Assembly (NCBI GenBank): GCA_965203055.1
Contig: OZ241863.1
Location: 2,112,001-2,176,000, forward strand
Source of the DNA: Spirochaetia bacterium
GTDB taxonomy: Bacteria; Spirochaetota; Spirochaetia; SZUA-6; Bin103
Length of the DNA stretch: 64,000 bases
Reading direction: 5' to 3'
Below are positions 1-64,000 of this stretch, piece by piece (positions within the stretch are counted from its first letter, which is position 1; the number at the start of each line of letters is the position of its first letter). Below the pieces are notes generated by a model. It saw only the letters and a program-made list of their open reading frames with translations, had not been told where the DNA came from and ran no database searches. A program made the translations under genes and the position numbers.

Positions 1-2769
<2,769 letters not shown>

Positions 2770-2773
<4 letters not shown>

Positions 2774-3999
2774 GCCGCCTCCGTATCCGGAGTCACGCGA
2801 AGCTCACCAGTGAGGAGCACGGACATCAATGCTCGCTTCAACCGTAGACGGGCGCGGACCTCGGCCCTCGCGGACCGTATAAAGCTATTGAACCCATCTG
2901 CGACGTCGACTATCTTCCGCTGTTCATCCAGAGATGGCAAAGGAACCGGAAGCTGGCCATATTCCGTCGCGTTGATGTTCGGTTGCGCCTGGGCGCGCTG
3001 GCGGACCGCCACCCAACGCCAATATACCGCGGTGTTGAGATATTCCTTCAGAAACGCCGGAAGCAGGACACTGCCTCTGGTGCGGAAGCGGACAAGGTAG
3101 CCGGCGAACGCGCAGCGCAAACCGGTATCGTCGTCAACATGAAGGTATGCTTTTCCGACAGTCCCGCTACGAGCGAACAAAATATCACCCGTTCGTAGCA
3201 AGTAACCGTCAGCATCCTGGTCATCGATTCCAACGGCCTCGTCTTTCAGTGCGCCATCATCGTCAATATCGGTGATGCGAATATAACGGATCCCGCCGGG
3301 CTCAAAGTCCCTCTTGGCGACGTTGGCACCGTATTGTCCGCGTGCAATACAAGCATCAGCGAGTGACCGAACGGTCCACCCGTTCGGAATACTCCCAATC
3401 TCTGTCTGCTTGAATCGCGTGTTCCGTCCCGGCAGTCCTCGCGTGAACAGTTCCTGCATCAGTCCGCGCTTGACGATCTTCGCTTGGTCGATGACCGCCT
3501 GGGTCTTCTCGATAGCGTCGTCCACCGAGGAAAGAATCGCGGCAATCTTACGCTGCTCGGAAAGAGGCGGCAGCAGAAACGTAAACTCGCCAAGCTGTTT
3601 CCACGACGTTCTGGGCATCTTTGTACCAGACGACGTGGCGATCGCATGCCACTGCAATCGATTCCACTGCGCAAGCTGGAGCAGGTAAGGCGAGTCAAGA
3701 CCGTCTTTACCAAATAGTGGCAATATGTCGGTCGAACATACTCCATCAAACGGAGCCGCCGCCGCCTTCCGTAGATTCGGGCGAAGTTTGCCGAACAGTA
3801 TATCTCCGGTGTAAAAGACGGTCTTTGCACTGGTCGCACTGCCGGCTGACGACCAGCCAAGAAGCGCGGGACGCCCCTGCGCGAGATGCTCAAGGGCGAC
3901 ATACGGACGGACATCTCCTGCGGCCGGCGTGACCTTCATCAGTCGCTGGTCGGCACACTCACAGAGCCGTCGATGCACCCATCCTTCAGGAGCCTTCAA
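2770..3999 (-). CDS. hsdS: Type I restriction enzyme S (specificity) subunit
   Basis: Two lower-GC TRDs, each followed by a conserved LPPLSEQRKIAAIL / LPSLDEQRKIV helix; ends LLTGELRV; lies between hsdM and hsdR. TTG start uncertain. Confidence 0.95.
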
Positions 4000-4067
4000 G
4001 TGGTTCAGTTCAACTAGTTCGATGCCCTGCGGCTGACAGGGCCGGTCGTGGGTATTGCCGGCGGCCC

Positions 4068-4382
4068 TTATTCGGCGTGGCCGGCGCCATTGTCATCGAG
4101 CTGCTGCTTGAGGCGCCGGAACGTAGCCTCGTCGATGCCGGTGGCCGCCTCTATGATGGACCACGGTACATCGCGTTCCAGGAATCGCTGGATGGTATGC
4201 AACTGTCCCCTCATCTCGCCTTCCTGGCGGCCTTCTTGGCGGCCTTCCTGGCGGCCTTCTTGGCGGCCTTCCTGGCGGCCTTCCTGGCGGGCCTGTTGGC
4301 GGGCCTCCCGGATGCCCTCCCGAATGCCCTCCCGAACACCCTCCCGGATGCCCTCGTCGATCATCTTATGCACGTAGGTCAT
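4068..4382 (-). CDS. Putative nested in-frame small protein (RpnS-like intragenic antitoxin, 104 aa)
   Basis: Internal AGGAGG Shine-Dalgarno 7 nt before an in-frame ATG (MTYVHKMIDEG...), just upstream of the EGRQ repeats. Confidence 0.6.
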   Translation of the reverse strand: MTYVHKMIDEGIREGVREGIREGIREARQQARQEGRQEGRQEGRQEGRQEGRQEGEMRGQLHTIQRFLERDVPWSIIEAATGIDEATFRRLKQQLDDNGAGHAE

Positions 4383-5180
4383 TATCTCTCCTCCTCGGCC
4401 CGGCACGGTCCGCCGCAGCGCGTCCGCGAACGCCTGCTGCTGCTCATTCGACTTCAGCGCCAGCAGCACGTACTCCACATGCAGCGCCACCCCGTCAAAC
4501 CCTGCGACCGGATACAGCTCGTCCACCAACCGTATCATTTGGTTGAGCAAGTCGTCCCAGCCCTCCGAGCCCGCGCGGCGGTACTCGGTCATCATCGCGA
4601 GCTGCGCCAGCCGCGCGCCCAGCGTCCCCTCCACCGACTCCGGGTTCTGCTCGGTCTGGTCGATCAGCAGGTGCTCGAACTGCGGTACCCAACCCAGGGC
4701 GGACTCCGCGCCGGCAACCAACTCCGCGAACTGCCGCGGGAAACGCCACGGTTCGGCTCCCTGATAGAATACCACCGGCACGATCAGCGGCAACCGCGGC
4801 TCCTGCTCGTGCTCGCGGTGCCATTGCATCCAGGCCATCAGGCAGTAATGCAGCAACCGCAGCCGCAGCCAGCGGTCGGGCGTGGACTGATGTTCGAGCA
4901 ACACGAGGACGAGCACCGGAGAGCCGGAGACCTCGCGCTCGACCGAGAACAGCAGGTCGGCCTCGCGGCCGCGCCAGTCGTCACTGACCAAGCGGCTGGG
5001 CAGATGGGTCAGAGTGGTCCACCGCAGCATGCGGGCGAGTTCCTGGGGCAGGCAGGAGCGCAGCAGGCCGGCGGCGTTCTCGCGGTCGGAGAACACGCGG
5101 TAGAAGTACTTGTCGTGCCGCTGGCTGACCGGCGGCGGGTCGGCTGACTGCGGTTGGTCCGATGCGTGATCGTCAGCCAT
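4068..5180 (-). CDS. Rpn family recombination-promoting nuclease (Transposase_31/YhgA-like, PD-(D/E)XK)
   Basis: HDKYFYRVFS, EADLLFSV, LLEHQSTPD, LPLIVPVVFYQG motifs; C-terminal EGRQ repeats. Confidence 0.92.
   Translation of the reverse strand: MADDHASDQPQSADPPPVSQRHDKYFYRVFSDRENAAGLLRSCLPQELARMLRWTTLTHLPSRLVSDDWRGREADLLFSVEREVSGSPVLVLVLLEHQSTPDRWLRLRLLHYCLMAWMQWHREHEQEPRLPLIVPVVFYQGAEPWRFPRQFAELVAGAESALGWVPQFEHLLIDQTEQNPESVEGTLGARLAQLAMMTEYRRAGSEGWDDLLNQMIRLVDELYPVAGFDGVALHVEYVLLALKSNEQQQAFADALRRTVPGRGGEIMTYVHKMIDEGIREGVREGIREGIREARQQARQEGRQEGRQEGRQEGRQEGRQEGEMRGQLHTIQRFLERDVPWSIIEAATGIDEATFRRLKQQLDDNGAGHAE
4220..4350 (-). repeat. 12-bp tandem repeats encoding EGRQ/EGIR
   Basis: GGCCTTC(C/T)TGGC units repeated about 5-6 times, followed by degenerate units. 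Confidence 0.9.
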
Positions 5181-5263
5181 GAACCCGATGGCGACCGTAG
5201 CCCCTCGCTACGCCGGCGTCAAGCCTTGCGTTCGTGTCGTGTCGTGTAGTCGGCGCAGGTCTG

Positions 5264-5503
5264 CTACTCGTCGCGAACAGAGTCCAGGTACAGGGTGTCG
5301 GGACATATATCTTGTCCGTGGGGCCAGACGACGGTTCCATTCACGGCCATTGCTCGCTCGAAGTACCTGTTGTCTTGGAGCTCTTGGAACACGCCAAAAT
5401 CCAACAGGGTCGAACAGTCGTAGACCCGTCGTTCATCGTTATCGAAGAGCATCCTCAGTCTATATCCCTCCATCGCGGCAACTCTCGATATTCTCGGATT
5501 CAT
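5264..5503 (-). CDS. DUF2442 domain-containing protein
   Basis: 79 aa MNPRISRVAAMEGYRLRMLFDNDERRVYD...GTVVWPHGQDICPDTLY matches the DUF2442 pattern; ATG at 5503. Confidence 0.85.
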   Translation of the reverse strand: MNPRISRVAAMEGYRLRMLFDNDERRVYDCSTLLDFGVFQELQDNRYFERAMAVNGTVVWPHGQDICPDTLYLDSVRDE

Positions 5504-5513
5504 GGCTGAGTCT

Positions 5514-5616
5514 GCTAGCCGCCGTAGCCCAGCTCGGCGAGGTAGCGGTTCATGGTCGCTTCGGCGGCGGCGCGTTCCCGCTCCAGCTCGCGGAGCTTGC
5601 GCACCGCGGCCGCCAC
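5514..5616 (-). repeat. Duplicate of the last ~100 bp of hsdM including its stop (partner 6963-7065)
   Basis: 103-bp direct repeat with 1 mismatch. Confidence 0.95.
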
Positions 5617-5709
5617 ACACCGCTGCGCCACCAGCCGGCGCGCTAAGGTCACCTCGTCCTCATCCGTAGGGCAGCGCCGGTGGGGAGAACATCGGAGTGG
5701 CGGTGGGCC

Positions 5710-5979
5710 TCACCATTGGAATGACCAGCCCATGCCGCCGGCGGCCTGCACCAGATCGGCCTCCCCGAGCTCGGCGGAGGGCGGCAGGATCAGGTGACTG
5801 GTAGTCGCCGTTTCCTCGTGCACCTCGATGTTGAACTCGGAGGGCACGGTCAGGCCGATTTCCGCCTTGATCGCGGTCTTGGGGTCCGTCATCAATTGGT
5901 TGCGAAACTCGCGGTCCGCGGTCGCCTTTTCGATCAGCTGCTGGCGCAGAGCGCTGACCGTCATCGTCTTCTCGCCCAT
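5710..5979 (-). CDS. NHLP (nitrile hydratase-like leader) RiPP precursor; predicted core MGWSFQW
   Basis: LIEKATADREFRNQLMTDPKTAI...IEVHEET...HLILP...EL..ADL..AAGG leader ending in double Gly; SD AGGAGAGG. Confidence 0.88.
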   Translation of the reverse strand: MGEKTMTVSALRQQLIEKATADREFRNQLMTDPKTAIKAEIGLTVPSEFNIEVHEETATTSHLILPPSAELGEADLVQAAGGMGWSFQW

Positions 5980-6182
5980 ATTCCTCTCCTTCCGGCAGCT
6001 CGCGCAGCATCGATCACGGCAATGTCTGCGCGCTACTCACATTGTCAGATCAAATATAGGCAACGTTGGCCAAAGTGTCGAGCCCGTGCACCGAGACGAG
6101 AGAAAATGAGTTATCAGGAAATTCCCGTGGGTGGCGGCGGTGGGATTCCGGCGCCGCCCCACCCACAGCGCCGTCGATGCAC

Positions 6183-6335
6183 CTATCCATCAGGGAACGG
6201 ATGGTCGCGCGCCAGCGTGCTCAGCCACCGCGACACCTTGGCCAAGTCCGCCGCCATCAGGTTGCGGTCGAACCCGTACAGATACCGCTGCGCCACCAGC
6301 CGGCGCGCGAAGGTCACCTCGTCCTCATCCGTAGG
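6183..6335 (-). pseudogene. Internal fragment of a type IIG-like N6-methylase/restriction enzyme
   Basis: Translates DEDEVTFARRLVAQRYLYGFDRNLMAADLAKVSRWLSTLARDHPF, resembling the conserved LYGVDxNPMAVxLAKxSLWL motif. Confidence 0.7.
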
Positions 6336-6612
6336 GCAGCGCCGGTGGGGTGAACGACCAGTCGATGCCGCCGGCGGCCTGCGCCAAGTCGGCTTCCCCG
6401 AGCTCGGCGGAGGGCGGCAGGATCAAGTGACCGGTAGTCGCCGTGTCCTGGTGCACCTCGACGTTGAACTCGGAGGGCACGGTCAGGCCGGTTTCCGCCT
6501 CGATCGCGGTCTTGGGGTCCGCCATCAATTGGTTGCGAAACTCGCGGTCCGCGGTCGCCTTTTCGATCAGTTGCTGGCGCAGAGCGCTGACCGTCATCGT
6601 CTTCTCGCCCAT
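6325..6612 (-). CDS. NHLP RiPP precursor paralog; predicted core IDWSFTPPALPYG
   Basis: Leader nearly identical to 5710-5979; AAGG cleavage motif. Confidence 0.85.
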   Translation of the reverse strand: MGEKTMTVSALRQQLIEKATADREFRNQLMADPKTAIEAETGLTVPSEFNVEVHQDTATTGHLILPPSAELGEADLAQAAGGIDWSFTPPALPYG

Positions 6613-6824
6613 ATTCCTCTCCTCCCGGCAGCTCGCGCAGCATCAATCACGGCATGTCTGCCGCGGCGCGCGCTACTCACTTTGTCAGATCAGATATAGG
6701 ATACCGTTGGCCAAATGTCGAGCCCTTGCACCGAGAAAATGAGTTATCAGGTATTTCCGTGGGTAGCGACGGGCGGACTCCGGCGCCGCCCCACCAGGGA
6801 TGAGCCGGCGGTGACCTCAGTCAG

Positions 6825-6941
6825 GCGGTGTGGGAGTTGACCGCCGGGCAGCCGCGGCTGGTCAACGCGCTGGCCCGGGAGGCGTGCTCCGGCGGCGAAG
6901 CGGGGCGCGACCGCACCCGGACGATCAGCGCCGAGGCGGTC
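6825..6941 (+). pseudogene. Fragment of an AAA-like ATP-binding protein
   Basis: Translates AVWELTAGQPRLVNALAREAC...GRDRTRTISAEAV, resembling the TxGQPWLVNAL lid motif; no start or context. Confidence 0.5.
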
Positions 6942-6963
6942 CGTTGTTCCACGAGCTGATCCG

Positions 6964-8832
6964 CTAGCCGCCGTAGCCCAGCTCGGCGAGGTAGCGGTTC
7001 ATGGTCGCTTCGGCGGCGGCGCGTTCCCGTTCCAGCTCGCGGAGCTTGCGCACCGCGGCCGCCACGTCGATCCGTTCTTCTTCCTCCGCGGTGTCCACGT
7101 AGCGGGTGATGTTCAGGTTCCAGTCGTTGCGCTCGATCTCGGCGACCGGCACCACCCGCGCGTACTTCTCCACGTCGGTCCAGGCGTGGAAGGTCCGGGC
7201 GATGCGCTCCAGGTCGCGGTCGCGCAGGCGATTCTGGTTGGTCCCTTCCTCGAACTCCCCGGAGGCGTCGATGAACAGCACCGCGCCTGCGCGCGCGGGC
7301 GGCTTGGCGCGGTTCAGCACCAGCACGGACGCCGGGATGCCGGTGCCGTAGAACAGGTTGGGCGCAAGGCCGATGACCGCCTCGAACAGGTCTTCTGTGA
7401 GCATGCCCTGGCGAATCTTCCCCTCCGCGCCGCCGCGGAACAGCACCCCGTGCGGCATCACCACGCCGAGCCGTCCGGCAGCGTTCAGTACCGCCACCAT
7501 GTGCTGCACGAACGCCAGGTCGCCCTTGGTCTTCGGCGGCAGGCCGAACCGGAAGCGCCCGTGGCCGTCGCTCTCGGCCACCTCGCGGCCCCACTCGTCG
7601 AGGCTGAACGGCGGATTGGCGATCACCCGGTCGTAGCGCAGCAGCTCGCCTTCATCCACCAGCTTCGGGTCGCGGATCGTGTCGCCCTTCTCGATGCGCG
7701 CGTCCGGCAGCCCGTGGAGCAGCATGTTCATCTTGCAGATCGCCCAGGTGCCGAGGTTCTTCTCCTGACCGTGGAGCGTCAGGTCATTCGGATTGCCGCC
7801 CTGCCGCTCGAGGTGATGGGCGCACTCGATCAGCATGCCGCCGGAGCCCGCGGTCGGGTCGCAGACGCGCATCCCCGCGGCCGGCGCCAGCAGCTCGACG
7901 ATCAGCTTGACGACCATGCGCGGGGTGTAGAACTCGCCGCCCTTCTTGCCGGCGTCGTCGGCGAACTGTTCGATCAGATATTCGTAGGCGCGGCCGAGCA
8001 GATCCGGCTCCGCCAAGCGGTCGTTGCGGAGCGAGACTTCGGAGAAGTGCCGCACCAGGCGCGCCAGCACGGTGTCGCGGTTGCGGGCGTCGCCGAGCTT
8101 GCGCTCGTCGTTGTAGTCGATGCCGGCCAGCACGCCTTCGAGCGCGCTGTTCTGTTCCTCCAGCGCCGCGCACGCCTTGTTGAGGGTCTCGCCGATGTTG
8201 GCGGCCGCTTCCCGGATGGCGCCCCACCGCGCCCGGTCGGGCACGAAGAACTGGTGCTCGTCGGGGTCGGTCCAGGCCACCTCTTGGGACACGCCGCCGG
8301 CAATCAGCTTCTCCGCTTCCTCCTCGAAGCGGTCCGACAGCCGCTTCAGGAACAGCATGCCGAAGATGTAGGTCTTGTAGTCGCTGCTGTCGATCGATCC
8401 GCGCAGGATGTCGGCGGCCGCCCACAGGTACTGTTCGAGCTGCGCCACGCTCAGGATGTCGGCCGCCCGCGCCGGCGCGACGGCCGTGGTCGGGTCCGGC
8501 GGCGGACGGGAGGCGCCGGCGGCGGCCGCCGGCGCGGGCGGCGCGGCGGGGCGGACTTGCATCGCCACCGGGACCGGCGCGGCGAGACGCGCGGCAAGAT
8601 CCGCCTTCCGGCGCCCGGAATCGTCCAGATCGAACGCCCGGCACAGTTCCTTCAGACGGTCTCGGGACAGCTCCTGCAGCAGCGCCGTGACCCGCACCTT
8701 GCGCGCGCGGGCCAGCGCGTCCGCGAGTTGCTCCTTGTCGCCGCGGCCGGCGACCGGCAGCGCGTAGCGGTCGGCGCCGGCGCGCAGCTCGCGGCTCGTC
8801 AGTGCGGAAAGGATGGCGCGTTTCGCCGGCAT
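6964..8832 (-). CDS. hsdM: Type I restriction-modification methyltransferase with N-terminal extension
   Basis: LWAAADILRG, GEFYTPR, DPTAGSGG (SAM binding), NPPF (m6A catalytic), WNLNITRYV. Confidence 0.96.
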   Translation of the reverse strand: MPAKRAILSALTSRELRAGADRYALPVAGRGDKEQLADALARARKVRVTALLQELSRDRLKELCRAFDLDDSGRRKADLAARLAAPVPVAMQVRPAAPPAPAAAAGASRPPPDPTTAVAPARAADILSVAQLEQYLWAAADILRGSIDSSDYKTYIFGMLFLKRLSDRFEEEAEKLIAGGVSQEVAWTDPDEHQFFVPDRARWGAIREAAANIGETLNKACAALEEQNSALEGVLAGIDYNDERKLGDARNRDTVLARLVRHFSEVSLRNDRLAEPDLLGRAYEYLIEQFADDAGKKGGEFYTPRMVVKLIVELLAPAAGMRVCDPTAGSGGMLIECAHHLERQGGNPNDLTLHGQEKNLGTWAICKMNMLLHGLPDARIEKGDTIRDPKLVDEGELLRYDRVIANPPFSLDEWGREVAESDGHGRFRFGLPPKTKGDLAFVQHMVAVLNAAGRLGVVMPHGVLFRGGAEGKIRQGMLTEDLFEAVIGLAPNLFYGTGIPASVLVLNRAKPPARAGAVLFIDASGEFEEGTNQNRLRDRDLERIARTFHAWTDVEKYARVVPVAEIERNDWNLNITRYVDTAEEEERIDVAAAVRKLRELERERAAAEATMNRYLAELGYGG

Positions 8833-8848
8833 TGGCGGGTGCCGCCCT

Positions 8849-10177
8849 TCAGCCTGGCCGCGCGCCGTACGGCGCCGCCAAGCGGACGTCGTCTCCCGCG
8901 GCCGCCGCGCCGTCTTCCTGGCCGCCGGAGCCGCTGAACCAGTCCCTCAGCTCCGACCGGTCCTGCTCGGTGACGTCGGCGCCCTGCGCCTGCACCCGGT
9001 CCAGCGTGATGGTGAGCAGCGCGTCGCGAATCTGATCGGCGCTCGGCGCCGGCCGCGCGTCGAGGCGGGCGCCGCCGTACAGGGCGCCGCGCACCACGAA
9101 GCCGACCGCTTGCCGGCCGACGTGAATTCCCTCCTGCTTGAGATCATCCCTGGTCCAGGCCGTGCAATGCGTCAAGTTGAAGTCATAGGCGGCGGCGTAG
9201 CGCGCGAGCGCGGCGAAGGTCGCCTGCCAGGCCTGCGGGTTCAGTCGGGGCAAGTCGGTGACACGGCAGCAGCGCGCGACGAACGCCGGCATGCGGGTCA
9301 GCACGTCGTCGTCTTCGTCCTCGGGCTCCGCATGCTTGGCCATGTTCCACACGTGCAGTCCGTTGGTGCGCAGATCGGAGCTGGCCGCCATCGAACTGAT
9401 CAGGCCGCGCAACGAACCCAACCCGAACCATCTGCTGCGGTCGATCGCCTCATCCAGGCCGGTCGAGCGCAGCATGATGCCGAGCGAGGAGAGATAGGCA
9501 GGTCGGTCCTGCCGGTCGACGTAATCGTGGATCAGCCGCTGGACCCGCTCGCGGTGCCCCTGTTCCGACTCCCGGACGACCGCGGGGTCGGCCGCGGCTT
9601 CGGTCTCCGTTTCGGACGCCCGTTCCGCGCTCAGCAGACCGACCAGATCCTCCGCGTAGATCAGCAGGTCGGCGATGGTGTGATACGCTGGTGAGGTCTG
9701 GCCGGTGGAGATGATCACGGTGCGGCGGTCGTTGGCCCGCAACAGGCGGAGCAGCGGTGCGAAGTCCGCGTCGCTGGACGCCAGGATGAACTCGTCGTAG
9801 CGCGTGTTCGCGTCCTGGGCTTGCAGGGTATCGATGACGATTCTGATATCCGCCGCGTTCTTTTGCCCGGCGGTCAACACCGGGCAATCCACGACCTCGA
9901 AGCCGGCGCGGGTCAGGCGCGGGCGAAACGTCGACAGATACAAACGGCCGCTGTCGTTGCCCCAATCGCGGTCGGCCACCCATCCGGCGGGATTCAGATA
10001 GGCCCGCCGCACCAGCAGGTGCCGCCGGTCGCCGGGCGGCAGGTTCCAGGTGGCAAGCGCGTCGAGCCACCGGCCCGGTTCGTCCGCCAGGACGTAGGCC
10101 GCCTTGCGATCCAGTTGCAGCAAGCCGCTGAAGAAGTTGTCGAAGTCGAGGAACAGCGCGCTCTTGATGCGGTTCAT
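8849..10177 (-). CDS. NYN (LabA/DUF88 PIN-like) domain protein
   Basis: ALFLDFDN...KNAADIRIVID...ILASSDADFAPL motifs. Likely start is ATG 10177 after AAGGA; the track ORF is over-extended. Confidence 0.88.
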   Translation of the reverse strand: MNRIKSALFLDFDNFFSGLLQLDRKAAYVLADEPGRWLDALATWNLPPGDRRHLLVRRAYLNPAGWVADRDWGNDSGRLYLSTFRPRLTRAGFEVVDCPVLTAGQKNAADIRIVIDTLQAQDANTRYDEFILASSDADFAPLLRLLRANDRRTVIISTGQTSPAYHTIADLLIYAEDLVGLLSAERASETETEAAADPAVVRESEQGHRERVQRLIHDYVDRQDRPAYLSSLGIMLRSTGLDEAIDRSRWFGLGSLRGLISSMAASSDLRTNGLHVWNMAKHAEPEDEDDDVLTRMPAFVARCCRVTDLPRLNPQAWQATFAALARYAAAYDFNLTHCTAWTRDDLKQEGIHVGRQAVGFVVRGALYGGARLDARPAPSADQIRDALLTITLDRVQAQGADVTEQDRSELRDWFSGSGGQEDGAAAAGDDVRLAAPYGARPG

Positions 10178-10188
10178 TTCGGCGTTCC

Positions 10189-11256
10189 TTAGCTTAGCTG
10201 GCCGGCCGCCGGCACGGCCACCGGTTCCGCGCCGATGGCGGCGAGCGCGGCGCGCAGCGCGGCGATGGCAGCGGTGACGTCCGCGGCGGCTATCCCGGAG
10301 TGGGTCACCATCCGCAGGTCCGAGTTCCCGGGGTTGATCAGCACGCCGGCGCGGCGCAGCTCGGCGGCAATTTCGGCGCCGCGGCCCGCGGGCACGCCGA
10401 AGCGGACGATGTTGGTCTGGATCAGGTCGGGGTCCAGCTCGATGGCGGCGAACTGCGCCAAGCCGCGGGCCAGGGCGCGGGCGTTGGCGTGATCCTCGGC
10501 CAGACGCTCGATCATGGTGTCGAGCGCGACCAGCCCGGCCGCCGCCAGCACCCCCACCTGCCGCATGCCGGCGCCCAACAGCTTGCGCCAGCGGGCGGCC
10601 TCGGCGATGAACTCGCGGCTGCCGCACACCACGCTGCCGACCGGGCAGGAGAGCCCCTTCGAGAGGCAGAAGGTGACCGAATCGACCTCGGCCGCCAGCT
10701 CGGCCGCCGCCACCTCGAGCGCCACCGCAGCGTTGAACAGGCGCGCCCCGTCCAGGTGCACGGCCAGCCCGGCGGCGCGCGCGGGCGCGGCCATGGCCGC
10801 GGTCTGCGCCCGGTCCAAGGCCCGCCCCGAGCTGGCGTTGTGGGTGTTTTCGAGGCACAGCAGGCGGGTGCGCGGGCAGTGGTAGTCGTCCGGCTTGACC
10901 GCCGCGGCGATCAGCTCCGGCGCCAGCTCGCCGGCGTGGTTGGTGGCGATCGGATACAGCGCTACCCCGCCCAGCACCGACGCCCCGCCCGCCTCGTTGT
11001 GGAACACGTGGCACTGGTCGCCGACCAGCACCTCGTCGCCGCGCCGGGTGTGCGCCAGCACCGACACCAGGTTGCCCTGGGTACCGGAGGCGACGAACAA
11101 CCCCGCCTCCTTGCCCAGCAGCGCCGCGGCCCGCTCCTGCAGGCGATTGACCGTCGGATCGTCGCCGTAGACGTCGTCACCCAGCTCGGCGTTGTACATG
11201 GCACGGCGCATCCGCTCCGTCGGGAGTGTCACCGTATCGCTGCGCAGGTCGATCAT
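10189..11256 (-). CDS. ltaE: Low-specificity L-threonine aldolase
   Basis: [38 protein letters not shown] (PLP lysine). Confidence 0.93.
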
Positions 11257-11349
11257 CGGCCCGCATTGTGACGCCCGCGCCGCGGCTAGACAAGCCGCTT
11301 GCCAGGCAGGCGGGGCCGCGCCGGAGGACCGCCCGGCGCGGTCTTGCCG

Positions 11350-11442
11350 GCTGCGCAGCGCGGCCAGCAACCCCGCTTCCCGTTCCGGTACGGCGTAGGT
11401 CTTGGAAAGTCCCCGGACGTCGACCGCCGGGATTGCGGGCGC
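11350..11442 (-). pseudogene. N-terminal fragment of an ABC transporter ATP-binding protein
   Basis: [26 protein letters not shown] resembles an ABC ATPase N-terminus; the rest is absent. Confidence 0.5.
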
Positions 11443-11453
11443 GGGCTCCGGCC

Positions 11454-12725
11454 CTACAGGGCGGCGCGCAGCAATACTCGAATCTCCTGCACCAGCGCCT
11501 GATAGCGGGTCGCCCCCGGCGGCAGGCGGCTGGTCACCAGGCGGCGCCCGTTGACGAATATGGTGGGGGTGCCCTGCACGCCGCCGCGCACGCCTTCGTC
11601 GATGTCGCGCTCCAGGTGGCGCAGCGCGGCATCGCTCTGAATCGCGGCGGTAAATGCCTCCTGATCGGTGATCCCGGCCTCCTCGGCGTTGGCCAGAAGG
11701 CGTTGCGGCGCGTGGTTCTGAAAGTGCTCGTACAGCAGCAGGTGATAGTCCAGGAAGCGGTCCTGCCGATGGGCGGCGTAGGCCGCGGCGGCAGCCAGGC
11801 AGGAGCTGCTTTGCCGCTCCATGTAGCGGTTGCAGGTGGCGTCCAGGGGGAAGAACTTGAACACCACGCGCACGTCGCCGGCGAACTCCTCCGCCAGGCG
11901 CAGCGCCTCCGGGTCGAAGTCGCGGCAGTGGGAGCAGTTGTAATCCCCGAACACCACCACCTGCACGGGGGCGTCCGGCGGCCCTACCGCGGGCGAGTCG
12001 CCGGTGTCGAAGCTGACGGCGCTGCGGCTGAGGTAGCGGGACGCCGGCGCCGCGGAGCTGGCGGCTGCGGCGCCGGCGGCGCGGTCGGCAACTGCCAGGG
12101 CGTTGGCCTCGAAGCCCAACGCCGCGATTGCGGCCGGCACGGCGCCCGCGGCCAGGGCCAGCAGCGCCGCGCCGGCCGCCGGCCCCCAACCCCGCGCTTG
12201 CCGCCCGCCGGCGCCGCGCCCGGCCCGGCTCCGCCGCCAGCGCGCGGCCAGCACCACGAACAAGGCAATGGAGACCGCCTGCAACAACGCGCAGTAGAGG
12301 CACAGCGCGCGGATTTCCAGCGCTGCCACCGCGGCCAGGGCCAGCGCGGCCAGCACGGTCAGCCCGGCCAGTCCGGCGGCGAGGTCCAGGTTGACGGCGG
12401 CCAGGCGGCGCAGCGGGCGCAGCAGCGGCAGAGCCAGCAACACCGCCAGGGCGCCGTACACACCGATCGCCAACGCCGAGATCGGCACCCCGGCCACCGC
12501 CGCGTAGCGCGACTCGCTCACCCGGTCGCAATCCACGTAGGCCGAGATGGAGCAGCCGCTGACCTGGCCGGCCAGCAGGTGCAGGTAGTAGTTGTGGGTC
12601 AGCACTACGGCCAGCGCCAGCCCGGCGGCGACCAGCGCCAGCGCGGCCCACAACCACGGCCCGCCGCCGGCGCCGGCGGCGGGGGTGGAGCGTGCAGCGG
12701 AGCGATGACCGGAACGTTGCGCCAT
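11454..12725 (-). CDS. Vitamin K epoxide reductase (VKOR)-DsbA/thioredoxin fusion
   Basis: TM segments with C-x7-C (CSISAYVDC) and CLYC; C-terminal FGDYNCSHC and [12 protein letters not shown]. Confidence 0.9.
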
Positions 12726-12912
12726 GTCCCGGACAAAGTCGCAGCCTGACGAATCTCCGTCAAGGGCGCGGCGCGAGAATCGCCGTCCGCGAGGCGCTCC
12801 CGGCGCTCCCGCCCGCCGCCGGCGGGCCGCTTGACGGGCGCCCGCACAACGCTACCATAGGCGCCGGCGCCCGCCGCCCGGCGGCGCCCCAAGACACTCT
12901 CGGGGGAGACTC

Positions 12913-14556
12913 GTGGCGCAACACGTAAAGGTTTATCATCCAAAGGGTTACCCTCCCAAGATCAAGGCCGTGGGAATGGCGCCGCGGCCGCCCGCGTTGA
13001 ACGGGAAAACGGTCTACCTGGTAGACTGCCGGTTCGACGACGCCGACCTCCTGATGGCGCAGATGCGCGACTGGTTCGCCGAGCACCTGCCGGCGGTACG
13101 CACCGTGCTGCGCAGCAAGGCGGGGGTGTACACCGACCGCGACCCGGAGCTGTACGACGAGATCCGCGCGCAGGGGGACGCCGCCATCGTCGGCGTGGGC
13201 CATTGAAGCACCTGCGCGCCGGCGGTCGCCGGCCAATGCTTCATCCTCGAAACCGAGTACGGCGTCCCTACCGCCTGCCTGCAGACCCACGTGTTCGAGC
13301 ACTTGGCGCGCGCCTCCTGCCGGCAGCAGGGCATGCCGCGGCAGCGCTTCGCCTTCGTGCGCCAACCGGTGATGGGCAAGTCGCCGGCCGAGTTGCGCGC
13401 CTACGTGGACGGCGCGGACGTGATCACCGGCCGCCCGCTCATGACCGAGGTGATCGGGGCGCTCACCGATCCGGTGTCCGCCGAGGACGCGGCGCAGGTC
13501 AGCTTCGACCGCGCCACCCCGCGCTTCGTGGAGCCCGCCGGCGAAGCGAGCCTGCAGCGGCTGTTTCGGGAGCAGGGCTGGACCGATCAGCTCCCGATCG
13601 TCCTGCCCACCGAGGAGCGCGTGGCGGCGATGCTGGCCGGCACCAGTCAGCCGGCCGAGCGGGTGGTGGGGCGCATGCGCCCTACCGCGCCCCGCGAAGC
13701 GTGGGAATACACCGTGGAGAAGGTCGCGGTGAACGCCGTCATGGCGGGGGCGGAGCCGGCCTATTTCCCGGTGATCCTGGCGCTGGCGGCGAGCGAGGTG
13801 TCGGCGCGCCACAGCACCACCAGCTCGGCGGCCGGCATGGCGATGGTGAACGGTCCGATCCGCGACGAGATCGGCATGAACTGCGGCATCGGCGCGCTCG
13901 GCCCCTACAATCATGCCAACGCCACGATCGGGCGCGCCTACGGCCTGCTGTCGCAGAACCTGCAGGGCGGGTCCGAACCGCAGGTGACCTATCTCGGCTC
14001 GCAGGGCAACGGCTACGCCTACGGCAGCCTGACCTTCGCCGAGAACGAGGCGGCCAGTCCGTGGGAGCCGTTCCACGTCCAGCACGGCTTCGCGCCGGAG
14101 GCGAGCGCGGTGAGCCTGTTCGCCGGCAATCGCTCCACCTCGTTCCACCTCGGGCTGCGGCAGCGGTATTGGCGCACCCACGTGCGCAATCTGCTGCGCG
14201 GGATGAATCCGCACAGCCCGCCTACCTTTCTGCTGGACCCGATCGCGGCGCGGCTGTTCGTCGACCGCGGCGGCTTCGATACCAAGGAGAAACTGATCAA
14301 TTGGATCTACGACAACGCGCGGATGGAAGCGCAGGTGTACTGGGACTACCAGCTCGTCCAGAACTACGTGTATCCGCGCGCGCTGCAGGGCGAGGAACCC
14401 TATGCCACCTGGTTGGCCGCGGCGGACGACGAACTGATTCCGATCTTTCCGCGCGGCCACATTCACGTGCTGGTGGTTGGCGGCGAAACCAACGGGTACT
14501 GGCGCATCATGGGCAACAGCTATCAGAAGACGGTATCGATCGATGAGTGGCGCTGA
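12913..14556 (+). CDS. Probable selenoprotein, UGSC-family-like (Sec at TGA 13204-13206), 547 aa
   Basis: Track ORFs 12913-13206 and 13291-14556 share a frame; readthrough gives VGVGH-U-STCAP (U-x-x-C); SECIS-like hairpin follows; downstream GWTDQLPIVLPTEERV and EKVAVNAVMAG motifs. Confidence 0.82.
13218..13233 (+). promoter_or_regulatory. Putative bacterial SECIS hairpin
   Basis: GCCGGC-GGTC-GCCGGC stem-loop; loop starts 18 nt after the UGA; GGUC apex resembles the E. coli fdhF SECIS. Confidence 0.7.
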
Positions 14557-14560
14557 GCGA

Positions 14561-14773
14561 ATGGACGAGAACGTCAACACCAGGGTGCGCGACTGCGTCG
14601 CCCACCTGGAGCAGGCGGCCAAGGATCCCGACCTGATCGTCGATCAACACCTGCTGGATCGGTTGGAAGCGCTGCTCCACTCCTTTGCCAGGCTGCGCCG
14701 CCAGGGTCCGCAACGGCTGCGCCAGGCCCGGTCCGCCCGCACCCGCCGCCGCCCCAGACGCGACGCGAGTTGA
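14561..14773 (+). CDS. Hypothetical protein (70 aa)
   Basis: Fills the gap between co-oriented genes (4 nt and 10 nt spacing). Confidence 0.5.
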   Translation: MDENVNTRVRDCVAHLEQAAKDPDLIVDQHLLDRLEALLHSFARLRRQGPQRLRQARSARTRRRPRRDAS

Positions 14774-14783
14774 CTGAAGGCGC

Positions 14784-16235
14784 GTGAACTTCGCGTGGGC
14801 GCTGTTCATCGACCTGGGGATCATTGCCGCGGCGCTGTGCGCCGCCACGCTGATTCGCGCCCGGGTCCGCTTCTTCCAGGCCTACCTGATCCCCAACGCC
14901 ATCATCGCCGGACTCCTGCTGCTGCCGTTCTACCACTGGCTCGCGCCGCACCTCGGTCTGGGCCGGCAGGGTCTGGAGAACCTCGTGTTCCACCTGCTCA
15001 ACGTCACCTTCATCGCCATCGCCCTGCGCCCCACCCCGCGCCGCCGCCGCCAGTCGCTGGCGGTGCTCGGCACCGCCGCCGTCATCATTTCCCAGTTCAC
15101 GCTGCAGGGCCTGCTCGGCTACGCCGTTACCTTCCTGTTCATCGGGCTGCCGCTGCTGCCGGCGCTGTTTCCGAGCTACGGCTTCCTGGCCGCCCTGGGC
15201 TACACGCTGGGCCCCGGCCAGGCGTTCTCCATCGGTCTGAGCTGGGAAGAGCAGGGATTCGCCGGGGCCGGGGGGCTCGGCCTGATCTTCGGGGCGATCG
15301 GCTTTCTGGTCGCCTGCTTCGGCGGCGTATGGCTGATCAATCTTGGGCTGCGGCGCGGGTACGTCGATCTGAGTCCCGACCAGATCCGCGCGCGCCGCTC
15401 CCGCAGCGGGCTGCTGGCGGCGCAGGACGAGCACCCGACGGGGCTGCGGCTGACGACCCGCAGCGAGGCGATCGACACCCTGTCACTGATGCTCGCCGCG
15501 GTGTTCGGCGTGTACCTGGCGACCTATCTGCTGCTGCGCGCGCTCACCGGGTTGCTGCTGCCGCTGGGCGGCGCCGCGGCGCAGGTCGGGGAAAGCCTGT
15601 GGGGCATCACCTTCGTGTTCGGGCTGCTGGTGGCGCTGGCGTTGAAGGCGGCGCTGCGCGCGGCCGGGCGCGGCTATCTGCTGGAGCCGCGCGGCCTGAC
15701 CCGCATCAGCGGCAGCGCGGTCGACTTCATGGTGGCCGCGGCCCTGGGCGCCATCCCGCTGGCCCTGGTGCGCGCCAACTGGCTGCCGATCGTGGTGTTC
15801 GCCGCGCTGCTGGCCGGCGCCGCGGCGCTCACCATCCTGTGGCTCGGGTCGCGGCTGTTCGCGCACGACCACGCGTTCGAACGCGTGGTGCTGTTCTGGG
15901 GGACCCTCACCGGCACCCTGAGCACCGGTCTGGCGCTGCTGCGCGCCCTCGACCCGGAGTTCAAGACGCCGGCGGCGGCGGATTACCTGTATGCCTCCGC
16001 GGTGACGTTCGTGCTGGTGCTGCCGCTGATCCTGATCATGGGGTTCCCCGCCCTGGCGTACGCTACCGGCGCCCCCAACCTGTACCTCGTCACGCTGGCG
16101 GTGCTGCTGTGCTACTGCGCGCTGGTGGCCGCCGGATTCCTGCTGCTGGCGCGCCGTTCCGGGTTGCGCGGCTCCGGCGCCTTTACCCGCCTGTGGTTCA
16201 CCCCGCCGGCCCCCGGAGATAACGCAAAGTCCTGA
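14784..16235 (+). CDS. Sodium:glutamate symporter (GltS/ESS) family transporter
   Basis: Highly hydrophobic; FFQAYLIPNAIIAG, GPGQAFSIG, GTLTGTLSTGLALLRALDP motifs. Confidence 0.82.
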   Translation: MNFAWALFIDLGIIAAALCAATLIRARVRFFQAYLIPNAIIAGLLLLPFYHWLAPHLGLGRQGLENLVFHLLNVTFIAIALRPTPRRRRQSLAVLGTAAVIISQFTLQGLLGYAVTFLFIGLPLLPALFPSYGFLAALGYTLGPGQAFSIGLSWEEQGFAGAGGLGLIFGAIGFLVACFGGVWLINLGLRRGYVDLSPDQIRARRSRSGLLAAQDEHPTGLRLTTRSEAIDTLSLMLAAVFGVYLATYLLLRALTGLLLPLGGAAAQVGESLWGITFVFGLLVALALKAALRAAGRGYLLEPRGLTRISGSAVDFMVAAALGAIPLALVRANWLPIVVFAALLAGAAALTILWLGSRLFAHDHAFERVVLFWGTLTGTLSTGLALLRALDPEFKTPAAADYLYASAVTFVLVLPLILIMGFPALAYATGAPNLYLVTLAVLLCYCALVAAGFLLLARRSGLRGSGAFTRLWFTPPAPGDNAKS

Positions 16236-16353
16236 CGGCGGCGCGGCGCCTGGGCGCCGGCTGGAGTCCCCGCTGCGCTGCCTGCTGCTGCCTCGCCTGC
16301 CAGCCGGCGCCGCTCGGCTGGCGCGGCGGAACGCCGCGGCGTATGCTGGCGGC

Positions 16354-17403
16354 ATGTCATCCGGATCATCCAAATCATCCAAAATACGGGTCGGCGTGGT
16401 GGGCGCCGGCGCCAACACCGTGAGCCGGCACCTGCCGGGACTGCTGCAGCAGCCGGAGGTGGTGATCGCCAGCGTCTGCAACCGCAGCCGCGAGTCGTCC
16501 GAGCGCGTGGCGCGCCAGTTCGAGATCGGCGCGGTATACGACACCTGGCCGGAGCTGGTGGCCGCGGACGACAGCGACGCCATCGTCATCGGCACCTGGC
16601 CCTATCTGCACTGCCCGATCACGCTGGCGGCGCTCGCCGCGGGCAAGCACGTGTTGTGCGAGGCGCGCATGGCGATGAACGCCGGCGAGGCGCGCGCCAT
16701 GCTGGCGGCCAGCCGCAAGTGTCCCGACCTGGTCACGCAGGTGGTGCCTGCCCCGCACACCCTGGGGGAGGACCGCACCATTCGGCGCTACCTCGCCGGC
16801 GGCCGCCTCGGCGACCTGCTGGCGGTGGAGCTGGTCGACAGCGCCGGCACGTTCCGCAGCGAAGGGCCGCTGCACTGGCGCCACGACCGCGAGCTGAGCG
16901 GACTCAACGTGATGGCCCTCGGCATCTGGTACGAGGCGCTGATGCGCTGGGCCGGCCCCGCCACCCGGGTGGCCGCGTTCGCCCGCACCTTCGTGCCGGT
17001 GCGCCCCGCCGAGGAGGGGATGCTGCGGGCGGTGCCGATCCCGGACCACGTGGACGTGCTGGGCGACCTGGCCTGCGGCGCCCAGCTCCGCCTGCAGGTG
17101 TCGCAGGTCACCGGCCTGCGGCCCGGCGGCGCCTGGCTGTGCGGCAGCGAAGGGACCCTGCACCGCGACGCGGCCGGCGGCCTGCACTACGCCGGGCGCG
17201 GCGACCGCGGCCTCGCCCCGGTCACCATCGAGCCGGGGGACGCCGGCGCGTGGCGCGTGGAAGAGGAGTTCGTCAACGCCATCCGCGGCCGCGAGCAGGT
17301 GACCCATACCCGCTTCGCCGACGGCGTGCAGTACATGGAGTTCACCGCCGCAGTCCACCGCAGCCTGGCCGAGGGCCGGACGGTGGCCGTCGCGGGCTTG
17401 TAG
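16354..17403 (+). CDS. Gfo/Idh/MocA family oxidoreductase
   Basis: IRVGVVGAG, ALAAGKHVLCEARMA. Confidence 0.9.
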   Translation: MSSGSSKSSKIRVGVVGAGANTVSRHLPGLLQQPEVVIASVCNRSRESSERVARQFEIGAVYDTWPELVAADDSDAIVIGTWPYLHCPITLAALAAGKHVLCEARMAMNAGEARAMLAASRKCPDLVTQVVPAPHTLGEDRTIRRYLAGGRLGDLLAVELVDSAGTFRSEGPLHWRHDRELSGLNVMALGIWYEALMRWAGPATRVAAFARTFVPVRPAEEGMLRAVPIPDHVDVLGDLACGAQLRLQVSQVTGLRPGGAWLCGSEGTLHRDAAGGLHYAGRGDRGLAPVTIEPGDAGAWRVEEEFVNAIRGREQVTHTRFADGVQYMEFTAAVHRSLAEGRTVAVAGL

Positions 17404-17423
17404 CGCGAACGTGCGCCGCGGCG

Positions 17424-19226
17424 CTACACCGCGGTGACCGGCGCCTCCGCCCGCTCCATCTTGCGCAGCTTGGCGAACTTCTCCCAGAACTTCTTCTGGT
17501 CCGCCGGCTTTATCAGCTTGGTCGGAAACCAGCGCGCCCAGCTCAGGGCGTCGGCCAGGTGGGACAGCGCCTGCGCGCTGCCGATGCGGCGTAGCTGCTC
17601 GCCGGCGAACGCCGCCACGTAGGGCTCGGAGGCGGTCACCGCCCGCCCCAGGGCCGCGGTGGCGGCGTCGCTGCGGGCGTCGACCCGAATCAGCGCCTGC
17701 ACCGCGACGTTCTGCAACTGGCTGCGGCTGATGCCGGGTTCGAACAGGCCGTCCGCGCCGGTTTCGGCGTCCAGTACCGGCAGCAGGGCGTCGATGATCG
17801 GCTGCCGCGGCTCGCCGATCAGTCCCAGCGCCGAAATGACGTGGAACCGCACCGCCGGCGCCGCGTCGTCGAGCGCCGCCACCAGCGCCGGCACCGCGCC
17901 GGCGGCGCGCGCTCCCAGCTCGCCGAGCCCGTAGGCGGCGCTGGCGCGCACGTGTTCCTGATCGGCGCGCAGGGCGTCGACCAGCGCCGGAACCGCGGGT
18001 TCCCCGGCCAGGGCCAGCGCCTCCGCCGCGTGATTGAGGTTGAGCACCGGGTTGGGCGCGAAGTAATCGGCGCCCTCGGCCAGCAGCGGCCGCAGGTGCG
18101 GGACCGCGGCCGCGCCGGCGGCGCCCAGAGCGTAGAGCGCATTCAGCCGTACCGGCTCGCAGCGGTCGCGCAGCGCCGCGCCCAGGGCTTCGGCCACCTC
18201 GTCCGCGGCGGCGCGGCCCTGCGCGGCGGCGAAGCCGAGCTCGCTGGCCGCGCGGGTACGCTCGGCGTCGCCGCCGGAGCGCAGTTGCGCGAGCAGCTCG
18301 GCCGGCGCGGGCCCGCCGCCGCGGCCGGCGCGCGCGAAGCGGTCGCGGTTGCCGCGCAACCAGTTCCAGATCGCGGTCCAGACGATTTCGTTGTCGGGAA
18401 CGTCCGGCGGCAGCTCCGGGTTCTGCCAGTGGACGGCGGTGGAGTTCCAGCTCGGACCGGTCGGGTCGGCGGTGCGCATGAACACGAATTTGTGTCCGTA
18501 GCGCATGCGCTGCAGCAGGTTGGCGAGCACCGAATGGCCGACGTCGAAGTGCATGATCGACACCGTGCCGCGCGGGCAGGCCAGCGGCAGCAGGGTGCGG
18601 TGGACGTAGCTCTCCGGCAGCAGCAGCGAGCCGTCGGCGGCCGGCTGCGGGTGCGGAATCTGCGTCTCGAAGGAGGGGTGCTGGAGGTCGGGATCATGGG
18701 TCAGCAGGTTGTGATACTGGGAGCGCGGGATCATCGCGGTGGGGCCCTGCTCCTGGGGACAGTCCTGCGGGTAGTAGAACAGGATGGCCCAGCGCGGCAC
18801 CCGGTGGCGCGGCTTGGCGCCGTTGGCATGGCCGTCCTTGTGCGGCACCATGGTCAGGCGCGCTTCGCCCGCGGGCGGCGTCCCGTTGCCCTGCTCCTGC
18901 TCGGGTGCGGCCGGATAGTTGGGGTGGCAGTGACGGTGCGGGTGCAGCAGGTAGCCGGGGCCGAGGATGCTGGTGAGCGCGCCGGTCACCTCCGGCGCCT
19001 CCAGCACCTGGCGCAGTTCCGGAATCATCGGCACGATGTTGTTCTGCGGATTGCGGCCAAACTCCGACTTGCGGTCGCGGGCGTCCTGAAACACGCTCTC
19101 GGAGCGGTCGAAGATCGCCTCATGGACGGCCGCGGGCAGGTGGGTCCGCACCTGCACGTAGCCATCGACGATGAAGCCGCGGAGCTGCGCGTCGGTCAAC
19201 AGATGGGAGCGGTCCAATGTACTCAT
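17424..19226 (-). CDS. Phytanoyl-CoA dioxygenase-like domain fused to HEAT/PBS-lyase repeats
   Basis: LLTDAQLRGFIVDGYV, HKD facial-triad motif, GPTAMIPRS; C-terminal VRxxAAxxLG / AVPALV repeats. Confidence 0.8.
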   Translation of the reverse strand: MSTLDRSHLLTDAQLRGFIVDGYVQVRTHLPAAVHEAIFDRSESVFQDARDRKSEFGRNPQNNIVPMIPELRQVLEAPEVTGALTSILGPGYLLHPHRHCHPNYPAAPEQEQGNGTPPAGEARLTMVPHKDGHANGAKPRHRVPRWAILFYYPQDCPQEQGPTAMIPRSQYHNLLTHDPDLQHPSFETQIPHPQPAADGSLLLPESYVHRTLLPLACPRGTVSIMHFDVGHSVLANLLQRMRYGHKFVFMRTADPTGPSWNSTAVHWQNPELPPDVPDNEIVWTAIWNWLRGNRDRFARAGRGGGPAPAELLAQLRSGGDAERTRAASELGFAAAQGRAAADEVAEALGAALRDRCEPVRLNALYALGAAGAAAVPHLRPLLAEGADYFAPNPVLNLNHAAEALALAGEPAVPALVDALRADQEHVRASAAYGLGELGARAAGAVPALVAALDDAAPAVRFHVISALGLIGEPRQPIIDALLPVLDAETGADGLFEPGISRSQLQNVAVQALIRVDARSDAATAALGRAVTASEPYVAAFAGEQLRRIGSAQALSHLADALSWARWFPTKLIKPADQKKFWEKFAKLRKMERAEAPVTAV

Positions 19227-19297
19227 GACGTGCCGTAATCATAGCAGACCGCGGGCGGTCGCGGCGACCCGCCGTTTCCCGGCATGATAGGGGCGTC

Positions 19298-20311
19298 ATG
19301 AGAACCCGCATCTACGTCAGCCGCCAACTCCACAACCCGGAGTTCGCCTCGCCGGCGCGCCGCGCCGGACTGGAACGACTGGCGGCGCTGGCCGCGGTGG
19401 AGGAGCAGCCGGCGGAGCTCACCGCCGCCAACGCGGCCGGCGTGGTCGCCGTAATTGCCGATTCGGCGCCGTTTCGGGACAGCTTCTACGCTGCCGCCGA
19501 GGAGCTGCGCCTGGTCGCGCGCTGGGGCGTCGGCTTCGATCAGGTCAACGTCGCCGCCGCCACCCGGCACGGCGTGCTGATCACCATCACGCCGGTGCAC
19601 ATGGATACGGTGGCGGAGTACACCATCGCGCAGTGGCTGGCCGCCATGAAGCGCACCTGGACCCTGAACCGCAATGCCCACCGCGGCGCCGCGCAGGTGC
19701 TGCGCTGCTACGACGCGCAGGGCTCGACCCTTGGCCTGTACGGCTTCGGCCGGATCGGCCAGGAGGTGGCGCGGCGGGCGCGGCCGCTGCTGGGCGCCGC
19801 GGGCCGGCTGCTGGTGTACGACATCCGCCCCGACGCCGGCGAGCTGGCGGCGCGGTTCGGCGCCGCCGCGGTAGCGGCGCCCGAGGAGTTGTTCCGGCAG
19901 TGCGACACCGTCTCGCTGCACCTCTCCGGCGACGCCACCGTCGTGGGCCGGGAACAACTGGCGCTGATGCAGCCGCACGCGTCGCTGATCAACCCGTCGC
20001 GCGGCAACCTGGTGGATGACGCGGCGGTGCGCGCCGCGCTCGAGGAGCAGCAGTTGTACTGCTACGTGGTGGACGATCCGCTGACCGGGCCGCGCGCCAT
20101 CCATCGCGCTCATCCGCGCGTCATCGCCACCAACCACAGCGCCGGCATCACCGTCGAGTCGTCGGCGCGGCTCGACGCGGCAACGTTCGAACAGGTGACC
20201 GCGGCGGTCGCCGGGCGCCGGCCGGCGCACGTGCTCAACCCGGAAGCGCTGGACCATCCCCGCGTGCGAAGCTGGCTCACAAATCACGAAAATCACGAGG
20301 AACCATCATGA
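19298..20311 (+). CDS. D-isomer-specific 2-hydroxyacid dehydrogenase family protein
   Basis: RWGVGFDQV, LGLYGFGRIG, LINPSRG. Confidence 0.88.
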   Translation: MRTRIYVSRQLHNPEFASPARRAGLERLAALAAVEEQPAELTAANAAGVVAVIADSAPFRDSFYAAAEELRLVARWGVGFDQVNVAAATRHGVLITITPVHMDTVAEYTIAQWLAAMKRTWTLNRNAHRGAAQVLRCYDAQGSTLGLYGFGRIGQEVARRARPLLGAAGRLLVYDIRPDAGELAARFGAAAVAAPEELFRQCDTVSLHLSGDATVVGREQLALMQPHASLINPSRGNLVDDAAVRAALEEQQLYCYVVDDPLTGPRAIHRAHPRVIATNHSAGITVESSARLDAATFEQVTAAVAGRRPAHVLNPEALDHPRVRSWLTNHENHEEPS

Positions 20312-21606
20312 CCACCATTACCGGCCTGGAAGTGCGCGATGTCCGCTTCCCCACCTCCGCCACCCTGGACGGTTCGGATGCCGTGCACACCGATCCCGAC
20401 TACTCGGCCGCCTACGTCATTCTGCGCACCGATCAGAGCGGACTGGAGGGCCACGGCATCACCTTCACGCTCGGCCGCGGCACCGAGATCTGCGTCGCCG
20501 CCGCGCACGCCCTGCAGCACCTCGTGGTCGGGCGCACGCTGCAGGAGATCGGCGCCGACCTGCGCGGCTTCTGGCGCAGCCTGACCAACGACAGCCAGCT
20601 TCGCTGGATCGGACCGGAGAAGGGCGCGATTCACCTAGCCACCGCGGCGATCGTCAACGCGGTGTGGGACCTGTATGCCAAGCACGAGGGCAAGCCGCTG
20701 TGGCGGCTGCTGTCCGACATGCCCCCGGAGCAACTGGTGGCCGCGGTCGACTTCCGCTACCTCAGCGACGCGCTCACCGCGGAGGAAGCGCTGGCGCTGC
20801 TGCGCGAACACGCGCCCGGCAAGGCGCAGCGCACCGCGGAGCTGCGCCGCGGCGGGCTGCCGAGCTACACCTCGTCCGCCGGCTGGTTGGGCTACGACGA
20901 AAGCAAGGTGCAGGCGTTGTGCCGGCAATACCACGCGGCCGGCTGGCGCGCGTTCAAGATGAAGGTAGGATCGGACGACGCCCAAAACGTGCGCCGCGCC
21001 GCGGTGATGCGCGAAGCGCTCGGCCCCGACTGCCACCTGATGTTCGACGCCAATCAGGTGTGGGACGTCCCGGAGGCGATCGCCCGCATGGCGCCGCTGG
21101 CGCAGTTCGATCCGCTGTGGATCGAGGAGCCGACCTTTCCCGACGACGCGCTGGGCCATGGCGCCATTGCCAAGGCAATTGCCCCGATCGGCGTGGCGAC
21201 CGGCGAGCACTGCGCCAACCGGGTGCTGTTCAAGCAACTGATGCAGGCCGGGGGCATGGCGTTCTGCCAGGTGGATGCCTGCCGCCTCGGCGGCGTGAAC
21301 GAAGTACTGGCGGTGTTGCTGCTGGCCGCCAAGTTCGGCATCCCGGTCTGCCCCCACGCCGGCGGCGTCGGCCTCTGCGAGTACGTCCAACACCTGTCGG
21401 CGTTCAACTACGTCGCGGTGGCGCCGAGCCTGGACGGGGTGCTGATCGAGTACTCCGATCACCTGCACGAGCACTTCGTCGACCCGGTGGTGATGCGCGG
21501 CGCGCGCTACCAACTGCCGGAGGCGCCGGGCTACAGCATTACCATGCGGCCGGCCTCGCTGGAGCGCTACGAATTCCCGAACGGGGCGGCTTGGGCCGAC
21601 CGCTGA
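20308..21606 (+). CDS. fucD: L-fuconate dehydratase (enolase superfamily)
   Basis: DVRFPTS..LDGSDAVHTDPDYSAAY, QLRWIGPEKG, KMKVG, WIEEPT, CPHAGGVGLCEYVQH. Confidence 0.93.
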   Translation: MTTITGLEVRDVRFPTSATLDGSDAVHTDPDYSAAYVILRTDQSGLEGHGITFTLGRGTEICVAAAHALQHLVVGRTLQEIGADLRGFWRSLTNDSQLRWIGPEKGAIHLATAAIVNAVWDLYAKHEGKPLWRLLSDMPPEQLVAAVDFRYLSDALTAEEALALLREHAPGKAQRTAELRRGGLPSYTSSAGWLGYDESKVQALCRQYHAAGWRAFKMKVGSDDAQNVRRAAVMREALGPDCHLMFDANQVWDVPEAIARMAPLAQFDPLWIEEPTFPDDALGHGAIAKAIAPIGVATGEHCANRVLFKQLMQAGGMAFCQVDACRLGGVNEVLAVLLLAAKFGIPVCPHAGGVGLCEYVQHLSAFNYVAVAPSLDGVLIEYSDHLHEHFVDPVVMRGARYQLPEAPGYSITMRPASLERYEFPNGAAWADR

Positions 21607-21631
21607 GCCGCCGCGGCGGCGCCGTGGCCGC

Positions 21632-22381
21632 TCAGTGAGTGAAGATGGAGCCGCGCACGTAGCGCGCCTCGTCGGAGGCCAGGAAGGCGAACACCGGCGC
21701 GATCCCCTCCGGCGGGACGAGCTGCCGCATGGCCTGCTCGTACGCGGCGCGGTCGCCGCCGCGGCGGTACACCTCCCGCAACTGGGCGACCTTCAACGGG
21801 GTGTCGACGGAACCGGGGCAGACGTCGTGCACGCGGATGCCGTGCGGCGCCAGCCGCTGCGCCAGCACCAGGCCCAAGCCATGAGTCGCGCCCTTGCTGG
21901 AGCCGTAGGCGAACGACGAACTGCCGCCGGTCACCCCGGCGCCGGAGCTGCACAGCACGATCACCCCCGAACCGGCCGCAATCATCGGCCCCGCCACCTG
22001 CTTGCTCATCAGGTAGGAGCCCTTGAGATTCACGTCGATCACCTCGTCCCACACCGCCTCCGGGAACTCGGTGAGGTCCACCGCCGCGCCGTGCAGCACC
22101 CCGGCCAGATGGAGCAGCGCGTCGACGCCGCCGCCCAACCAGTCCACCGCGCCGGCAACGCCGGCCGCCACCTGGTCCGCGCGGCGGACGTCCACGCGCC
22201 AGTAGCGGGCGCGCCCGCCGGCGGCGGCGATCGCGGCGACCGTTGCGGCGCCGGCGCGGTCGTTGCGGTCGATGGCCGCCACCGCGGCTCCCTCGGCCGC
22301 CGCCAGCCGGGCGCTGGCCGCCCCGATGCCGGTGGCGGCGCCGGTTACGATGATCCGTTTGCCTGCAAGTCTCACGCCCAT
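21632..22381 (-). CDS. SDR family oxidoreductase
   Basis: TGAATGIG, YGSSK. Confidence 0.9.
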   Translation of the reverse strand: MGVRLAGKRIIVTGAATGIGAASARLAAAEGAAVAAIDRNDRAGAATVAAIAAAGGRARYWRVDVRRADQVAAGVAGAVDWLGGGVDALLHLAGVLHGAAVDLTEFPEAVWDEVIDVNLKGSYLMSKQVAGPMIAAGSGVIVLCSSGAGVTGGSSSFAYGSSKGATHGLGLVLAQRLAPHGIRVHDVCPGSVDTPLKVAQLREVYRRGGDRAAYEQAMRQLVPPEGIAPVFAFLASDEARYVRGSIFTH

Positions 22382-22483
22382 TCACCTACCATACCGGCCG
22401 CGGCGCCGGCTGACCGCGCGCCGCCCCTGATGGCGTGTGCGACCGGTGACCGGCGCCTGCTCACGGGCGCCCGGTTCGGCCCC

Positions 22484-23266
22484 CTACTCCACGGCCGCCA
22501 ATTGGCGGCGCAGCTCGGCCACTCCGGGCGGAGCTTCGGCAAGCTGGTCCCGCCAGCGGCACTCCAGCGAGTAGGCGCCGGCATAGCCGGTCCGGGCCAG
22601 GGCGCGCAGAAAGGGGCGAAAGTCGTCCCCCGCCACACCCGGCGGCGTGCGCTCGGCCACCTCGGCCACGTGCACGTGGCGGATCAGCGTTCCCGCCCGC
22701 TCGATGGCCGCCGGGCTCTCATCCTCGCGCAGCATGTGGTACAGGTCGGCCAGCAGCATCACGTGCGGATGGCCGGCGGCGCGCACCGCCTCGGCGCCCT
22801 CGGTCACGCTGTTGATGATGTTGCACTCGGCCGTATTGAGCGGCTCCACCACGACGGTGACCCCGGCCGCGGCCGCCGGCGGGCCGACCGTTTGCAGCGC
22901 CTCCACGAACTGCTGCTCGGCGCGCCCCCGGTCGAAGCCCTCCTCGACCTGACGGGAGGCGCCGCTGCCGTACACCACGATGCCGATTCCCACCTGCCGC
23001 GCGCGCCGGAACGCCGCCGCCGCATAGCGCCGCAGCCGCTCCGGGTCCACCTCCGGCCCGGTGGAGCGCAGGTCGCCGGGCAGAAACCCGTTGGCGGCCG
23101 CGATCGGCAACGCCGCCAGCGCCGCCGCCGGCGGCGGCGCGAACGCCGCGTCCGGCTGCTCCGGCACCAACAGCCGCTGCACCCCCTCCTCGGCGAAATC
23201 GATCTCCCCGGCTACCGCGCGCAGCTCCGCGTGCGCGCCGCACACTCCCACCCGCGGCTCGCTCAT
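22484..23266 (-). CDS. Sugar phosphate isomerase/epimerase (TIM barrel)
   Basis: VEPLN..E, DLYHM, HVHVAE, SLEC; start may instead be 23275. Confidence 0.87.
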   Translation of the reverse strand: MSEPRVGVCGAHAELRAVAGEIDFAEEGVQRLLVPEQPDAAFAPPPAAALAALPIAAANGFLPGDLRSTGPEVDPERLRRYAAAAFRRARQVGIGIVVYGSGASRQVEEGFDRGRAEQQFVEALQTVGPPAAAAGVTVVVEPLNTAECNIINSVTEGAEAVRAAGHPHVMLLADLYHMLREDESPAAIERAGTLIRHVHVAEVAERTPPGVAGDDFRPFLRALARTGYAGAYSLECRWRDQLAEAPPGVAELRRQLAAVE

Positions 23267-23444
23267 ACGCCTCATACGCCCCCCGGCCCGCGGGCACTGC
23301 GCGGGGCCATACGCCCATTCGGAAACGGATTGACAAACAGTACCATATGCACCTTATTGTAAGGTAACTACTTCCACATGGCCAGCCTAGGTCGGCGCGG
23401 CGTTTGCGCCCTGCGGCGTTCGGCTCAACTCAGGAGGAAATCAG

Positions 23445-23876
23445 ATGCCCTCAGAAACCCCGGAATATATCGTAGAAGGCGAAGTTACCCCGGAAAACAT
23501 CCGGGACCTGTTTTCCAGAGCGTTCTATAGCACGCACGTGGATGATGACGGCGACGTCGTCGTCAACGCAGAGCCGATGTCGGTCTTCATCTCAATCAAC
23601 AGAGACAATAAACTACTCAAATACTCGACGTACTATCAGGTCGATGAGAATGCGCCGCTGGAATCCAAGCATGCATTCGTGAACAAGATGAACGACGACG
23701 TGATATTCTGCCGCTTCTCAATTCCCGAAAACCACGAAGACACATTGGTCACAGATTACTTTCTGCCCTTTGGAGAGAGCATTCCATCCTTTCAAATTGT
23801 ATCGGCCCTTCGCCTGTTCGCATCGGTCGTGGTCAATGCCATCCGTGATTGCGATGACGACGACTTGGTAAAATGA
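23445..23876 (+). CDS. YbjN-like domain protein
   Basis: 143 aa, acidic, xDDDGDx and FVNKMN patterns; strong SD AGGAGG; lower GC. Confidence 0.65.
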   Translation: MPSETPEYIVEGEVTPENIRDLFSRAFYSTHVDDDGDVVVNAEPMSVFISINRDNKLLKYSTYYQVDENAPLESKHAFVNKMNDDVIFCRFSIPENHEDTLVTDYFLPFGESIPSFQIVSALRLFASVVVNAIRDCDDDDLVK

Positions 23877-23924
23877 TGCCAGACGGACGGAAGTTGATTT
23901 TCGCGGGAACAACATGGTTGTATC

Positions 23925-24488
23925 GTGTTGCGAGCGTACGGGCCGCAATCCGATAGGGTTGCGACGAGGACTAATCGTTTGAGTGGACACCACCCTTTCT
24001 CGGAACTGACGAAAGACTTTACCGAGGAGCGTTGGCAGCATGTTGCCACGAAGCGTGCTGAACATCCTGCCGATCCGTTTGACGTTCCATCCCGACTGCG
24101 GGAATTCCGAGCGATGGAGGACGGCTGGTACGAAGGGGAAGGCGTGGCTCCGCGTACGGAAGGACTCGATTGGTTTGCAACCGAATTCACCCGTTACTAT
24201 CCCGATGACATTCCGCTGCCATATACCTGTCCCACACCAGAAGGAGGGATAGAAATGGAGTGGTCCATCGGTGATCAATCGGTCATTCTGGAAGTCGATC
24301 TATCTACCCATCAAGGGGACTACCTTTGGTTCGACGATAAATCTGACGTAGAGAATACACGGACTCTTGATCTTGATTCCGTTGATAGTTGGAGGTGGAT
24401 CACTGACAGTATACGTCAGTTGTCCGAGCCGAAGGGAGGCACGCGGAGAACGGCTTGCCGCGGCGGGGAGACAAGCGGCACCTTATAG
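23925..24488 (+). CDS. Hypothetical protein (lower GC; start uncertain, possibly N-truncated)
   Basis: Protein-like segment DGWYEGEGVAP...PTPEGGIEMEW. Confidence 0.6.
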   Translation: MLRAYGPQSDRVATRTNRLSGHHPFSELTKDFTEERWQHVATKRAEHPADPFDVPSRLREFRAMEDGWYEGEGVAPRTEGLDWFATEFTRYYPDDIPLPYTCPTPEGGIEMEWSIGDQSVILEVDLSTHQGDYLWFDDKSDVENTRTLDLDSVDSWRWITDSIRQLSEPKGGTRRTACRGGETSGTL

Positions 24489-24490
24489 GT

Positions 24491-25225
24491 ATGGGCGGGA
24501 AGCGTCATTCCAACTTGCCGGGGCGGGCCGGGGTTGCCGTTCTGGCGGTGTTCCTGGCGGTGCTGGCGGGGTGCGATTCCGACAGTTGGCGCCCCATGAC
24601 CCGCGCCCAGCGCGCCGAGCGGCGCCTGGATTACGCCGTGCACGTCGATCAGGGCGATGCCATGGTGACGAGCTTCGAGGCGTTCCTGCGCGATCCGCAG
24701 CCGCCGCCCGATCCCGATCAGCCCATGAACTGGCGCGGATTGCGCCGGCTGCTGCACTCCTGGCGCGCGCCGGACGAGCGCACCACCGATCAGCAGTTCC
24801 GGTTGGCGCTGCAACGCACCGCCGAGTTGGGTACCGAGCTGAACCTGAAGCCGGTGCGCGGCGATCGGTTTCCGGTCCAGGTGCTCTACTTCGATGACGA
24901 GACCTTCCTGCTGCTGGATCGAGTGGAGGAACGGAACCTCCTGTTCCGGTGCCTGCTGGAGGACCGCGAGGTGATCGCCACCGGCACCCGCCACCCCTGG
25001 CATCCGCGCATCAACGGCCCGGGCGGCGCCGAGCTGTCAATCCGGGTGTACGTGTTCTTCGGCTACGACAGCCCCGACCGCAGTACCCGGATGACGGCGC
25101 AGCACCTGGCCGCCTGCATCGGTTCGTTCGCCGACAACTCGCACCGCGTGCGGCGCCGCGTCGGAGACGCCGAGCAACAGCGGGCGCAGCAAGTACACGA
25201 TCTGTTCTTTCAAGTGACCCGTTGA
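24491..25225 (+). CDS. Putative lipoprotein
   Basis: Signal peptide with lipobox LAG-C; host-like codon usage. Confidence 0.7.
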   Translation: MGGKRHSNLPGRAGVAVLAVFLAVLAGCDSDSWRPMTRAQRAERRLDYAVHVDQGDAMVTSFEAFLRDPQPPPDPDQPMNWRGLRRLLHSWRAPDERTTDQQFRLALQRTAELGTELNLKPVRGDRFPVQVLYFDDETFLLLDRVEERNLLFRCLLEDREVIATGTRHPWHPRINGPGGAELSIRVYVFFGYDSPDRSTRMTAQHLAACIGSFADNSHRVRRRVGDAEQQRAQQVHDLFFQVTR

Positions 25226-25243
25226 TTGCGCCGGGCCGCGCCC

Positions 25244-26806
25244 TCAGCGCATGAATTCGGCGATCCGCTCGCCGATGGCCATGCAGGTGTAGTTGGTGTT
25301 GGCCCGCACGCAATCCGGCATGATGGAGGCATCGGCGATCCGCAGGCCCTCCAGGCCGTGCACGTGCCCCTCCTGATCCACCACGCCGGCCGGGTCGTCA
25401 GCGCGGCCCATGCGACAAGTAGACGACACGTGGTGGCTGGTGGCCACTACCCGCGCCAGCCACTCGTCCAGGGCGGCATCGGTGCGCAGCTCCGCGTCGC
25501 CGGGGCTGACGCGCTGCGCCACCAGCGGCTGGAAACTGCGGTGTCGGACCAGGTCAACGGCGATCCGTATCGCCTCCCGCATCCGCTCCCGGTCGCTCGC
25601 CTCGGCGAAGTAGTGATAATCCAGAAGCGGCGGCGCGTCGGGATTCGGGGAACGCAGCTGGATGCTCCCCGCGCCCGCCGCCAGATAGAGCGCCGGCACC
25701 ACGGTGAAGCCGACCGGCTCCGCCGCCGCGCGCCGGTAGTGGCCCTCCGCGGTCGCGAATCCGGTGGGCGCCATGATCATGTCGTTGCGCAGCGCGGAGC
25801 CGGCGGCGGTGTAGCGCAGCCCGACCTGCAGGCGCGGCTCCGTTCCCGACTGCCGGAAGCCGGCTGCCGTGCGCAGCACCACCGCGGCCTGCGGGTGGTC
25901 GCGCAGGTTGGCGCCGACCCCCGGCAGATCATGCGCCACCGGCACGCCGACCTCCCGCAGATGGGCGGCCGGCCCCACCCCGGAACGGAGCAGCAGATGG
26001 GGGGTGCCGATCGCCCCGGCGCACAGCAGCACCTCCGCGCCGTACACCGCCTCGCTACCCTCCCGATCCCGCACCGCGACGCCCACCGCGCGGCGCCCCT
26101 CCAGCAGCAGGCGCTGCGCCTGGGTGTCGGGCCGGATGGTCAGGTTGGGGCGCCTGCGGGCAGGATCCAGGTAGCCCATGGCGGCGCTCCAGCGGATTCC
26201 TCCGGGGTTGTTGAACGGCAACGGGCCGACCCCCGCCGAGTCGGGCGCGTTGTGGTCGCCGCACTCGGCGTAGCCGGCCTCCAGGCAGGCCTCCAGAAAC
26301 GCGCGTTGCTCCGGCTGCAACTCGCCCTCGCGGAAGCGGTGCACCGGGATTGGACCGTCCGTCCCGTGATAGGGATCGGAAAAGTCGGGATCGGCCTCGA
26401 CGCGCCGCAGGCTGGGCAGCAGCTCGGCGAAGCTCCACCCGGGACACCCGGCAGCGGCCCATCCGTCGTAGTCCTCCGGCACGCCGCGCAGGAAGATCTG
26501 CGCGTTGATGGCGCTGGAGCCGCCCACCACCTTGCCGCGCGGCACGAACATGCGCGGCTGGTGGCGCGTGGCGCGGGCGCGGTAGCCCCAACCGAACGCC
26601 GTATCGTAGCCGAAGGCGCGCGCCCACAGATCGCGGTGGCGGCCATAGCCGTAGCGGATCTCTTCCGGCAACGCGCCGTCAGGAAAGTCAGGGCCGGCCT
26701 CGAGGAGCAGCACGCGGCGCGCCGGATCCTCGGTCAGCCGCGCCGCCAGCACCGCCCCTGCGGCCCCGGCCCCGACGATGATCGTATCGAAGTGCGGCTC
26801 GCCCAT
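25244..26806 (-). CDS. GMC family oxidoreductase (choline dehydrogenase/MftG-like)
   Basis: IIVGAGAAG, RGKVVGGSSAIN, GANLRDHP, HVSSTCRMG, ADASIMP. Confidence 0.92.
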   Translation of the reverse strand: MGEPHFDTIIVGAGAAGAVLAARLTEDPARRVLLLEAGPDFPDGALPEEIRYGYGRHRDLWARAFGYDTAFGWGYRARATRHQPRMFVPRGKVVGGSSAINAQIFLRGVPEDYDGWAAAGCPGWSFAELLPSLRRVEADPDFSDPYHGTDGPIPVHRFREGELQPEQRAFLEACLEAGYAECGDHNAPDSAGVGPLPFNNPGGIRWSAAMGYLDPARRRPNLTIRPDTQAQRLLLEGRRAVGVAVRDREGSEAVYGAEVLLCAGAIGTPHLLLRSGVGPAAHLREVGVPVAHDLPGVGANLRDHPQAAVVLRTAAGFRQSGTEPRLQVGLRYTAAGSALRNDMIMAPTGFATAEGHYRRAAAEPVGFTVVPALYLAAGAGSIQLRSPNPDAPPLLDYHYFAEASDRERMREAIRIAVDLVRHRSFQPLVAQRVSPGDAELRTDAALDEWLARVVATSHHVSSTCRMGRADDPAGVVDQEGHVHGLEGLRIADASIMPDCVRANTNYTCMAIGERIAEFMR

Positions 26807-26952
26807 CGCGGCGAGCATGTGCGCCGGCCGGAACGCTGTCAACCGCAATCGGTCGGACGGTCGGATCGGACCGCCCGGCGGCCCAGGGGGTTGCGGCGCT
26901 GGCGCACTGGCCGGCAAGGCTGACCGCCTGGCACGGAGCAGGTACTATCGGA

Positions 26953-28044
26953 ATGGTGCGGATTCTGTTTCTGGAGCCGTTCTATGGCGGATCGCACCGC
27001 GAGTTCGCGGACGGGCTGCGGGAACACTCGCGGCATCTGATCGACCTGCAGACCCTGCCGGCGCGGTTGTGGAAGTGGCGGCTGCGCGCCGCCGGGCTGA
27101 CGCTGGCGCAGCGGGTGCGGCAGCCGGAGCGCTACGACCTGGTGGTCGCCACCGGGCTGCTCGATCTGGCGCAGGTGCGGGCGGTGTGGGGCGCGCGCAC
27201 GCCGCCGCTGCTGCTGTACCTGCACGAGAGCCAGATTTCCTATCCGGTTCCGGCCGGCGGAGCGGCGGGCGCCGAGTTGCTGTGGCGCGACGTGACCAAC
27301 GTCTGCGCCGCCGATCGCCTCGTGTTCAACTCGGAGTTCCACCGCGCGGCCTTTCGCGCGCGGCTGCCGGCGGTCATCGAACGGCTCCCCGACGCGCAGG
27401 CGCGGCCGGAGGTGCCGCCGGCTCAGCTGGACGGACGCTCGAGCGTGCTCTATCCCGGCTGCCGGTTCGGCCCCGGCCCGCCGGGGACCCCGCCGCCCGG
27501 GCCGCCGCCCGGGCCGCCGGTCGTGATCTGGAACCACCGCTGGGAGTTCGACAAGGACCCGCAGGCGTTCGTCGCCGCGCTGGCCGAGGTGGCGCGACGC
27601 GGGGTGCCGTTCCGGGTGGCGCTCCTGGGCGAGCGCCTGATTCCGGAACCGGACGCGCTGGTACGGGCGCGCGCGGCGCTGGCCGGCCGCATCGTCCATG
27701 ACGGGTTCCCGGACCGGCCGGAGTACCTGCGGCAACTCGCCGGCGGCAGCGTGGTGGTCTCGACCGCGGTGCAGGAGAACTTCGGGATCGCGGTCATGGA
27801 AGCGGTCCACGCCGGCTGCCTGCCGCTGGCGCCGCGGCGGCTGGTCTACCCGGAACTGATCCCGCCGGAGCTGCATGATCGCTGTCTGTACGAAGACACC
27901 GCCGGCCTGATCGAACGGCTGGCCCGCGAGCTGCAAGCGCCGCCCGCCGAACGCGGCCGCTGGCGCCGGATCGCCGCCCGCTACGCCTGGCCGCGGCTGA
28001 TCGGCGCCTACGACGACCTGTTCGAGACAACGGCGCGCGGCTAG
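26953..28044 (+). CDS. DUF3524/GTDC1-like GT-B glycosyltransferase
   Basis: LEPFYGGSH, WKWRLR, WNHRWEFDKDP, ENFGIAVMEA. Confidence 0.88.
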   Translation: MVRILFLEPFYGGSHREFADGLREHSRHLIDLQTLPARLWKWRLRAAGLTLAQRVRQPERYDLVVATGLLDLAQVRAVWGARTPPLLLYLHESQISYPVPAGGAAGAELLWRDVTNVCAADRLVFNSEFHRAAFRARLPAVIERLPDAQARPEVPPAQLDGRSSVLYPGCRFGPGPPGTPPPGPPPGPPVVIWNHRWEFDKDPQAFVAALAEVARRGVPFRVALLGERLIPEPDALVRARAALAGRIVHDGFPDRPEYLRQLAGGSVVVSTAVQENFGIAVMEAVHAGCLPLAPRRLVYPELIPPELHDRCLYEDTAGLIERLARELQAPPAERGRWRRIAARYAWPRLIGAYDDLFETTARG

Positions 28045-28130
28045 CGGTATACTTGCCGGCGCCCGGCCCGCCGCGGTGCGGCGGGCTCCCGTCCTCAACC
28101 AAACCAAAGACACGGAGCACCAGCAGATTC

Positions 28131-29225
28131 ATGTCCGACACCTCCGACACCATCAAACTGGCGGTAGTACCCGGCGACGGCACCGGGCCGGAAGTCACCG
28201 CCGAGGCCTGCAAGGTCCTGGAAGCAGTGGCGCCGCTGGAAGGCGTTGCCTGCGAGCGGGTCGAATTCGATTACGGCGGCGACCGCTTTCTGGCCACCGG
28301 CGAGGTGATCAACAAGCGGCAGATCGACGAGCTGCGGCAGTTCGATGCCATCTATCTCGGCGCCATCGGCCACCCCGGGGTGCAGCCGGGGGTCCTCGAA
28401 AAGGGTCTGCTGTTGTCGATCCGGTTCCAGCTCGACCAGTACATCAACCTGCGGCCGGTCAAGCTCTACCCCGGGGTCGACTGTCCGCTCAAGGACAAAG
28501 GCCCGGAGCACATCCGGTTCGACGTGGTGCGCGAGAATACCGAAGACCTGTACTGCGGCGCCGGCGGCTTCCTGCGCAAGGACACGCCGCAGGAGATCGC
28601 CACCCAGGAGATGATCGCCACGCGCTTCGGGGTGGAGCGCTGCCTGCGCTGGGCGTTCGAACACTGCCGGCGCCGCAACGACCGCCGCCGGCTCACCCTG
28701 GTGCACAAGACCAACGTGCTGACCTACGCCGGCGATCTCTGGTACCGCGCCTTCCAGGAGATCGGCGCCGCGGAGTTCCCGGACGTCGAACGCGACTACA
28801 ACCACATCGACGCCGCCTGCATGTGGTTCGTCAAGAATCCCGAATTCTACGACACCATCGTGGTGCCCAACATGTTCGGCGACATCATCACCGACATCGG
28901 CGCCATGATTCAGGGCGGCCTCGGCGTGTCCGCCGGCGGCAACATCAACCCCGACCCGGGCGGCTGCAGCATGTTCGAGTGCATGGGCGGCTCGGCGCCC
29001 AAGTATACCGGCCAGAACGTCATCAACCCGATTGCCGCCATCGCCGCCATGGGGATGCTGCTCACCGTGCTCGGCGATCAGAAGGGACTGCCCAACCTGA
29101 GCCGCGCCGGGCAGCGGGTCGAAGACGCCATCGGCAAGACCACCCCGAAGATGAAGAGCATGTCGGCGGGGCGGATGGGCCATTCGACCAGCGAAGTGGG
29201 CGACCTGGTGGCCGCGGCGCTGTAG
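28131..29225 (+). CDS. leuB: 3-isopropylmalate dehydrogenase
   Basis: PGDGTGPEV, NLRP, RENTEDLY, HKTNVL, NMFGDIITD, GGSAP. Confidence 0.88.
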   Translation: MSDTSDTIKLAVVPGDGTGPEVTAEACKVLEAVAPLEGVACERVEFDYGGDRFLATGEVINKRQIDELRQFDAIYLGAIGHPGVQPGVLEKGLLLSIRFQLDQYINLRPVKLYPGVDCPLKDKGPEHIRFDVVRENTEDLYCGAGGFLRKDTPQEIATQEMIATRFGVERCLRWAFEHCRRRNDRRRLTLVHKTNVLTYAGDLWYRAFQEIGAAEFPDVERDYNHIDAACMWFVKNPEFYDTIVVPNMFGDIITDIGAMIQGGLGVSAGGNINPDPGGCSMFECMGGSAPKYTGQNVINPIAAIAAMGMLLTVLGDQKGLPNLSRAGQRVEDAIGKTTPKMKSMSAGRMGHSTSEVGDLVAAAL

Positions 29226-29245
29226 ACGGCGGGGGTGTTGCCGGC

Positions 29246-30400
29246 GTGAGCGAGCAGCGTCCGCCGCTTGCGGTGGCCCCGCCGGTGCGGCCGATGTTGG
29301 CCAGGCGCGTGGCCGCGCTGCCGGCGGGAGATCACTGGTCGTTCGAGCCCAAGTGGGACGGCTTTCGCACCCTGGTGTTCCGCAACGGCGCGGAGCTGTT
29401 GTTGCAGAGCCGCGACCTCAAGCCGCTGAACCGCTACTTTCCCGAATTGGTCGAGCCGCTGCTGGCGCAGCTCCCGGAGCGCTGCGTGGTGGACGGCGAA
29501 CTGGTGATCGCCGGCGCCGGCGGGCTGGAGTTCGAGTCGTTGCAGCTGCGCATCCATCCCGCGGCCTCGCGGGTGGCGTTGCTGGCCGCCCGCACGCCGG
29601 CGGCGCTGGTGGCGTGGGACCTGCTGTGCCTGGCGGACCGCGACCTGACCGCAGCGCCGTTCGCCGACCGCCGCGGCCTCCTGGAGCAGGCGCTGAGCGC
29701 GGCCCGGGCGCCGCTGCATCTCACGCCCGTCACCCGCGACCGCAGCCGCGCCGAAGACTGGTTCGAGCGCTTCGAAGGCGCCGGCCTGGACGGCATCATG
29801 GCGAAGGACCGCGCCGCAGCCTACCAGCCGGGCAAGCGCGCCATGCTCAAGGTGAAGCACCGGCGCACCGCGGATTGCGTGGTGGCCGGGCTGCGCTGGC
29901 ACCGCGGGGCGCCGGAGGAACGGGTGGGATCGCTGCTCCTCGGACTGTTCGACGACCGGCGGCGGCTGCATCACGTCGGCGTCGCGGGGAGCTTCAGCAC
30001 CGCCCGCCGGCGCGCCCTGGTCGAGGAGCTGCGCCCCTACCGGGAGGTGGACGAGACCCATCCGTGGCACGCCCGGATCAGCGCCGCAGGCGCCGCGGCC
30101 GCGCCGGCCGGTGCGGAGGCGCCGCAGTCCGCGCCCGGGCTGCGCGTTCCGGGCGGCGCCAGCCGCTGGAGCGGCGGCAAGGACCTGAGCTGGGTGCCGT
30201 TGCGGCCGGAACTGGTGGTCGAGGTGAGCTACGACCACATGCAGGGGACGCGCCTGCGCCACACCGCTCAATTCGTGCGCTGGCGCCCCGACAAGCCTCC
30301 CGCCGAGTGCACCTACGACCAGCTCGAAGTCACCCCGCCCTACGAACTGGCGCGCATCTTCGGCATCTCCGGCATATCCGGCATATCCGGCTCCGCTTGA
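29246..30400 (+). CDS. ligC: ATP-dependent DNA ligase (LigC-type)
   Basis: FEPKWDGFR, LNRYFPE, FEGAGLDG, KVKHRRTADCVV, WRPDKPPAECTYDQL; GTG start 29246. Confidence 0.9.
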   Translation: MSEQRPPLAVAPPVRPMLARRVAALPAGDHWSFEPKWDGFRTLVFRNGAELLLQSRDLKPLNRYFPELVEPLLAQLPERCVVDGELVIAGAGGLEFESLQLRIHPAASRVALLAARTPAALVAWDLLCLADRDLTAAPFADRRGLLEQALSAARAPLHLTPVTRDRSRAEDWFERFEGAGLDGIMAKDRAAAYQPGKRAMLKVKHRRTADCVVAGLRWHRGAPEERVGSLLLGLFDDRRRLHHVGVAGSFSTARRRALVEELRPYREVDETHPWHARISAAGAAAAPAGAEAPQSAPGLRVPGGASRWSGGKDLSWVPLRPELVVEVSYDHMQGTRLRHTAQFVRWRPDKPPAECTYDQLEVTPPYELARIFGISGISGISGSA

Positions 30401-30506
30401 CCCTCTCCGGCGCGGAGTTGTGCTATAGTGCGGTCGGGTACGGGTTCGGCGGCCGGCCGGAGATGGCGCCGGGCGCACTACTCCCGACCCGCGAGGAGGC
30501 ATTCAT

Positions 30507-31916
30507 TTGGCTGACCAGGAATCGGTATTCAAGCTGATCAAGGACCGGCAGGCGGAGTTCGTGGACCTGCGCTTCACCGACCCGCGGGGGCGCTGGCATC
30601 ACCTGACCATGACCGCGGACATGTTCGACGAGGACGCCTTCGAGGATGGCATCATGTTCGACGGCTCCTCCATCGCCGGGTGGAAGAGTATCGATCAGTC
30701 CGACATGGCGCTGTTCCCGGACCCGGCGAGCGCCGGCCTGGACCCGTTCACCGCGGCGCCGACCGTCTACCTGATCTGCGACGTGCACGAACCCACCACC
30801 GGCGAGCGCTACGCCCGCTGCCCGCGCTCCACCGCCCGCGACGCCGTAGCGCACCTGGAGTTCTCCGGGATTGGCGACACGGCCTACTTCGGGCCGGAAC
30901 CGGAGTTCTTCCTGTTCGACGACGTACGTTTCGGGGTGGACGCCAAGCACACCTTCTACCGCCTGGACGACTTCGAGGGCCCCTACAACAGCGCGCGGCG
31001 ATTCGACGGCGGCAACAAGGGGCACCGCCCGCGCGTCAAGGGAGGCTACTTCCCGCTGCCCCCGGTCGACTCCGCGCAGGACATCCGCAGCGACATGCTC
31101 ACCGCGCTGCGCCACGCCGGCGTGGAGGTGGAGAAGCACCATCACGAAGTGGCGGCCAGTCAGCACGAGATCGGGCTCCTGTTCGCACCGCTGCTGACCA
31201 TGGCCGACCGGATCCAGGTGTACCGCTACGTGGTGCTGAACGTGGCGCAGCGCCACGGCAAGTCGGCTACCTTCATGCCCAAGCCGGTGGTCGGCGACAA
31301 CGGCTCCGGGATGCATACCAACCAGTCGCTGTGGAAGGATGGCGACAGCCTGTTCTCCGGCTCCGGCTACGCCGATCTGTCCGACACCGCGCTGCACTAC
31401 ATCGCCGGCATCATGAAGCATGCGCGCGCGATCAACGCCTTCACCAACCCCACGACCAACAGCTACAAGCGTCTGGTGCCCGGCTTCGAGGCGCCGGTGC
31501 TGCTCGCCTACTCGGCGCGCAACCGCTCCGCCTCCTGCCGCATTCCCCACGCCGCGTCGGCCAAGGCGAAGCGGATCGAGATTCGCTTCCCGGACCCGAT
31601 GGCCAACCCCTACCTGGCGTTTTCCGCCATGCTCATGGCCGGACTCGACGGCATCGAGAACCGGACCGACCCCGGCCCGCCGATGGACAAGGACCTGTAC
31701 GCGCTGCCGCCCGAAGAGCTGAAGGACATCCCTACGGTGGCCCATTCGCTGCGCGACGCCCTGCAGTCGCTGGATGCGGACCACGAATTTCTGACCCGCG
31801 GCGACGTGTTCACCAAGGATCAGATCGACGGCTACATCGAGCTCAAGGAGGAAGAGCTGGTGCGCTTCGAGCAGGCGCCGCATCCGATCGAGTACGACAT
31901 GTACTACTCGCCGTGA
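30507..31916 (+). CDS. glnA: Type I glutamine synthetase
   Basis: [41 protein letters not shown] adenylylation site. Confidence 0.97.
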
Positions 31917-31956
31917 CCGCCGCCGGCGCCGGCGGGCGGAACTGAACGCAAGCGCC

Positions 31957-34926
31957 ATGCCCGAGCAGCAGGGGCCGCGCCCGGACGGCGGGCTCGCGTT
32001 GGCGGCGCGCGCGCCGGGATTCGAACGGCTGCGCGGACAGCGGATCGATCAGGCCGCGGCCGGCCTGGAGCGGCTGCGGGACGCCGCGGCGCGCGCCGGC
32101 GACGCGCTGCTCGGGGAGGCGCTGGCAACGCCCGCCGGCAAGACGTTCTTTTCCTTCCTGTTCGGCAACAGCCCCTATCTGAGCCGCCTGCTGTTGCGCG
32201 ATCCGGAGTTTACCCGGGCGGTCGTGACCGAGCCGCCGGCGGTGGTGATGGAGCGGCTGCGCGCGGAGCTGGCCGGCGCCGACCCGGCGCAAGGGCGCGA
32301 CCGCCTGATGAAGTTCCTGCGCCGCCAGCGCAGCCGCGTGGCGGTCGCCGCCGCGGTGTACGACTGCTTCGGCCTGTGCGGGGTGATGGAGTGCGCCGAG
32401 CTGCTGTCCGACATGGCGGATCACGCGGTGCGCCTGACGGTGAGCCACCTGCTGCTCGGCCGCGCGCGGCGCGGCGACCTGGAGCGCCCCGCCGGCGACC
32501 GCTGGGGATACTTCGTGCTGGCGATGGGCAAGCATGGCTCGCGCGAGCTGAACTACTCCTCCGACATCGACCTGATCGTGCTCTACGACCCGCAGGCGGT
32601 GCGCTACACCGGCTCGAAGACCCTGCGCGACTGCTTCGTGCGCGTCACGCGCGATCTGGTCGCCATCCTCCAATCCCGCACCGGCGACGGCTACGTGTTC
32701 CGCACCGACCTGCGCCTGCGCCCGGATGCCTCCTCCACCCCCACCGCCATTACCGTGGACTTCGCCCGCGACTACTACGACCGCTTCGGGCGCACCTGGG
32801 AACGCACCGCGATGATCAAGGCGCGCCCGGTCGGCGGCGACGTGGCCGCCGGCGCCGCGTTCCTGAAGGAGCTGGCGCCGTTCATCTGGGACGAGGGACT
32901 GGACTTCACGTCAGTGGAGGAGATCCGCTCGATGAGCCAGCAGATCCACGACTTTCACGGCCATGGCGCGGTGCGCGCCGCCGGCCACGACGTGAAGCTG
33001 GGCCGTGGCGGCATCCGCGAGATCGAGTTCTTCGTCCACATGCACCAGTTGGCGTACGGCGGGCGCAACCGGCGCCTGCGCGGCGCGCGGCTGCTCGCCA
33101 TGCTGCAGACCCTTGAAGACGAGCACCACGTCATGCCGCGCGAGGCCGCCACCTTGCGCAACGCCTACCTGCTGCTGCGCCGCGTGGAACACCGCCTGCA
33201 GATGGTCAACGACGACCAGACCCAGAAGCTGCCGGAGTCGGCGGAGGGACTCGAACAGACGGCGGTCTTCATGGGCCTGGACTCCGCGCCGGAACTGAGC
33301 AGCCTGATCGAGACCACGGCGCGGGAAGTGCACGACCTGTACCGCACCCGCTTCAACGTGCCGGAGAGCGAGCAGGACATCAGCGCGGCGCTCCTGGGAG
33401 GCCCGGAGGTGAGTCCGGACGCGGTGGCGCAGGTGGCGGCGGCGGGGTTCACCGGCCCCGAGGCGGCAATCGAGGTGTTTCGGGGCTGGGCGGACGGGCG
33501 CCACGCGGCCACCGCCTCGGAACGCGCCCGCACCATCATCCACGAGATCCTGCACGAAATCATCGCCGCGCTGGGCAAGACGCCGGATCCGGACCGCGCC
33601 CTGGCGCGCATGGACAAGTTCCTGGAGACCCTGCCGCAGGACATCTCCTTCTTCGCCATGCTCCGCGCGCATACCTGGCTGCTCCGCCTGATCGCCGACG
33701 TGATGGGCAGCGCGCCGCGCATCGCCGACACCCTGGGCGGCAACCACCGGCTGCTGCAGGCGGTGCTGGACCCCTCGTTCTTCCTGCCGATTCCGGACCG
33801 GGCGGCCTTGGCCGAGGAGCTGGGGCAGTTCCTGGAGGGCGGAGGCGGCCGCGGCGCCGGGAACGGCGCCGAGTGGCGCGTCGGCCGGGTAGCGTGGTGG
33901 GCCGGCGACCGCCGCTTCCAGGTGGGCGTCCAGACCCTGGAGAACCTGATCAGCGTGGACGAAGCGTCCGCCTCCCTGTCGCACGTCGCCGCGGTGGTGG
34001 TCGAGACCTTGCTGCGCGACGTGAACGCGGAGTTGGCGGCGCAGCACGGCGCTGCGCCGGGCGCCGGCTGCGCAGTGGTGGCGCTGGGCAAGCTGGGCGC
34101 GAACGAGATGACCTTCGAGTCCGACCTGGACCTGCTGTTCATCGCCGAGGTGCGCGACGACCGCGAGTTGACTGCCGGCCCGCGGCCGCTCGAGGCGCGG
34201 CGCTTCTACGCCCGCGCGGCGCAGCGGCTGATTGCCGCGCTGCGCAGCCGCTCGCCCGCGGGCCGGCTGTACGAAGTGGACCTGCGCCTGCGGCCCGCCG
34301 GCGAGAGCGGACCGCTGGTGACTACGCTCACCGCGTTCCGCGACTACCACGACAAGGCCGCGTGGACCTGGGAGCAGATGGCGCTGACCCGCGCCCGGGT
34401 GCTGTGCGGCGCCGCGCAGGTGGCGGACGCGGTCGCCGCCCGCATCCGCGAGGTGCTGACCCGGCGCCGCGACCCGGAACAACTCCGCCTGCAGGTGGCG
34501 CGGATGCGGGAACGGGTCGCCGCCGAGTATCCGTCCGCCGACCCGTTCGAGTTGAAGTACGTGCGCGGCGGGCTGGTGGACCTGGAGTTCATCGCCCAGT
34601 ACCTGCAACTGCGCCACGCCGCGGACGCGCCGCAGGTACTCGCCGGCGGCACTGCGGCCACGTTCGAGGCGCTGGCCGGCGCGGGTCTCCTCGCCGAGGA
34701 GGAGGCGCGCTTCCTGGCCGGCGCCAGCCGCATGCAGCGCACCCTGCAGGCGCTCCTGCGGCTCACCTGGAACCGCGACACCCCGCTCGGCGACGCCCCG
34801 GAAGCGCTGCACCGCAAGCTCGCCGCGGCGGTCGAGTGTTCCGGCTTCGGCGACCTGGAAGCGAAGCTGCGCGCCACGCAGGCCGCGGCCGAGCAGACGT
34901 TTCAGCGCTTCGTCGGGCGCGGCTGA
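31957..34926 (+). CDS. glnE: Bifunctional glutamine synthetase adenylyltransferase/deadenylase
   Basis: Two nucleotidyltransferase domains (MGKHGSRELNYSSDIDL; LGKLGANEMTFESDLDL), DLRLRP twice; adjacent to glnA. Confidence 0.95.
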   Translation: MPEQQGPRPDGGLALAARAPGFERLRGQRIDQAAAGLERLRDAAARAGDALLGEALATPAGKTFFSFLFGNSPYLSRLLLRDPEFTRAVVTEPPAVVMERLRAELAGADPAQGRDRLMKFLRRQRSRVAVAAAVYDCFGLCGVMECAELLSDMADHAVRLTVSHLLLGRARRGDLERPAGDRWGYFVLAMGKHGSRELNYSSDIDLIVLYDPQAVRYTGSKTLRDCFVRVTRDLVAILQSRTGDGYVFRTDLRLRPDASSTPTAITVDFARDYYDRFGRTWERTAMIKARPVGGDVAAGAAFLKELAPFIWDEGLDFTSVEEIRSMSQQIHDFHGHGAVRAAGHDVKLGRGGIREIEFFVHMHQLAYGGRNRRLRGARLLAMLQTLEDEHHVMPREAATLRNAYLLLRRVEHRLQMVNDDQTQKLPESAEGLEQTAVFMGLDSAPELSSLIETTAREVHDLYRTRFNVPESEQDISAALLGGPEVSPDAVAQVAAAGFTGPEAAIEVFRGWADGRHAATASERARTIIHEILHEIIAALGKTPDPDRALARMDKFLETLPQDISFFAMLRAHTWLLRLIADVMGSAPRIADTLGGNHRLLQAVLDPSFFLPIPDRAALAEELGQFLEGGGGRGAGNGAEWRVGRVAWWAGDRRFQVGVQTLENLISVDEASASLSHVAAVVVETLLRDVNAELAAQHGAAPGAGCAVVALGKLGANEMTFESDLDLLFIAEVRDDRELTAGPRPLEARRFYARAAQRLIAALRSRSPAGRLYEVDLRLRPAGESGPLVTTLTAFRDYHDKAAWTWEQMALTRARVLCGAAQVADAVAARIREVLTRRRDPEQLRLQVARMRERVAAEYPSADPFELKYVRGGLVDLEFIAQYLQLRHAADAPQVLAGGTAATFEALAGAGLLAEEEARFLAGASRMQRTLQALLRLTWNRDTPLGDAPEALHRKLAAAVECSGFGDLEAKLRATQAAAEQTFQRFVGRG

Positions 34927-35954
34927 GTGGCCTGAGCGCCGCCGGGCGCCCGCGCCCGCGACGGCGCCGCCCGCCGCGGTTCGCCGCGCCGGCGGCGGAA
35001 ATGGGGCGGCCAGGGCGCATCGCCGCCCAGCCCCTCCGCGGCGTGGCGCGCCGCCAGCTCCAGCAGGCCGTCGAGACTGCCGGGCGCGGCATCGATCCCG
35101 GCGGCCAGGTCGCCGCGCGCGGCAAGGCGCTCCGGCATGGTGCGCAGCGTGAAGTCGCCCGGCTCGCAGGCCGGCACCTCGTCCCAGGCCAGCGGCGCGG
35201 ACACCCGGGCGTCGGCGCGCGGCCGCACCGAGTAGGCGGCGGCGATGGTGCGGTCCTTGGCGTTCTGGTTGTAGTCCAGGAACACCCCTTCGCGCTCCTC
35301 CTTACACCACTTGCTGGTGGCCCTGCCGGGCGCGCGCCGCTCCACCTCGCGGGACACCGCCAGCGCCGCCCGCCGCAGCTCGGTAAACCCCCACTGCCGG
35401 CGAATGCGCACGTAGACGTGCAGGCCGCGCGAACCGGTGGTCTTGGGCCACCCGACCAGACCGTGCTCGGCGAGCACCTCGCGCACGATCCCGGCCACCT
35501 CGCGCACCGTCTGCCAGGTCACTCCCGGCCCGGGATCCAGGTCCACGCGCAGTTCGTCGGGGCGCTCCAGGTCGTCCGCCCGCACCGGATGAGCGTGCAG
35601 GTCGATGTTGCCCAGATTGGTCATCCACACCAGTTGCGCGCGCTCGGTGACCACCAGCTCGTGGGCGGTGCGCCCGGAGGGGAAGGTCAACTCCACCGTC
35701 CGCACCCAGTCGGGGCGCTTCGCCGGCGCGCGCTTCTGATAGAACCCTTCGCCGGCGATGCCGTCCACGTAGCGCTTCAACACCAGAGGACGCCCATGGA
35801 TGGCGCGCAGGGCGCCCTCGGCCACCGCCAAGTAGTAGCGCACCAGCTCCAGCTTGGTGATGCCGGCGGCGGGAAAGTACACCTTGTCGGGACTGGTGAC
35901 CCGCACCTCGCGCCCGTCCACGGTCAGGATTTCGGCCCCCGCCTTGGCGCTCAC
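34902..35954 (-). CDS. Stand-alone LigD polymerase domain / Prim-PolC (AEP primase-polymerase)
   Basis: VTSPDKVYFP, FYQKR, PDELRVDLDP, KTTGSRGLH, FLDYNQNAKDRT. Confidence 0.9.
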   Translation of the reverse strand: MSAKAGAEILTVDGREVRVTSPDKVYFPAAGITKLELVRYYLAVAEGALRAIHGRPLVLKRYVDGIAGEGFYQKRAPAKRPDWVRTVELTFPSGRTAHELVVTERAQLVWMTNLGNIDLHAHPVRADDLERPDELRVDLDPGPGVTWQTVREVAGIVREVLAEHGLVGWPKTTGSRGLHVYVRIRRQWGFTELRRAALAVSREVERRAPGRATSKWCKEEREGVFLDYNQNAKDRTIAAAYSVRPRADARVSAPLAWDEVPACEPGDFTLRTMPERLAARGDLAAGIDAAPGSLDGLLELAARHAAEGLGGDAPWPPHFRRRRGEPRRAAPSRARAPGGAQATQPRPTKR

Positions 35955-36011
35955 CTGTTCGGCTCAGATCACGACCGCGTGATCAGCTCTGCGTACCGGT
36001 GTCATCGCCGG

Positions 36012-36815
36012 CTAGCCCATGGCGATGCCGCCGTCCACGTGAATCGCCTGTCCGGTGATGTTGCGCGCCTCTTCGGAAGCCAGGAACGCCACCAGGTTGC
36101 CGACGTCCTCGGGGGTTTGCGGCCGTCCCAGTACGGCGCTCCCGGCCACCTCGTCGAACACCGCGCGCGGTTCCTGCCCGGCGCGGGCGGGATCCTGCGC
36201 CGCCAGCATCGGCGCCAGCCGCTCCCAGAACGGGGTCCACACCAGTCCCGGGCACACCGCATTGACGTTCACGTTGTAAGGCCCCAGTTCCTTGGCCACG
36301 ATGCGGGTGAGGTTGAGCAGCGCGTTCTTGGCCGCGGCGTAGGGCGGCACGAACACCGGGTCGCGCTTCGCCGAGATGGAGGAGATGTTCACGATCTTGC
36401 CACCGCGGCGCTCCATCATGTGCGCCGCCACCGCCTTGCACATGAAGAACGGGCCCTTGACGTTGACGGCGAAGTTTTCGTCCCAGTCGGCGCCGGTCAG
36501 GCGCGTGAACGGCAGGGCGAGGCGTTCGCCGAAGTGGCCGGCGTTGTTGACCACGACGTCCACCTGCCCGAAGCGCTCCAGGGTCTGCCGCACCACCTCC
36601 CCGCAGTCGGCCTCGCTGGTCACGTCGCCGGCGACCGCCAGACCGCGCCGGCCCGCCTGCTCCGCCGCCGCGGCCGTCTGCCGGGCGCGCTCCAGGTCCA
36701 GGTCGGACACCACCACGTCGGCTCCCTCCCGGGTCAGGCAGGCGCAGATGCCGCGGCCCATGCCGCCGCCGCCGCCGGTGACGATGGCCACCTTGTCACG
36801 CAATCGCATGCGCAA
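36012..36815 (-). CDS. SDR family oxidoreductase
   Basis: TGGGGGMG, NNAG, YAAAK, ITGQAIHVDGG. Confidence 0.92.
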   Translation of the reverse strand: MRMRLRDKVAIVTGGGGGMGRGICACLTREGADVVVSDLDLERARQTAAAAEQAGRRGLAVAGDVTSEADCGEVVRQTLERFGQVDVVVNNAGHFGERLALPFTRLTGADWDENFAVNVKGPFFMCKAVAAHMMERRGGKIVNISSISAKRDPVFVPPYAAAKNALLNLTRIVAKELGPYNVNVNAVCPGLVWTPFWERLAPMLAAQDPARAGQEPRAVFDEVAGSAVLGRPQTPEDVGNLVAFLASEEARNITGQAIHVDGGIAMG

Positions 36816-36859
36816 CCGGCTCCGATTGGCCGGCGAACAGGTCCGGTTGCAGGCCGTCT

Positions 36860-37024
36860 TCAGTCACTGGACCCGCGGTGGGCAATCGCCACCGCAGCCG
36901 TCGTGAAGCTGGACGCCGCCGCAACTGCCGCCGGCGTCAGCCCATCACCGAGGTACAGATCGACCACGAGCACCAGGCCGCCCAGGAGGATGGCCAGCGC
37001 ACCGACGGCGAGGTGCCAAGTCAC
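36860..37024 (-). CDS. Small two-TM membrane protein (holin-like, 54 aa)
   Basis: Hand-translated MTWHLAVGALAILLGGLVLVVDLYLGDGLTPAAVAAASSFTTAAVAIAHRGSSD; below the track cutoff. Confidence 0.45.
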   Translation of the reverse strand: MTWHLAVGALAILLGGLVLVVDLYLGDGLTPAAVAAASSFTTAAVAIAHRGSSD

Positions 37025-37135
37025 CGACCGACCTGCTCAGACACGGCGCCCGCCTGCCGCTGCCGCTCCCGCTCCTGCGCCTCGATGATGCGCGAGGTGC
37101 GCCATGTACGGAACTCCGGTGAACCGCGGCCCCAC

Positions 37136-37690
37136 CTACCTGCTCCCTAGCTCATGGCCCAGAAAGAAACTGGCGAGAGCAGTGCCGGCCGTCGCCAGAC
37201 CGTTGACGATCCGCTGTTCGGCAAGCTGCCGTTGCAAGCCGGCGATCTGCTCCCGCTGCACCCGATCCACGTCCCCGGACAGCGCAACCAGCGCCGCGCA
37301 CAGCGCATGCTCGCGCGGCCGATAGACCCTCACCGCGGCCGCCACCGCCTCGGTGACCGCCGCCTGGACGCTCGCGTCATGCGCCGCCGCGATACGCGCC
37401 ATTGCAGTGTCTACGCCAGCCTGCCACGCCCGCTGCAGGCTATCGCGGTCGGCCGCCGAGAGGCTTGTGTACGCCGCCAAGTCCACCGGCGGGAACGCCG
37501 GCAGCCCCGCGTCCGCGGCCGCGTCGGGCGCGGAACCGCCAGCCGGAACCGCCGGCGCGGCGCCGGCGCACAGCGCCGCGGCATCACTCTGCAGGGTGGT
37601 GTCGCCATTCGTGGTCTGCGATAGCGCGAGCCACGGCAGCCCGCACAGCAGGGTCAGCGCCAGCGAGCACCTGATCGTCTGTCTCCCCAT
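37136..37690 (-). CDS. Hypothetical exported protein (possible spanin-like partner)
   Basis: Signal peptide, Pro/Ala-rich linker, helical region and C-terminal hydrophobic segment; overlaps the upstream gene by 107 bp. Confidence 0.55.
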   Translation of the reverse strand: MGRQTIRCSLALTLLCGLPWLALSQTTNGDTTLQSDAAALCAGAAPAVPAGGSAPDAAADAGLPAFPPVDLAAYTSLSAADRDSLQRAWQAGVDTAMARIAAAHDASVQAAVTEAVAAAVRVYRPREHALCAALVALSGDVDRVQREQIAGLQRQLAEQRIVNGLATAGTALASFFLGHELGSR

Positions 37691-37907
37691 CGAGAACCTG
37701 TTCCTCCTGCTGCTCCGCGGCGCGTCCCGCGGCGACTGCCCGGTCGCGCGCCGCCTGGTCGCGCGCCTCGATCTGCGCTTCGGTACGGTCGCCGGCGGCG
37801 CCGTGGTCGAACGTCCGATGCAACACCAGACCCAACGCCATCACCCCGACCGCGGTGATCACCACTATACTCCACACCTTGGCCAGCGAGACACCTACTA
37901 CATGCAT
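37584..37907 (-). CDS. Hypothetical membrane-anchored coiled-coil protein (Rz/i-spanin-like architecture)
   Basis: N-terminal TM helix followed by an Ala/Glu/Gln/Arg-rich helix. Confidence 0.5.
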   Translation of the reverse strand: MHVVGVSLAKVWSIVVITAVGVMALGLVLHRTFDHGAAGDRTEAQIEARDQAARDRAVAAGRAAEQQEEQVLDGETDDQVLAGADPAVRAAVARAIADHEWRHHPAE

Positions 37908-38024
37908 GGCCTACGGTATCACACGTGCCGACCGCTTGACAGCGCCCGCCACCGAAGTATTCAGAAGACGTTAGAGTCCACAAAGACCGAACCGCCCCTC
38001 ACCGAATCGCCCGCGCGGGGCGGC

Positions 38025-38108
38025 GTGGTCGACCGCGGTGCAATCCATCGGCACCTCCTGGACCCAAGTTCCAGAGGCTATGATAAGTTGTTTCTATGTA
38101 GTTGTTTA
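38025..38108 (+). repeat. 84-bp inverted repeat, left copy (partner 50021-50104)
   Basis: 77/84 identity to the reverse complement of 50021-50104 by hand alignment. Confidence 0.9.
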
Positions 38109-38136
38109 CGTATTGTGACTGCATTATGTACGGGGG

Positions 38137-38165
38137 TTGACAACCGAACGGAATCACCTTATACC
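38137..38165 (+). promoter_or_regulatory. Putative sigma70 promoter of lipoprotein A
   Basis: TTGACA-17 nt-TATACC; same arrangement at 47075-47103. Confidence 0.55.
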
Positions 38166-38230
38166 TATCCCTATACCGTCCAGGCGGAATCGTCTCAGGC
38201 TGTCTCCGTTCGCCGGGACAGAGGGGGGAG

Positions 38231-39754
38231 ATGATGAAACATCTGGTGTATCTGGCTCTAGCGGCAGGCGCTCTTGCGATGATGGGATGTGGCGGAGTTG
38301 CACCCCCGAAGCCTGCAGCTCCGCCGGCGGCAGATCCGCCGGCGCCTACAGCGGCCAAGTACTCCTGCGGCGATGGCTACATCTTCGACGGTGATCAAGT
38401 GCTCGGGCCGGAAGGCGCGGTTGTCAATGATGTCTTCTACTGGGGTTCGAACACCTCGGGAGCGGCGCGATGCTTCTCTGACACTCGAAACAACAGTATG
38501 GTTGGCGTTGGCAGCAGGGTAGAATCGAACGCAGGCGATGCCACAGGCGCAACAGTCATGTCAGTTACCCTTCCTGACGAACGCAGGTGGTATTTCATAC
38601 TTGAATTCTCCGATGGCACCTACTGTTCTGCGGCCTCTGCAGGGGATGGGAGAGCGGCCTGCTTTGCAACGGTGGAACGAGATGCTACCGGATTTCGCTT
38701 GGACGATCTCCCTGCTGTTACACTCCCTGTTCCTGCAGGCGCACCGGAGCCTCCTCTTGTTGAAGATCCCCCCGAGCCTCCTGTTGGCAATACTTATTTC
38801 CGGTGGGGAAGGATCGAAGAAGTTACTACCGACCAACGTAGGTGGTATCTCATACTTGGGTACGGTCCTGGTGAGATCGTCGACGGGCGCGACGACGACC
38901 CCGGGCGGGGTGACCCCGCCTGTATTGCGGCTACTGCAGGGGATGGGATAGTGACCTGCACTGCAACAACGTTTCAAGGTAATGGTGACGATAAATATAC
39001 CACAGACGATCTCCCTGCCTCTACCTCGCCTCAATCTTCCGAAGGCACCGATGCCATATATGCGTACATTAGAGTTTTTAGTCGCCAGGGGGGTCTCTGG
39101 TATCTCGTGCTTGAATCCCCTGATGGCACCTTCTGTTCTGCGGCCACTGCAGGGGATGGGATAGTGACCTGCACGAGCCATCCGTATCCTCCGCTGAGTG
39201 GTGATTGGGTCCCCCCCGGTGGTCCTGGTCCTGGTGGTGGCGACGGGGGCGGGGGGCAAACTGGTGCCCCGGAGCCGGAAGATCCTCAGCCTGTTGGCAA
39301 TACTTATTTCCGGTGGGGAAGGATCGAAGAAGTTACTACCGACCAACGTAGGTGGTATCTCATACTTGGGTACGGTCCTGGTGAGATCGTCGACGGGCGC
39401 GACGACGACCCCGGGCGGGGTGACCCCGCCTGTATTGCGGCTACTGCAGGGGATGGGATAGTGACCTGCACTGCAACAACGTTTCAAGGTAATGGTGACG
39501 ATAAATATACCACAGACGATCTCCCTGCCTCTACCTCGCCTCAATCTTCCGAAGGCACCGATGCCATATATGCGTACATTAGAGTTTTTAGTCGCCAGGG
39601 GGGTCTCTGGTATCTCGTGCTTGAATCCCCTGATGGCACCTTCTGTTCTGCGGCCACTGCAGGGGATGGGATAGTGACCTGCACGAGCCATCCGTATCCT
39701 CCGCTGAGTGGTGATTGGGTCCCCCCCGGTGGTCCTGGTCCTGGTGGTGGCTGA
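38231..39754 (+). CDS. Repeat-containing lipoprotein A (unrecognised WYxIL...C-x11-C repeat, 5 copies)
   Basis: Signal MMKHLVYLALAAGALAMMG-C; Pro-rich linkers; lower GC; five CxAAxAGDGxxxC motifs. Confidence 0.85.
   Translation: MMKHLVYLALAAGALAMMGCGGVAPPKPAAPPAADPPAPTAAKYSCGDGYIFDGDQVLGPEGAVVNDVFYWGSNTSGAARCFSDTRNNSMVGVGSRVESNAGDATGATVMSVTLPDERRWYFILEFSDGTYCSAASAGDGRAACFATVERDATGFRLDDLPAVTLPVPAGAPEPPLVEDPPEPPVGNTYFRWGRIEEVTTDQRRWYLILGYGPGEIVDGRDDDPGRGDPACIAATAGDGIVTCTATTFQGNGDDKYTTDDLPASTSPQSSEGTDAIYAYIRVFSRQGGLWYLVLESPDGTFCSAATAGDGIVTCTSHPYPPLSGDWVPPGGPGPGGGDGGGGQTGAPEPEDPQPVGNTYFRWGRIEEVTTDQRRWYLILGYGPGEIVDGRDDDPGRGDPACIAATAGDGIVTCTATTFQGNGDDKYTTDDLPASTSPQSSEGTDAIYAYIRVFSRQGGLWYLVLESPDGTFCSAATAGDGIVTCTSHPYPPLSGDWVPPGGPGPGGG
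38780..39751 (+). repeat. Identical 462-bp direct repeats (38780-39241 and 39290-39751), period 510 bp
   Basis: Direct sequence identity; in-frame duplication. Confidence 0.93.
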
Positions 39755-39990
39755 GGCTGAGGCGGCTGAGGTGGTCCCGGTTGGTTAGACAGTCCGAGGG
39801 GTAGGTTAAGGTGTATCCGTCGGTTGTCAACCTACCCCTCCCTCTGCAAATCAGGCGGCGGTAAATCGGGGGTGGGGTCCGGGGCGGGGGTAGCTGTCCC
39901 TGTGGATATGTGGACAACTCCCGCTCCGCGGTGCGCAGCCACTCGCTCCGTTCCCGGTGCTTGCAGTTTGCCCCCCCCCCCCCCATCTCG

Positions 39991-40823
39991 CTACGCCACC
40001 TGCCCGGCCGGCGCCGCCACGCCGCAGTACCCCTCCGCCGGCGTCCGCCCGTCCAGCGCCGAGTGGGGGCGTACCTCGTTGTAGAACTCCATCCACTCCG
40101 CGATCACGCGCTGCGCCGCGAAGCCGTCCGCCAACTCGTGCAGGTACACCGCCTCATACTTCAACGACCGCCACAGCCGCTCGATGAACACGTTGTCCAG
40201 GCAGCGCCCACGACCGTCCATCGAGCAGCGTATCCCGGCCGCCTCCAACTGCCCCGTGAACGCCCTGCTGGTGAACTGGCTGCCCTGATCGGTGTTGAAG
40301 ACCTCCGGCTTGCCGTAGCGCTCCTGCGCCTGTGCCAACGCCAGCAGGCAGAACTCGCTGTCCAGCGTATTCGCCAGTTCCCAGGCCAGCACCCGCCGAC
40401 TCGCCCAGTCCATCACCGCCACCAAGTACAGGTACCCGTCCTGCACCGGGATATAGGTGATGTCTGCGCACCACACCTGATTCGGTCGCGTAATGGTAAG
40501 CCCTCTCAACAGATACGGATACACTTGATGGTCCGGGTTCGGCACCGTGGTGCGCGGCTTGCGGTAGATCGCCTCCAACCCCAGCAGCCGCATCAGCCGT
40601 CGCACCCGGTGGCGCCCCGCCGTTACCCCTCCCGCGCCAGATGCCGGGCCAGCTGCCGACTGCCGTAGAACGGGTACTTCAGGTACAACTCGTCGATGCG
40701 GCGCATCAAGCTGAGCGTCGCCGCGCTGGCTCCGCGCGGTCGGTAGTACAGGGCCGAGCGGCATACGCCGAGCAGCCGGCACTGCCGACTCAAGCTGAGA
40801 CTCGAATGCTCGCGGTCAACCAT
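39991..40823 (-). pseudogene. IS3 orfB (DDE integrase core), frameshifted near 40625
   Basis: LSRQCRLL..YGSR in one frame; WCADITYI, NTDQGSQF, DNVFIERLWRSLKYE in another; break falls in a G run. Confidence 0.85.
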
Positions 40824-40843
40824 CAGCCGTCGTTGCTCCAGGC

Positions 40844-41128
40844 TCAGCGATCGAGCCCGCGCGCTAAAAAATCACGCTCCACGGTCAACTCGCCAATCTT
40901 GGCATGGAGGTCATGGATGAGCGCCTCCTGCTCGGCGGGGCCGCGCTTGGCGGTCGCGGCGAACAGTTCTTCGAGTCCGGTCTGGGCTTGCCGCTTCCAG
41001 ACGCTGACCTGATTTGGATGAACGTGGTGCTTGGCAGCGATCGCCTGGATCGTGCGGTCCCAGCGGAACGCCTCCAGCGCCACCCTGGCTTTGAACTGTG
41101 CTGTGAATCGGCGTCGTTTCGTCGCCAT
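40844..41128 (-). CDS. IS3 orfA (HTH transposase subunit)
   Basis: KRRRFTAQFKARVALEA...VHPNQVSVWK...KIGELTVERDFL; T6 run near the orfA/orfB junction. Confidence 0.9.
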   Translation of the reverse strand: MATKRRRFTAQFKARVALEAFRWDRTIQAIAAKHHVHPNQVSVWKRQAQTGLEELFAATAKRGPAEQEALIHDLHAKIGELTVERDFLARGLDR

Positions 41129-41195
41129 CCCATCGGCCCTCCTCATGGCCTGGAATACACCTTAACCTCCTGTCCAATTTTCCGGGACCACCTCA

Positions 41196-41370
41196 CCTCA
41201 ATCTTCCGAAGGCACCGATGCCATAGCTGCGGTAGTGGGACTTCGCTCTAGCCAGTGGTAATCTCATACTTGAATCCCCTGATGGCACCTTCTGTTCTGC
41301 GGCCACTGCAGGGGATGGGATAGTGACCTGCACGAGCCATCCGTTTCCTGCTCCGTTTCCTGGGCTATGA
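41196..41370 (+). pseudogene. Silent fragment of the lipoprotein repeat (variant C-terminal unit)
   Basis: PQSSEGTDAI-AAVVGLRSSQW/LILESPDGTFCSAATAGDGIVTCTSHPFPAPFPGL*; scaffold DNA nearly identical to lipoprotein A, different loop and tail, 1-nt frameshift. Confidence 0.85.
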
Positions 41371-41637
41371 AGTGAACCGGGGCTCTGCAGGCATGGCCGC
41401 GGCGCGCTTGTAGCCGATGCGACCGGCCAGCAGCCAATGATAGCCGTAGAACTGCGAGCTGGTGGTGCGGGCCGCCCCGTGGGCGCACGCGGCCAGCAGC
41501 CGCCTTCCACCAGAAAATCCTACGATTTCGCGTGCGAACGGGCGTTGACGCGGGCTGGCGCCGGGCCAGCGGCGGCCTTCGGAGCCCTTGCGCCCCCGGC
41601 CGTTGGTGGGTAGATTCTCTGTCAGGAGGGAGGTGAG

Positions 41638-44577
41638 ATGCGTTGGCGTGATGCAGGTGACTCCGGTGGTGGGTCGGCGGCCGGGAGTAGTGGGACCCTG
41701 AACAAGGCGTCGCTGTATGCCCTGTTGAAGACCATTCTACAGTCGTCCGAGAGGGTGCACGTCGAGGCGGACGATCCGCATTTCAGGCTGACGCTGTCGC
41801 TGACTGACGATGCTCGGGTGGTCCTTGAGGGTGCTGTCCAGGTGGACGGTATCGATCTCTCCGGGCGTGATCTGGGGTTCTCCAGTGACGGGGGGAGCAG
41901 TGTCAGCTTCACGATGCCCGGCATCACGACGGCGGATGAGGGAAGCGACCTCGGGCGGGTAAATACCGTCGAGAAGCTCAACTTCACAGGCGCGGGCGTG
42001 ACGGCGACGCGCGTGCCCGGTTCGCCTGAGACTACCGTCAACATTCCCGGCGCCAACCCTGGGTCGGGCGGTGTGTCGTTGGCGCAGGTGGACGGGCGGA
42101 TCGATGGGAATCCGCGGGTGACGAGTCTGTCGCGCTTCGAGGCGGCGCTCCGCAAGACCACCGTCATCAGCGGACCCGCTGCCTTCACGGTGGCGTCGCC
42201 GAACGCCGCGGTGGCGATCAGCGGGTCGGTGCCGGGCGCGGAAGCGGACCGCGAGCTGGTGGTGGCGGTGACCGGCTCCCCCACCCAGACGTTCCAGCTC
42301 TCCTCGTTCGCCGGCAAGGATGCGGCCGCCGCCGCCATCACGCTCACGGACGCCAACTCGGTAAAGTGGATGGCGGGCACGGTGACGTATCGCCTTGGCC
42401 ACACCGCCGCCGGGGGGTTCGTTGCGTCCGCCAGTACCGCCGCCACCTACACCATCACCTTGACGGACAGCCGGATCGACCTTGAGACGTGGGCGCGGCG
42501 AAACGGCGAGCAGATTCCCGCCAACCGCCTGCCGAACGGCGGCGGGCTGGGGCAGGCTGCGGTGGACGCGCGGATCGACGCGAATCCGCGGGTGACGAGT
42601 CTGTCGCGCTTCGAGGCGGCGCTCCGCAAGACGACCGTCATCAGCGGACCCGCTGCCTTCACGGTGGCGTCGCCGAACGCCGCGGTGGCGATCAGCGGGT
42701 CGGTGCCGGGCGCGGAAGCGGACCGCGAGCTGGTGGTGGCGGTGACCGGCTCCCCCACCCAGACGTTTCAGCTCTCCTCGTTCGCCGGCAAGGATGCGGC
42801 CGCCGCCGCCATCACGCTCACGGACGCCAACTCGGTAAAGTGGATGGCGGGCACGGTGACGTATCGCCTTGGCCACACCGCCGCCGGGGGGTTCGTTGCG
42901 TCCGCCAGTACCGCCGGCACCTACACCATCACCTTGACGGACAGCCGGATCGACCTGGAGGGTTGGGCGCGGTTGAACGGCGGTCAGATCCCCGCCAACC
43001 GCCTGCCGAACGGCGGCGGTCTGACCCAGGGGCAGGTGGACGCGCGCATCGAGCCGTTCGCGCGCGCCGGCACCACCACCAGGGTGCCGGAATCGCACCT
43101 CCCGACCGACCTCGACCACCTTCTGGACGCGCTGGCCGACGGCGGGTGGTCCACGGAGGGGAACAACGCCGCCGAGGATGCCTGGATCGCCCAGGTTGCC
43201 AGCGCCGTGGGCCCGACCATCGGGGCGGCGCGCGGCTACACCTACGCCAGCGCCACCTGGGAGCGGACCGGCCCCACGATTACGCCGGCGTGGCTGACCG
43301 TGCGGGTGCCGGCGGGGCTGAAGGATGAGGTGGCCGCCGGGAACCTGCGTCTGATCGCCGACTACAACAACGACCCGGACGACATGGGCGATATCGCGGT
43401 GTCGAGTGGCTGGATCCACGTGGGGGACAGCACGGACGGCACCTACCGGTACTACATCCAGCGCTTCACGGGGGTGCCGGCGGGAACCAACATCGTGCAG
43501 CGCTACACCCGGTTCCGCATCGACCGCACCAAGCTCGACACCGGGGTGCCGGTGGGGACGGCGGCGGATGCAGGCGCCGTCCTGACCAAGCGCGCTGATG
43601 GGCCGGTCTGGGAGCAACTGCGGCGCCTGCACGGTCTGCAGGTGCTGCATCACGGGAGCATCGCCCGATTGGCCCTTTCCGCCTTGAATGCGATTGGGAC
43701 CCAGAACCTGACCGGCTTCGCCCCGGCGTTCGATCTCGATGATCACCCTGCCGGTGAGATCCATGCGGAGGTGGTGGCGCGCATCGTCACGCGGAGTGCG
43801 TCCAACATCGGGTGGGGCTCTGGTGGCGCGGACATTGATGGCCGGATCGTGGGGTTGGAGTTCGCCAGCGCCGTGGCGGCCGCTGATGCGTTTGTGTCGG
43901 GGGGCACGGTAGAGGGGGTCGAGGTTGGCCACCTCCTCCTTTACAAGGGTGCGGCGAAGCAGGGCGTGCTGCGGTTCTATCTGGGGCGTGACGGCTCGAA
44001 TCGTGCCGGGTATCTGCTCGACTACCGGCCGGAGAGCGGTGCTTCGAGTACCGACAACGTCACCATCGACGCGCAGCTCGACGTGTCGTTCATGCCGGCG
44101 GACGGTGGTGGTGGCAGTACTAGCGGCGTAGGCGCCAAGATTGCGACCTACGCGTTTCCAGTTGCCGCAGCGAGTTACCAGGCCAGGGTCATGATCCACG
44201 GCACATGGACCATCGAAAGCGCTGGCGCCTCGCGATACGAGCGAAGCGGTAACAACGATGCCCTGCGCATCCCGCGGGTTCTGCCGGATACGCAAGTGGG
44301 CTTTCGCGGTGTAGTGAAGGTTGGTTCTGCTACGGTATCGACATTCTTCGTGCCGTGGACGCTGCTGGTTGCGCCATCAACCACTAGCACTCACTTTGAT
44401 CATGTCAATCAGGACTACTACATGACCATTCCTTACGATGCTCGGGATAGTTATACCGTCCTGCTTATCGTGCAACGGCAGGGCTTGAATACCTATAAGG
44501 ACGCTATCTTCTTCCGCGGCTGCGGCGACAATATTCCGGCTGGTGTGACCGTCGAGTTGTACGAGTGGATGGCGTGA
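41638..44577 (+). CDS. Large Gly/Ala/Thr-rich tail-fibre/adhesin-like protein A (979 aa)
   Basis: Strong SD AGGAGGGAGG; 158-aa internal repeat; VEKLNFTGAGVTAT and QVDARI segments reminiscent of phage fibres; no signal peptide. Product is inferred. Confidence 0.7.
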   Translation: MRWRDAGDSGGGSAAGSSGTLNKASLYALLKTILQSSERVHVEADDPHFRLTLSLTDDARVVLEGAVQVDGIDLSGRDLGFSSDGGSSVSFTMPGITTADEGSDLGRVNTVEKLNFTGAGVTATRVPGSPETTVNIPGANPGSGGVSLAQVDGRIDGNPRVTSLSRFEAALRKTTVISGPAAFTVASPNAAVAISGSVPGAEADRELVVAVTGSPTQTFQLSSFAGKDAAAAAITLTDANSVKWMAGTVTYRLGHTAAGGFVASASTAATYTITLTDSRIDLETWARRNGEQIPANRLPNGGGLGQAAVDARIDANPRVTSLSRFEAALRKTTVISGPAAFTVASPNAAVAISGSVPGAEADRELVVAVTGSPTQTFQLSSFAGKDAAAAAITLTDANSVKWMAGTVTYRLGHTAAGGFVASASTAGTYTITLTDSRIDLEGWARLNGGQIPANRLPNGGGLTQGQVDARIEPFARAGTTTRVPESHLPTDLDHLLDALADGGWSTEGNNAAEDAWIAQVASAVGPTIGAARGYTYASATWERTGPTITPAWLTVRVPAGLKDEVAAGNLRLIADYNNDPDDMGDIAVSSGWIHVGDSTDGTYRYYIQRFTGVPAGTNIVQRYTRFRIDRTKLDTGVPVGTAADAGAVLTKRADGPVWEQLRRLHGLQVLHHGSIARLALSALNAIGTQNLTGFAPAFDLDDHPAGEIHAEVVARIVTRSASNIGWGSGGADIDGRIVGLEFASAVAAADAFVSGGTVEGVEVGHLLLYKGAAKQGVLRFYLGRDGSNRAGYLLDYRPESGASSTDNVTIDAQLDVSFMPADGGGGSTSGVGAKIATYAFPVAAASYQARVMIHGTWTIESAGASRYERSGNNDALRIPRVLPDTQVGFRGVVKVGSATVSTFFVPWTLLVAPSTTSTHFDHVNQDYYMTIPYDARDSYTVLLIVQRQGLNTYKDAIFFRGCGDNIPAGVTVELYEWMA
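42087..43034 (+). repeat. 474-bp tandem repeat (2 near-identical copies) within protein A
   Basis: 42108.. and 42582.. are near-identical at an offset of 474 bp. Confidence 0.92.
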
Positions 44578-45653
44578 TGGACTCGCCGTCATTCCCGACC
44601 GGTCGTTCCGCGCCTGACGCGCGCGCCGTGCGGCCGCTGGCGAACGCGCCGCCGGCCTCCCCGGCCCGGACCGTGCGCAACGCCGCCCCGGCCCGGACCG
44701 TGCGCAACGCCGCTCCGCGGACCGTGCCGGCGCTCGACAGCGACATCGAATCCCTGGTCACCGAGGATGATACGCCGGTGGACAACCTGCCCTCCGAGAA
44801 GCAGCAACGCCTGCTCACCGAGCCGTTGTACAGTTCCTGGGCCGGCCCCGGCGGCGGGCGCCCGTTTCTGGCCGCCGCCAACGTGGGCGTGTTCCCTGAA
44901 GCGCGCAATCCGGCGATCGTGCCGGACGTGTTGCTGAGTCTGGACGTGCAGGTGCACGAGAACTGGTGGGACAAGGAGCACCGCTCCTACTTCGTGTGGG
45001 AGTTCGGCAAGGCGCCGGACCTGGTGGTGGAAATCGTGTCCAACCGGAAGGGCGAGGAGATTGGGAAGAAGCGGATGAGGTACGCCCGGATGGGGGTTGG
45101 CTACTACGTGGTCTCCGATCCGTTGCGGCAGGTGATGGGAGATGAGCTGCGCGTCTTTCGGTTGAGCGGCGGGGGATACGAACGCCAGGAGTGGCCCTGG
45201 TTCCCGGAGCTGGGGCTGGGGATGACGCTGTGGGAGGGGGAGTTCGAGGGCGTGCGCAGCCGGTGGCTGCGCTGGACGGACGCGCAGGGCGAGTTGATCC
45301 CCACCGGCAAGCAGCGTGCAGAGCAGCAACAGCAGCGCGCAGAGCAGGAGGCGGCCGCTCGCCAGGCCGCAGAGACCCGTGTCCAACAGGAGGCGGCCGC
45401 GCGCCGCCAGGAAGCGGACGCACGCCAAGCCGCAGAAATCCGCGTCCAACAGGAGGCGGCCGCCCGCCGCCAGGAAGCGGACGCACGCCAAGCCGCAGAA
45501 ATCCGCGTCCAACAGGAGGCGGCCGCCCGCCGCCAGGAAGCGGACGCACGCCAAGCCGCAGAAATCCGCGTCCAACAGGAGGCGGCCGCGCGCCAAGCGG
45601 CCGAAGCGCGGGTGGCCGAACTCGAGGCATTGCTAGGCCGCAGATCCACCTGA
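44577..45653 (+). CDS. Uma2/DUF820 family endonuclease with coiled-coil repeat tail
   Basis: LVTEDDTPVDN, IVPDVLLSL, YFVWEFGKAPDLVVEIVSN, WLRWTD..GELIPTG; TGATG overlap with upstream stop. Confidence 0.9.
   Translation: MDSPSFPTGRSAPDARAVRPLANAPPASPARTVRNAAPARTVRNAAPRTVPALDSDIESLVTEDDTPVDNLPSEKQQRLLTEPLYSSWAGPGGGRPFLAAANVGVFPEARNPAIVPDVLLSLDVQVHENWWDKEHRSYFVWEFGKAPDLVVEIVSNRKGEEIGKKRMRYARMGVGYYVVSDPLRQVMGDELRVFRLSGGGYERQEWPWFPELGLGMTLWEGEFEGVRSRWLRWTDAQGELIPTGKQRAEQQQQRAEQEAAARQAAETRVQQEAAARRQEADARQAAEIRVQQEAAARRQEADARQAAEIRVQQEAAARRQEADARQAAEIRVQQEAAARQAAEARVAELEALLGRRST
45381..45605 (+). repeat. 63-bp tandem repeat (VQQEAAARRQEADARQAAEIR, about 3.5 copies)
   Basis: Unit starts at 45381, 45444, 45507, 45570. 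Confidence 0.92.
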
Positions 45654-45887
45654 CGCTATCTGCGTCGGAAGTGGCCCGGCGGCCCTCGGCTCGGCTGGCT
45701 TGGATAGCTTGGCTCTCGCTGGATTCCCAGAATAGATCGCTGGCCCGGACGGCCCTGCAATGTCCAGCGCTGCCGGAACGTCCCGATCGCCGGCGCTCCG
45801 CGGGTGCCAAGTGCGGCAGTTGACCCGCTACCGGCGATGTTTGGTCGGCGAGCGCAGCCGGGCGCGCAAGACCCTCGACCACGTCGC

Positions 45888-46775
45888 TCACACGTTATAG
45901 CGCTCGAACCGGCCGGCGATGTTCCGGCGGGTAGCTTCCTCCTGCGAAATGAGCTGGCTGGCGGAGAGGCCCGTCAGGTTCTCCATCTGCTCCAATCGCC
46001 GGGCGAACAACGGCAGCCCCAGTTGCTCCGCTCCCCCAGCCTGCGACGTAGTGCTGCCGATGAGAATGTTGTTGGCTGCTTCCAGCTTCGACCGCCCATG
46101 CATGACGTCCCGCACGTACTTGCCGGCCCAGCCCGGGCCGGCATTCCACGCCAGCCCCATGAGCCCGCCTGCCTGCCGGACCGTCCCCACCAGACCCTTG
46201 GTGATGGCATCCGCCACCGGAGCCCAGTGCGACCGCCACAATGCGCCCGTGCGCATGATCTGGTTATTCGACATCCCTTCGTCGACGCGCAGACGTTCCG
46301 CCTCATCGGCGCGGCGTGCGGCAGCTCCCCAATCCGCCCCGAAGTTCTCGCCGGCAAGCGTCGCCCAGGTGTCGCCGGCGTCCCTGTAGACGCCGTTCCG
46401 CACCATCTCGCCATTGATTTCCTCGCCGTCGTTGCGCTTGTCGATCCACCGTTCCTTGCCGATCAGCGACTCGATGATCTGATCGTATTGCTGATCCGTG
46501 CCCTGCCATCGATCCCGGTTCGTGCGCCGGTCATCATTCACCGGTTCGACGGCCCGCGAACCTCCGGTGATCCGGATCACCTGACCGGGATGGATCAGAT
46601 CCGGGTTCTCGATGTTGTTCCGCTGGGCCAGCGCTTGCACCGTCGTGCCGTACCGGCGCGCGATGGCGCCCAGGGTCTCCCCCGGGCGCACCGTATGGGT
46701 CTGCGTCTCCGGAGACCGCGCCTGCCGGCGCCCCGGATGCCCCGGCGCGGCGCCAAACGGAGTATCTGATGCCAT
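45888..46775 (-). CDS. LysM domain protein with putative lysozyme-like C-terminal domain
   Basis: HTVRPGETLGAIARRYGTTVQALAQRNNIENPDLIHPGQVIRI is a clear LysM; VYRDAGDTWAT and GLAWNAG resemble GH24 motifs (tentative); GGAGG before ATG 46775. Confidence 0.75.
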   Translation of the reverse strand: MASDTPFGAAPGHPGRRQARSPETQTHTVRPGETLGAIARRYGTTVQALAQRNNIENPDLIHPGQVIRITGGSRAVEPVNDDRRTNRDRWQGTDQQYDQIIESLIGKERWIDKRNDGEEINGEMVRNGVYRDAGDTWATLAGENFGADWGAAARRADEAERLRVDEGMSNNQIMRTGALWRSHWAPVADAITKGLVGTVRQAGGLMGLAWNAGPGWAGKYVRDVMHGRSKLEAANNILIGSTTSQAGGAEQLGLPLFARRLEQMENLTGLSASQLISQEEATRRNIAGRFERYNV

Positions 46776-46867
46776 CCTGCGATCCTCCCATTGACCAGTG
46801 GCGGCGTCGAAGTATACCCCCAATATCCGCCCTCGTCACCTCCTCGATGGCGGGCGGGCGACGGCGC

Positions 46868-47012
46868 GCGCATTTCCAAAATGCAGGTAAGGGTCGGGCC
46901 GCTTGGCGGCCAAGCCCAGTCCCCGGCTGCGCCGGCGCCTGAGCCGATACCTTCGCCGCCGAAGGAGCGGCGCTGTCCGCGCTGGCCACCGCAGCGCCGC
47001 GCGCCGAGGCCG
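46868..47012 (-). repeat. Internally deleted remnant of the HNH locus at 57526-58983
   Basis: 46868-46919 matches 57526-57580 and 46922-46982 matches 58049-58109. Confidence 0.85.
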
Positions 47013-47074
47013 CTAAGGATAACTTGTTTCCATGTCGTTGTTTATCATATTATGGACTGCATTGTGTACGGGGG

Positions 47075-47103
47075 TTGACAGCCGAACGGAATCACCTTAA
47101 CTT
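47075..47103 (+). promoter_or_regulatory. Putative sigma70 promoter of lipoprotein B
   Basis: TTGACA-17 nt-TAACTT; paralogous to 38137-38165. Confidence 0.55.
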
Positions 47104-47166
47104 ACCAACATATGCCGTCCAGGCGGCATCGCCTCAGTGCTGTCTCCGCTTGCGGGACCGGGGGGA

Positions 47167-48498
47167 ATGATGAAGCATCTGGTGTATCTGGCTCTAGCGG
47201 CAGGCGCTATTGCGGTGACAGGATGTGACGACGTTGCAGCTCCGAAGCCTGCAGCTCCGCTGGCGGCCGCACCGGCGCCTACACCGGCGGCCGAGTACTC
47301 CTGCGGCGATGGCTACATCTTCGACAGTGATCAAGTGCCCGGGCCGGAAGGCGCGGTCGTCAACGATGTCTTCTACTGGGGTTCGAGCACCTCGGGAGCG
47401 GCGCGATGCTTCTCTGACACTCGAAACAACAGCATAGTCGGCAGGGTAGAATCGAACGCGGGCGATGCCATAGCCGCAACAACCATGTCAGTTACCCTTT
47501 CCGGCGAACGCAGGTGGTATCTCATACTTGAATTCTCCGATGGCACCTACTGTTCTGCGGCCACTGCAGGGGATGGGAGAGCGACCTGCTTTGCAACGGT
47601 GGAACGAGATGCTACTGGATTTCGCGTAGACGATCTCCCTGCTGTTCCACTTCCTGTTCCTGAAGGCGCACCGGAGCGTCCTGTTGTAGATCCTCCCGGT
47701 GGTCCCGGTCCTGGTGGTGGCGACGTGGGCGGGGGGCATACCGGTGCCCCGGAGCCTGCCCCGAAGCCGGAAAAGAGGAAATTCAAGAATGCAAGGGTCG
47801 CCTATATTGCGGACCCGGATCAGAGCCGAGGCGGCGTTGACCGCCTGAGATTCGTTACCCGGGAGGGATTGGACGATTACGACGATCTTCCTGACGAACG
47901 TAGGTTGTATTTAATACTTAAGTTGAACGTTCCACGTGACGGTTACATCACCTCTCATAATTGTATTGTGGCTACTACAGGGAATGGGAGAGTGACCTGC
48001 GTTGCACCGTTGAAATTCTGGTGGGACCATTCTCACTGCAGCGACGGCGAATGCAATGGAGACGGTGATGGTCATATTCGGTTTACATATAACGCCACAG
48101 GACGGACCGCGCCGCATCCATCAGTAGACCATTTCCCTACCTCTACCTCGCCTCAATCTTCCGACGGCGACAATGCCATAGGCGTGACAGCCTATCTCCT
48201 CTATAGTGATGTGCAAAGCAACCCTCGCCACTATGGCAGGGAGACTTTTTACGTACCTCCAGGCTGGCCTAGTTCTCCTAGCACAGATAGGTGGTATTTC
48301 ATACTTGCATTCTCCGACCTCCACCCGCATCGCCCGTTTGATCTCGATCTCGATCCAAACGGGGTCAATGATCATACCTTCTGTATTGCGGCAACTAAAG
48401 GTGATGGAATAGTGACCTGCCATGAAATGGTGAAAGGAGTTTCTACTAAATATGCGAATGGTTACATTGACCAATGGGAAGTACCATACGTGCCGTAG
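47167..48498 (+). CDS. Repeat-containing lipoprotein B (paralog of A; 3 C-x11-C repeats)
   Basis: Signal ending VTG-C; first ~175 aa highly similar to A, later units have different loops. Confidence 0.85.
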   Translation: MMKHLVYLALAAGAIAVTGCDDVAAPKPAAPLAAAPAPTPAAEYSCGDGYIFDSDQVPGPEGAVVNDVFYWGSSTSGAARCFSDTRNNSIVGRVESNAGDAIAATTMSVTLSGERRWYLILEFSDGTYCSAATAGDGRATCFATVERDATGFRVDDLPAVPLPVPEGAPERPVVDPPGGPGPGGGDVGGGHTGAPEPAPKPEKRKFKNARVAYIADPDQSRGGVDRLRFVTREGLDDYDDLPDERRLYLILKLNVPRDGYITSHNCIVATTGNGRVTCVAPLKFWWDHSHCSDGECNGDGDGHIRFTYNATGRTAPHPSVDHFPTSTSPQSSDGDNAIGVTAYLLYSDVQSNPRHYGRETFYVPPGWPSSPSTDRWYFILAFSDLHPHRPFDLDLDPNGVNDHTFCIAATKGDGIVTCHEMVKGVSTKYANGYIDQWEVPYVP

Positions 48499-48508
48499 CG
48501 GTGAGCGG

Positions 48509-48552
48509 TGAGGTGGTCACCGGTTGGTTAGACAGTCCGAGGGGTAGGTTAA
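48509..48552. mobile_element. Orphan IS3 end (copy of 39767-39809)
   Basis: TGAGGTGGTC(A)CCGGTTGGTTAGACAGTCCGAGGGGTAGGTTAA. Confidence 0.88.
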
Positions 48553-48601
48553 CCGAGATTCTCAACTACTGCAAGGCCACCCTGATCTCAATCCACAAGA
48601 C

Positions 48602-48630
48602 TTGACAATATCTCAGAACACCGGTAATTT
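48602..48630 (+). promoter_or_regulatory. Putative sigma70 promoter upstream of protein B
   Basis: TTGACA-17 nt-TAATTT. Confidence 0.6.
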
Positions 48631-48791
48631 TGGTACGAAGCGGTCCCGCCGACTACTGGCCGCGAATGGCTTGTCGTTGCGGGACCCGGACATCTGAACG
48701 GGCGCGGGCTGGCGCCGGGCCGGCGGCGGCCTCGGAGCCCCTCGGCCCCCGGCCGTTGGTGGGGTAGATTCTCTGTCAGGAGGTAGGTGAT

Positions 48792-49796
48792 ATGCGTTGG
48801 CGTGATGCAGGTGACTCCGGTGGCGGGTCGGTGGCCGGGAGTAGTGGGAGTTTTGAGGAAGCGCTACGGCGCGTAACTGTCATTGTGGACGGAGATACCG
48901 TCAACATTTTGAATCGTCCTGCTCCCTATCGGATAAGCAGCGATGCTATAGTTCCTGAGAGAGAGGCTGACAGGAGGCTACGGTTGGCGGCGAGCACGTC
49001 GGCTATTGATTCTGCGGAACTGGACGGCGAGTCTACCACGATCAAGCTGTCCGATCTTCTCGCCAAGCAGGTGATTCCGACTCGCTCGCATGTGATGAAC
49101 TCGTCCAACTCGGTGACGTTCCGGGGCGTTGAGGGTAGGACGATGTACATTGGGACGATGTACATTGGCAGGTCAGAAGATCGCCAGTTCCTGATCGGTT
49201 CCGACTCCCCCAGTACCTATCGCGTCTACATCCGTGACGACCGGATTGACATTCGCCCGGAGCGCCTCGAAAGGACGGTTGATGACCGCATCAAGCCGTT
49301 CGCGCGCGCCGGCGCCACCCCCACCAAGATTGCGACCTACAGTTTTCCACCTGCCGATTTAGAGCCGTACCCGGCGGGTACTCCTATCAACGGCAGTTGG
49401 CTCATCGCAAGCACCGCTACCCCCGATCGATACGAGCCAAGCGATGACAACATTGCCCTGCGCATCCCGCGGAATCTGCCGGCTACGCTATCGGGCTTTT
49501 ACGGTGAAGTGAAGGTTGGTTCTACTAAGGTATCGACATTCATCGTGCCGTGGACGCTGGTGGTTGCGCCCACTAGCACTAGCGCTCTCACACTTAACGC
49601 TCATAATGTCGAGCAGGGCTATTACATGACCATTCCTGACAATAATCAGAATGGTTATAGCGTCATGCTTGTCGTGCAACGGCAGGCCGTAAATAACTAT
49701 AAGGACGCTATCTACTTCCGGGGCTGCGGCAACAATATTCCGGCTATTCCGGCTGGTGTGCCCGTGACCGTCGATTTGTACGAGTTGTTGTCGTGA
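48792..49796 (+). CDS. Tail-fibre/adhesin-like protein B (short paralog of 41638-44577)
   Basis: Shares upstream region, N-terminus MRWRDAGDSGGGS.AGSSG, RIxPFARAG and the C-terminal KIATY..FP...YKDAI.FRGCG.NIPA domain. Confidence 0.78.
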   Translation: MRWRDAGDSGGGSVAGSSGSFEEALRRVTVIVDGDTVNILNRPAPYRISSDAIVPEREADRRLRLAASTSAIDSAELDGESTTIKLSDLLAKQVIPTRSHVMNSSNSVTFRGVEGRTMYIGTMYIGRSEDRQFLIGSDSPSTYRVYIRDDRIDIRPERLERTVDDRIKPFARAGATPTKIATYSFPPADLEPYPAGTPINGSWLIASTATPDRYEPSDDNIALRIPRNLPATLSGFYGEVKVGSTKVSTFIVPWTLVVAPTSTSALTLNAHNVEQGYYMTIPDNNQNGYSVMLVVQRQAVNNYKDAIYFRGCGNNIPAIPAGVPVTVDLYELLS

Positions 49797-50020
49797 CGGC
49801 CAATGGCCCTCGCGTACCGTGACAGACAACTTCGGCGGCGGCGTGAATGAGCGGTCGCCGGTATGGCGGCGAGGCGCGACGGCAGCGCTCCGGTGGTGAA
49901 CCGGCCGCCCCCGGCAACCGCAACGGCGCCGTCCACTGCCGTGCCGTCCATGACACTGAGCACCGATCACCAGGGTTACCACGGTCCGGCGCAACGGCGA
50001 GTCCTATCCGATCCGATCGA

Positions 50021-50104
50021 TAAACAACGACATAGAAATAAGTTATCATAGCCTCTGGAACTTGGGTCCGGGAGGTACCGATGGATTGCACCGCTCTCGA
50101 CCAC
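50021..50104 (-). repeat. 84-bp inverted repeat, right copy (partner 38025-38108)
   Basis: See left copy. Confidence 0.9.
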
Positions 50105-50107
50105 TTC

Positions 50108-50194
50108 ACCTATAAGGACGCTATCTTCTTCCGCGGCTGCGGCTACAATATTCCGGCTGGTGTGACCGTCGAGTTGTACGAGTGGATGGCGTGA
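50108..50194 (+). pseudogene. Third, silent copy of the 3' end of the tail-fibre-like genes
   Basis: 86/87 identical to 44491-44577, followed by the 23 nt found downstream of protein B (49797-49819). Confidence 0.9.
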
Positions 50195-50335
50195 CGGCCA
50201 ATGGCCCTCGCGTACCGCGCTGCGGTCGTGGTTCGAGGTGGCGACCGGCAAATCGTACACCCGGTCGGTTACCACGGTCCAGCGCAGAATAACTCGCTGG
50301 CCCGGACGGCCCCGCAATGTCCAGCGCGCGGGCGT

Positions 50336-51598
50336 TCAGACCGGAAGCTGAATGGCGGCGTAGGGGTACACCGCCGCCTTGGCGCCGCGCGGGAAGCGCG
50401 CGGTGAGGTGCGTCATTACTTCGCTCCAGTCAGCGCACGCCACTACCTGGCCGCCGCGGCCGTAGCCGTCCAGGTCGGTGCGTGACTGGTAGCGCGAGCA
50501 GACCAGGAGCTGCCCGGCCTTGCGGATCGGGCAGTGCTCGACCGGTGACCAGATGCTGCCGCCGTAGTCGGTGCCGAAGCGGCCGCCGAGGTAGTGCGCC
50601 GCCTGTCCCTCGACGCTCTGGCAGATCACCACCGCGGTCCCGCCCTCCTTGAGGGAGAGATCGGGCGGCCACATCCCCTTCACCGCCTGATTCTCGATCG
50701 GGTAGGTGTTGGTCACCACCACCTCGCAGTCGCCGGCCATGGCGGTGGCGTACAGCTTCCGCGCCGCGGCCACGCCGGCGCGGTGCTGCTCCACGAACTG
50801 GCCGGCCAGCACCTGCACCACCTCGCGCCGCGGGTTGATCAGCAGATCGATCTTGAAGTCCAGGCCCACCATGGCGACTGCTTCTTCCAGGTCCCGGCGG
50901 ATCACGCTGTCTTCGATGTTGCCGAGCAGATCGACCCCGCCGGCGCCGTCCGCGCGCCGCGCCGCGGCGTCACGGCGGCCGAGGACGCGGTGGTTGTGAT
51001 CCACGGTGGCGATGCCGGCGACGCCCGGCACGAGCAGCTTGGCGCCGCCGCCGAACCCGGCCGAGCGATGCGGAATGAGACCGCCGATGCCAATCCGCAG
51101 ATCGCATTCCATCACCTCGCGGTTGATTTCCACGCGCGTGCCGCGGCTGGTGGTGCCCACCTCGACCAGGTGGTCGAACGGATTGTGATTGTAGACCCGG
51201 TAGCGGCGCACCACCTCCGCGCCCAGCTTCTTGGTGAAGTCTTCGAGGGACATCGCCGCGTGATTGGCGAATGCGCCTACCAGCCGAATCCGGTCCTCCT
51301 CCAGACCGGCGGCGCGCAGCTCGGCCAGCACCAGCGGCAGGATGCGCCAGGTGGGCGCCGGCCGGGTGAGGTCGTCGAACAGGATTACCGCCTGCTTGCG
51401 GCCGCGCGCCAACTCGCGCAGCCGCGCGGTGCCCAGCGGGCGCTCCAGTTGGGCGCGGAGCTGGGCGTCGTCGAGGGCAACGGCGTCGTGCCCGGCCATC
51501 AGGCACTCCCGTACCTGCCAGGAGGCCGGGAACCGCAGCTCCATGTCGCGGTCCCCGTACCAGGCGTGGGTGGGTATTCGGATCGTCGTGCTATCCAT
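50336..51598 (-). CDS. LarA-family (lactate racemase-like) nickel-pincer enzyme
   Basis: DDLTRP, ANH, GTTSRGT, PHRSAGFGGGAK; substrate unknown. Confidence 0.88.
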   Translation of the reverse strand: MDSTTIRIPTHAWYGDRDMELRFPASWQVRECLMAGHDAVALDDAQLRAQLERPLGTARLRELARGRKQAVILFDDLTRPAPTWRILPLVLAELRAAGLEEDRIRLVGAFANHAAMSLEDFTKKLGAEVVRRYRVYNHNPFDHLVEVGTTSRGTRVEINREVMECDLRIGIGGLIPHRSAGFGGGAKLLVPGVAGIATVDHNHRVLGRRDAAARRADGAGGVDLLGNIEDSVIRRDLEEAVAMVGLDFKIDLLINPRREVVQVLAGQFVEQHRAGVAAARKLYATAMAGDCEVVVTNTYPIENQAVKGMWPPDLSLKEGGTAVVICQSVEGQAAHYLGGRFGTDYGGSIWSPVEHCPIRKAGQLLVCSRYQSRTDLDGYGRGGQVVACADWSEVMTHLTARFPRGAKAAVYPYAAIQLPV

Positions 51599-51629
51599 GG
51601 CGGCGTGCAGTGTGCGCCGGGAGCGCGCC

Positions 51630-53420
51630 CTATGGCGAGCCCGCGCGCGGTCGTGCCCGCGGCCGTGCCCGCTGCGCCGCGGCCCAGGCCAGAAAGCGCG
51701 CGGCCGGCCAGGTGTTGGCGATGCGGCCGGGTTCGACCCAGCCGCGCTGCGCCTGCCGCACGCCCCACTGCAGGCGGTCGAAGTCTCCCACGTGGTGGGC
51801 GTCCGAGTTCACCACGATGATCACCTCGTGGGCGCGCGTCCGCCGCAACACGTCGTCCGCGGCGTCGAGCCGGTTGAGGCCGCCGTTGATCTCGATGGCG
51901 GTGCCGGTGCGGGCGGCCGCGGCCAGTACCGCGTCCACGTCCAGCTCGATGCCGGGCCGGCGGCCGATCATGCGCCCGCTGAGATGACCGATCACGTTGA
52001 CCGCCGGATCCTCCATGGCGCGGATGATGCGGCGGGTCTGGGCGGCGCGGTCCAGGTCGAACGCCGAATGCACCGCGGCCACGCACCAGTCGAACGAAGC
52101 GCGGAACGCGGCGTCGTAGTCGAGGCTGCCGTCGGGGCCGATGTTCAGCTCCACCCCGTGCAGCAGGCGCAGGCCGGGGTGGGCGCCGGCCTGCTCGCGC
52201 AACGCGGCGCGTTGCTCCAGCAGCCGCTCCCGGCTCACGCCGTTGAAGCCAAGATTCTCGCCGTGGTCGGTGACCGCCAGATAGGAGAGGCCGCGCGCCG
52301 CTGCCGCGGCCACCATCTGCGGCAGGGTACTGCGCCCGTCGCCGGAGGCGTCGGTATGCAGGTGCAGGTCGCCGCGCAGGTCGGCCAGCGCCACCGGCGC
52401 GGGCAGCTCGCCGCGGGCGGCGGCTTCGATCTCGCCGCAGTCCTCGCGCATCGGCGGCGGGATGAGCGGCAGGTCGAGCGCGGCGTAGACGTCGCGCTCC
52501 GCCTCCCCGGCGAGCCGGGTTCCGTGCTCGTCCCACAGCCCGTACTCGTTGAGCAGCCAGCCGCGGGCCGCGGCCAGCCCGCGCAGCTTGACGTTGTGCG
52601 CCGCCGAGCCGGTGAAGTAGAGCGCCGCGGCTCCGAACTGATCCGGCGCCACTACGCGCAGGTCGACCTGCAGGCCGCGCCGCGTGACCCGGGCGCCGCC
52701 GCCGCCGTCGTCGAGCAGCGGCAGTGCCGCGAAGCGCTCGATCACGGGGCGCGGGTCGGCGGCGGCCACCAGCACGTCCAGGTCGGCGATGGTGGGCCGC
52801 AGCCGGCGCAGGCTGCCGCAGTAGCGCACCTGCTCAACCGCCGGCAGATCCGCCAGCGCGGCCACCACGAGCTGCGCGTCCGGCAACACCTGGGCGATCG
52901 GCAGCCGCAGCTCCTTGCCGGCCATGCCGACCCGGCGCAGGCCCCGGGCCAGCGCCTGCTCGGTCTTGGCGCCCAGGCCCGGCAGCGCGCGCACCAGATG
53001 TTGCTCCAGGGCGGCCTGCAACTGCTCGATGCTGGCGACGCCCAGCTCCGCCCGCAGCCGCGCCAGGGTCCTGGGGCCGAGGCCCGGCACCGCGGCGAGT
53101 TGCTGGACGGCCGGCGGAAACCGGTCGCGGAGCTGATCCAGCTTGGCGATGCGGCCGCGCTCGAAGAACTCGCGCACCTTGCGGGCAATCGCCTTGCCGA
53201 CGCCGTCGAGCCGGAGCAACTCCGCCTCCGACAGCGCCGCCAGCTCCTCCGGCGCGGCGCGCAGCCGGCGCAGCGCGCGGTCGTAGGCGCGGGCGCGGAA
53301 CGACTGCGCGCTGCCGTCGTCGAGAATGGTCAGCCGGTGCAGCTCGCTGAGCTGCGCCAGCAGTTCCTGCGTCTGCCGCGCACTCCCGCGGCGCGCCGCC
53401 GCCTCGGGGCCGCCAGCCAT
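51630..53420 (-). CDS. polX: DNA polymerase X family with PHP domain
   Basis: GSLRR..IADLD, VDLRV, YFTGS..HN, NEYGL; PHP motifs DLHLHT, TDH, NSDAH. Confidence 0.92.
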   Translation of the reverse strand: MAGGPEAAARRGSARQTQELLAQLSELHRLTILDDGSAQSFRARAYDRALRRLRAAPEELAALSEAELLRLDGVGKAIARKVREFFERGRIAKLDQLRDRFPPAVQQLAAVPGLGPRTLARLRAELGVASIEQLQAALEQHLVRALPGLGAKTEQALARGLRRVGMAGKELRLPIAQVLPDAQLVVAALADLPAVEQVRYCGSLRRLRPTIADLDVLVAAADPRPVIERFAALPLLDDGGGGARVTRRGLQVDLRVVAPDQFGAAALYFTGSAAHNVKLRGLAAARGWLLNEYGLWDEHGTRLAGEAERDVYAALDLPLIPPPMREDCGEIEAAARGELPAPVALADLRGDLHLHTDASGDGRSTLPQMVAAAAARGLSYLAVTDHGENLGFNGVSRERLLEQRAALREQAGAHPGLRLLHGVELNIGPDGSLDYDAAFRASFDWCVAAVHSAFDLDRAAQTRRIIRAMEDPAVNVIGHLSGRMIGRRPGIELDVDAVLAAAARTGTAIEINGGLNRLDAADDVLRRTRAHEVIIVVNSDAHHVGDFDRLQWGVRQAQRGWVEPGRIANTWPAARFLAWAAAQRARPRARPRAGSP

Positions 53421-53540
53421 GGCGCAACTCTAAGACGCTTGGCGCGGCGCCGGCAAGCGCGGGCCGGCGCCCGCTACCCGTCCAGCTTGCCGTAGAGCAC
53501 TGTTGCGTAGCCGGCGGCCGGTGGCTCCGAGCGGCCTTTC

Positions 53541-54353
53541 CTAACCCTTGAGGGCGCCGGCGGTGAGGCCGCTCACGAACTGGCGCAGGGCGATGCCGAA
53601 TACCACCACCAGGGGCAGCGTGGCGATTACGAAGCCGGCCATCATGGGTCCGTACTGCGTCAGGTAAGTGCCCTGGAAGAAGCGCAGCCCCACTGCCACC
53701 GGGCGCAGCGAGTCGCTGGAGATCGCCACCAGCGGCCAGATGAAGTCGTTCCAGGTAGCGAGCAGGTGGACGATCAGGATGGTGATCACGACCGGCACCG
53801 ACAGTGGCAGACCGATCAGCCAGTAGCAGTGCAGCTTGTTGGCGCCGTCCATGTAGGCGGACTCGAAGATCTCTTCCGGCAGGTTGGCGAAGAAGGTACG
53901 GAACACCAGGATCGAGAACGGCTGGCTGACCGCGATCCAAGGCAGAATGAGCGCCCACGGCGTATTGATCAGGCCGAACTGCCTGACCTCCATGAACAGC
54001 GGCACGATCTGCAGCACCGACGGAATCATCAGCAGCGAAATGGTCGCCAGGAACAGAACGTGGTCGCCGGGAAACCGGTAGCGGGCAAAGGCGAAGGCGG
54101 CCAGCGAGGCGAACAACGCGATGCCGATGATGCTCAGCAGGCTGTAGTAGGTGCTGTTGACCAGATACACCGACACCACTTCCCAGGCGATCGCGTAGTT
54201 GCTCCAGGTCAGGGGGAACATCGGCAGCCAGAACTCGTGGTAGAACTGGCTGAGGTTCTTGAACGAAGTGATGAACATGAAGATGAAGGGAAAGAAGGTG
54301 AGCGCGGCAATCAGGGTAAGCGCGGAAATAGCGGCGATGCGTGGCAGAGACAT
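53541..54353 (-). CDS. Carbohydrate ABC transporter permease
   Basis: EEIFESAYMDGA EAA loop, WNDFIWPL. Confidence 0.93.
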   Translation of the reverse strand: MSLPRIAAISALTLIAALTFFPFIFMFITSFKNLSQFYHEFWLPMFPLTWSNYAIAWEVVSVYLVNSTYYSLLSIIGIALFASLAAFAFARYRFPGDHVLFLATISLLMIPSVLQIVPLFMEVRQFGLINTPWALILPWIAVSQPFSILVFRTFFANLPEEIFESAYMDGANKLHCYWLIGLPLSVPVVITILIVHLLATWNDFIWPLVAISSDSLRPVAVGLRFFQGTYLTQYGPMMAGFVIATLPLVVVFGIALRQFVSGLTAGALKG

Positions 54354-54360
54354 GTGCCGG

Positions 54361-55299
54361 CTACCGCCGGGCGACGTACTCGGTTTCGACTCTGATGCCC
54401 TTGAAGTTCAGGTAGGTGAGTCCGAATATCAGGATGAACAGGACGAAGCCGATGGTGGTAGCGTACCCCATTCTGGCGTACCAGAAGCCCATGTTGTACA
54501 TGTAGAGGCCGGGCACCAGGGTGGCGAATCCGGGGCCGCCCTCGGTAAGGATGAGCTGCACGCCGAAGCTCTGCAGCGAGTTGATCACGCTCAGGATCAG
54601 AATCAGCTTGACCTGTCCCAGCACCATGGGCAGGTCGATGAACCAGAATCTCTTGACCACGTTCACCCCGTCGATCAGCGCGGAGTCGAGGATCTCCGAG
54701 GAAATGGCCTGCAAACCTGACAGATAGATGAGCAGGGAAAACCCGCCCACCCAGGGGAACCCGATGAACATCATCCCCAGCAGCGCGAAGCGCGCGTCGC
54801 CGAGCCACGCGCGGCGCAGATTCTCCAGCCCGACCAGACTCAGGAACTGGTTGATGATGCCCACTTCCGCATCGTAGATGAACCCCCACACCAGCACCAT
54901 GACGATGAACGGTACCACCATCGGAAACACCAGCATGGCGCGCGACACGTATTGCAGCCGCGCCGACTTCATGTTGAATATCAGCTCCGCGGCGAACAGC
55001 GGCGCGGTGACGTTCACCACGATGGCGAAGGCGGACAGCTTGAGAAGATTGGCGAGCGCCGTCAGGAAGATGTCGTCGCCGGCCAGCTCGATGAAGTTGC
55101 TCAGCCCGATGAAGCGCGATACCCCGCCCACCGTCCAGCGCGTAAAGGAATGCTGGACGGCGGACAGGAACGGGTAGTAGGAGAACAGCAGCATGAGCAG
55201 GAAGGAGGGGGCGAGGAACAGGTAGACGGTCCTGTTGGCGTAGATTCGCCGCAACAGGTCCTGGAACGACGAGCGGACGGGTATCGGCGTCGCAGACAA
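54361..55299 (-). CDS. Carbohydrate ABC transporter permease
   Basis: YLFLAP, FIGLSNF, GLQAISSEILDSALIDG, TEGGPG. Confidence 0.93.
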   Translation of the reverse strand: MSATPIPVRSSFQDLLRRIYANRTVYLFLAPSFLLMLLFSYYPFLSAVQHSFTRWTVGGVSRFIGLSNFIELAGDDIFLTALANLLKLSAFAIVVNVTAPLFAAELIFNMKSARLQYVSRAMLVFPMVVPFIVMVLVWGFIYDAEVGIINQFLSLVGLENLRRAWLGDARFALLGMMFIGFPWVGGFSLLIYLSGLQAISSEILDSALIDGVNVVKRFWFIDLPMVLGQVKLILILSVINSLQSFGVQLILTEGGPGFATLVPGLYMYNMGFWYARMGYATTIGFVLFILIFGLTYLNFKGIRVETEYVARR

Positions 55300-55367
55300 G
55301 GATGATTAGTCCCGGGAGCGCCCCGGACGCGGCGGCGCCCGGGAGCGCTTACGTCAGGCGGGAGCTG

Positions 55368-56825
55368 CTACAGTCCCCATTCGGGGTTGGCCGCGACCAT
55401 GCGGTCGACGCCCGCCTCCAGGATCTTCTGCAGTTCCGCGGCGCCGTCCTCCAGGGACATGCCGCCGCCGAGGATCTCGGCCACCATGCTGCGCCCGATG
55501 TCACCGGCCTGCACGTCGTAGAAGCCGAAGAACACGAGCTGCTCGCCGGGCCCCGCCTCGGTGGTGATCGATGAGATCATGCCGTCCAGCAGGTCGGTGC
55601 TGCGTTCGCCCTTGATGTTCGGGATCAGCACGTTGGCTTCTTCGATCATCGGAATTGCCCGCTCCGGCACCGTGAGGAAGCGCAGGAAGTCGACCGCGAG
55701 ATCGGTCTTGCCGCCCTCGATCGCGGTGGCGGTGATGGCGAGCTGCGTGGCGTGGGCGCCGCCGAGACCGCGCACGAATTTGCCGGTCCCGTACGGCGAG
55801 CTGTCGGTGGTCACCGGCGGAAACCAGAAGGTTCCGAAGTCGAAGTCGCGCAGCGGATCGTTGACCAACGCCAGCAGGTTCCAGGTGCCGGCCCAGGCAA
55901 TCGCGGCGCGCCCGGTGATCCAGGGGCGGAAGTCCCCGCCGTCGGTCTTGGTGGCCCAGTCTCCCTGCCAGTAGGGCGCCCATTCCTTGAGCAGGCGCAG
56001 CCACTCCTGTTGCTGTGGATCGTTCAGGTTCAGGGTGCCGTTGCGGACCGCGCGCGCCACCTCCTCGTGATTGCTGAAGCCGCTCTCGTCGGCATCGATC
56101 CGTTCGACGATATCCAGGGCCGTAGCCTCGTACAGCAGTACGAAGGTCCAGTCCAGATGATTGTTGACGTGCGCCGTCTGGAACGGAATGTAACCTGCTT
56201 CCCGGATGGTTTCCTGGATCTCCATGAACTCCTGCCAGTCGCGCGGCACCTCGAGGCCGAGTTCATTGAAGATCGCCTTGTTGTACACCCAACCGGTCGC
56301 CACCAAGTCGATGGAGAGTCCGTACAACGCGCCGTTCGACTGAATCTTCGGGCGCAGGGTGGAATCGAAGAACAGGTCCCACCACTTGGCGCTGCCGGGC
56401 GCGTACGGGTTGGGTTCCTGCAGGTAGGGCATCAGGTCGACGAACCAGTTGTTGTCCTTGTACTGATACGCCCACTCGTTCTTGACGCTGAGAATATCGG
56501 GAGCGGTGCCGCCGCTGAGTTGGGTGACCACCCATTCCAGCCCGGACACCGGATCGGTCAGGACTTCGATGCTGACGCCGGGATGGAGCCGCTGATACTC
56601 GGCGACGATCTCGTTCGCCACCACCAGCTTGTCCAGCCCTTCGCCGCGCACCACCCCCGGCGTGTAGCTGCCGAGGTGGATGCTCATCTGGCCGCTGAGC
56701 CCGTCGCCGGCCGCGGCCTCTTCGCCGCCGGCGGCGAACGCCGCGGTTCCCGCCAGGAGCAGCAGACCGGCGCCGGCGATGGCCGGTGCGAGGTTCTTGA
56801 AGTCAACCATGGTGTTCCTCCTCAT
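55368..56825 (-). CDS. Sugar ABC transporter extracellular solute-binding protein
   Basis: Signal peptide (AFAAGGEE), GTAPDI, YNKAIF.ELG...P.DW.EF; start may instead be 56810. Confidence 0.9.
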   Translation of the reverse strand: MRRNTMVDFKNLAPAIAGAGLLLLAGTAAFAAGGEEAAAGDGLSGQMSIHLGSYTPGVVRGEGLDKLVVANEIVAEYQRLHPGVSIEVLTDPVSGLEWVVTQLSGGTAPDILSVKNEWAYQYKDNNWFVDLMPYLQEPNPYAPGSAKWWDLFFDSTLRPKIQSNGALYGLSIDLVATGWVYNKAIFNELGLEVPRDWQEFMEIQETIREAGYIPFQTAHVNNHLDWTFVLLYEATALDIVERIDADESGFSNHEEVARAVRNGTLNLNDPQQQEWLRLLKEWAPYWQGDWATKTDGGDFRPWITGRAAIAWAGTWNLLALVNDPLRDFDFGTFWFPPVTTDSSPYGTGKFVRGLGGAHATQLAITATAIEGGKTDLAVDFLRFLTVPERAIPMIEEANVLIPNIKGERSTDLLDGMISSITTEAGPGEQLVFFGFYDVQAGDIGRSMVAEILGGGMSLEDGAAELQKILEAGVDRMVAANPEWGL

Positions 56826-56832
56826 AGGTTGC

Positions 56833-57340
56833 TCATGGTGTCGATGGTTCGCTCACTTTCGGAAATCTCATGCGGCTTCCGGAGCCGACGTCGAAGGTCA
56901 CGTAGTCGGAGTCCGCGCTCGCCGCGCCGATGCCGGCCGCGCCCGGGAGCAAGGCGCCGCCGCGCCACACCACGCGGTCGCCCTCGCGGATCACCGGCCG
57001 CGCGCTCCCGGCCACCGGCACCGCCACCAGCGCGCGGCAGTTGACCGGCACGCTGACAGTGACCGGCGGGATCATCTGCGCCTGCAACGGTCCCACCGGC
57101 TCGGGGGCCGCTGCCGCCGGCTGCCAGTGCAAACTCCTTGCGCAGCAGGGGTGAGGAGATGGCGGGCTCTGGTGGGAGGATCCAGGTCGCCTTCCAGTCG
57201 GCGGCGCCCAGCAATCCCATCTCGAACCACGCCGGCGCGCTCCACGGTCTGGGCCGGCCCGCCTCGTCCCAGACCCGGACCGCCCAGTAGCAGCGTTCGC
57301 CGCCAGCCAGCGGCGCACGCGATGTTGGTGGAGTCGCCGA
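56833..57340 (-). pseudogene. Internally deleted alpha-L-rhamnosidase (GH78)-like remnant
   Basis: N-terminal YWAVRVWD...WFEMGLL..DWKATWI...PLLRKEF joined out of frame to C-terminal VSVPVN...VW..G...VTFDVGSG; catalytic core missing. Confidence 0.7.
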
Positions 57341-57627
57341 CAGCGTGCAGCCCCTCCTCCTCCGCCTCGGGCACCGGTGAATCGGCGGAGGCGCCGGACG
57401 GAATCAGGCGTGGAGTCAGGGCAGCAATCCCTCTACACTCCGGGAGCGCCGCAGGAACGCCCACCGGCAAGATTCCGCGAGTATGTCACGCCGCTCCCCA
57501 CCGGTCAAGCAAGCGCCCGCGGTGGGCGCATTTCCAAAATGTAGGTAAGCGTCAGGCCGCTTGGCGGCCAAGCCCAAGTCCCAGTGTAAGATGACGTTCT
57601 CGGCGATCTTGATCACCGGTTTCTTGA

Positions 57628-58983
57628 TCACCGGTCTACCGGCGCCTGACGATCCTCGCCGGGGCGCCCGAATCCGGCGCCGACGTGGCGGTAGCGGTGA
57701 TGGGCGGCGCACAGCAGCCGGAGATTGTTCGGCTCGGCGGCGCCGCCGCAGGCATACGGCACGACGTGATCGATCTGCAGCAGGTGTTGCGAGCCGCAGC
57801 GGCGCCCGCTGGTGCGGTCCACGTAGCGGCAGCGGCCCCGGTCGCGCCGCCACACCTCGCGCTTGACCGCCGCCGGGATGGCGCGGCCGGGCACGCCCGG
57901 CTTCGCTGCCGAAGTCTGGGTCCGCGGCGGCGCAGCCAGCTGCGCGCACGCCGCAGCCTGCCGGCCGAGGCGCTACGTCTTCGGCGCCGAAGTTGCGTCG
58001 CCCGCCGGCTTCGCTGCCGATGTGTGCGGGCGGTCAGCGGCTTGGCCTCCCGGCTCCGCCGGCGCCTGAGCCGATACCTTCGCCGCCGAAGGAGCGGCGC
58101 TGTCCGCGCCGGCCTCCTGCTTCGCTGCCGGGGCGGCGCCACGAGCCGAGGCCGCCTGCGTCTTCGGCGCCGAAGTTTGCTCGGCGCCTTTGGCCGGCGC
58201 GGCGCGCCGCCCGCGCGGCGGCCGGGCCGGGTCGTGGCGGTCGAGCCCTTCCCGCACCAGCCGCCCCATGAGCTGCCCCAACGTCAGGTGCGGATCGACG
58301 TGGGACAGGAGGCCCTTGAGCCGCTCCAAGCCGCGCCGGCACTCATCGTCGATCACCGCCTTGAGTTCCCAGCGCCCGCCGCCCAGGGGCCGCACCCGAT
58401 CCCCCGGCGGCGCCAGCTCCGGGTCCACCTCGGCCAGCAACTGCATCACCTCCCGGCTGCTCTTGCCGGACGCCTGCTCCACCAGCTCCCGCCGCGCCTC
58501 CGAGTCCAGCGCCGGCGCCGGCGCCGGCTTCCGCTCCGCCGACCGCGGCGGCGCCGAGCCGTCCTGCGACTGAGCGGCAGCCCCGCACCCGACACCGCCC
58601 GGCGCGCTACGCGCCGCGCGTTCCTTCCTGCGCTCCTGCCGGTCGAACGCGTGCTGCAACTGCGCCGCCGCGTTCAGCGTCATCAAGCCATTCTGCAGGC
58701 GCTCGCGCACGCCCTCGACCTCCGCGCACAGCCGCATCGCCTTGATGCGCCGCCACGCTGCAGCGTCGCTGTAACCCAGTTCGCGCACCGCGTAATCGAA
58801 CAGACTCGAGAACCCGCGGCGCAGGTACAGGCGGCGCTTCTGAATCTCGCGCAGGTGGTCGATCACGACCACTTCGAGATGGTGTTCGATGCCGGAAAGT
58901 TCCTTGATCCGCTCCAGCAGGCGGTCGTCTGAGAGAGCGGATACGGTAGTGGTGACGGCCCCGTCTGAAGCATGTTTGTTCAT
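57628..58983 (-). pseudogene. DUF222-like/HNH endonuclease interrupted by in-frame TAG (57973-57975)
   Basis: N-terminal LSDDRLL...LYLRRGFSSLFDYA..ELGYS; same-frame C-terminal IPAAVKREVWRRD.GRC...IDHVVPYACGG...NLRLLCAAHH. Confidence 0.85.
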
Positions 58984-58989
58984 GACATA

Positions 58990-59018
58990 AGTATAATCAT
59001 GGAAACTACTTGAGTCAA
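58990..59018 (-). promoter_or_regulatory. Near-consensus sigma70 promoter, likely leaderless transcript of the HNH gene
   Basis: TTGACT-17 nt-TATACT-6 nt-ATG. Confidence 0.75.
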
Positions 59019-59159
59019 TTTCTTCGGCCCGGAAGATGGCACCTGCTGGCGTGACTCGGCGGCGTATTCCAAGCGGCTGGACGTTCCGTCAGATGCTGCT
59101 GCCGAGAATGTCGCCGGCGTCGACAGGGCGCGATTTGCCGGGTACCGAGGGGCCGGCTT

Positions 59160-59315
59160 CGGCGCCGGCGCGGGCGGCGTTGAGAGCAAGCAGGCGGGCG
59201 AGCACTTCGTCGCGGACTCCGGCGCGGTCCATGGCGGCGTGCAGCTCGCGCGGTACTCGGAGTACGCCTTGCCGGCGGCTTCGACGGCGGAATCGGTACC
59301 AACAATTGGGAAGTG
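59160..59315 (-). pseudogene. Collapsed C-terminal remnant of a type IIG-like RM enzyme
   Basis: EAAGKAYSEYRA / RELHAAMDRA / VRDEVLARLLALNAARA segments juxtaposed with a frameshift. Confidence 0.6.
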
Positions 59316-59377
59316 CGCCCCCGCGGTCGGACACATGCCGTTGCGCGGTGTGTCATCACCGACGCGTGCCGCAGGCG

Positions 59378-60538
59378 TCAGTGCCGTCGTACCATGAATT
59401 GTGCGGGATCTTGACTGAACTTCCTTAGCAGAAGGTTGCTAAGTCGCACTAATCCCGCGGAGCTTTCGTGTGTACATAAGTGCAACCCGTTTGACAACTC
59501 ACGACTGGATCGAAAGCGATCACCGTTGGCCTGAACTGGGGTATCGTGGATAGTATATCGTTGCCCGCGTAACACGATCGGACAATCTTCAGCCGTTACC
59601 TTACCCATTCTGATGAGCCATTCGGTAATTTCAACAAGGATATCATACCACTTGACAATCTGGCGTTCTGACTGATCCGGAAGCCGTAAGGACCTGGGTG
59701 GCGAAGGCTTTTCAGTTGTGATCGGAGAGAACTTGGAGAGTTTGATCAATCCGGTATCGGTATCATGGACAACGTCAGGTTTCTGATCGACAGCTACTCT
59801 CGACATCCTTTCACGGTTCGCTGGTGAGGTGACTTGTGAGCCATGGCGCGTTGACGGCGTCGTCGTAACGATGGACTTTGATTTGTCCATCAGAAATCGT
59901 CGACACGAATCCAGATCGGGTTTGTCACCATTCATTTCTTCATACTTATCCGCCAACAGATCCAGCAGCAACGAATCGGGTTCTTCAAGCAAAGCACGCC
60001 ATATTTTTGGAAGCGCGCCCGCTGTCTCTCGTGCTCTGACCACATCTTGATAATCTGACCGCGCTGCGTCAAGGGCTTTACCGGAGCTTACCCTGTCATA
60101 GCTCAGGTATCGGTCCAACAAGCCTGCAGACTCATCGACGTCTTGCTGCAGGAGCCGTAATTTACAAACCATTCTCTCATCGTAGTTCCCCCGCTCACCA
60201 GGAAGAAATAAGCTCCACTCTCGACCATCCGTCAAGACGGCCATCGGGACCCCCGAATGGAAGACGTACTCGAACAGTTGCCTGTCCGCCCCGTCCGTTA
60301 GACCAACGTTCTTGACTTCGATAAAGACGACAGGACGCTCTGCCGGATCGCACAGTGCGTAATCGACGCGGCGTCCTTCGAGCGAGAACTCCGGGTATAC
60401 AACATTAGTATCAAAGACAGGCCATCCCAGCTCGTTCAGTACCGGCAAGAGGACACCTTGGGACACAGCCCTCTCGGAAGGAAAATCTCCTCTCCGCAGT
60501 CGTTCTCGCACTCTTTCAAGGTGGTCTGACAGCGCCAT
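59378..60538 (-). CDS. HsdR N-terminal-like (PD-(D/E)XK) restriction-type nuclease domain protein
   Basis: PVLNELGW..D...VYPEF..RVDYAL...FIEVK...QLFEY...AVLTDGREW; lower GC. Confidence 0.85.
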   Translation of the reverse strand: MALSDHLERVRERLRRGDFPSERAVSQGVLLPVLNELGWPVFDTNVVYPEFSLEGRRVDYALCDPAERPVVFIEVKNVGLTDGADRQLFEYVFHSGVPMAVLTDGREWSLFLPGERGNYDERMVCKLRLLQQDVDESAGLLDRYLSYDRVSSGKALDAARSDYQDVVRARETAGALPKIWRALLEEPDSLLLDLLADKYEEMNGDKPDLDSCRRFLMDKSKSIVTTTPSTRHGSQVTSPANRERMSRVAVDQKPDVVHDTDTGLIKLSKFSPITTEKPSPPRSLRLPDQSERQIVKWYDILVEITEWLIRMGKVTAEDCPIVLRGQRYTIHDTPVQANGDRFRSSRELSNGLHLCTHESSAGLVRLSNLLLRKFSQDPAQFMVRRH

Positions 60539-60557
60539 CGGTGTTTCCCGTGCTCCG

Positions 60558-61487
60558 TTATGCGGAGGCGGGGGTGGGGAGTCTGGGCGCCGGATGGGCG
60601 AGCTGCGGGTGCGCGATCAAGTGGCGGTATACGTCGCTGCAAGAGGCGAGGGTCAGGCCGGCGCGGCGGGCGTGTTCCAGCAGCAGGTCGATCTGGCCGG
60701 CGCCGCGGTCCACGCGGTAGACCGACCAGGGATGGAAGCAGGGGGAGTAGGTCAGCAACCCCTCGTCGCGGGCGTAGTCGATGCCGGGAGCGTATGCCTG
60801 GTACACCTCGCGGCCGGTGGCGGGGATCCGGGACGGGTAGCCCCACGGCAAGGCCGGAGGCCAGGCGACGGCCGCCGGTTGGCCGGTGAGGATGTTGTCG
60901 TGCCAGGCGTGGGCGGAGATCTCCAGCAGTTCGGGGTAGCCGTCGTCGCTGAACCGGAAAGGCTGCGTAAGCGGCGCGGGAGCGACCTGATTAGCCTGCC
61001 AGCTCAGGGTGCGCACGTAGCGGTAGCCCGCCTCCCACAATGCCTCCAGCAGCCGCGTCTCGCCGAGGAAGCCGTGCGCGAAGCCGCCCGGCGCGGTAAA
61101 GCCGATCACCTCGCGCCCGAACAGCTCCTCGATGATCCGTTTCGAGTCGACCAGTTCGCGGCGCACCGCGCCCGCATCGTCGCGGATGGCCACCATGTTT
61201 TCGTGCGTGAAGCTGTGCGACTGCAGATCGAACAGGTCGTGATCCAGGATCTCCCGCAGGCGCGCTCCCGCGGCCACGGCAAGCCGGGCTACGATGAAGA
61301 AGGTAGCCGGCGCCCGGCGGCGCAGATGCACCTCGGCCACCGCCCGCACGCCGTCCAGGCACTCGTCGAGGCGCGTTCCCTCATAGCTCACCGCCTGCTG
61401 ATAGGTCGTTGCGGAATAGGGCTTGGCGCCGAGCTCCCACCAGGGATAGATCGCTTCGGTGTCGTATCCGGCTGCGTAGAAGGTCAT
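60558..61487 (-). CDS. Polysaccharide deacetylase family protein
   Basis: GYDTE, ATFFIV, QSHSFTH, GFTAPGG, FHPW. Confidence 0.85.
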   Translation of the reverse strand: MTFYAAGYDTEAIYPWWELGAKPYSATTYQQAVSYEGTRLDECLDGVRAVAEVHLRRRAPATFFIVARLAVAAGARLREILDHDLFDLQSHSFTHENMVAIRDDAGAVRRELVDSKRIIEELFGREVIGFTAPGGFAHGFLGETRLLEALWEAGYRYVRTLSWQANQVAPAPLTQPFRFSDDGYPELLEISAHAWHDNILTGQPAAVAWPPALPWGYPSRIPATGREVYQAYAPGIDYARDEGLLTYSPCFHPWSVYRVDRGAGQIDLLLEHARRAGLTLASCSDVYRHLIAHPQLAHPAPRLPTPASA

Positions 61488-61577
61488 GACGGCATCGACC
61501 TTACTCCGGGGTCCGGCGCAACGCAAGCCGCCGCCCCCACCGGTAGCTTACGTCGCAAGGCTCGTAGGCCGGCATGT

Positions 61578-61648
61578 ATACGCCGGTGGACAACATGCCC
61601 TCCGAGAAGCAGCGATTCACGTGGACGGCGGCATCGCCATGGGCTAGC
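61578..61648 (+). repeat. Intergenic chimera: Uma2 fragment fused to an inverted copy of an SDR 3' end
   Basis: 61578-61613 matches 44770-44805 (1 mismatch); 61612-61648 is the exact reverse complement of 36011-36047. Confidence 0.85.
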
Positions 61649-61659
61649 GAGCCAACCGG

Positions 61660-62751
61660 CTACGCTTCGCGGTAGGGGCGCAGCGTCTCGTAGCGCGGCT
61701 CCAGGCCGATCCCCGGCACCTCCGGCGGACTCACGGTGCCGTCGTCGTTCAGGGTCAAGGTCTCGGTGTAGATCTTCCCCCACATCGGATCCAGGTAGCG
61801 CGGGTAGAACTCCAGAATGAGACCGTTGGCGATGGCGCTCACCAGGTGAACGTGCACTTCCTGCGCGCCGTGCGGGGCAATGTCGAGATCGTGCGCCTGG
61901 GCCAGCGCCGTCACCTTCATGAACTCCGAGATGCCGCCGAGGATCACCGCGTCGGGATTCAGGATCGGCACGCAGCCGGTGGCGATCAGATCGCGGAACC
62001 CGTAGCGGGTGTACTCGTTTTCGCCGGTGGCGAGCGGGATGGTGGTCTTCTCGGCGACGCGCTTGTGTCCCTCGTAGTCGTCCGGGGCGATCGGCTCCTC
62101 GAACCAGAACGGGTCATACTCCGCTACCCGCTCGGCGACCTGCACCGCCTCGTACCAGCGGTAGGCGCAGTTGGCGTCGATCATCAGCTTGACCTCCGGG
62201 CCGACCGCGGCGCGCGCCGCCCGCACCCGGGCCACGTCCTCGGCGATCGGCAGCGCGCCGATCTTCATCTTCACCGCCTTGGCGCCCGCCGCCACGTGGC
62301 CGGCCAACTCCTCCTGCAACTCCTTCAGCCCCTTGCCGTCCTCGTAGTAGCCGCCGGCGACGTAGGTCGGCACGCGCCCGCGGAACCCGCCGAGGAGCCG
62401 GTACAACGGCAGGCCGGCGACCTTGGCGCGCAGGTCCCACAGGGCAATGTCGATGGCGCTGATGGCGCGGGTGGTGAGGCCGCGGCGGCCCACCAGCTTC
62501 GGCACCCACAGCTTGTGCCACAACCGCTCGACGTTGATCGGGTCCTCGCCGATCAGCAGCGGGGTGAAGTGCCTGATGGCGTCTCCCACCACGCCCCGCT
62601 TGGTGGCGCCGATACCGACTCCGGTCACCCCCTCGTCGGTGTCGATGAATACGAAGCCCACGCCGCTGTGGGTGTAGGTGTGCAGGCCGTTGGTGATGGG
62701 CTGGCGGCGCGGCCAGCGGTAACTCTCGACGCGAACGCCGGTGATCTTCAT
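61660..62751 (-). CDS. Mandelate racemase/muconate lactonizing enzyme family protein
   Basis: AISAIDIALWDL, KMKIG, MIDAN, WFEEP, ATGEN. Confidence 0.92.
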   Translation of the reverse strand: MKITGVRVESYRWPRRQPITNGLHTYTHSGVGFVFIDTDEGVTGVGIGATKRGVVGDAIRHFTPLLIGEDPINVERLWHKLWVPKLVGRRGLTTRAISAIDIALWDLRAKVAGLPLYRLLGGFRGRVPTYVAGGYYEDGKGLKELQEELAGHVAAGAKAVKMKIGALPIAEDVARVRAARAAVGPEVKLMIDANCAYRWYEAVQVAERVAEYDPFWFEEPIAPDDYEGHKRVAEKTTIPLATGENEYTRYGFRDLIATGCVPILNPDAVILGGISEFMKVTALAQAHDLDIAPHGAQEVHVHLVSAIANGLILEFYPRYLDPMWGKIYTETLTLNDDGTVSPPEVPGIGLEPRYETLRPYREA

Positions 62752-62969
62752 GAGCGTGCTCCCGTGCTGCGGCGCCGGCCGGGGTCCTGAAGCCCGGCGC
62801 CGCGCCGCGGATGTCGCCGTAACGGAAGCACAACCGGGCCGGCTGGTAAACCGGCTCCGCCGCGCGCCCCGGCACGCCGCCCCGGCGGATTGACTTTGCG
62901 CGCCAACCGGTGGAGCCTGTAGCGCACAGGCGCCGGCCGGCGGCGGCCCGGCGGCGAGGAGGAGCGCGC

Positions 62970-63983
62970 ATGAAGGCAAGGATCGTGGGCCGGCGGCAGG
63001 CGGACGTGGTACCGGCGCCGGTACCTGAGCCGACGGAAGACTGGGCCGTGGTCAAGGTGCACGCCTCGGCCATGTGCACCGAATACAAGGCCTGGCTGGC
63101 CGGGACCCGGCACGAGGTAATCGGCCACGAGGGGGCCGGCGAGGTGGTGGCCGTCGCGCAGCCGGGGCGGGTGCGGGTCGGAGACCGCGTCGTGGTAATG
63201 CCGCAGTTCCCGTGCGGCACCTGCGCCCTGTGCCGCTCCGGCGACTACATCTATTGCGAGGACACCATCGACTACGCGGCCGTGCACGGGACCCAGGACG
63301 GGCGCGGCACGTTCGCGCACCACGTACTCAAGCCATCCTGGCTGCTGCTGCCGATCCCCGACGGGGTGACCTATGAGCAGGCCACCATGGCGATCGACGG
63401 CATCGGCGCCTCGTTCGGCGGCATGCAGGCGATCGGCGTGAATGCCTTCGACACGGTGCTGATCACCGGCCTGGGGCCGGTGGGCCTGGGCGGCGTGATC
63501 AACGCCCGCTTTCGCGGCGCCCGGGTGCTGGCGGTGGAACCGGCGCCGTGGCGGGCTGCGCTGGGCCGCGAACTGGGCGCCGAGGTAGTGCTGAATCCCG
63601 CGGCCGGCGACGTGCCGGCGCGCATCCGCGAGTTGACCGGAGGGCGCGGCGTGGACTGCGCGCTGGACTGTTCCGGGGCGGTTGCCGGCGAGCGGCTGTG
63701 CATCGATGCGGCGCGGCGCCGCGGGCGGGTCGCCTTCGTCGGCGAGAGCGCCAAGGAGCTGGCCGTTACGGTGAGCCCCGACCTGATCCGCAAAGGGCTG
63801 CACGTAGCCGGCACCTGGCTCTACAACCTGCGCGACTACGAGGGGGTGATGCGGGTCATTGCCGAGTCGCCGCTGATCGACAAGCTGATCAGCCACGTCA
63901 TGCCGATGAGCCGCATTCAGGAAGCCTTCGGCCTCCTCGCCGCCGGCGAGGCCGCCAAGATCGTGCTCCACCCCTGGGAGTGA
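62970..63983 (+). CDS. Zinc-binding alcohol dehydrogenase family protein
   Basis: GHEGAGEV, CGTCALC...C, GLGPVG; SD GAGGAGG. Confidence 0.92.
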   Translation: MKARIVGRRQADVVPAPVPEPTEDWAVVKVHASAMCTEYKAWLAGTRHEVIGHEGAGEVVAVAQPGRVRVGDRVVVMPQFPCGTCALCRSGDYIYCEDTIDYAAVHGTQDGRGTFAHHVLKPSWLLLPIPDGVTYEQATMAIDGIGASFGGMQAIGVNAFDTVLITGLGPVGLGGVINARFRGARVLAVEPAPWRAALGRELGAEVVLNPAAGDVPARIRELTGGRGVDCALDCSGAVAGERLCIDAARRRGRVAFVGESAKELAVTVSPDLIRKGLHVAGTWLYNLRDYEGVMRVIAESPLIDKLISHVMPMSRIQEAFGLLAAGEAAKIVLHPWE

Positions 63984-64000
63984 CGGCGCCGCACCGCGGC

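Follow-up and report, generated by a model that had tools for sequence, protein, structure and literature searches.

A duplicated lipoprotein and phage-type fibre cassette in a Spirochaetia genome, probably a strain-variable receptor-binding unit reshaped by recombination

The window, a stretch of 64,000 nucleotides, contains a block of about 12 kb which we regard as probably a receptor-binding cassette of phage type that varies between strains and has been reshaped by ordinary recombination, with a function that we only infer. The history of the block can be given with more assurance. It is likely a chromosomal island of foreign, lower-GC DNA, variable between strains, with two diverged descendants of one cassette, composed of a promoter, a lipoprotein gene, an IS3 element, a leader and a phage-type fibre gene. 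The fibre gene would derive from the adaptor-fibre fusion of an SU10-like podovirus; the adaptor (virion-docking) domain would have been lost, and what remains would be tandem beta domains with a jelly-roll head such as occurs at the tips of fibres. Differences among strains and phages would arise by ordinary processes, with recombination between the homologous, conserved 5' blocks replacing the distal domains, and further variation would come from tandem duplication, from insertion of the IS3, the Uma2 element and repeat elements, and from deletions. Both partial gene copies and the inverted repeat around the block would be scars of rearrangement and not parts of a switch.

The ordered set of promoter block, lipoprotein gene, IS3 end, leader and fibre-like gene occurs twice (Table 1), as the earlier note had described from the sequence, and the parts of the two modules match pairwise at 76.8 to 95.9%. 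The match is 87.7% for the promoter and 5' lipoprotein block (38082-38774 vs 47018-47698), 95.9% for the IS3 end (39762-39809 vs 48505-48552), 93.2% for the leader with fibre codons 1-19 (41549-41695 vs 48703-48849) and 76.8% for the 3' part of the fibre gene (44135-44580 vs 49324-49799). Its descriptions of near-identical 5' ends with distal variation in both gene types, and of 84-bp inverted repeats bounding a block of about 12 kb, hold as well: the 5' ends are similar, while the distal parts diverge or are exchanged, and the 84-nt arms (38025-38108 vs 50021-50104) are 92% complementary, with no further copy of the repeat in the whole 4.56-Mb genome. The promoter-like site of upstream block A is absent from the output of a strict consensus scan. 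Both lipoprotein genes have a GC3 of about 0.5 and fibre gene B one of 0.5-0.78, compared with about 0.9 in the neighbouring genes. The 29 window ORFs scanned are housekeeping or restriction genes, indicating no phage or prophage setting. The host bacterium is sponge-associated.

Table 1. Features of the block, with positions counted from the first nucleotide of the window
Feature	Position	Strand	Description
Inverted repeat, left arm	38025..38108		Inner 27 nt are the start of the promoter block common to module B
Upstream block A, conserved	38082..38230	+	TTGACA, 17-nt spacer, TATACC promoter-like site; GGAG ribosome site; read from the sequence
Lipoprotein gene A	38231..39754	+	507 aa; Cys-bearing signal peptide; invariant N-domain followed by repeat units that contain Cys; GC3 ~0.5
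Complete IS3-family element	39767..41195	-	orfB rve 39991-40782, orfA HTH_Tnp_1 40844-41146, terminal inverted repeats TGAGGTGGTCCCGG
Severed lipoprotein A 3' end	41196..41370	+	Pseudogene piece
Leader A, conserved	41549..41637	+	5' of fibre gene A; present at each of the genome's three fibre copies
Fibre-like gene A	41638..44577	+	979 aa; without adaptor domain, without signal peptide
Multi-copy Uma2-family element	44577..45715	+	ORF 44565-45653; 63-nt tandem repeats 45282-45594; inserted exactly at fibre A stop codon
Right-flank copy	45728..45770		93% to 50285-50327
LysM-domain protein gene	45888..46823	-	Host-like GC3
Repeat element	46849..47013		Two ends without interior; dozens of genome copies
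Upstream block B, conserved	47018..47166	+	
Lipoprotein gene B	47167..48498	+	MMKH start; ORF from GTG at 47137; N-domain as in A, other distal part
IS3 end remnant, module B	48505..48552		Left flank same as in module A; likewise behind lipoprotein B in G011
Leader B, conserved	48703..48791	+	
Fibre-like gene B	48792..49796	+	334 aa; 19 N-terminal residues in common with A, one beta domain, probable C-terminal jelly-roll head
Insert separating two fibre 3' end copies	49820..50107		288 nt; dispersed repeat 49859-49972, inverted-repeat right arm 50021-50104
Partial fibre 3' end	50108..50217	+	28 codons and stop, 98% to fibre A, then 20 nt downstream common to fibre B

The lipoproteins are 450-507 aa long, with lipobox motifs (VTGC, MMGC) that were read off the sequence and are not a tool prediction. 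Lipoprotein gene A contains an exact tandem repeat with a period of 510 (38780-39241 = 39290-39751) and is truncated, ending 12 nt short of the IS3 end. The 18 relatives examined show a nearly invariant N-domain followed by unrelated distal parts, and this N-domain belongs to a larger family of lipoproteins encoded in the chromosome, in which FN3-like and Calx-beta parts occur. The window lipoproteins have nothing above threshold in PHROGs, Pfam or NCBIfam and no PADLOC match. Both genes are found at 96-97% nucleotide identity (97% for lipoprotein B) in the independently assembled genome G011, which belongs to a different genus and carries them in unrelated flanks, its copy of lipoprotein A keeping the two-unit tandem repeat. 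The invariant N-terminal part, the abrupt change to unrelated C-terminal parts and the displaced 3' fragments downstream resemble polymorphic toxin and other multigene loci that have a conserved head, a swapped tail and orphan 3' fragments (PMC3482391). Unlike in those loci, the Pfam scan, which covers known folds only, gave no family above cut-off and no toxin domain in any of the 18 relatives, and no small, immunity-like ORF lies between lipoprotein B and the IS remnant.

Fibre gene A contains an internal tandem duplication of 474 nt (42087-42578 and 42561-43052). A third full-length fibre gene is located outside the window (genome 1045813-1048746), all three copies having the leader and the first 19 codons in common. 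Over 2 kb fibre A has 96.6% identity to this third copy, beyond which the two diverge; their dN/dS over the first 1914 nt is 0.33, and the head domains of fibres A and B give a dN/dS of 2.25 (12.9 synonymous and 82.1 nonsynonymous differences). The fibre N-terminus, MRWRDAGDSGGG, lacks a hydrophobic stretch, and a signal peptide is absent in every fibre protein examined.

The fibre relatives P0009-P0012 match at 38-44% identity across 98-99% of the query, with P0011 containing an SU10_adaptor domain (4.4e-9). The same domain is found in 5/41 further relatives examined, one of the 41 having a phage tail tip domain, and the profile search yields 1005 relatives at E<=1e-3. In G010, a genome of the same genus, a 1281-aa adaptor-fibre gene adjoins major head, portal and terminase genes of a podovirus-like prophage. 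The phage tail module suggested earlier as a perhaps possible source of the fibre-like gene is borne out by the SU10_adaptor relatives and this prophage gene: the family is phage-derived, the window copies belonging, as judged from these alignments, to a lineage of SU10-like adaptor-fibre proteins. In phage SU10 the adaptor (gp11) docks the long tail fibres (PMC9509320). The longer fibre relatives likewise start with the SU10_adaptor domain, but have adaptor and fibre fused into one protein, whereas the window copies begin at the linker just behind the adaptor domain and carry no virion-docking N-terminal part, the frame being open only 8 codons further upstream.

The structure model of the fibre head (pLDDT 82) is most similar to the monocin side fibre, to cyanophage and phage K fibre domains and to TNF/C1q/BclA heads (Z 4-6.1), and the first domain of the fibre model resembles the T7 gp17 tip (Z 4-6), all of these matches being below Z 8, values that the tool rates as possibly a mere common arrangement. 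The Foldseek search with the fibre model returned nothing at E<=0.001.

Contigs from a public run, which may be the window's own source sample, cover 37000-38272, 48813-50137 and 50108-51000 with zero mismatches; none of the contigs extends across the entire block. Together with the lipoprotein genes of G011, these contigs make an assembly artefact, the alternative that the earlier note had raised for the duplication, unlikely. In contigs from two other studies 38018 is linked directly to 45881; this form lacks module A, and its LysM gene abuts the left flank. Further, 38077 is joined to 47018 in contigs from one study and 41195 to 41577 in contigs from two. These joints suggest that the block is strain-variable.

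The evidence for a pairing of the two gene families is mixed. G010 has two loci (885-894 kb and 491-498.7 kb) where distant lipoprotein relatives are interleaved with fibre-like genes that have no adaptor. None of the ORFs called at the latter is a phage gene, and this adjacency, at 2/10 loci, exceeds chance (permutation P ~0.005). The pairing that had been envisaged beyond the window is found at these two loci and fails in G011, a 96%-complete genome with both lipoprotein genes in which no fibre homologue was found, and at the third fibre copy, which has no lipoprotein match nearby. In G012, the two fibre-head matches adjoin none of the approximately 13 genes of the lipoprotein family.

The G010 loci would fit a host-domesticated, two-part surface system, in which the lipoprotein docks or partners a phage-derived trimeric fibre that is displayed or released by the bacterium, with a role in adhesion or recognition within the sponge and paralogous pairs giving different tips. 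We consider this doubtful. The promoter, leader and open frames retained in both modules and the head-domain dN/dS above 1 agree with it, as do three informative genome searches that found no phage structural gene (G010-type portal, terminase phrog_38 or HK97 capsid), a result that also counts against the preferred reading, in that it yields no phage particle able to use the fibre; the genome search for SU10_adaptor also gave no match and is uninformative, since its positive control gave none either. However, the missing signal peptide leaves the export of the fibre unexplained, lipoprotein A is broken by the IS3, and the fibre-less G011, the separate gene sets of G012 and the unaccompanied third fibre copy all argue against a two-part system. 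A cellular precedent is the mosaic adhesive trimer (MAT) of Bdellovibrio bacteriovorus, described as cell-encoded, phage-like fibres with many paralogues and exchangeable tips, a signal peptide followed by a conserved N-terminal domain of ~130 aa, and a surface anchor that is still unidentified (PMC10769870). The MAT tip domains of Bd2439 are among the weak fold matches of the fibre model (Z 3.7). Unlike MAT proteins, the window fibres have no signal peptide and only 19 N-terminal residues in common, and no sequence relation to MAT proteins is apparent.

It is somewhat less probable that the block is the functionless, decaying remains of a prophage tail, with frames that stay open for no other reason than the rarity of stop codons at high GC. 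Frames of great length are frequent at 70% GC, and the antisense frame at 41737-44295 is likewise open. The insertions of IS3, Uma2 and repeat elements, the truncated lipoprotein A, the lost adaptor domain, the lack of phage genes nearby and a dN/dS of 0.6-0.8 for the lipoprotein orthologues of G000 and G011 are consistent with decay. Against it, the GC3 of the lipoprotein and fibre B genes is only 0.5-0.78, so that frames of 334-507 codons would not be expected to stay open by chance; the dN/dS values of the fibre genes, low over the shared part of A and the third copy and high in the heads, are not near 1; and both lipoprotein genes are kept nearly identical in a different genus. The preferred reading has difficulties of its own: scars alone leave unaccounted for the recurrence of the lipoprotein family beside adaptor-less fibre genes in G010, and the integrity of both promoters and all four ORFs, although open frames are common at this GC content.

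The earlier note mentioned only IS3 ends, whereas module A in fact contains a complete element. Its orfA and orfB (rve 1.8e-25, HTH_Tnp_1 4.1e-11), its terminal inverted repeats, with ends TG...CA, and its several copies (at 1.135 and 4.287 Mb of the genome, the former 98.6% identical) place it in the IS3 family. The element has no target-site duplication (flanks GGC and CCT) and thus marks a rearrangement and not a simple insertion. Since the IS end retained by both modules and by G011 is the same, and so is its flank, the ancestral cassette probably already carried an IS3. The segment directly beyond the element corresponds to the final 61 residues of an intact lipoprotein relative and aligns, with a change of frame in between, to two stretches of intact P0021 (residues 434-452 and 462-494), making it a pseudogene piece; 41190-41349 also matches the lipoprotein repeat at 39023-39190 (82.8%). 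By these alignments it is the frameshifted 3' end of lipoprotein A, split off by the full IS3 element. Similarly, 50108-50197 matches 44491-44580 at 97.8% and, on this comparison, is the conserved 28-codon fibre 3' end within a duplicated flank; the flank homology (45728-45770 vs 50285-50327) picks up again beyond the Uma2 element, indicating that the fibre 3' end and the flank were duplicated in one piece.

These two fragments had been read as silent partial copies in a system loosely analogous to cassette-based antigenic variation, a reading that their nature does not support. In vlsE/vls and vmp cassettes and in the invertible Mu G and P1 C segments, variable lipoproteins or fibre ends are produced from extra copies. 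Unlike vls/vmp or pilS-type systems, the block has no silent-cassette array covering the variable region, and the invertible segment reading, as in Mu G, P1 C or a shufflon, is not supported, no site-specific invertase being found among the ORFs scanned and the repeats not being positioned to exchange coding ends. Programmed variation, by gene conversion from silent partial copies or by inversion of the block between the 84-nt repeats, is very improbable: partial copies and inverted repeats do exist, and the conserved 5' blocks could act as recombination handles, but each gene has a single partial copy that is its conserved 3' end and not its variable part, the lipoprotein piece being frameshifted and the distal piece of an IS-split gene; the 15 island and 29 window ORFs scanned include, as the earlier note had stated for dedicated recombinases and reverse transcriptases, no invertase, tyrosine/serine recombinase or reverse transcriptase apart from the IS3 transposase; flipping between the arms, of which one precedes promoter A and the other follows fibre B, would join no coding ends; and no strand-changing joint is present among the 15 joints listed of 40 (contigs from 4 runs, in which rare variants drop out).

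For the preferred reading of a phage-type receptor-binding cassette, a close comparison is with phage receptor-binding protein genes that have a neighbouring superinfection-exclusion lipoprotein gene, such as T5 pb5 with Llp, and Cor downstream of gpJ in lambdoid and T1-like phages (PMC9586334). As in these phages, a receptor-binding-type fibre gene and an adjoining lipoprotein gene form one unit, twice in the window and, with distant relatives, at the two G010 loci, both genes being variable between relatives. Tentatively, and by analogy, the lipoprotein may be exported from its own promoter and serve the fibre as its specificity partner at the envelope; following the T5 Llp/Cor logic, it would mask or mimic the receptor recognised by the fibre head. 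Several features argue against such a role: the lipoprotein gene lies upstream and not downstream of the fibre gene, its product has 450-507 aa as compared with under 10 kDa, it has no PHROGs or PADLOC match and no sequence relation to Llp or Cor, its N-domain belongs to a chromosomal multigene family, and the chromosome has no detectable phage. If an Llp/Cor-like role is true, it would explain the joint travel and diversification of both families, as well as the lipoprotein persisting alone.

The block at 38025..50217 is, we think, a strain-variable island holding two putative descendants of one phage-type cassette, composed of a lipoprotein gene, an IS3 element and a fibre-like gene (modules A and B). 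All elements listed in the earlier note are found in the sequence, and the paired stretches are collected in the table; the promoter read by eye is absent from the list of a strict promoter scan, and terminator-like sites are fewer than in shuffled sequence. The source genome (G000) is one contig of 4.56 Mb with a GC content of about 70%, compared with 57-65% in the block. Ordinary chromosomal genes lie on both sides, namely, glnA, glnE, a LigD primase-polymerase, a short-chain dehydrogenase and a small secreted-looking protein on the left and a LarA-like gene, a PolX-type polymerase and an ABC transporter on the right. There is no Rfam family in 36000-52000 and no tRNA gene in the window. Upstream in the window are a YhgA-like transposase gene and a type I restriction HsdM methylase gene (4068-5180 and 6964-8832, in the order listed).

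Features of the block and their repeated copies (window coordinates)
Feature	Module A or left copy	Module B or right copy	Identity
Lipoprotein gene	38231..39754	47167..48498	
Fibre-like gene	41638..44577	48792..49796	
Upstream block and 5' part of lipoprotein gene	38082-38774	47018-47698	87.7%
IS3 end	39762-39809	48505-48552	95.9%
Complete IS3-family element	39767-41195		
Leader and fibre codons 1-19	41549-41695	48703-48849	93.2%
Fibre 3' part	44135-44580	49324-49799	76.8%
84-nt inverted arms	38025-38108	50021-50104	92% complementary; no other copy in genome
Partial copies	41196-41370	50108-50197	
Uma2 element	44577-45715		

An assembly artefact is an unlikely source of the duplication, because contigs from a public run cover 37000-38272 (the left junction), 48813-50137 (fibre B through the right arm) and 50108-51000 with zero mismatches, and because G011, an independently assembled genome of a different genus, carries both lipoprotein genes at 96-97% nucleotide identity, with the two units repeated in lipoprotein A also present. 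The mismatch-free public run may be the sample from which the window was assembled, and no single contig spans the whole block. The stretch is present in public runs from seven studies, including runs labelled sponge metagenome, with no RNA data listed among them.

The lipoprotein family comprises 17 clusters. An alignment of 18 members shows hardly any variation in the signal peptide with its Cys or at residues about 45-180; a Pro/Gly-rich linker comes next, and after it several unrelated distal architectures. The lipoproteins yield nothing above threshold in Pfam, NCBIfam, PHROGs or PADLOC, and the structure model of lipoprotein B reaches a mean pLDDT of only 37. A polymorphic-toxin reading was set aside, as no toxin domain was found among the 18 relatives. 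The genes have a GC3 of about 0.5, against about 0.9 in their neighbours. Genome contigs matched the lipoproteins in G011 only, and metagenome contigs gave one weak match of 39 residues. In G011, 10.6 kb separates the two genes, and their neighbours are IS and ATPase genes; the match to the window is confined to the lipoprotein genes themselves, which indicates a recent horizontal spread.

The N-terminal domain recurs, at 23-27% identity to its carrier P0180 (alignment A7), in chromosomal lipoproteins of a larger family that have FN3-like and Calx-beta parts. At the order level, 7 of 92 genomes contain members of this wider family, and all seven belong to a single taxonomic family; manual grouping of the listed matches gives about 14 genes in the same-genus genome G010, 13 in another relative (G012), 6 in G000 and 5 in G011. 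Directly upstream of the -35 hexamer of lipoprotein B (47070-47085), a G run reads G5 in G000 and G6-A-G9 in G011 (C1 about 1077750, locus L026), where an inverted copy of a 27-nt arm core lies upstream; promoter strength could possibly vary through this run.

The word-index search with the fibre returned 10 clusters, and the profile search reached 1005 proteins at E<=1e-3, with 526 of them passing 1e-10. Longer relatives of about 1200 aa carry some 200 N-terminal residues that are missing from the window proteins, and in one of them (P0011), this extra part is the Pfam SU10_adaptor domain (4.4e-9). Among 41 further relatives, 5 have SU10_adaptor, 1 has a phage tail tip domain and 1 has collagen repeats. 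In G010, a 1281-aa adaptor-fibre gene adjoins a major head protein, an SU10/P22-type portal, a large terminase and an integrase. Excerpts of the report on phage SU10 describe an adaptor dodecamer onto which the long tail fibres dock (PMC9509320); the window fibre proteins begin right after the adaptor part. In G000, the G010-type portal, terminase phrog_38 and HK97 capsid are all without a match, and an SU10_adaptor family search is uninformative, being silent in every control genome too. PADLOC shows no match for the fibre proteins, and searches of viral contigs and JGI metagenome contigs for related loci gave no confirmed fibre relative.

For fibre B, AlphaFold predicts two beta domains (mean pLDDT of 82). 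One is a jelly roll (residues 175-334), for which the best matches are a monocin side fibre (Z 6.1), cyanophage and phage K fibre domains and TNF/C1q/BclA heads; the other (residues 24-152) resembles the T7 gp17 tip (Z 5.6). As all matches fall below Z 8 and Foldseek gives no match at E<=0.001, the predicted fold supports a fibre tip without proving it. In the ESM Atlas comparison, no score exceeds 0.76. Jelly-roll capsid and coat matches from a BFVD fold search were set aside for low TM-scores.

A third full-length fibre copy (genome 1045813-1048746) shares 96.6% DNA identity with fibre A for its first 2 kb and differs from there on. It stands alone beside large minus-strand genes of 1452, 750 and 433 aa (G000:C1 1035001-1055000, L029), with common homology beginning just 90 nt upstream of the ATG. 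By the Nei-Gojobori method, which is crude here and whose head value recombination can inflate, dN/dS is 0.33 between fibre A and the third copy (first 1914 nt) and 2.25 between the head domains of fibres A and B (12.9 synonymous and 82.1 nonsynonymous differences). These values argue against simple decay of the fibre genes. An antisense frame of 852 codons (41737-44295, minus strand) is also open across fibre A, so long open frames are poor coding evidence in DNA of 70% GC.

For recurrent pairing of the two families, on which the earlier note had made its reading depend, the evidence is mixed. In G010, two lipoprotein genes of the wider family are interleaved with three fibre-like genes near a prophage (885-894 kb), and a further two are enclosed by fibre-like genes of 838 and 273 aa (491-498.7 kb), where no phage gene is found among the called ORFs. 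Overall, 4 of the 14 lipoprotein-family genes, or 2 of 10 loci, lie within 3 kb of a fibre match in G010, an adjacency equalled by random placement in 0.5% of trials. On the other side, the 96%-complete G011 has no fibre match, protein or profile, despite both window-type lipoprotein genes; none of about 13 lipoprotein-family genes in G012 is next to its two fibre-head matches; and in G000, the third fibre copy and native-type lipoprotein genes at 2.96-2.97 Mb each occur without the other. Genes of an AAA-ATPase_like plus PDDEXK_9 type (N-terminus MxxRRKLPIGIQTFR) repeatedly flank members of both families (loci L027, L028 and L034 in G010; L030 and L031, at 2.96-3.00 Mb, in G000).

How the pair may work is suggested by a precedent from phages. 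Excerpts of a published account (PMC9586334) describe receptor-binding protein genes with an adjacent lipoprotein gene whose product blocks the same receptor, as in T5 pb5 with Llp and in Cor-type genes behind gpJ. By analogy, the lipoprotein of each module would block the receptor that the adjacent fibre binds, which would explain joint transfer, joint diversification and the survival of the lipoprotein alone in G011. Unlike Llp and Cor, however, the window lipoproteins are large, are encoded upstream of the fibre gene and are members of a chromosomal family.

The chief competing reading is a cellular system of two parts, in which phage fibres without a docking domain and lineage-specific lipoproteins would have been recruited for recognition by the host cell in this sponge-associated lineage. 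The lipoprotein would dock the fibre, or mimic its target, and the fibre would carry an exchangeable jelly-roll tip, in paralogous pairs with the head under positive selection. The second G010 locus (491-498.7 kb) speaks for such a system, and the Bdellovibrio MAT fibres, for which the surface anchor is still unknown in the excerpted account (PMC10769870), offer a cellular precedent. However, the window fibre proteins have no signal peptide or other export signal, and we regard this recruitment as rather improbable. If true, it would supply a partner for cell-displayed fibres, as yet missing for the Bdellovibrio MAT proteins.

The sequence comparisons show that the island has been reshaped through homologous exchange at the conserved 5' blocks, through tandem duplication and through inserted elements (IS3, Uma2 and repeat elements); in our reading, both the partial copies and the inverted repeat arose as side effects of these rearrangements. 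A simple tandem-duplication model was rejected, because nothing left of 38082 corresponds to 45771-47017 (a LysM gene and repeat ends). The complete IS3 element in module A (orfA and orfB on the minus strand) starts 12 nt after the end of lipoprotein A, is 98.6% identical to a copy at genome 1.135 Mb and is flanked by GGC and CCT, with no target-site duplication. To its right, 41196-41370 encodes the final 61 residues of P0021, an intact lipoprotein relative, split over two frames (95% identity for residues 434-452 and, after the frame change, 85% for residues 462-494). By this match, the segment is evidently the severed 3' end of lipoprotein A and today a pseudogene fragment. Lipoprotein B, in the window and in G011, is followed by the same IS3 end with the same few flanking bases, so the element evidently predates the split of the modules, and most of it has since been lost from module B.

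The other partial copy (50108-50197) holds 28 codons and a stop at 97.8% identity to fibre A and belongs to a longer duplicated stretch. It is separated from the fibre B stop region by a 288-nt insert, which contains the right inverted arm as well as a dispersed repeat. The multi-copy Uma2 element, with at least three other full genome copies at 82-85% identity, abuts the fibre A stop codon exactly, and downstream of it, 45728-45770 resumes the match to 50285-50327. The 1.1-kb element looks mobile and has no transposase inside; its Uma2-family gene (44565-45653, a putative restriction endonuclease fold) contains four 63-nt tandem repeats at 45282-45594. Just two ends are left at 46849-47013 of a repeat element with dozens of genome copies, another of which (57520-58117) adjoins an ORF at 57973-58983. 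Fragmentary fibre copies also occur in the congener's cluster, where short fragments situated between full fibre-like genes match the fibre profile at positions 42-91, 47-84 and 632-656 (G010:C1 887124-887578, L028).

The earlier note called the partial copies silent and proposed diversification by gene conversion. A role as donors is not supported for them, as one is an IS3-severed, frameshifted 3' end and the other a piece of a duplicated stretch; both are conserved 3' ends that leave the variable parts uncovered. Contigs from other studies do reveal strain variation. In two studies, 38018 joins 45881 with 25 other letters between, so that module A is absent and the LysM gene abuts the left flank; in one study, 38077 joins 47018; and in two studies, the IS3 end at 41195 joins 41577, with the lipoprotein remnant missing. 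Of the readings considered, programmed switching by cassettes or by inversion has the least support, and the absence of strand-changing joints counts weakly against inversion, since 15 of 40 joints were listed and rare variants drop out of contigs.

Exchangeable tips in fibre genes are already known, as are lipoprotein genes next to receptor-binding genes and islands scrambled by IS elements. What may be new are the large polymorphic lipoprotein family, the adaptor-less fibre genes outside any detectable phage and the finding that the two are repeatedly adjacent in a single genus; a limited search of the literature on sponge symbionts, tail fibres, lipoproteins and spirochaetes found no description of the pair, which is a thin basis for novelty. 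As it stands, the locus chiefly illustrates how IS and repeat-element traffic mimics a cassette system. A function for either family would annotate many genes, as the fibre has about a thousand unannotated relatives and the lipoprotein N-terminal domain has no Pfam family. If the pairing is functional, it would extend the coliphage logic of a receptor-binding protein plus a lipoprotein to the large polymorphic lipoproteins of an uncultured marine symbiont and would point to fibre genes persisting without a phage.

Follow-up and report, generated by a model that had tools for sequence, protein, structure and literature searches.

The receptor-binding tips of phage and tailocin fibres, which are under diversifying selection, are the closest known counterparts of the locus described here; examples are lambda J, whose tip is outlined as diversifying in PMC6646904, and the monocin side fibre 9j1l. 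DGRs, whose defining parts are sketched for the BPP-1 Mtd type in PMC3240598, and the mosaic adhesive trimer (MAT) fibres of Bdellovibrio, for which PMC10769870 gives surface display as proven, provide two further points of comparison. In a 64,000-nucleotide window of a Spirochaetia genome (contig OZ241863.1, positions 2112001-2176000), two fibre-like genes, A and B, end in knob domains that differ chiefly by amino acid replacements. Unlike phage and tailocin fibre tips, A and B lie in a chromosomal island, and no terminase, portal or capsid was detected in the genome; in contrast to a homolog in a prophage of the same genus, they are without an adaptor domain. As in a DGR, it is the 3' end of a fibre gene that varies, chiefly at codon positions 1 and 2, but a DGR-type reverse transcriptase (RT), a template repeat and adenine specificity are lacking, indels occur, and the alleles remain stable from sample to sample, as compared in contigs. 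Unlike the MAT fibres, A and B are known from genes alone and have no signal peptide, and the likeness may be one of analogy.

Gene A (41638..44577, forward strand; ORF and translation) encodes a fibre-like protein of 979 amino acids (aa) laid out as an N-module, two 158-aa shaft repeats, more shaft and a C-terminal knob; a 474-nt repeat is present twice in the gene. Gene B (48792..49796, forward strand; ORF, translation and BLASTP to A) encodes a fibre-like paralog that is short (334 aa) and has its first 20 residues and the knob family in common with A. The two knobs, delimited by alignment, are C-terminal and about 150 aa long (146 aa at 44137..44574 in A, where they form the fast-evolving part, and 156 aa at 49326..49793 in B, both on the forward strand), with 60% aa identity. 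The DNA common to A and B is limited to the upstream region plus the first 58 nt, a 37-nt patch and the knob; two repeat blocks match at 83% (44220-44392 versus 49415-49587) and 85% identity (44399-44541 versus 49603-49745). Each gene is preceded on the forward strand by a conserved upstream region with a ribosome-binding site (41545..41637 for A, 48699..48791 for B), marked by AGGAGG before the ATG; in gene A this Shine-Dalgarno-like motif stands immediately 5' of the start codon. The upstream region is common to A, B and a distant paralog, C, at ~90-91% identity over 93-94 nt, and the 3' end of C contains a 40-nt match to knob-gene DNA (blastn of the genome). A promoterless remnant of a gene-A-like 3' end (50108..50197, forward strand; repeat family D10, sequence and blastn) is 98% identical to 44491-44580. 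GC3 is 0.87-0.88 in the shaft and drops to 0.60-0.66 in the knob, the values for gene A being 0.88 and 0.62-0.66, and this compositional gap suggests separate module histories. Both proteins begin right at a Gly-rich linker, where no Pfam domain is found; in Pfam searches an N-terminal virion-attachment domain is absent from A and B.

Codon alignment of the knobs revealed a marked excess of non-synonymous differences. Of the 145 codons aligned across the full domain, 83 are the same in both copies, 58 encode different residues and 4 show silent differences, and the differing sites are distributed 39/34/16 over codon positions 1, 2 and 3. Within the block 44233-44541, alignment of 103 codons yielded 37 non-synonymous and 3 synonymous codon differences. 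NG86 gave dN 0.280, dS 0.123 and omega 2.27 for the whole domain (Fisher p 0.008) and omega 3.11 for the block, and the corresponding GY94 ML estimates were 2.46-2.98 (likelihood ratio test [LRT] versus 1, p 0.0068-0.0010) and 3.15-3.71 (p 0.0077-0.0020). The observed omega was reached in 1/300 neutral simulations, and pN was at least as high as pS in 8/8 sliding windows across the knobs. Codons with a single difference comprise 4 synonymous and 37 non-synonymous ones, whereas a synonymous share of 0.24 would be expected (p 0.018). The significance of the omega signal is moderate, and the pair was chosen post hoc. By comparison, shaft controls of like synonymous distance are under purifying selection: A versus paralog C gives dS 0.063 and omega 0.15-0.33 over codons 1-638, and the internal repeat of gene A gives omega 0.24-0.46. 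The sequence-only reading that preceded this work had placed the ORFs and repeat blocks correctly, and its hand count of about 29 non-synonymous and 3 synonymous differences in 92 codons was upheld by realignment; dN/dS from codon alignment exceeds 1 by three methods (NG86, ML LRT and simulation), and omega above 1 in the right frame, alongside shaft paralogs below 0.5, supports its proposal that a probable binding tip is under diversifying selection.

Only + frame 0 is open in both copies, and the other five frames carry 1-15 internal stops per copy, by which an overlapping or antisense gene behind the conserved third positions was rejected; in the best antisense frame, position 2 coincides with sense position 2, yet the latter varies at 34 sites. 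The four indels between the knobs are all in frame. Polarisation of the changes at 57 sites assigned 27 to B and 20 to A, with 8 to neither and 2 ties, indicating that both lineages changed. All 11 columns that are invariant over 15 family members are retained in A and B. Replacements were not significantly enriched in loops (31/69 in loops versus 26/75 in strands, p 0.24). Knob paralogs from a genome of the same genus (G009) have saturated synonymous sites and omega below 1, and they are uninformative.

The AlphaFold model of the A knob (pLDDT 86.9, pTM 0.83) has nine beta strands; the B knob model (pLDDT 82.1, pTM 0.80) has the same strand order, with the B-specific insertions mapping to loops. 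Fold matches were to knobs of the TNF/C1q type and to phage or tailocin fibre tips. The knob is modelled as an all-beta sandwich with weak likeness to TNF/C1q-type fibre knobs, among them trimeric ones such as the BclA C-terminal domain, the C1q globular head, 4-1BBL, PRD1 P5 and the adenovirus fibre knob. Ligand binding, trimerisation and the identity of the ligand are features that we infer for it.

A search of 1.84 billion representative proteins gave 16 matches for the knob family, of which 5 have E <=1e-10; the family comprises short as well as long forms, the former (P0004-P0006) consisting of an N-module and a knob. A and B match no Pfam, PHROG or NCBIfam family and hence no known tail-fibre family; among the relatives, only P0009 matches tail-fibre PHROGs, via a collagen-like stretch. 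A tblastn search of 50,697 phage records gave no match, and DNA of the relatives was confirmed for 0/48 candidates in genome contigs and 0/214 in metagenome contigs. The G009 prophage contains a terminase, a portal, a major head protein and a 1281-aa SU10_adaptor-fibre, residues 304-439 of which are 35% identical to A residues 24-156; this N-module homolog, with SU10_adaptor at 6.3e-07, is encoded after the genes for terminase, portal and head. Judged by this homology, the N-module of A is of phage ancestry. In this genome, A and B are not within a phage structural module: SU10_adaptor, SU10_portal, Phage_portal, Terminase_6N and Phage_capsid had no genome match (two SU10 searches were silent in control genomes too), and tblastn with the G009 portal, head and terminase proteins found nothing. 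The earlier label "tail-fibre-like" thus stands as regards the N-module homology and the weak knob likeness, and fails as regards a tail-fibre family match.

The best explanation, to which we give a probability of about 0.65, is positive (diversifying) selection on the ligand-binding knob of orphan, phage-derived fibres. A and B would be fibre proteins of phage ancestry ending in an all-beta knob of ~150 aa, likely the ligand-binding tip. The knob modules probably have a recent common ancestor, because their synonymous distance of ~0.1 is near that of the shared upstream region, which has diverged by ~9%. After the split, both knobs would have gained replacements at ~2.5-3 times the synonymous rate, while the fold-defining residues and the reading frame were retained. 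The most likely cause is ordinary mutation together with positive selection for differing binding specificities, combined with the swapping of knob modules among shafts; probably no dedicated mutator was involved. The family is new, and the phenomenon that it displays is a known one. If the reading holds, it adds a knob family without earlier annotation, in which two paralogs from the same genome give a clean signal of having diverged adaptively; it points out a partner-recognition surface of a sponge-associated bacterium or its phage, and it supplies two natural knob variants for comparing specificities. A more specific version, possible but doubtful, is that three orphan fibre genes of podophage origin have lost the adaptor, have their own ribosome-binding sites and are used with the adjacent lipoproteins as cell-surface adhesins, their knobs being selected apart for different partners (host, microbes or phage decoys); if true, phage receptor-binding modules would have been domesticated in a manner comparable to the Bdellovibrio MAT fibres.

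It is unlikely that relaxed constraint and chance account for the signal. One or both genes would then be decaying, near-neutral orphan remnants, and omega above 1 would come from sampling, from the post hoc choice of the pair or from model mis-specification, namely multi-nucleotide changes and the uncertain alignment of the first 35 residues. The setting is compatible with decay, as the island contains an IS3 element, a gene remnant and repeats, its lipoprotein paralogs stand at omega 0.73-1.07, and no phage particle genes were found in the genome for the fibres to serve; moreover, 21/62 differing codons are changed at two or three positions, and the most conservative test, that on single-difference codons, reaches only p 0.018. 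However, omega = 1 was rejected by the LRT (p 0.007-0.001) and by simulation, and the highest omega (3.1-3.7) falls in the gap-free block. Neither ORF is broken, all indels are in frame, the family-invariant residues are kept, and both domains are modelled confidently. Constraint is further indicated by P0003, which is 95% identical to gene B with 156/156 identical knob residues even though the remainder of the protein differs, and by the nearly unchanged knobs in the listed contigs of other studies.

Patchwise import of the differences from a diverged knob pool, through recombination or gene conversion, is quite unlikely to be the whole explanation, although the modularity of the genes is clear; the selection signal would then have been made elsewhere. 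The narrow extent of DNA shared by A and B, the coexistence of short and long forms and the lower GC3 of the knob all fit such a history, as do contigs of run X3 with other joins (42050 to 44125 and 44577 to 47083) and the uneven identity of knob and pre-knob parts in relatives (86.5% pre-knob and 67.8% knob for A versus P0007; 88.4% and 78.4% for P0005 versus P0006). Imports should bring synonymous differences, but dS is only 0.07-0.12; together with pN at or above pS in every window, this means that a mosaic origin relocates positive selection and does not replace it.

Positive selection acting on ordinary mutation also has to be set against a DGR, in which both knobs would be variable repeats diversified at template adenines by an RT, now or in a lost ancestral phage. 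Several features resemble one: variability is found in the 3'-terminal part of the target genes and is highest at codon positions 1 and 2, AAY codons number 12 in B versus 5 in A, and one codon, as the sequence-only reading had noticed, reads GAC in A (44527), AAC in B (49731) and TAC in the remnant, where it is the single coding difference from A. If there were two variable repeats and the template had been lost, about half of the differing sites would be expected to have no adenine, as is seen. However, RVT_1 matched the 4.56-Mb genome, searched in full, at only two places, 301848 and 523259, both defence-type and more than 1.5 Mb from the window, which PADLOC assigned to Drt1a (6.5e-117, broken by 2 TGA) and RT_UG6 (2.2e-22); there was no DGR-clade RT near the target genes, and none of the 24 scanned ORFs at the G009 locus (L084 and L085) encodes an RT. 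When the two genes and the two knob regions were compared with the genome by blastn (word sizes 11 and 7), no template repeat was found; the matches were A, B, the 50108 remnant and the 3' end of C, the rest being at chance level (E >=2). The earlier remark about an A in one copy of many pairs holds as a count (47/89 differing sites, 19 in copy A only and 28 in copy B only) but not as a bias, since 42.8 are expected from composition; as that reading had also observed, the region has indels and non-A differences, four and 42 sites, respectively. The differing sites comprise 32 transitions and 57 transversions, 16 third-position differences are present, and there is no AAY signature, the third base being Y at 65% of variable versus 60% of invariant codons. 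The region is 435 nt long. Knob contigs from 4/20 sequencing runs show 0-3 differences among those listed (40/494 difference rows), a comparison based on contigs, which drop rare variants; A's knob has 0 differences in the listed X1, X6 and X9 contigs and 2 in X3, and the exception is a low-depth divergent B allele in X6. B's knob is likewise unchanged in P0003. The DGR suggestion is refuted for this genome, and a DGR in any form, including one in a lost phage, is very improbable. The case carries a caution, as variation at codon positions 1 and 2 together with a three-state codon can mimic a DGR without any DGR.

In Mu and P1, the G and C segments are alternative tail-fibre 3' cassettes that are switched by site-specific inversion. 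As in those phages, alternative fibre C-termini are clustered here, including the promoterless 3' remnant beside an inverted repeat, but the copies are direct and the scanned island ORFs contain no invertase or resolvase, the IS3 transposase being the sole recombinase among them; an invertible cassette was therefore rejected. The inverted repeat adjoining the remnant is a copy of the upstream region of a lipoprotein gene.

The island around A and B contains two such genes. Lipoprotein gene 1 (38231..39754, forward strand; repeats D1, D3 and D4) encodes a signal peptide plus Cys, with the N-terminus MMKHLVYLALAAGALAMMGC, and has internal 510-nt repeats; it is a paralog of 47137-48498, and its 3' part is interrupted by an insertion sequence. 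An IS3-family element (39762..41197, ends approximate, reverse strand; rve, rve_3, HTH_21, PHROG transposase, multi-copy ends) sits between this gene and gene A. Gene A is followed by a Uma2-family endonuclease-like ORF (44565..45653, forward strand; Pfam Uma2 1.2e-15) with a 63-nt x4 tandem repeat, which is island cargo and a candidate bystander to the fibre system; it is absent from the X3 contig in which 44577 is joined to 47083. A LysM-domain protein (45888..46823, reverse strand; Pfam LysM 9.5e-18) is also island cargo. Lipoprotein gene 2 (47137..48498, forward strand, likely start 47167) lies directly 5' of gene B; its product is weakly and colinearly similar to two proteins, knob-bearing P0020 (at the N-terminus) and one from G009 encoded beside a knob gene (25-27% over ~132 aa; pairwise E 2e-4 and 1e-5). 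In the ESM Atlas, where the best scores were 0.76-0.77 and serve as leads only, the knob pointed to viral hypothetical clusters and the lipoprotein to "Lipoprotein" clusters.

Gene A (41638-44577, plus strand, 979 aa) and gene B (48792-49796, plus strand, 334 aa) have in common the upstream 93 nt with the ribosome-binding site, the opening 58 nt, and a 37-nt patch. They also share a domain of about 150 aa at the C terminus, here called the knob (44137-44574 in gene A, 49326-49793 in gene B). The sequence-only reading had described the two knobs as differing almost only by non-synonymous changes and had proposed diversifying selection on them. The repeats were located at the positions reported, and the block originally compared (44233-44541 in gene A) indeed contains 37 non-synonymous versus 3 synonymous changes among 103 aligned codons; the codon that was read as GAC, AAC, and TAC across the copies is also real. 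In a protein-guided alignment of the whole knob (145 codons), the two copies agree at 83 codons and have non-synonymous differences at 58 and synonymous ones at 4, with 39, 34, and 16 differences at codon positions 1, 2, and 3, respectively; plus-strand frame 0 is the only frame open in both copies. The Nei-Gojobori omega (dN/dS) was 2.27 for the whole domain (dN of 0.280, dS of 0.123) and 3.11 for the block, and maximum likelihood under GY94 with three frequency models gave 2.46 to 2.98 and 3.15 to 3.71, with likelihood ratio tests against an omega of 1 yielding P values of 0.0068 to 0.0010 and 0.0077 to 0.0020, respectively. The observed omega was attained in 1 of 300 neutral simulation replicates with fitted parameters, codons with a single difference comprise 37 non-synonymous and 4 synonymous ones (P = 0.018), and pN equaled or exceeded pS in all eight sliding windows. 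Diversifying selection is thus supported, and its significance is graded as moderate because the result rests on one pair picked by eye.

Among the comparisons made, the elevated omega is specific to this pair: it was 0.15 to 0.33 for codons 1 to 638 of gene A versus its distant paralog C (dS of 0.063), 0.24 to 0.46 for an internal 158-codon repeat of gene A, and 0.73 to 1.07 for the neighboring pair of lipoprotein genes. The replacements are distributed over both lineages, with 27 sites derived in knob B, 20 derived in knob A, 8 assignable to neither, and 2 tied, and both knobs retain 11 family-invariant residues. Such changes in both copies, together with the retained residues, fit selection for two specificities and not decay.

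Mutagenesis by a diversity-generating retroelement (DGR), which had been raised as another explanation, is refuted for this genome: it has no DGR-type reverse transcriptase, no template repeat, and no adenine bias. A whole-genome RVT_1 search gave two matches, both of defense type and more than 1.5 Mb from the window, namely, a Drt1a homolog interrupted by two TGA codons (genome 301.1 to 303.8 kb, piece L001) and a UG6-like protein of more than 880 aa (522.3 to 525 kb, piece L002), and blastn of the genome at word sizes 11 and 7 found no further copy of either knob. Adenine occurs at 47 of 89 differing sites versus 42.8 expected, 42 sites lack adenine in the one copy as in the other, and the variable codons show no enrichment of Y at the third base. 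The adenine count by itself would also be compatible with both knobs being variable repeats of a template since lost; however, the knobs are separated by four in-frame indels and 16 third-position differences, the DGR parts are missing, and the alleles are stable across samples, which together make any DGR origin of the divergence very improbable. At least part of the stretch is present in 19 of 20 listed sequencing runs, these 19 coming from seven studies, and four runs were compared, all as contigs, which hide rare variants. Among the contig pieces listed, knob A has no differences in runs X1, X6, and X9 and two in X3, and knob B has none in X1, which may be the source sample, and three and one in two X3 pieces; X6 also has a single low-depth allele that diverges by 47 differences and 23 gaps. 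In the metagenomic relative P0003, knob B is unchanged (156 of 156 residues) and the remainder has 11 differences among 173 aligned residues. P0003 (95% identical) is also missing an exact 15-nt duplication at 49138-49168 of gene B, by which TMYIG is encoded twice.

Confident models show both knobs as all-beta domains of nine strands in the same order (pLDDT of 86.9 and pTM of 0.83 for knob A, 82.1 and 0.80 for knob B). Insertions specific to gene B are placed in a low-confidence loop, and an in-frame 3-nt insertion at 44391-44397 in an X3 contig falls in the same loop. The structural matches, though weak, are all of a single kind (best Foldseek E value of 0.017), on which the predicted domain may be described as TNF/C1q-like.

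The proteins of genes A and B have no match in Pfam, PHROGs, or NCBIfam. A knob profile retrieved 16 proteins among 1.84 billion representatives, five of them with E values of ≤1e-10, and near-length relatives number four for the gene B protein and one for the gene A protein. These sequences show the knob to be a module mounted on different N-terminal parts: short forms of 296 to 297 aa consist of an N-module and the knob, long forms reach 650 to 1200 aa, P0009 has a collagen-like stretch, and the knob-bearing P0020 has a lipoprotein signal peptide. Paralog C is full length (genome 1045813-1048749, 1.1 Mb from genes A and B) and 97% identical to gene A over the first 1915 nt, and its knob, which belongs to the same family, is very different. 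GC3 is 0.90 to 0.95 in the shaft repeats of gene A and decreases steadily along the gene until it reaches 0.62 in the knob (0.60 in the paralog C knob), compared with 0.90 to 0.94 in housekeeping genes of the window, and identity in relatives is uneven between knob and pre-knob parts; knob modules therefore probably also move between shafts. Within the taxonomic family, the knob occurs in 2 of 24 genomes and the shaft in the same two, and the genes are therefore accessory.

One same-genus genome, G009, has three old knob paralogs beside a prophage region encoding a terminase, a portal, a major head protein, an integrase, and a 1281-aa SU10_adaptor protein, residues 304 to 439 of which match residues 24 to 156 of gene A (35%). 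The fibre thus has podophage ancestry. At that locus (L084:394-11752), a head module (terminase, SU10/P22-like portal, major head protein) is followed by the 1281-aa fusion of SU10-type adaptor and fibre, which would be an unusual tail architecture. Genes A, B, and C are without the adaptor domain, and each begins at the linker behind its own ribosome-binding site. The window's genome gave no match to Phage_portal, Terminase_6N, or HK97-type capsid, and none in tblastn with the G009 portal, head, and terminase proteins; searches for the SU10 adaptor and portal were negative too, which says less than the other three because both were also silent in the control genomes. The three genes look like orphan fibre genes.

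From its position, its fold resemblance, and the behavior of such phage tips, the knob would be the distal ligand-binding end of the fibre. Both copies most likely changed under selection for two different binding specificities after they had arisen recently by duplication or module transfer (dS of about 0.1), with knob modules also being exchanged between shafts. The fibres may serve the cell surface or a phage-like particle encoded elsewhere. The conserved neighborhood with lipoprotein genes hints at a possible envelope role, as do weak similarities of the lipoprotein N-domain to the P0020 N-terminus and to a G009 protein adjoining a knob gene (pairwise E values of 2e-4 and 1e-5), and the Bdellovibrio MAT fibres (PMC10769870) set a precedent for phage-like fibres that are encoded in the chromosome and located on a cell surface. 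Adaptive divergence is well known for fibre tips, and the knob family is new and unannotated; noteworthy is the orphan state of these fibres next to lipoprotein genes in a bacterium associated with a sponge.

The window is chromosomal (genome of 4.56 Mb, about 70% GC), and both genes lie in an island of lower GC than its surroundings (about 37.7 to 50.3 kb), flanked by housekeeping genes: one flank carries GlnA, GlnE, a LigD primase-polymerase, and SDR genes, and the other flank a LarA-like gene, PolX, and an ABC transporter. The island also holds the paralogous lipoprotein genes (38231-39754 and 47137-48498), a LysM protein, a Uma2-family ORF (44565-45653), an IS3-family element on the minus strand (39762-41197; orfB at 39991-40782, orfA-like at 40844-41146), and an 87- to 90-nt remnant of a gene-A-like 3' end (50108-50197). 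The IS3-family element interrupts lipoprotein gene 1 within its repeats, a lipoprotein-repeat remnant resumes at 41171-41349, and sequences of the element's ends occur at other sites in the genome. An 84-nt inverted repeat (92%; 38025-38108 and 50021-50104) duplicates the sequence preceding lipoprotein gene 1, which is also found upstream of lipoprotein gene 2 (47018-47165), and its right arm abuts the gene-A-like remnant at 50108; X1, X3, and X6 contigs connect about 47055-47067 with 50018-50021 on opposite strands. The Uma2-family ORF carries a 63-nt tandem repeat (45345-45594, four copies, 95% match) and a 27-nt repeat (44655-44727), with copy-number variants in metagenome contigs. Short elements at 48505-48615 and 46792-47085 (32 to 48 nt, 97 to 100% identical, at least nine genome sites) resemble a repeat family of the MITE or REP-like type, and contig depth spikes sharply at 46792-47085. 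The closest GlnE relatives (67 to 74% identity) come from MAGs titled Gemmatimonadaceae, Longimicrobiales, Spirochaetia, and Latescibacterota, a phylum-level disagreement that suggests one lineage labeled inconsistently.
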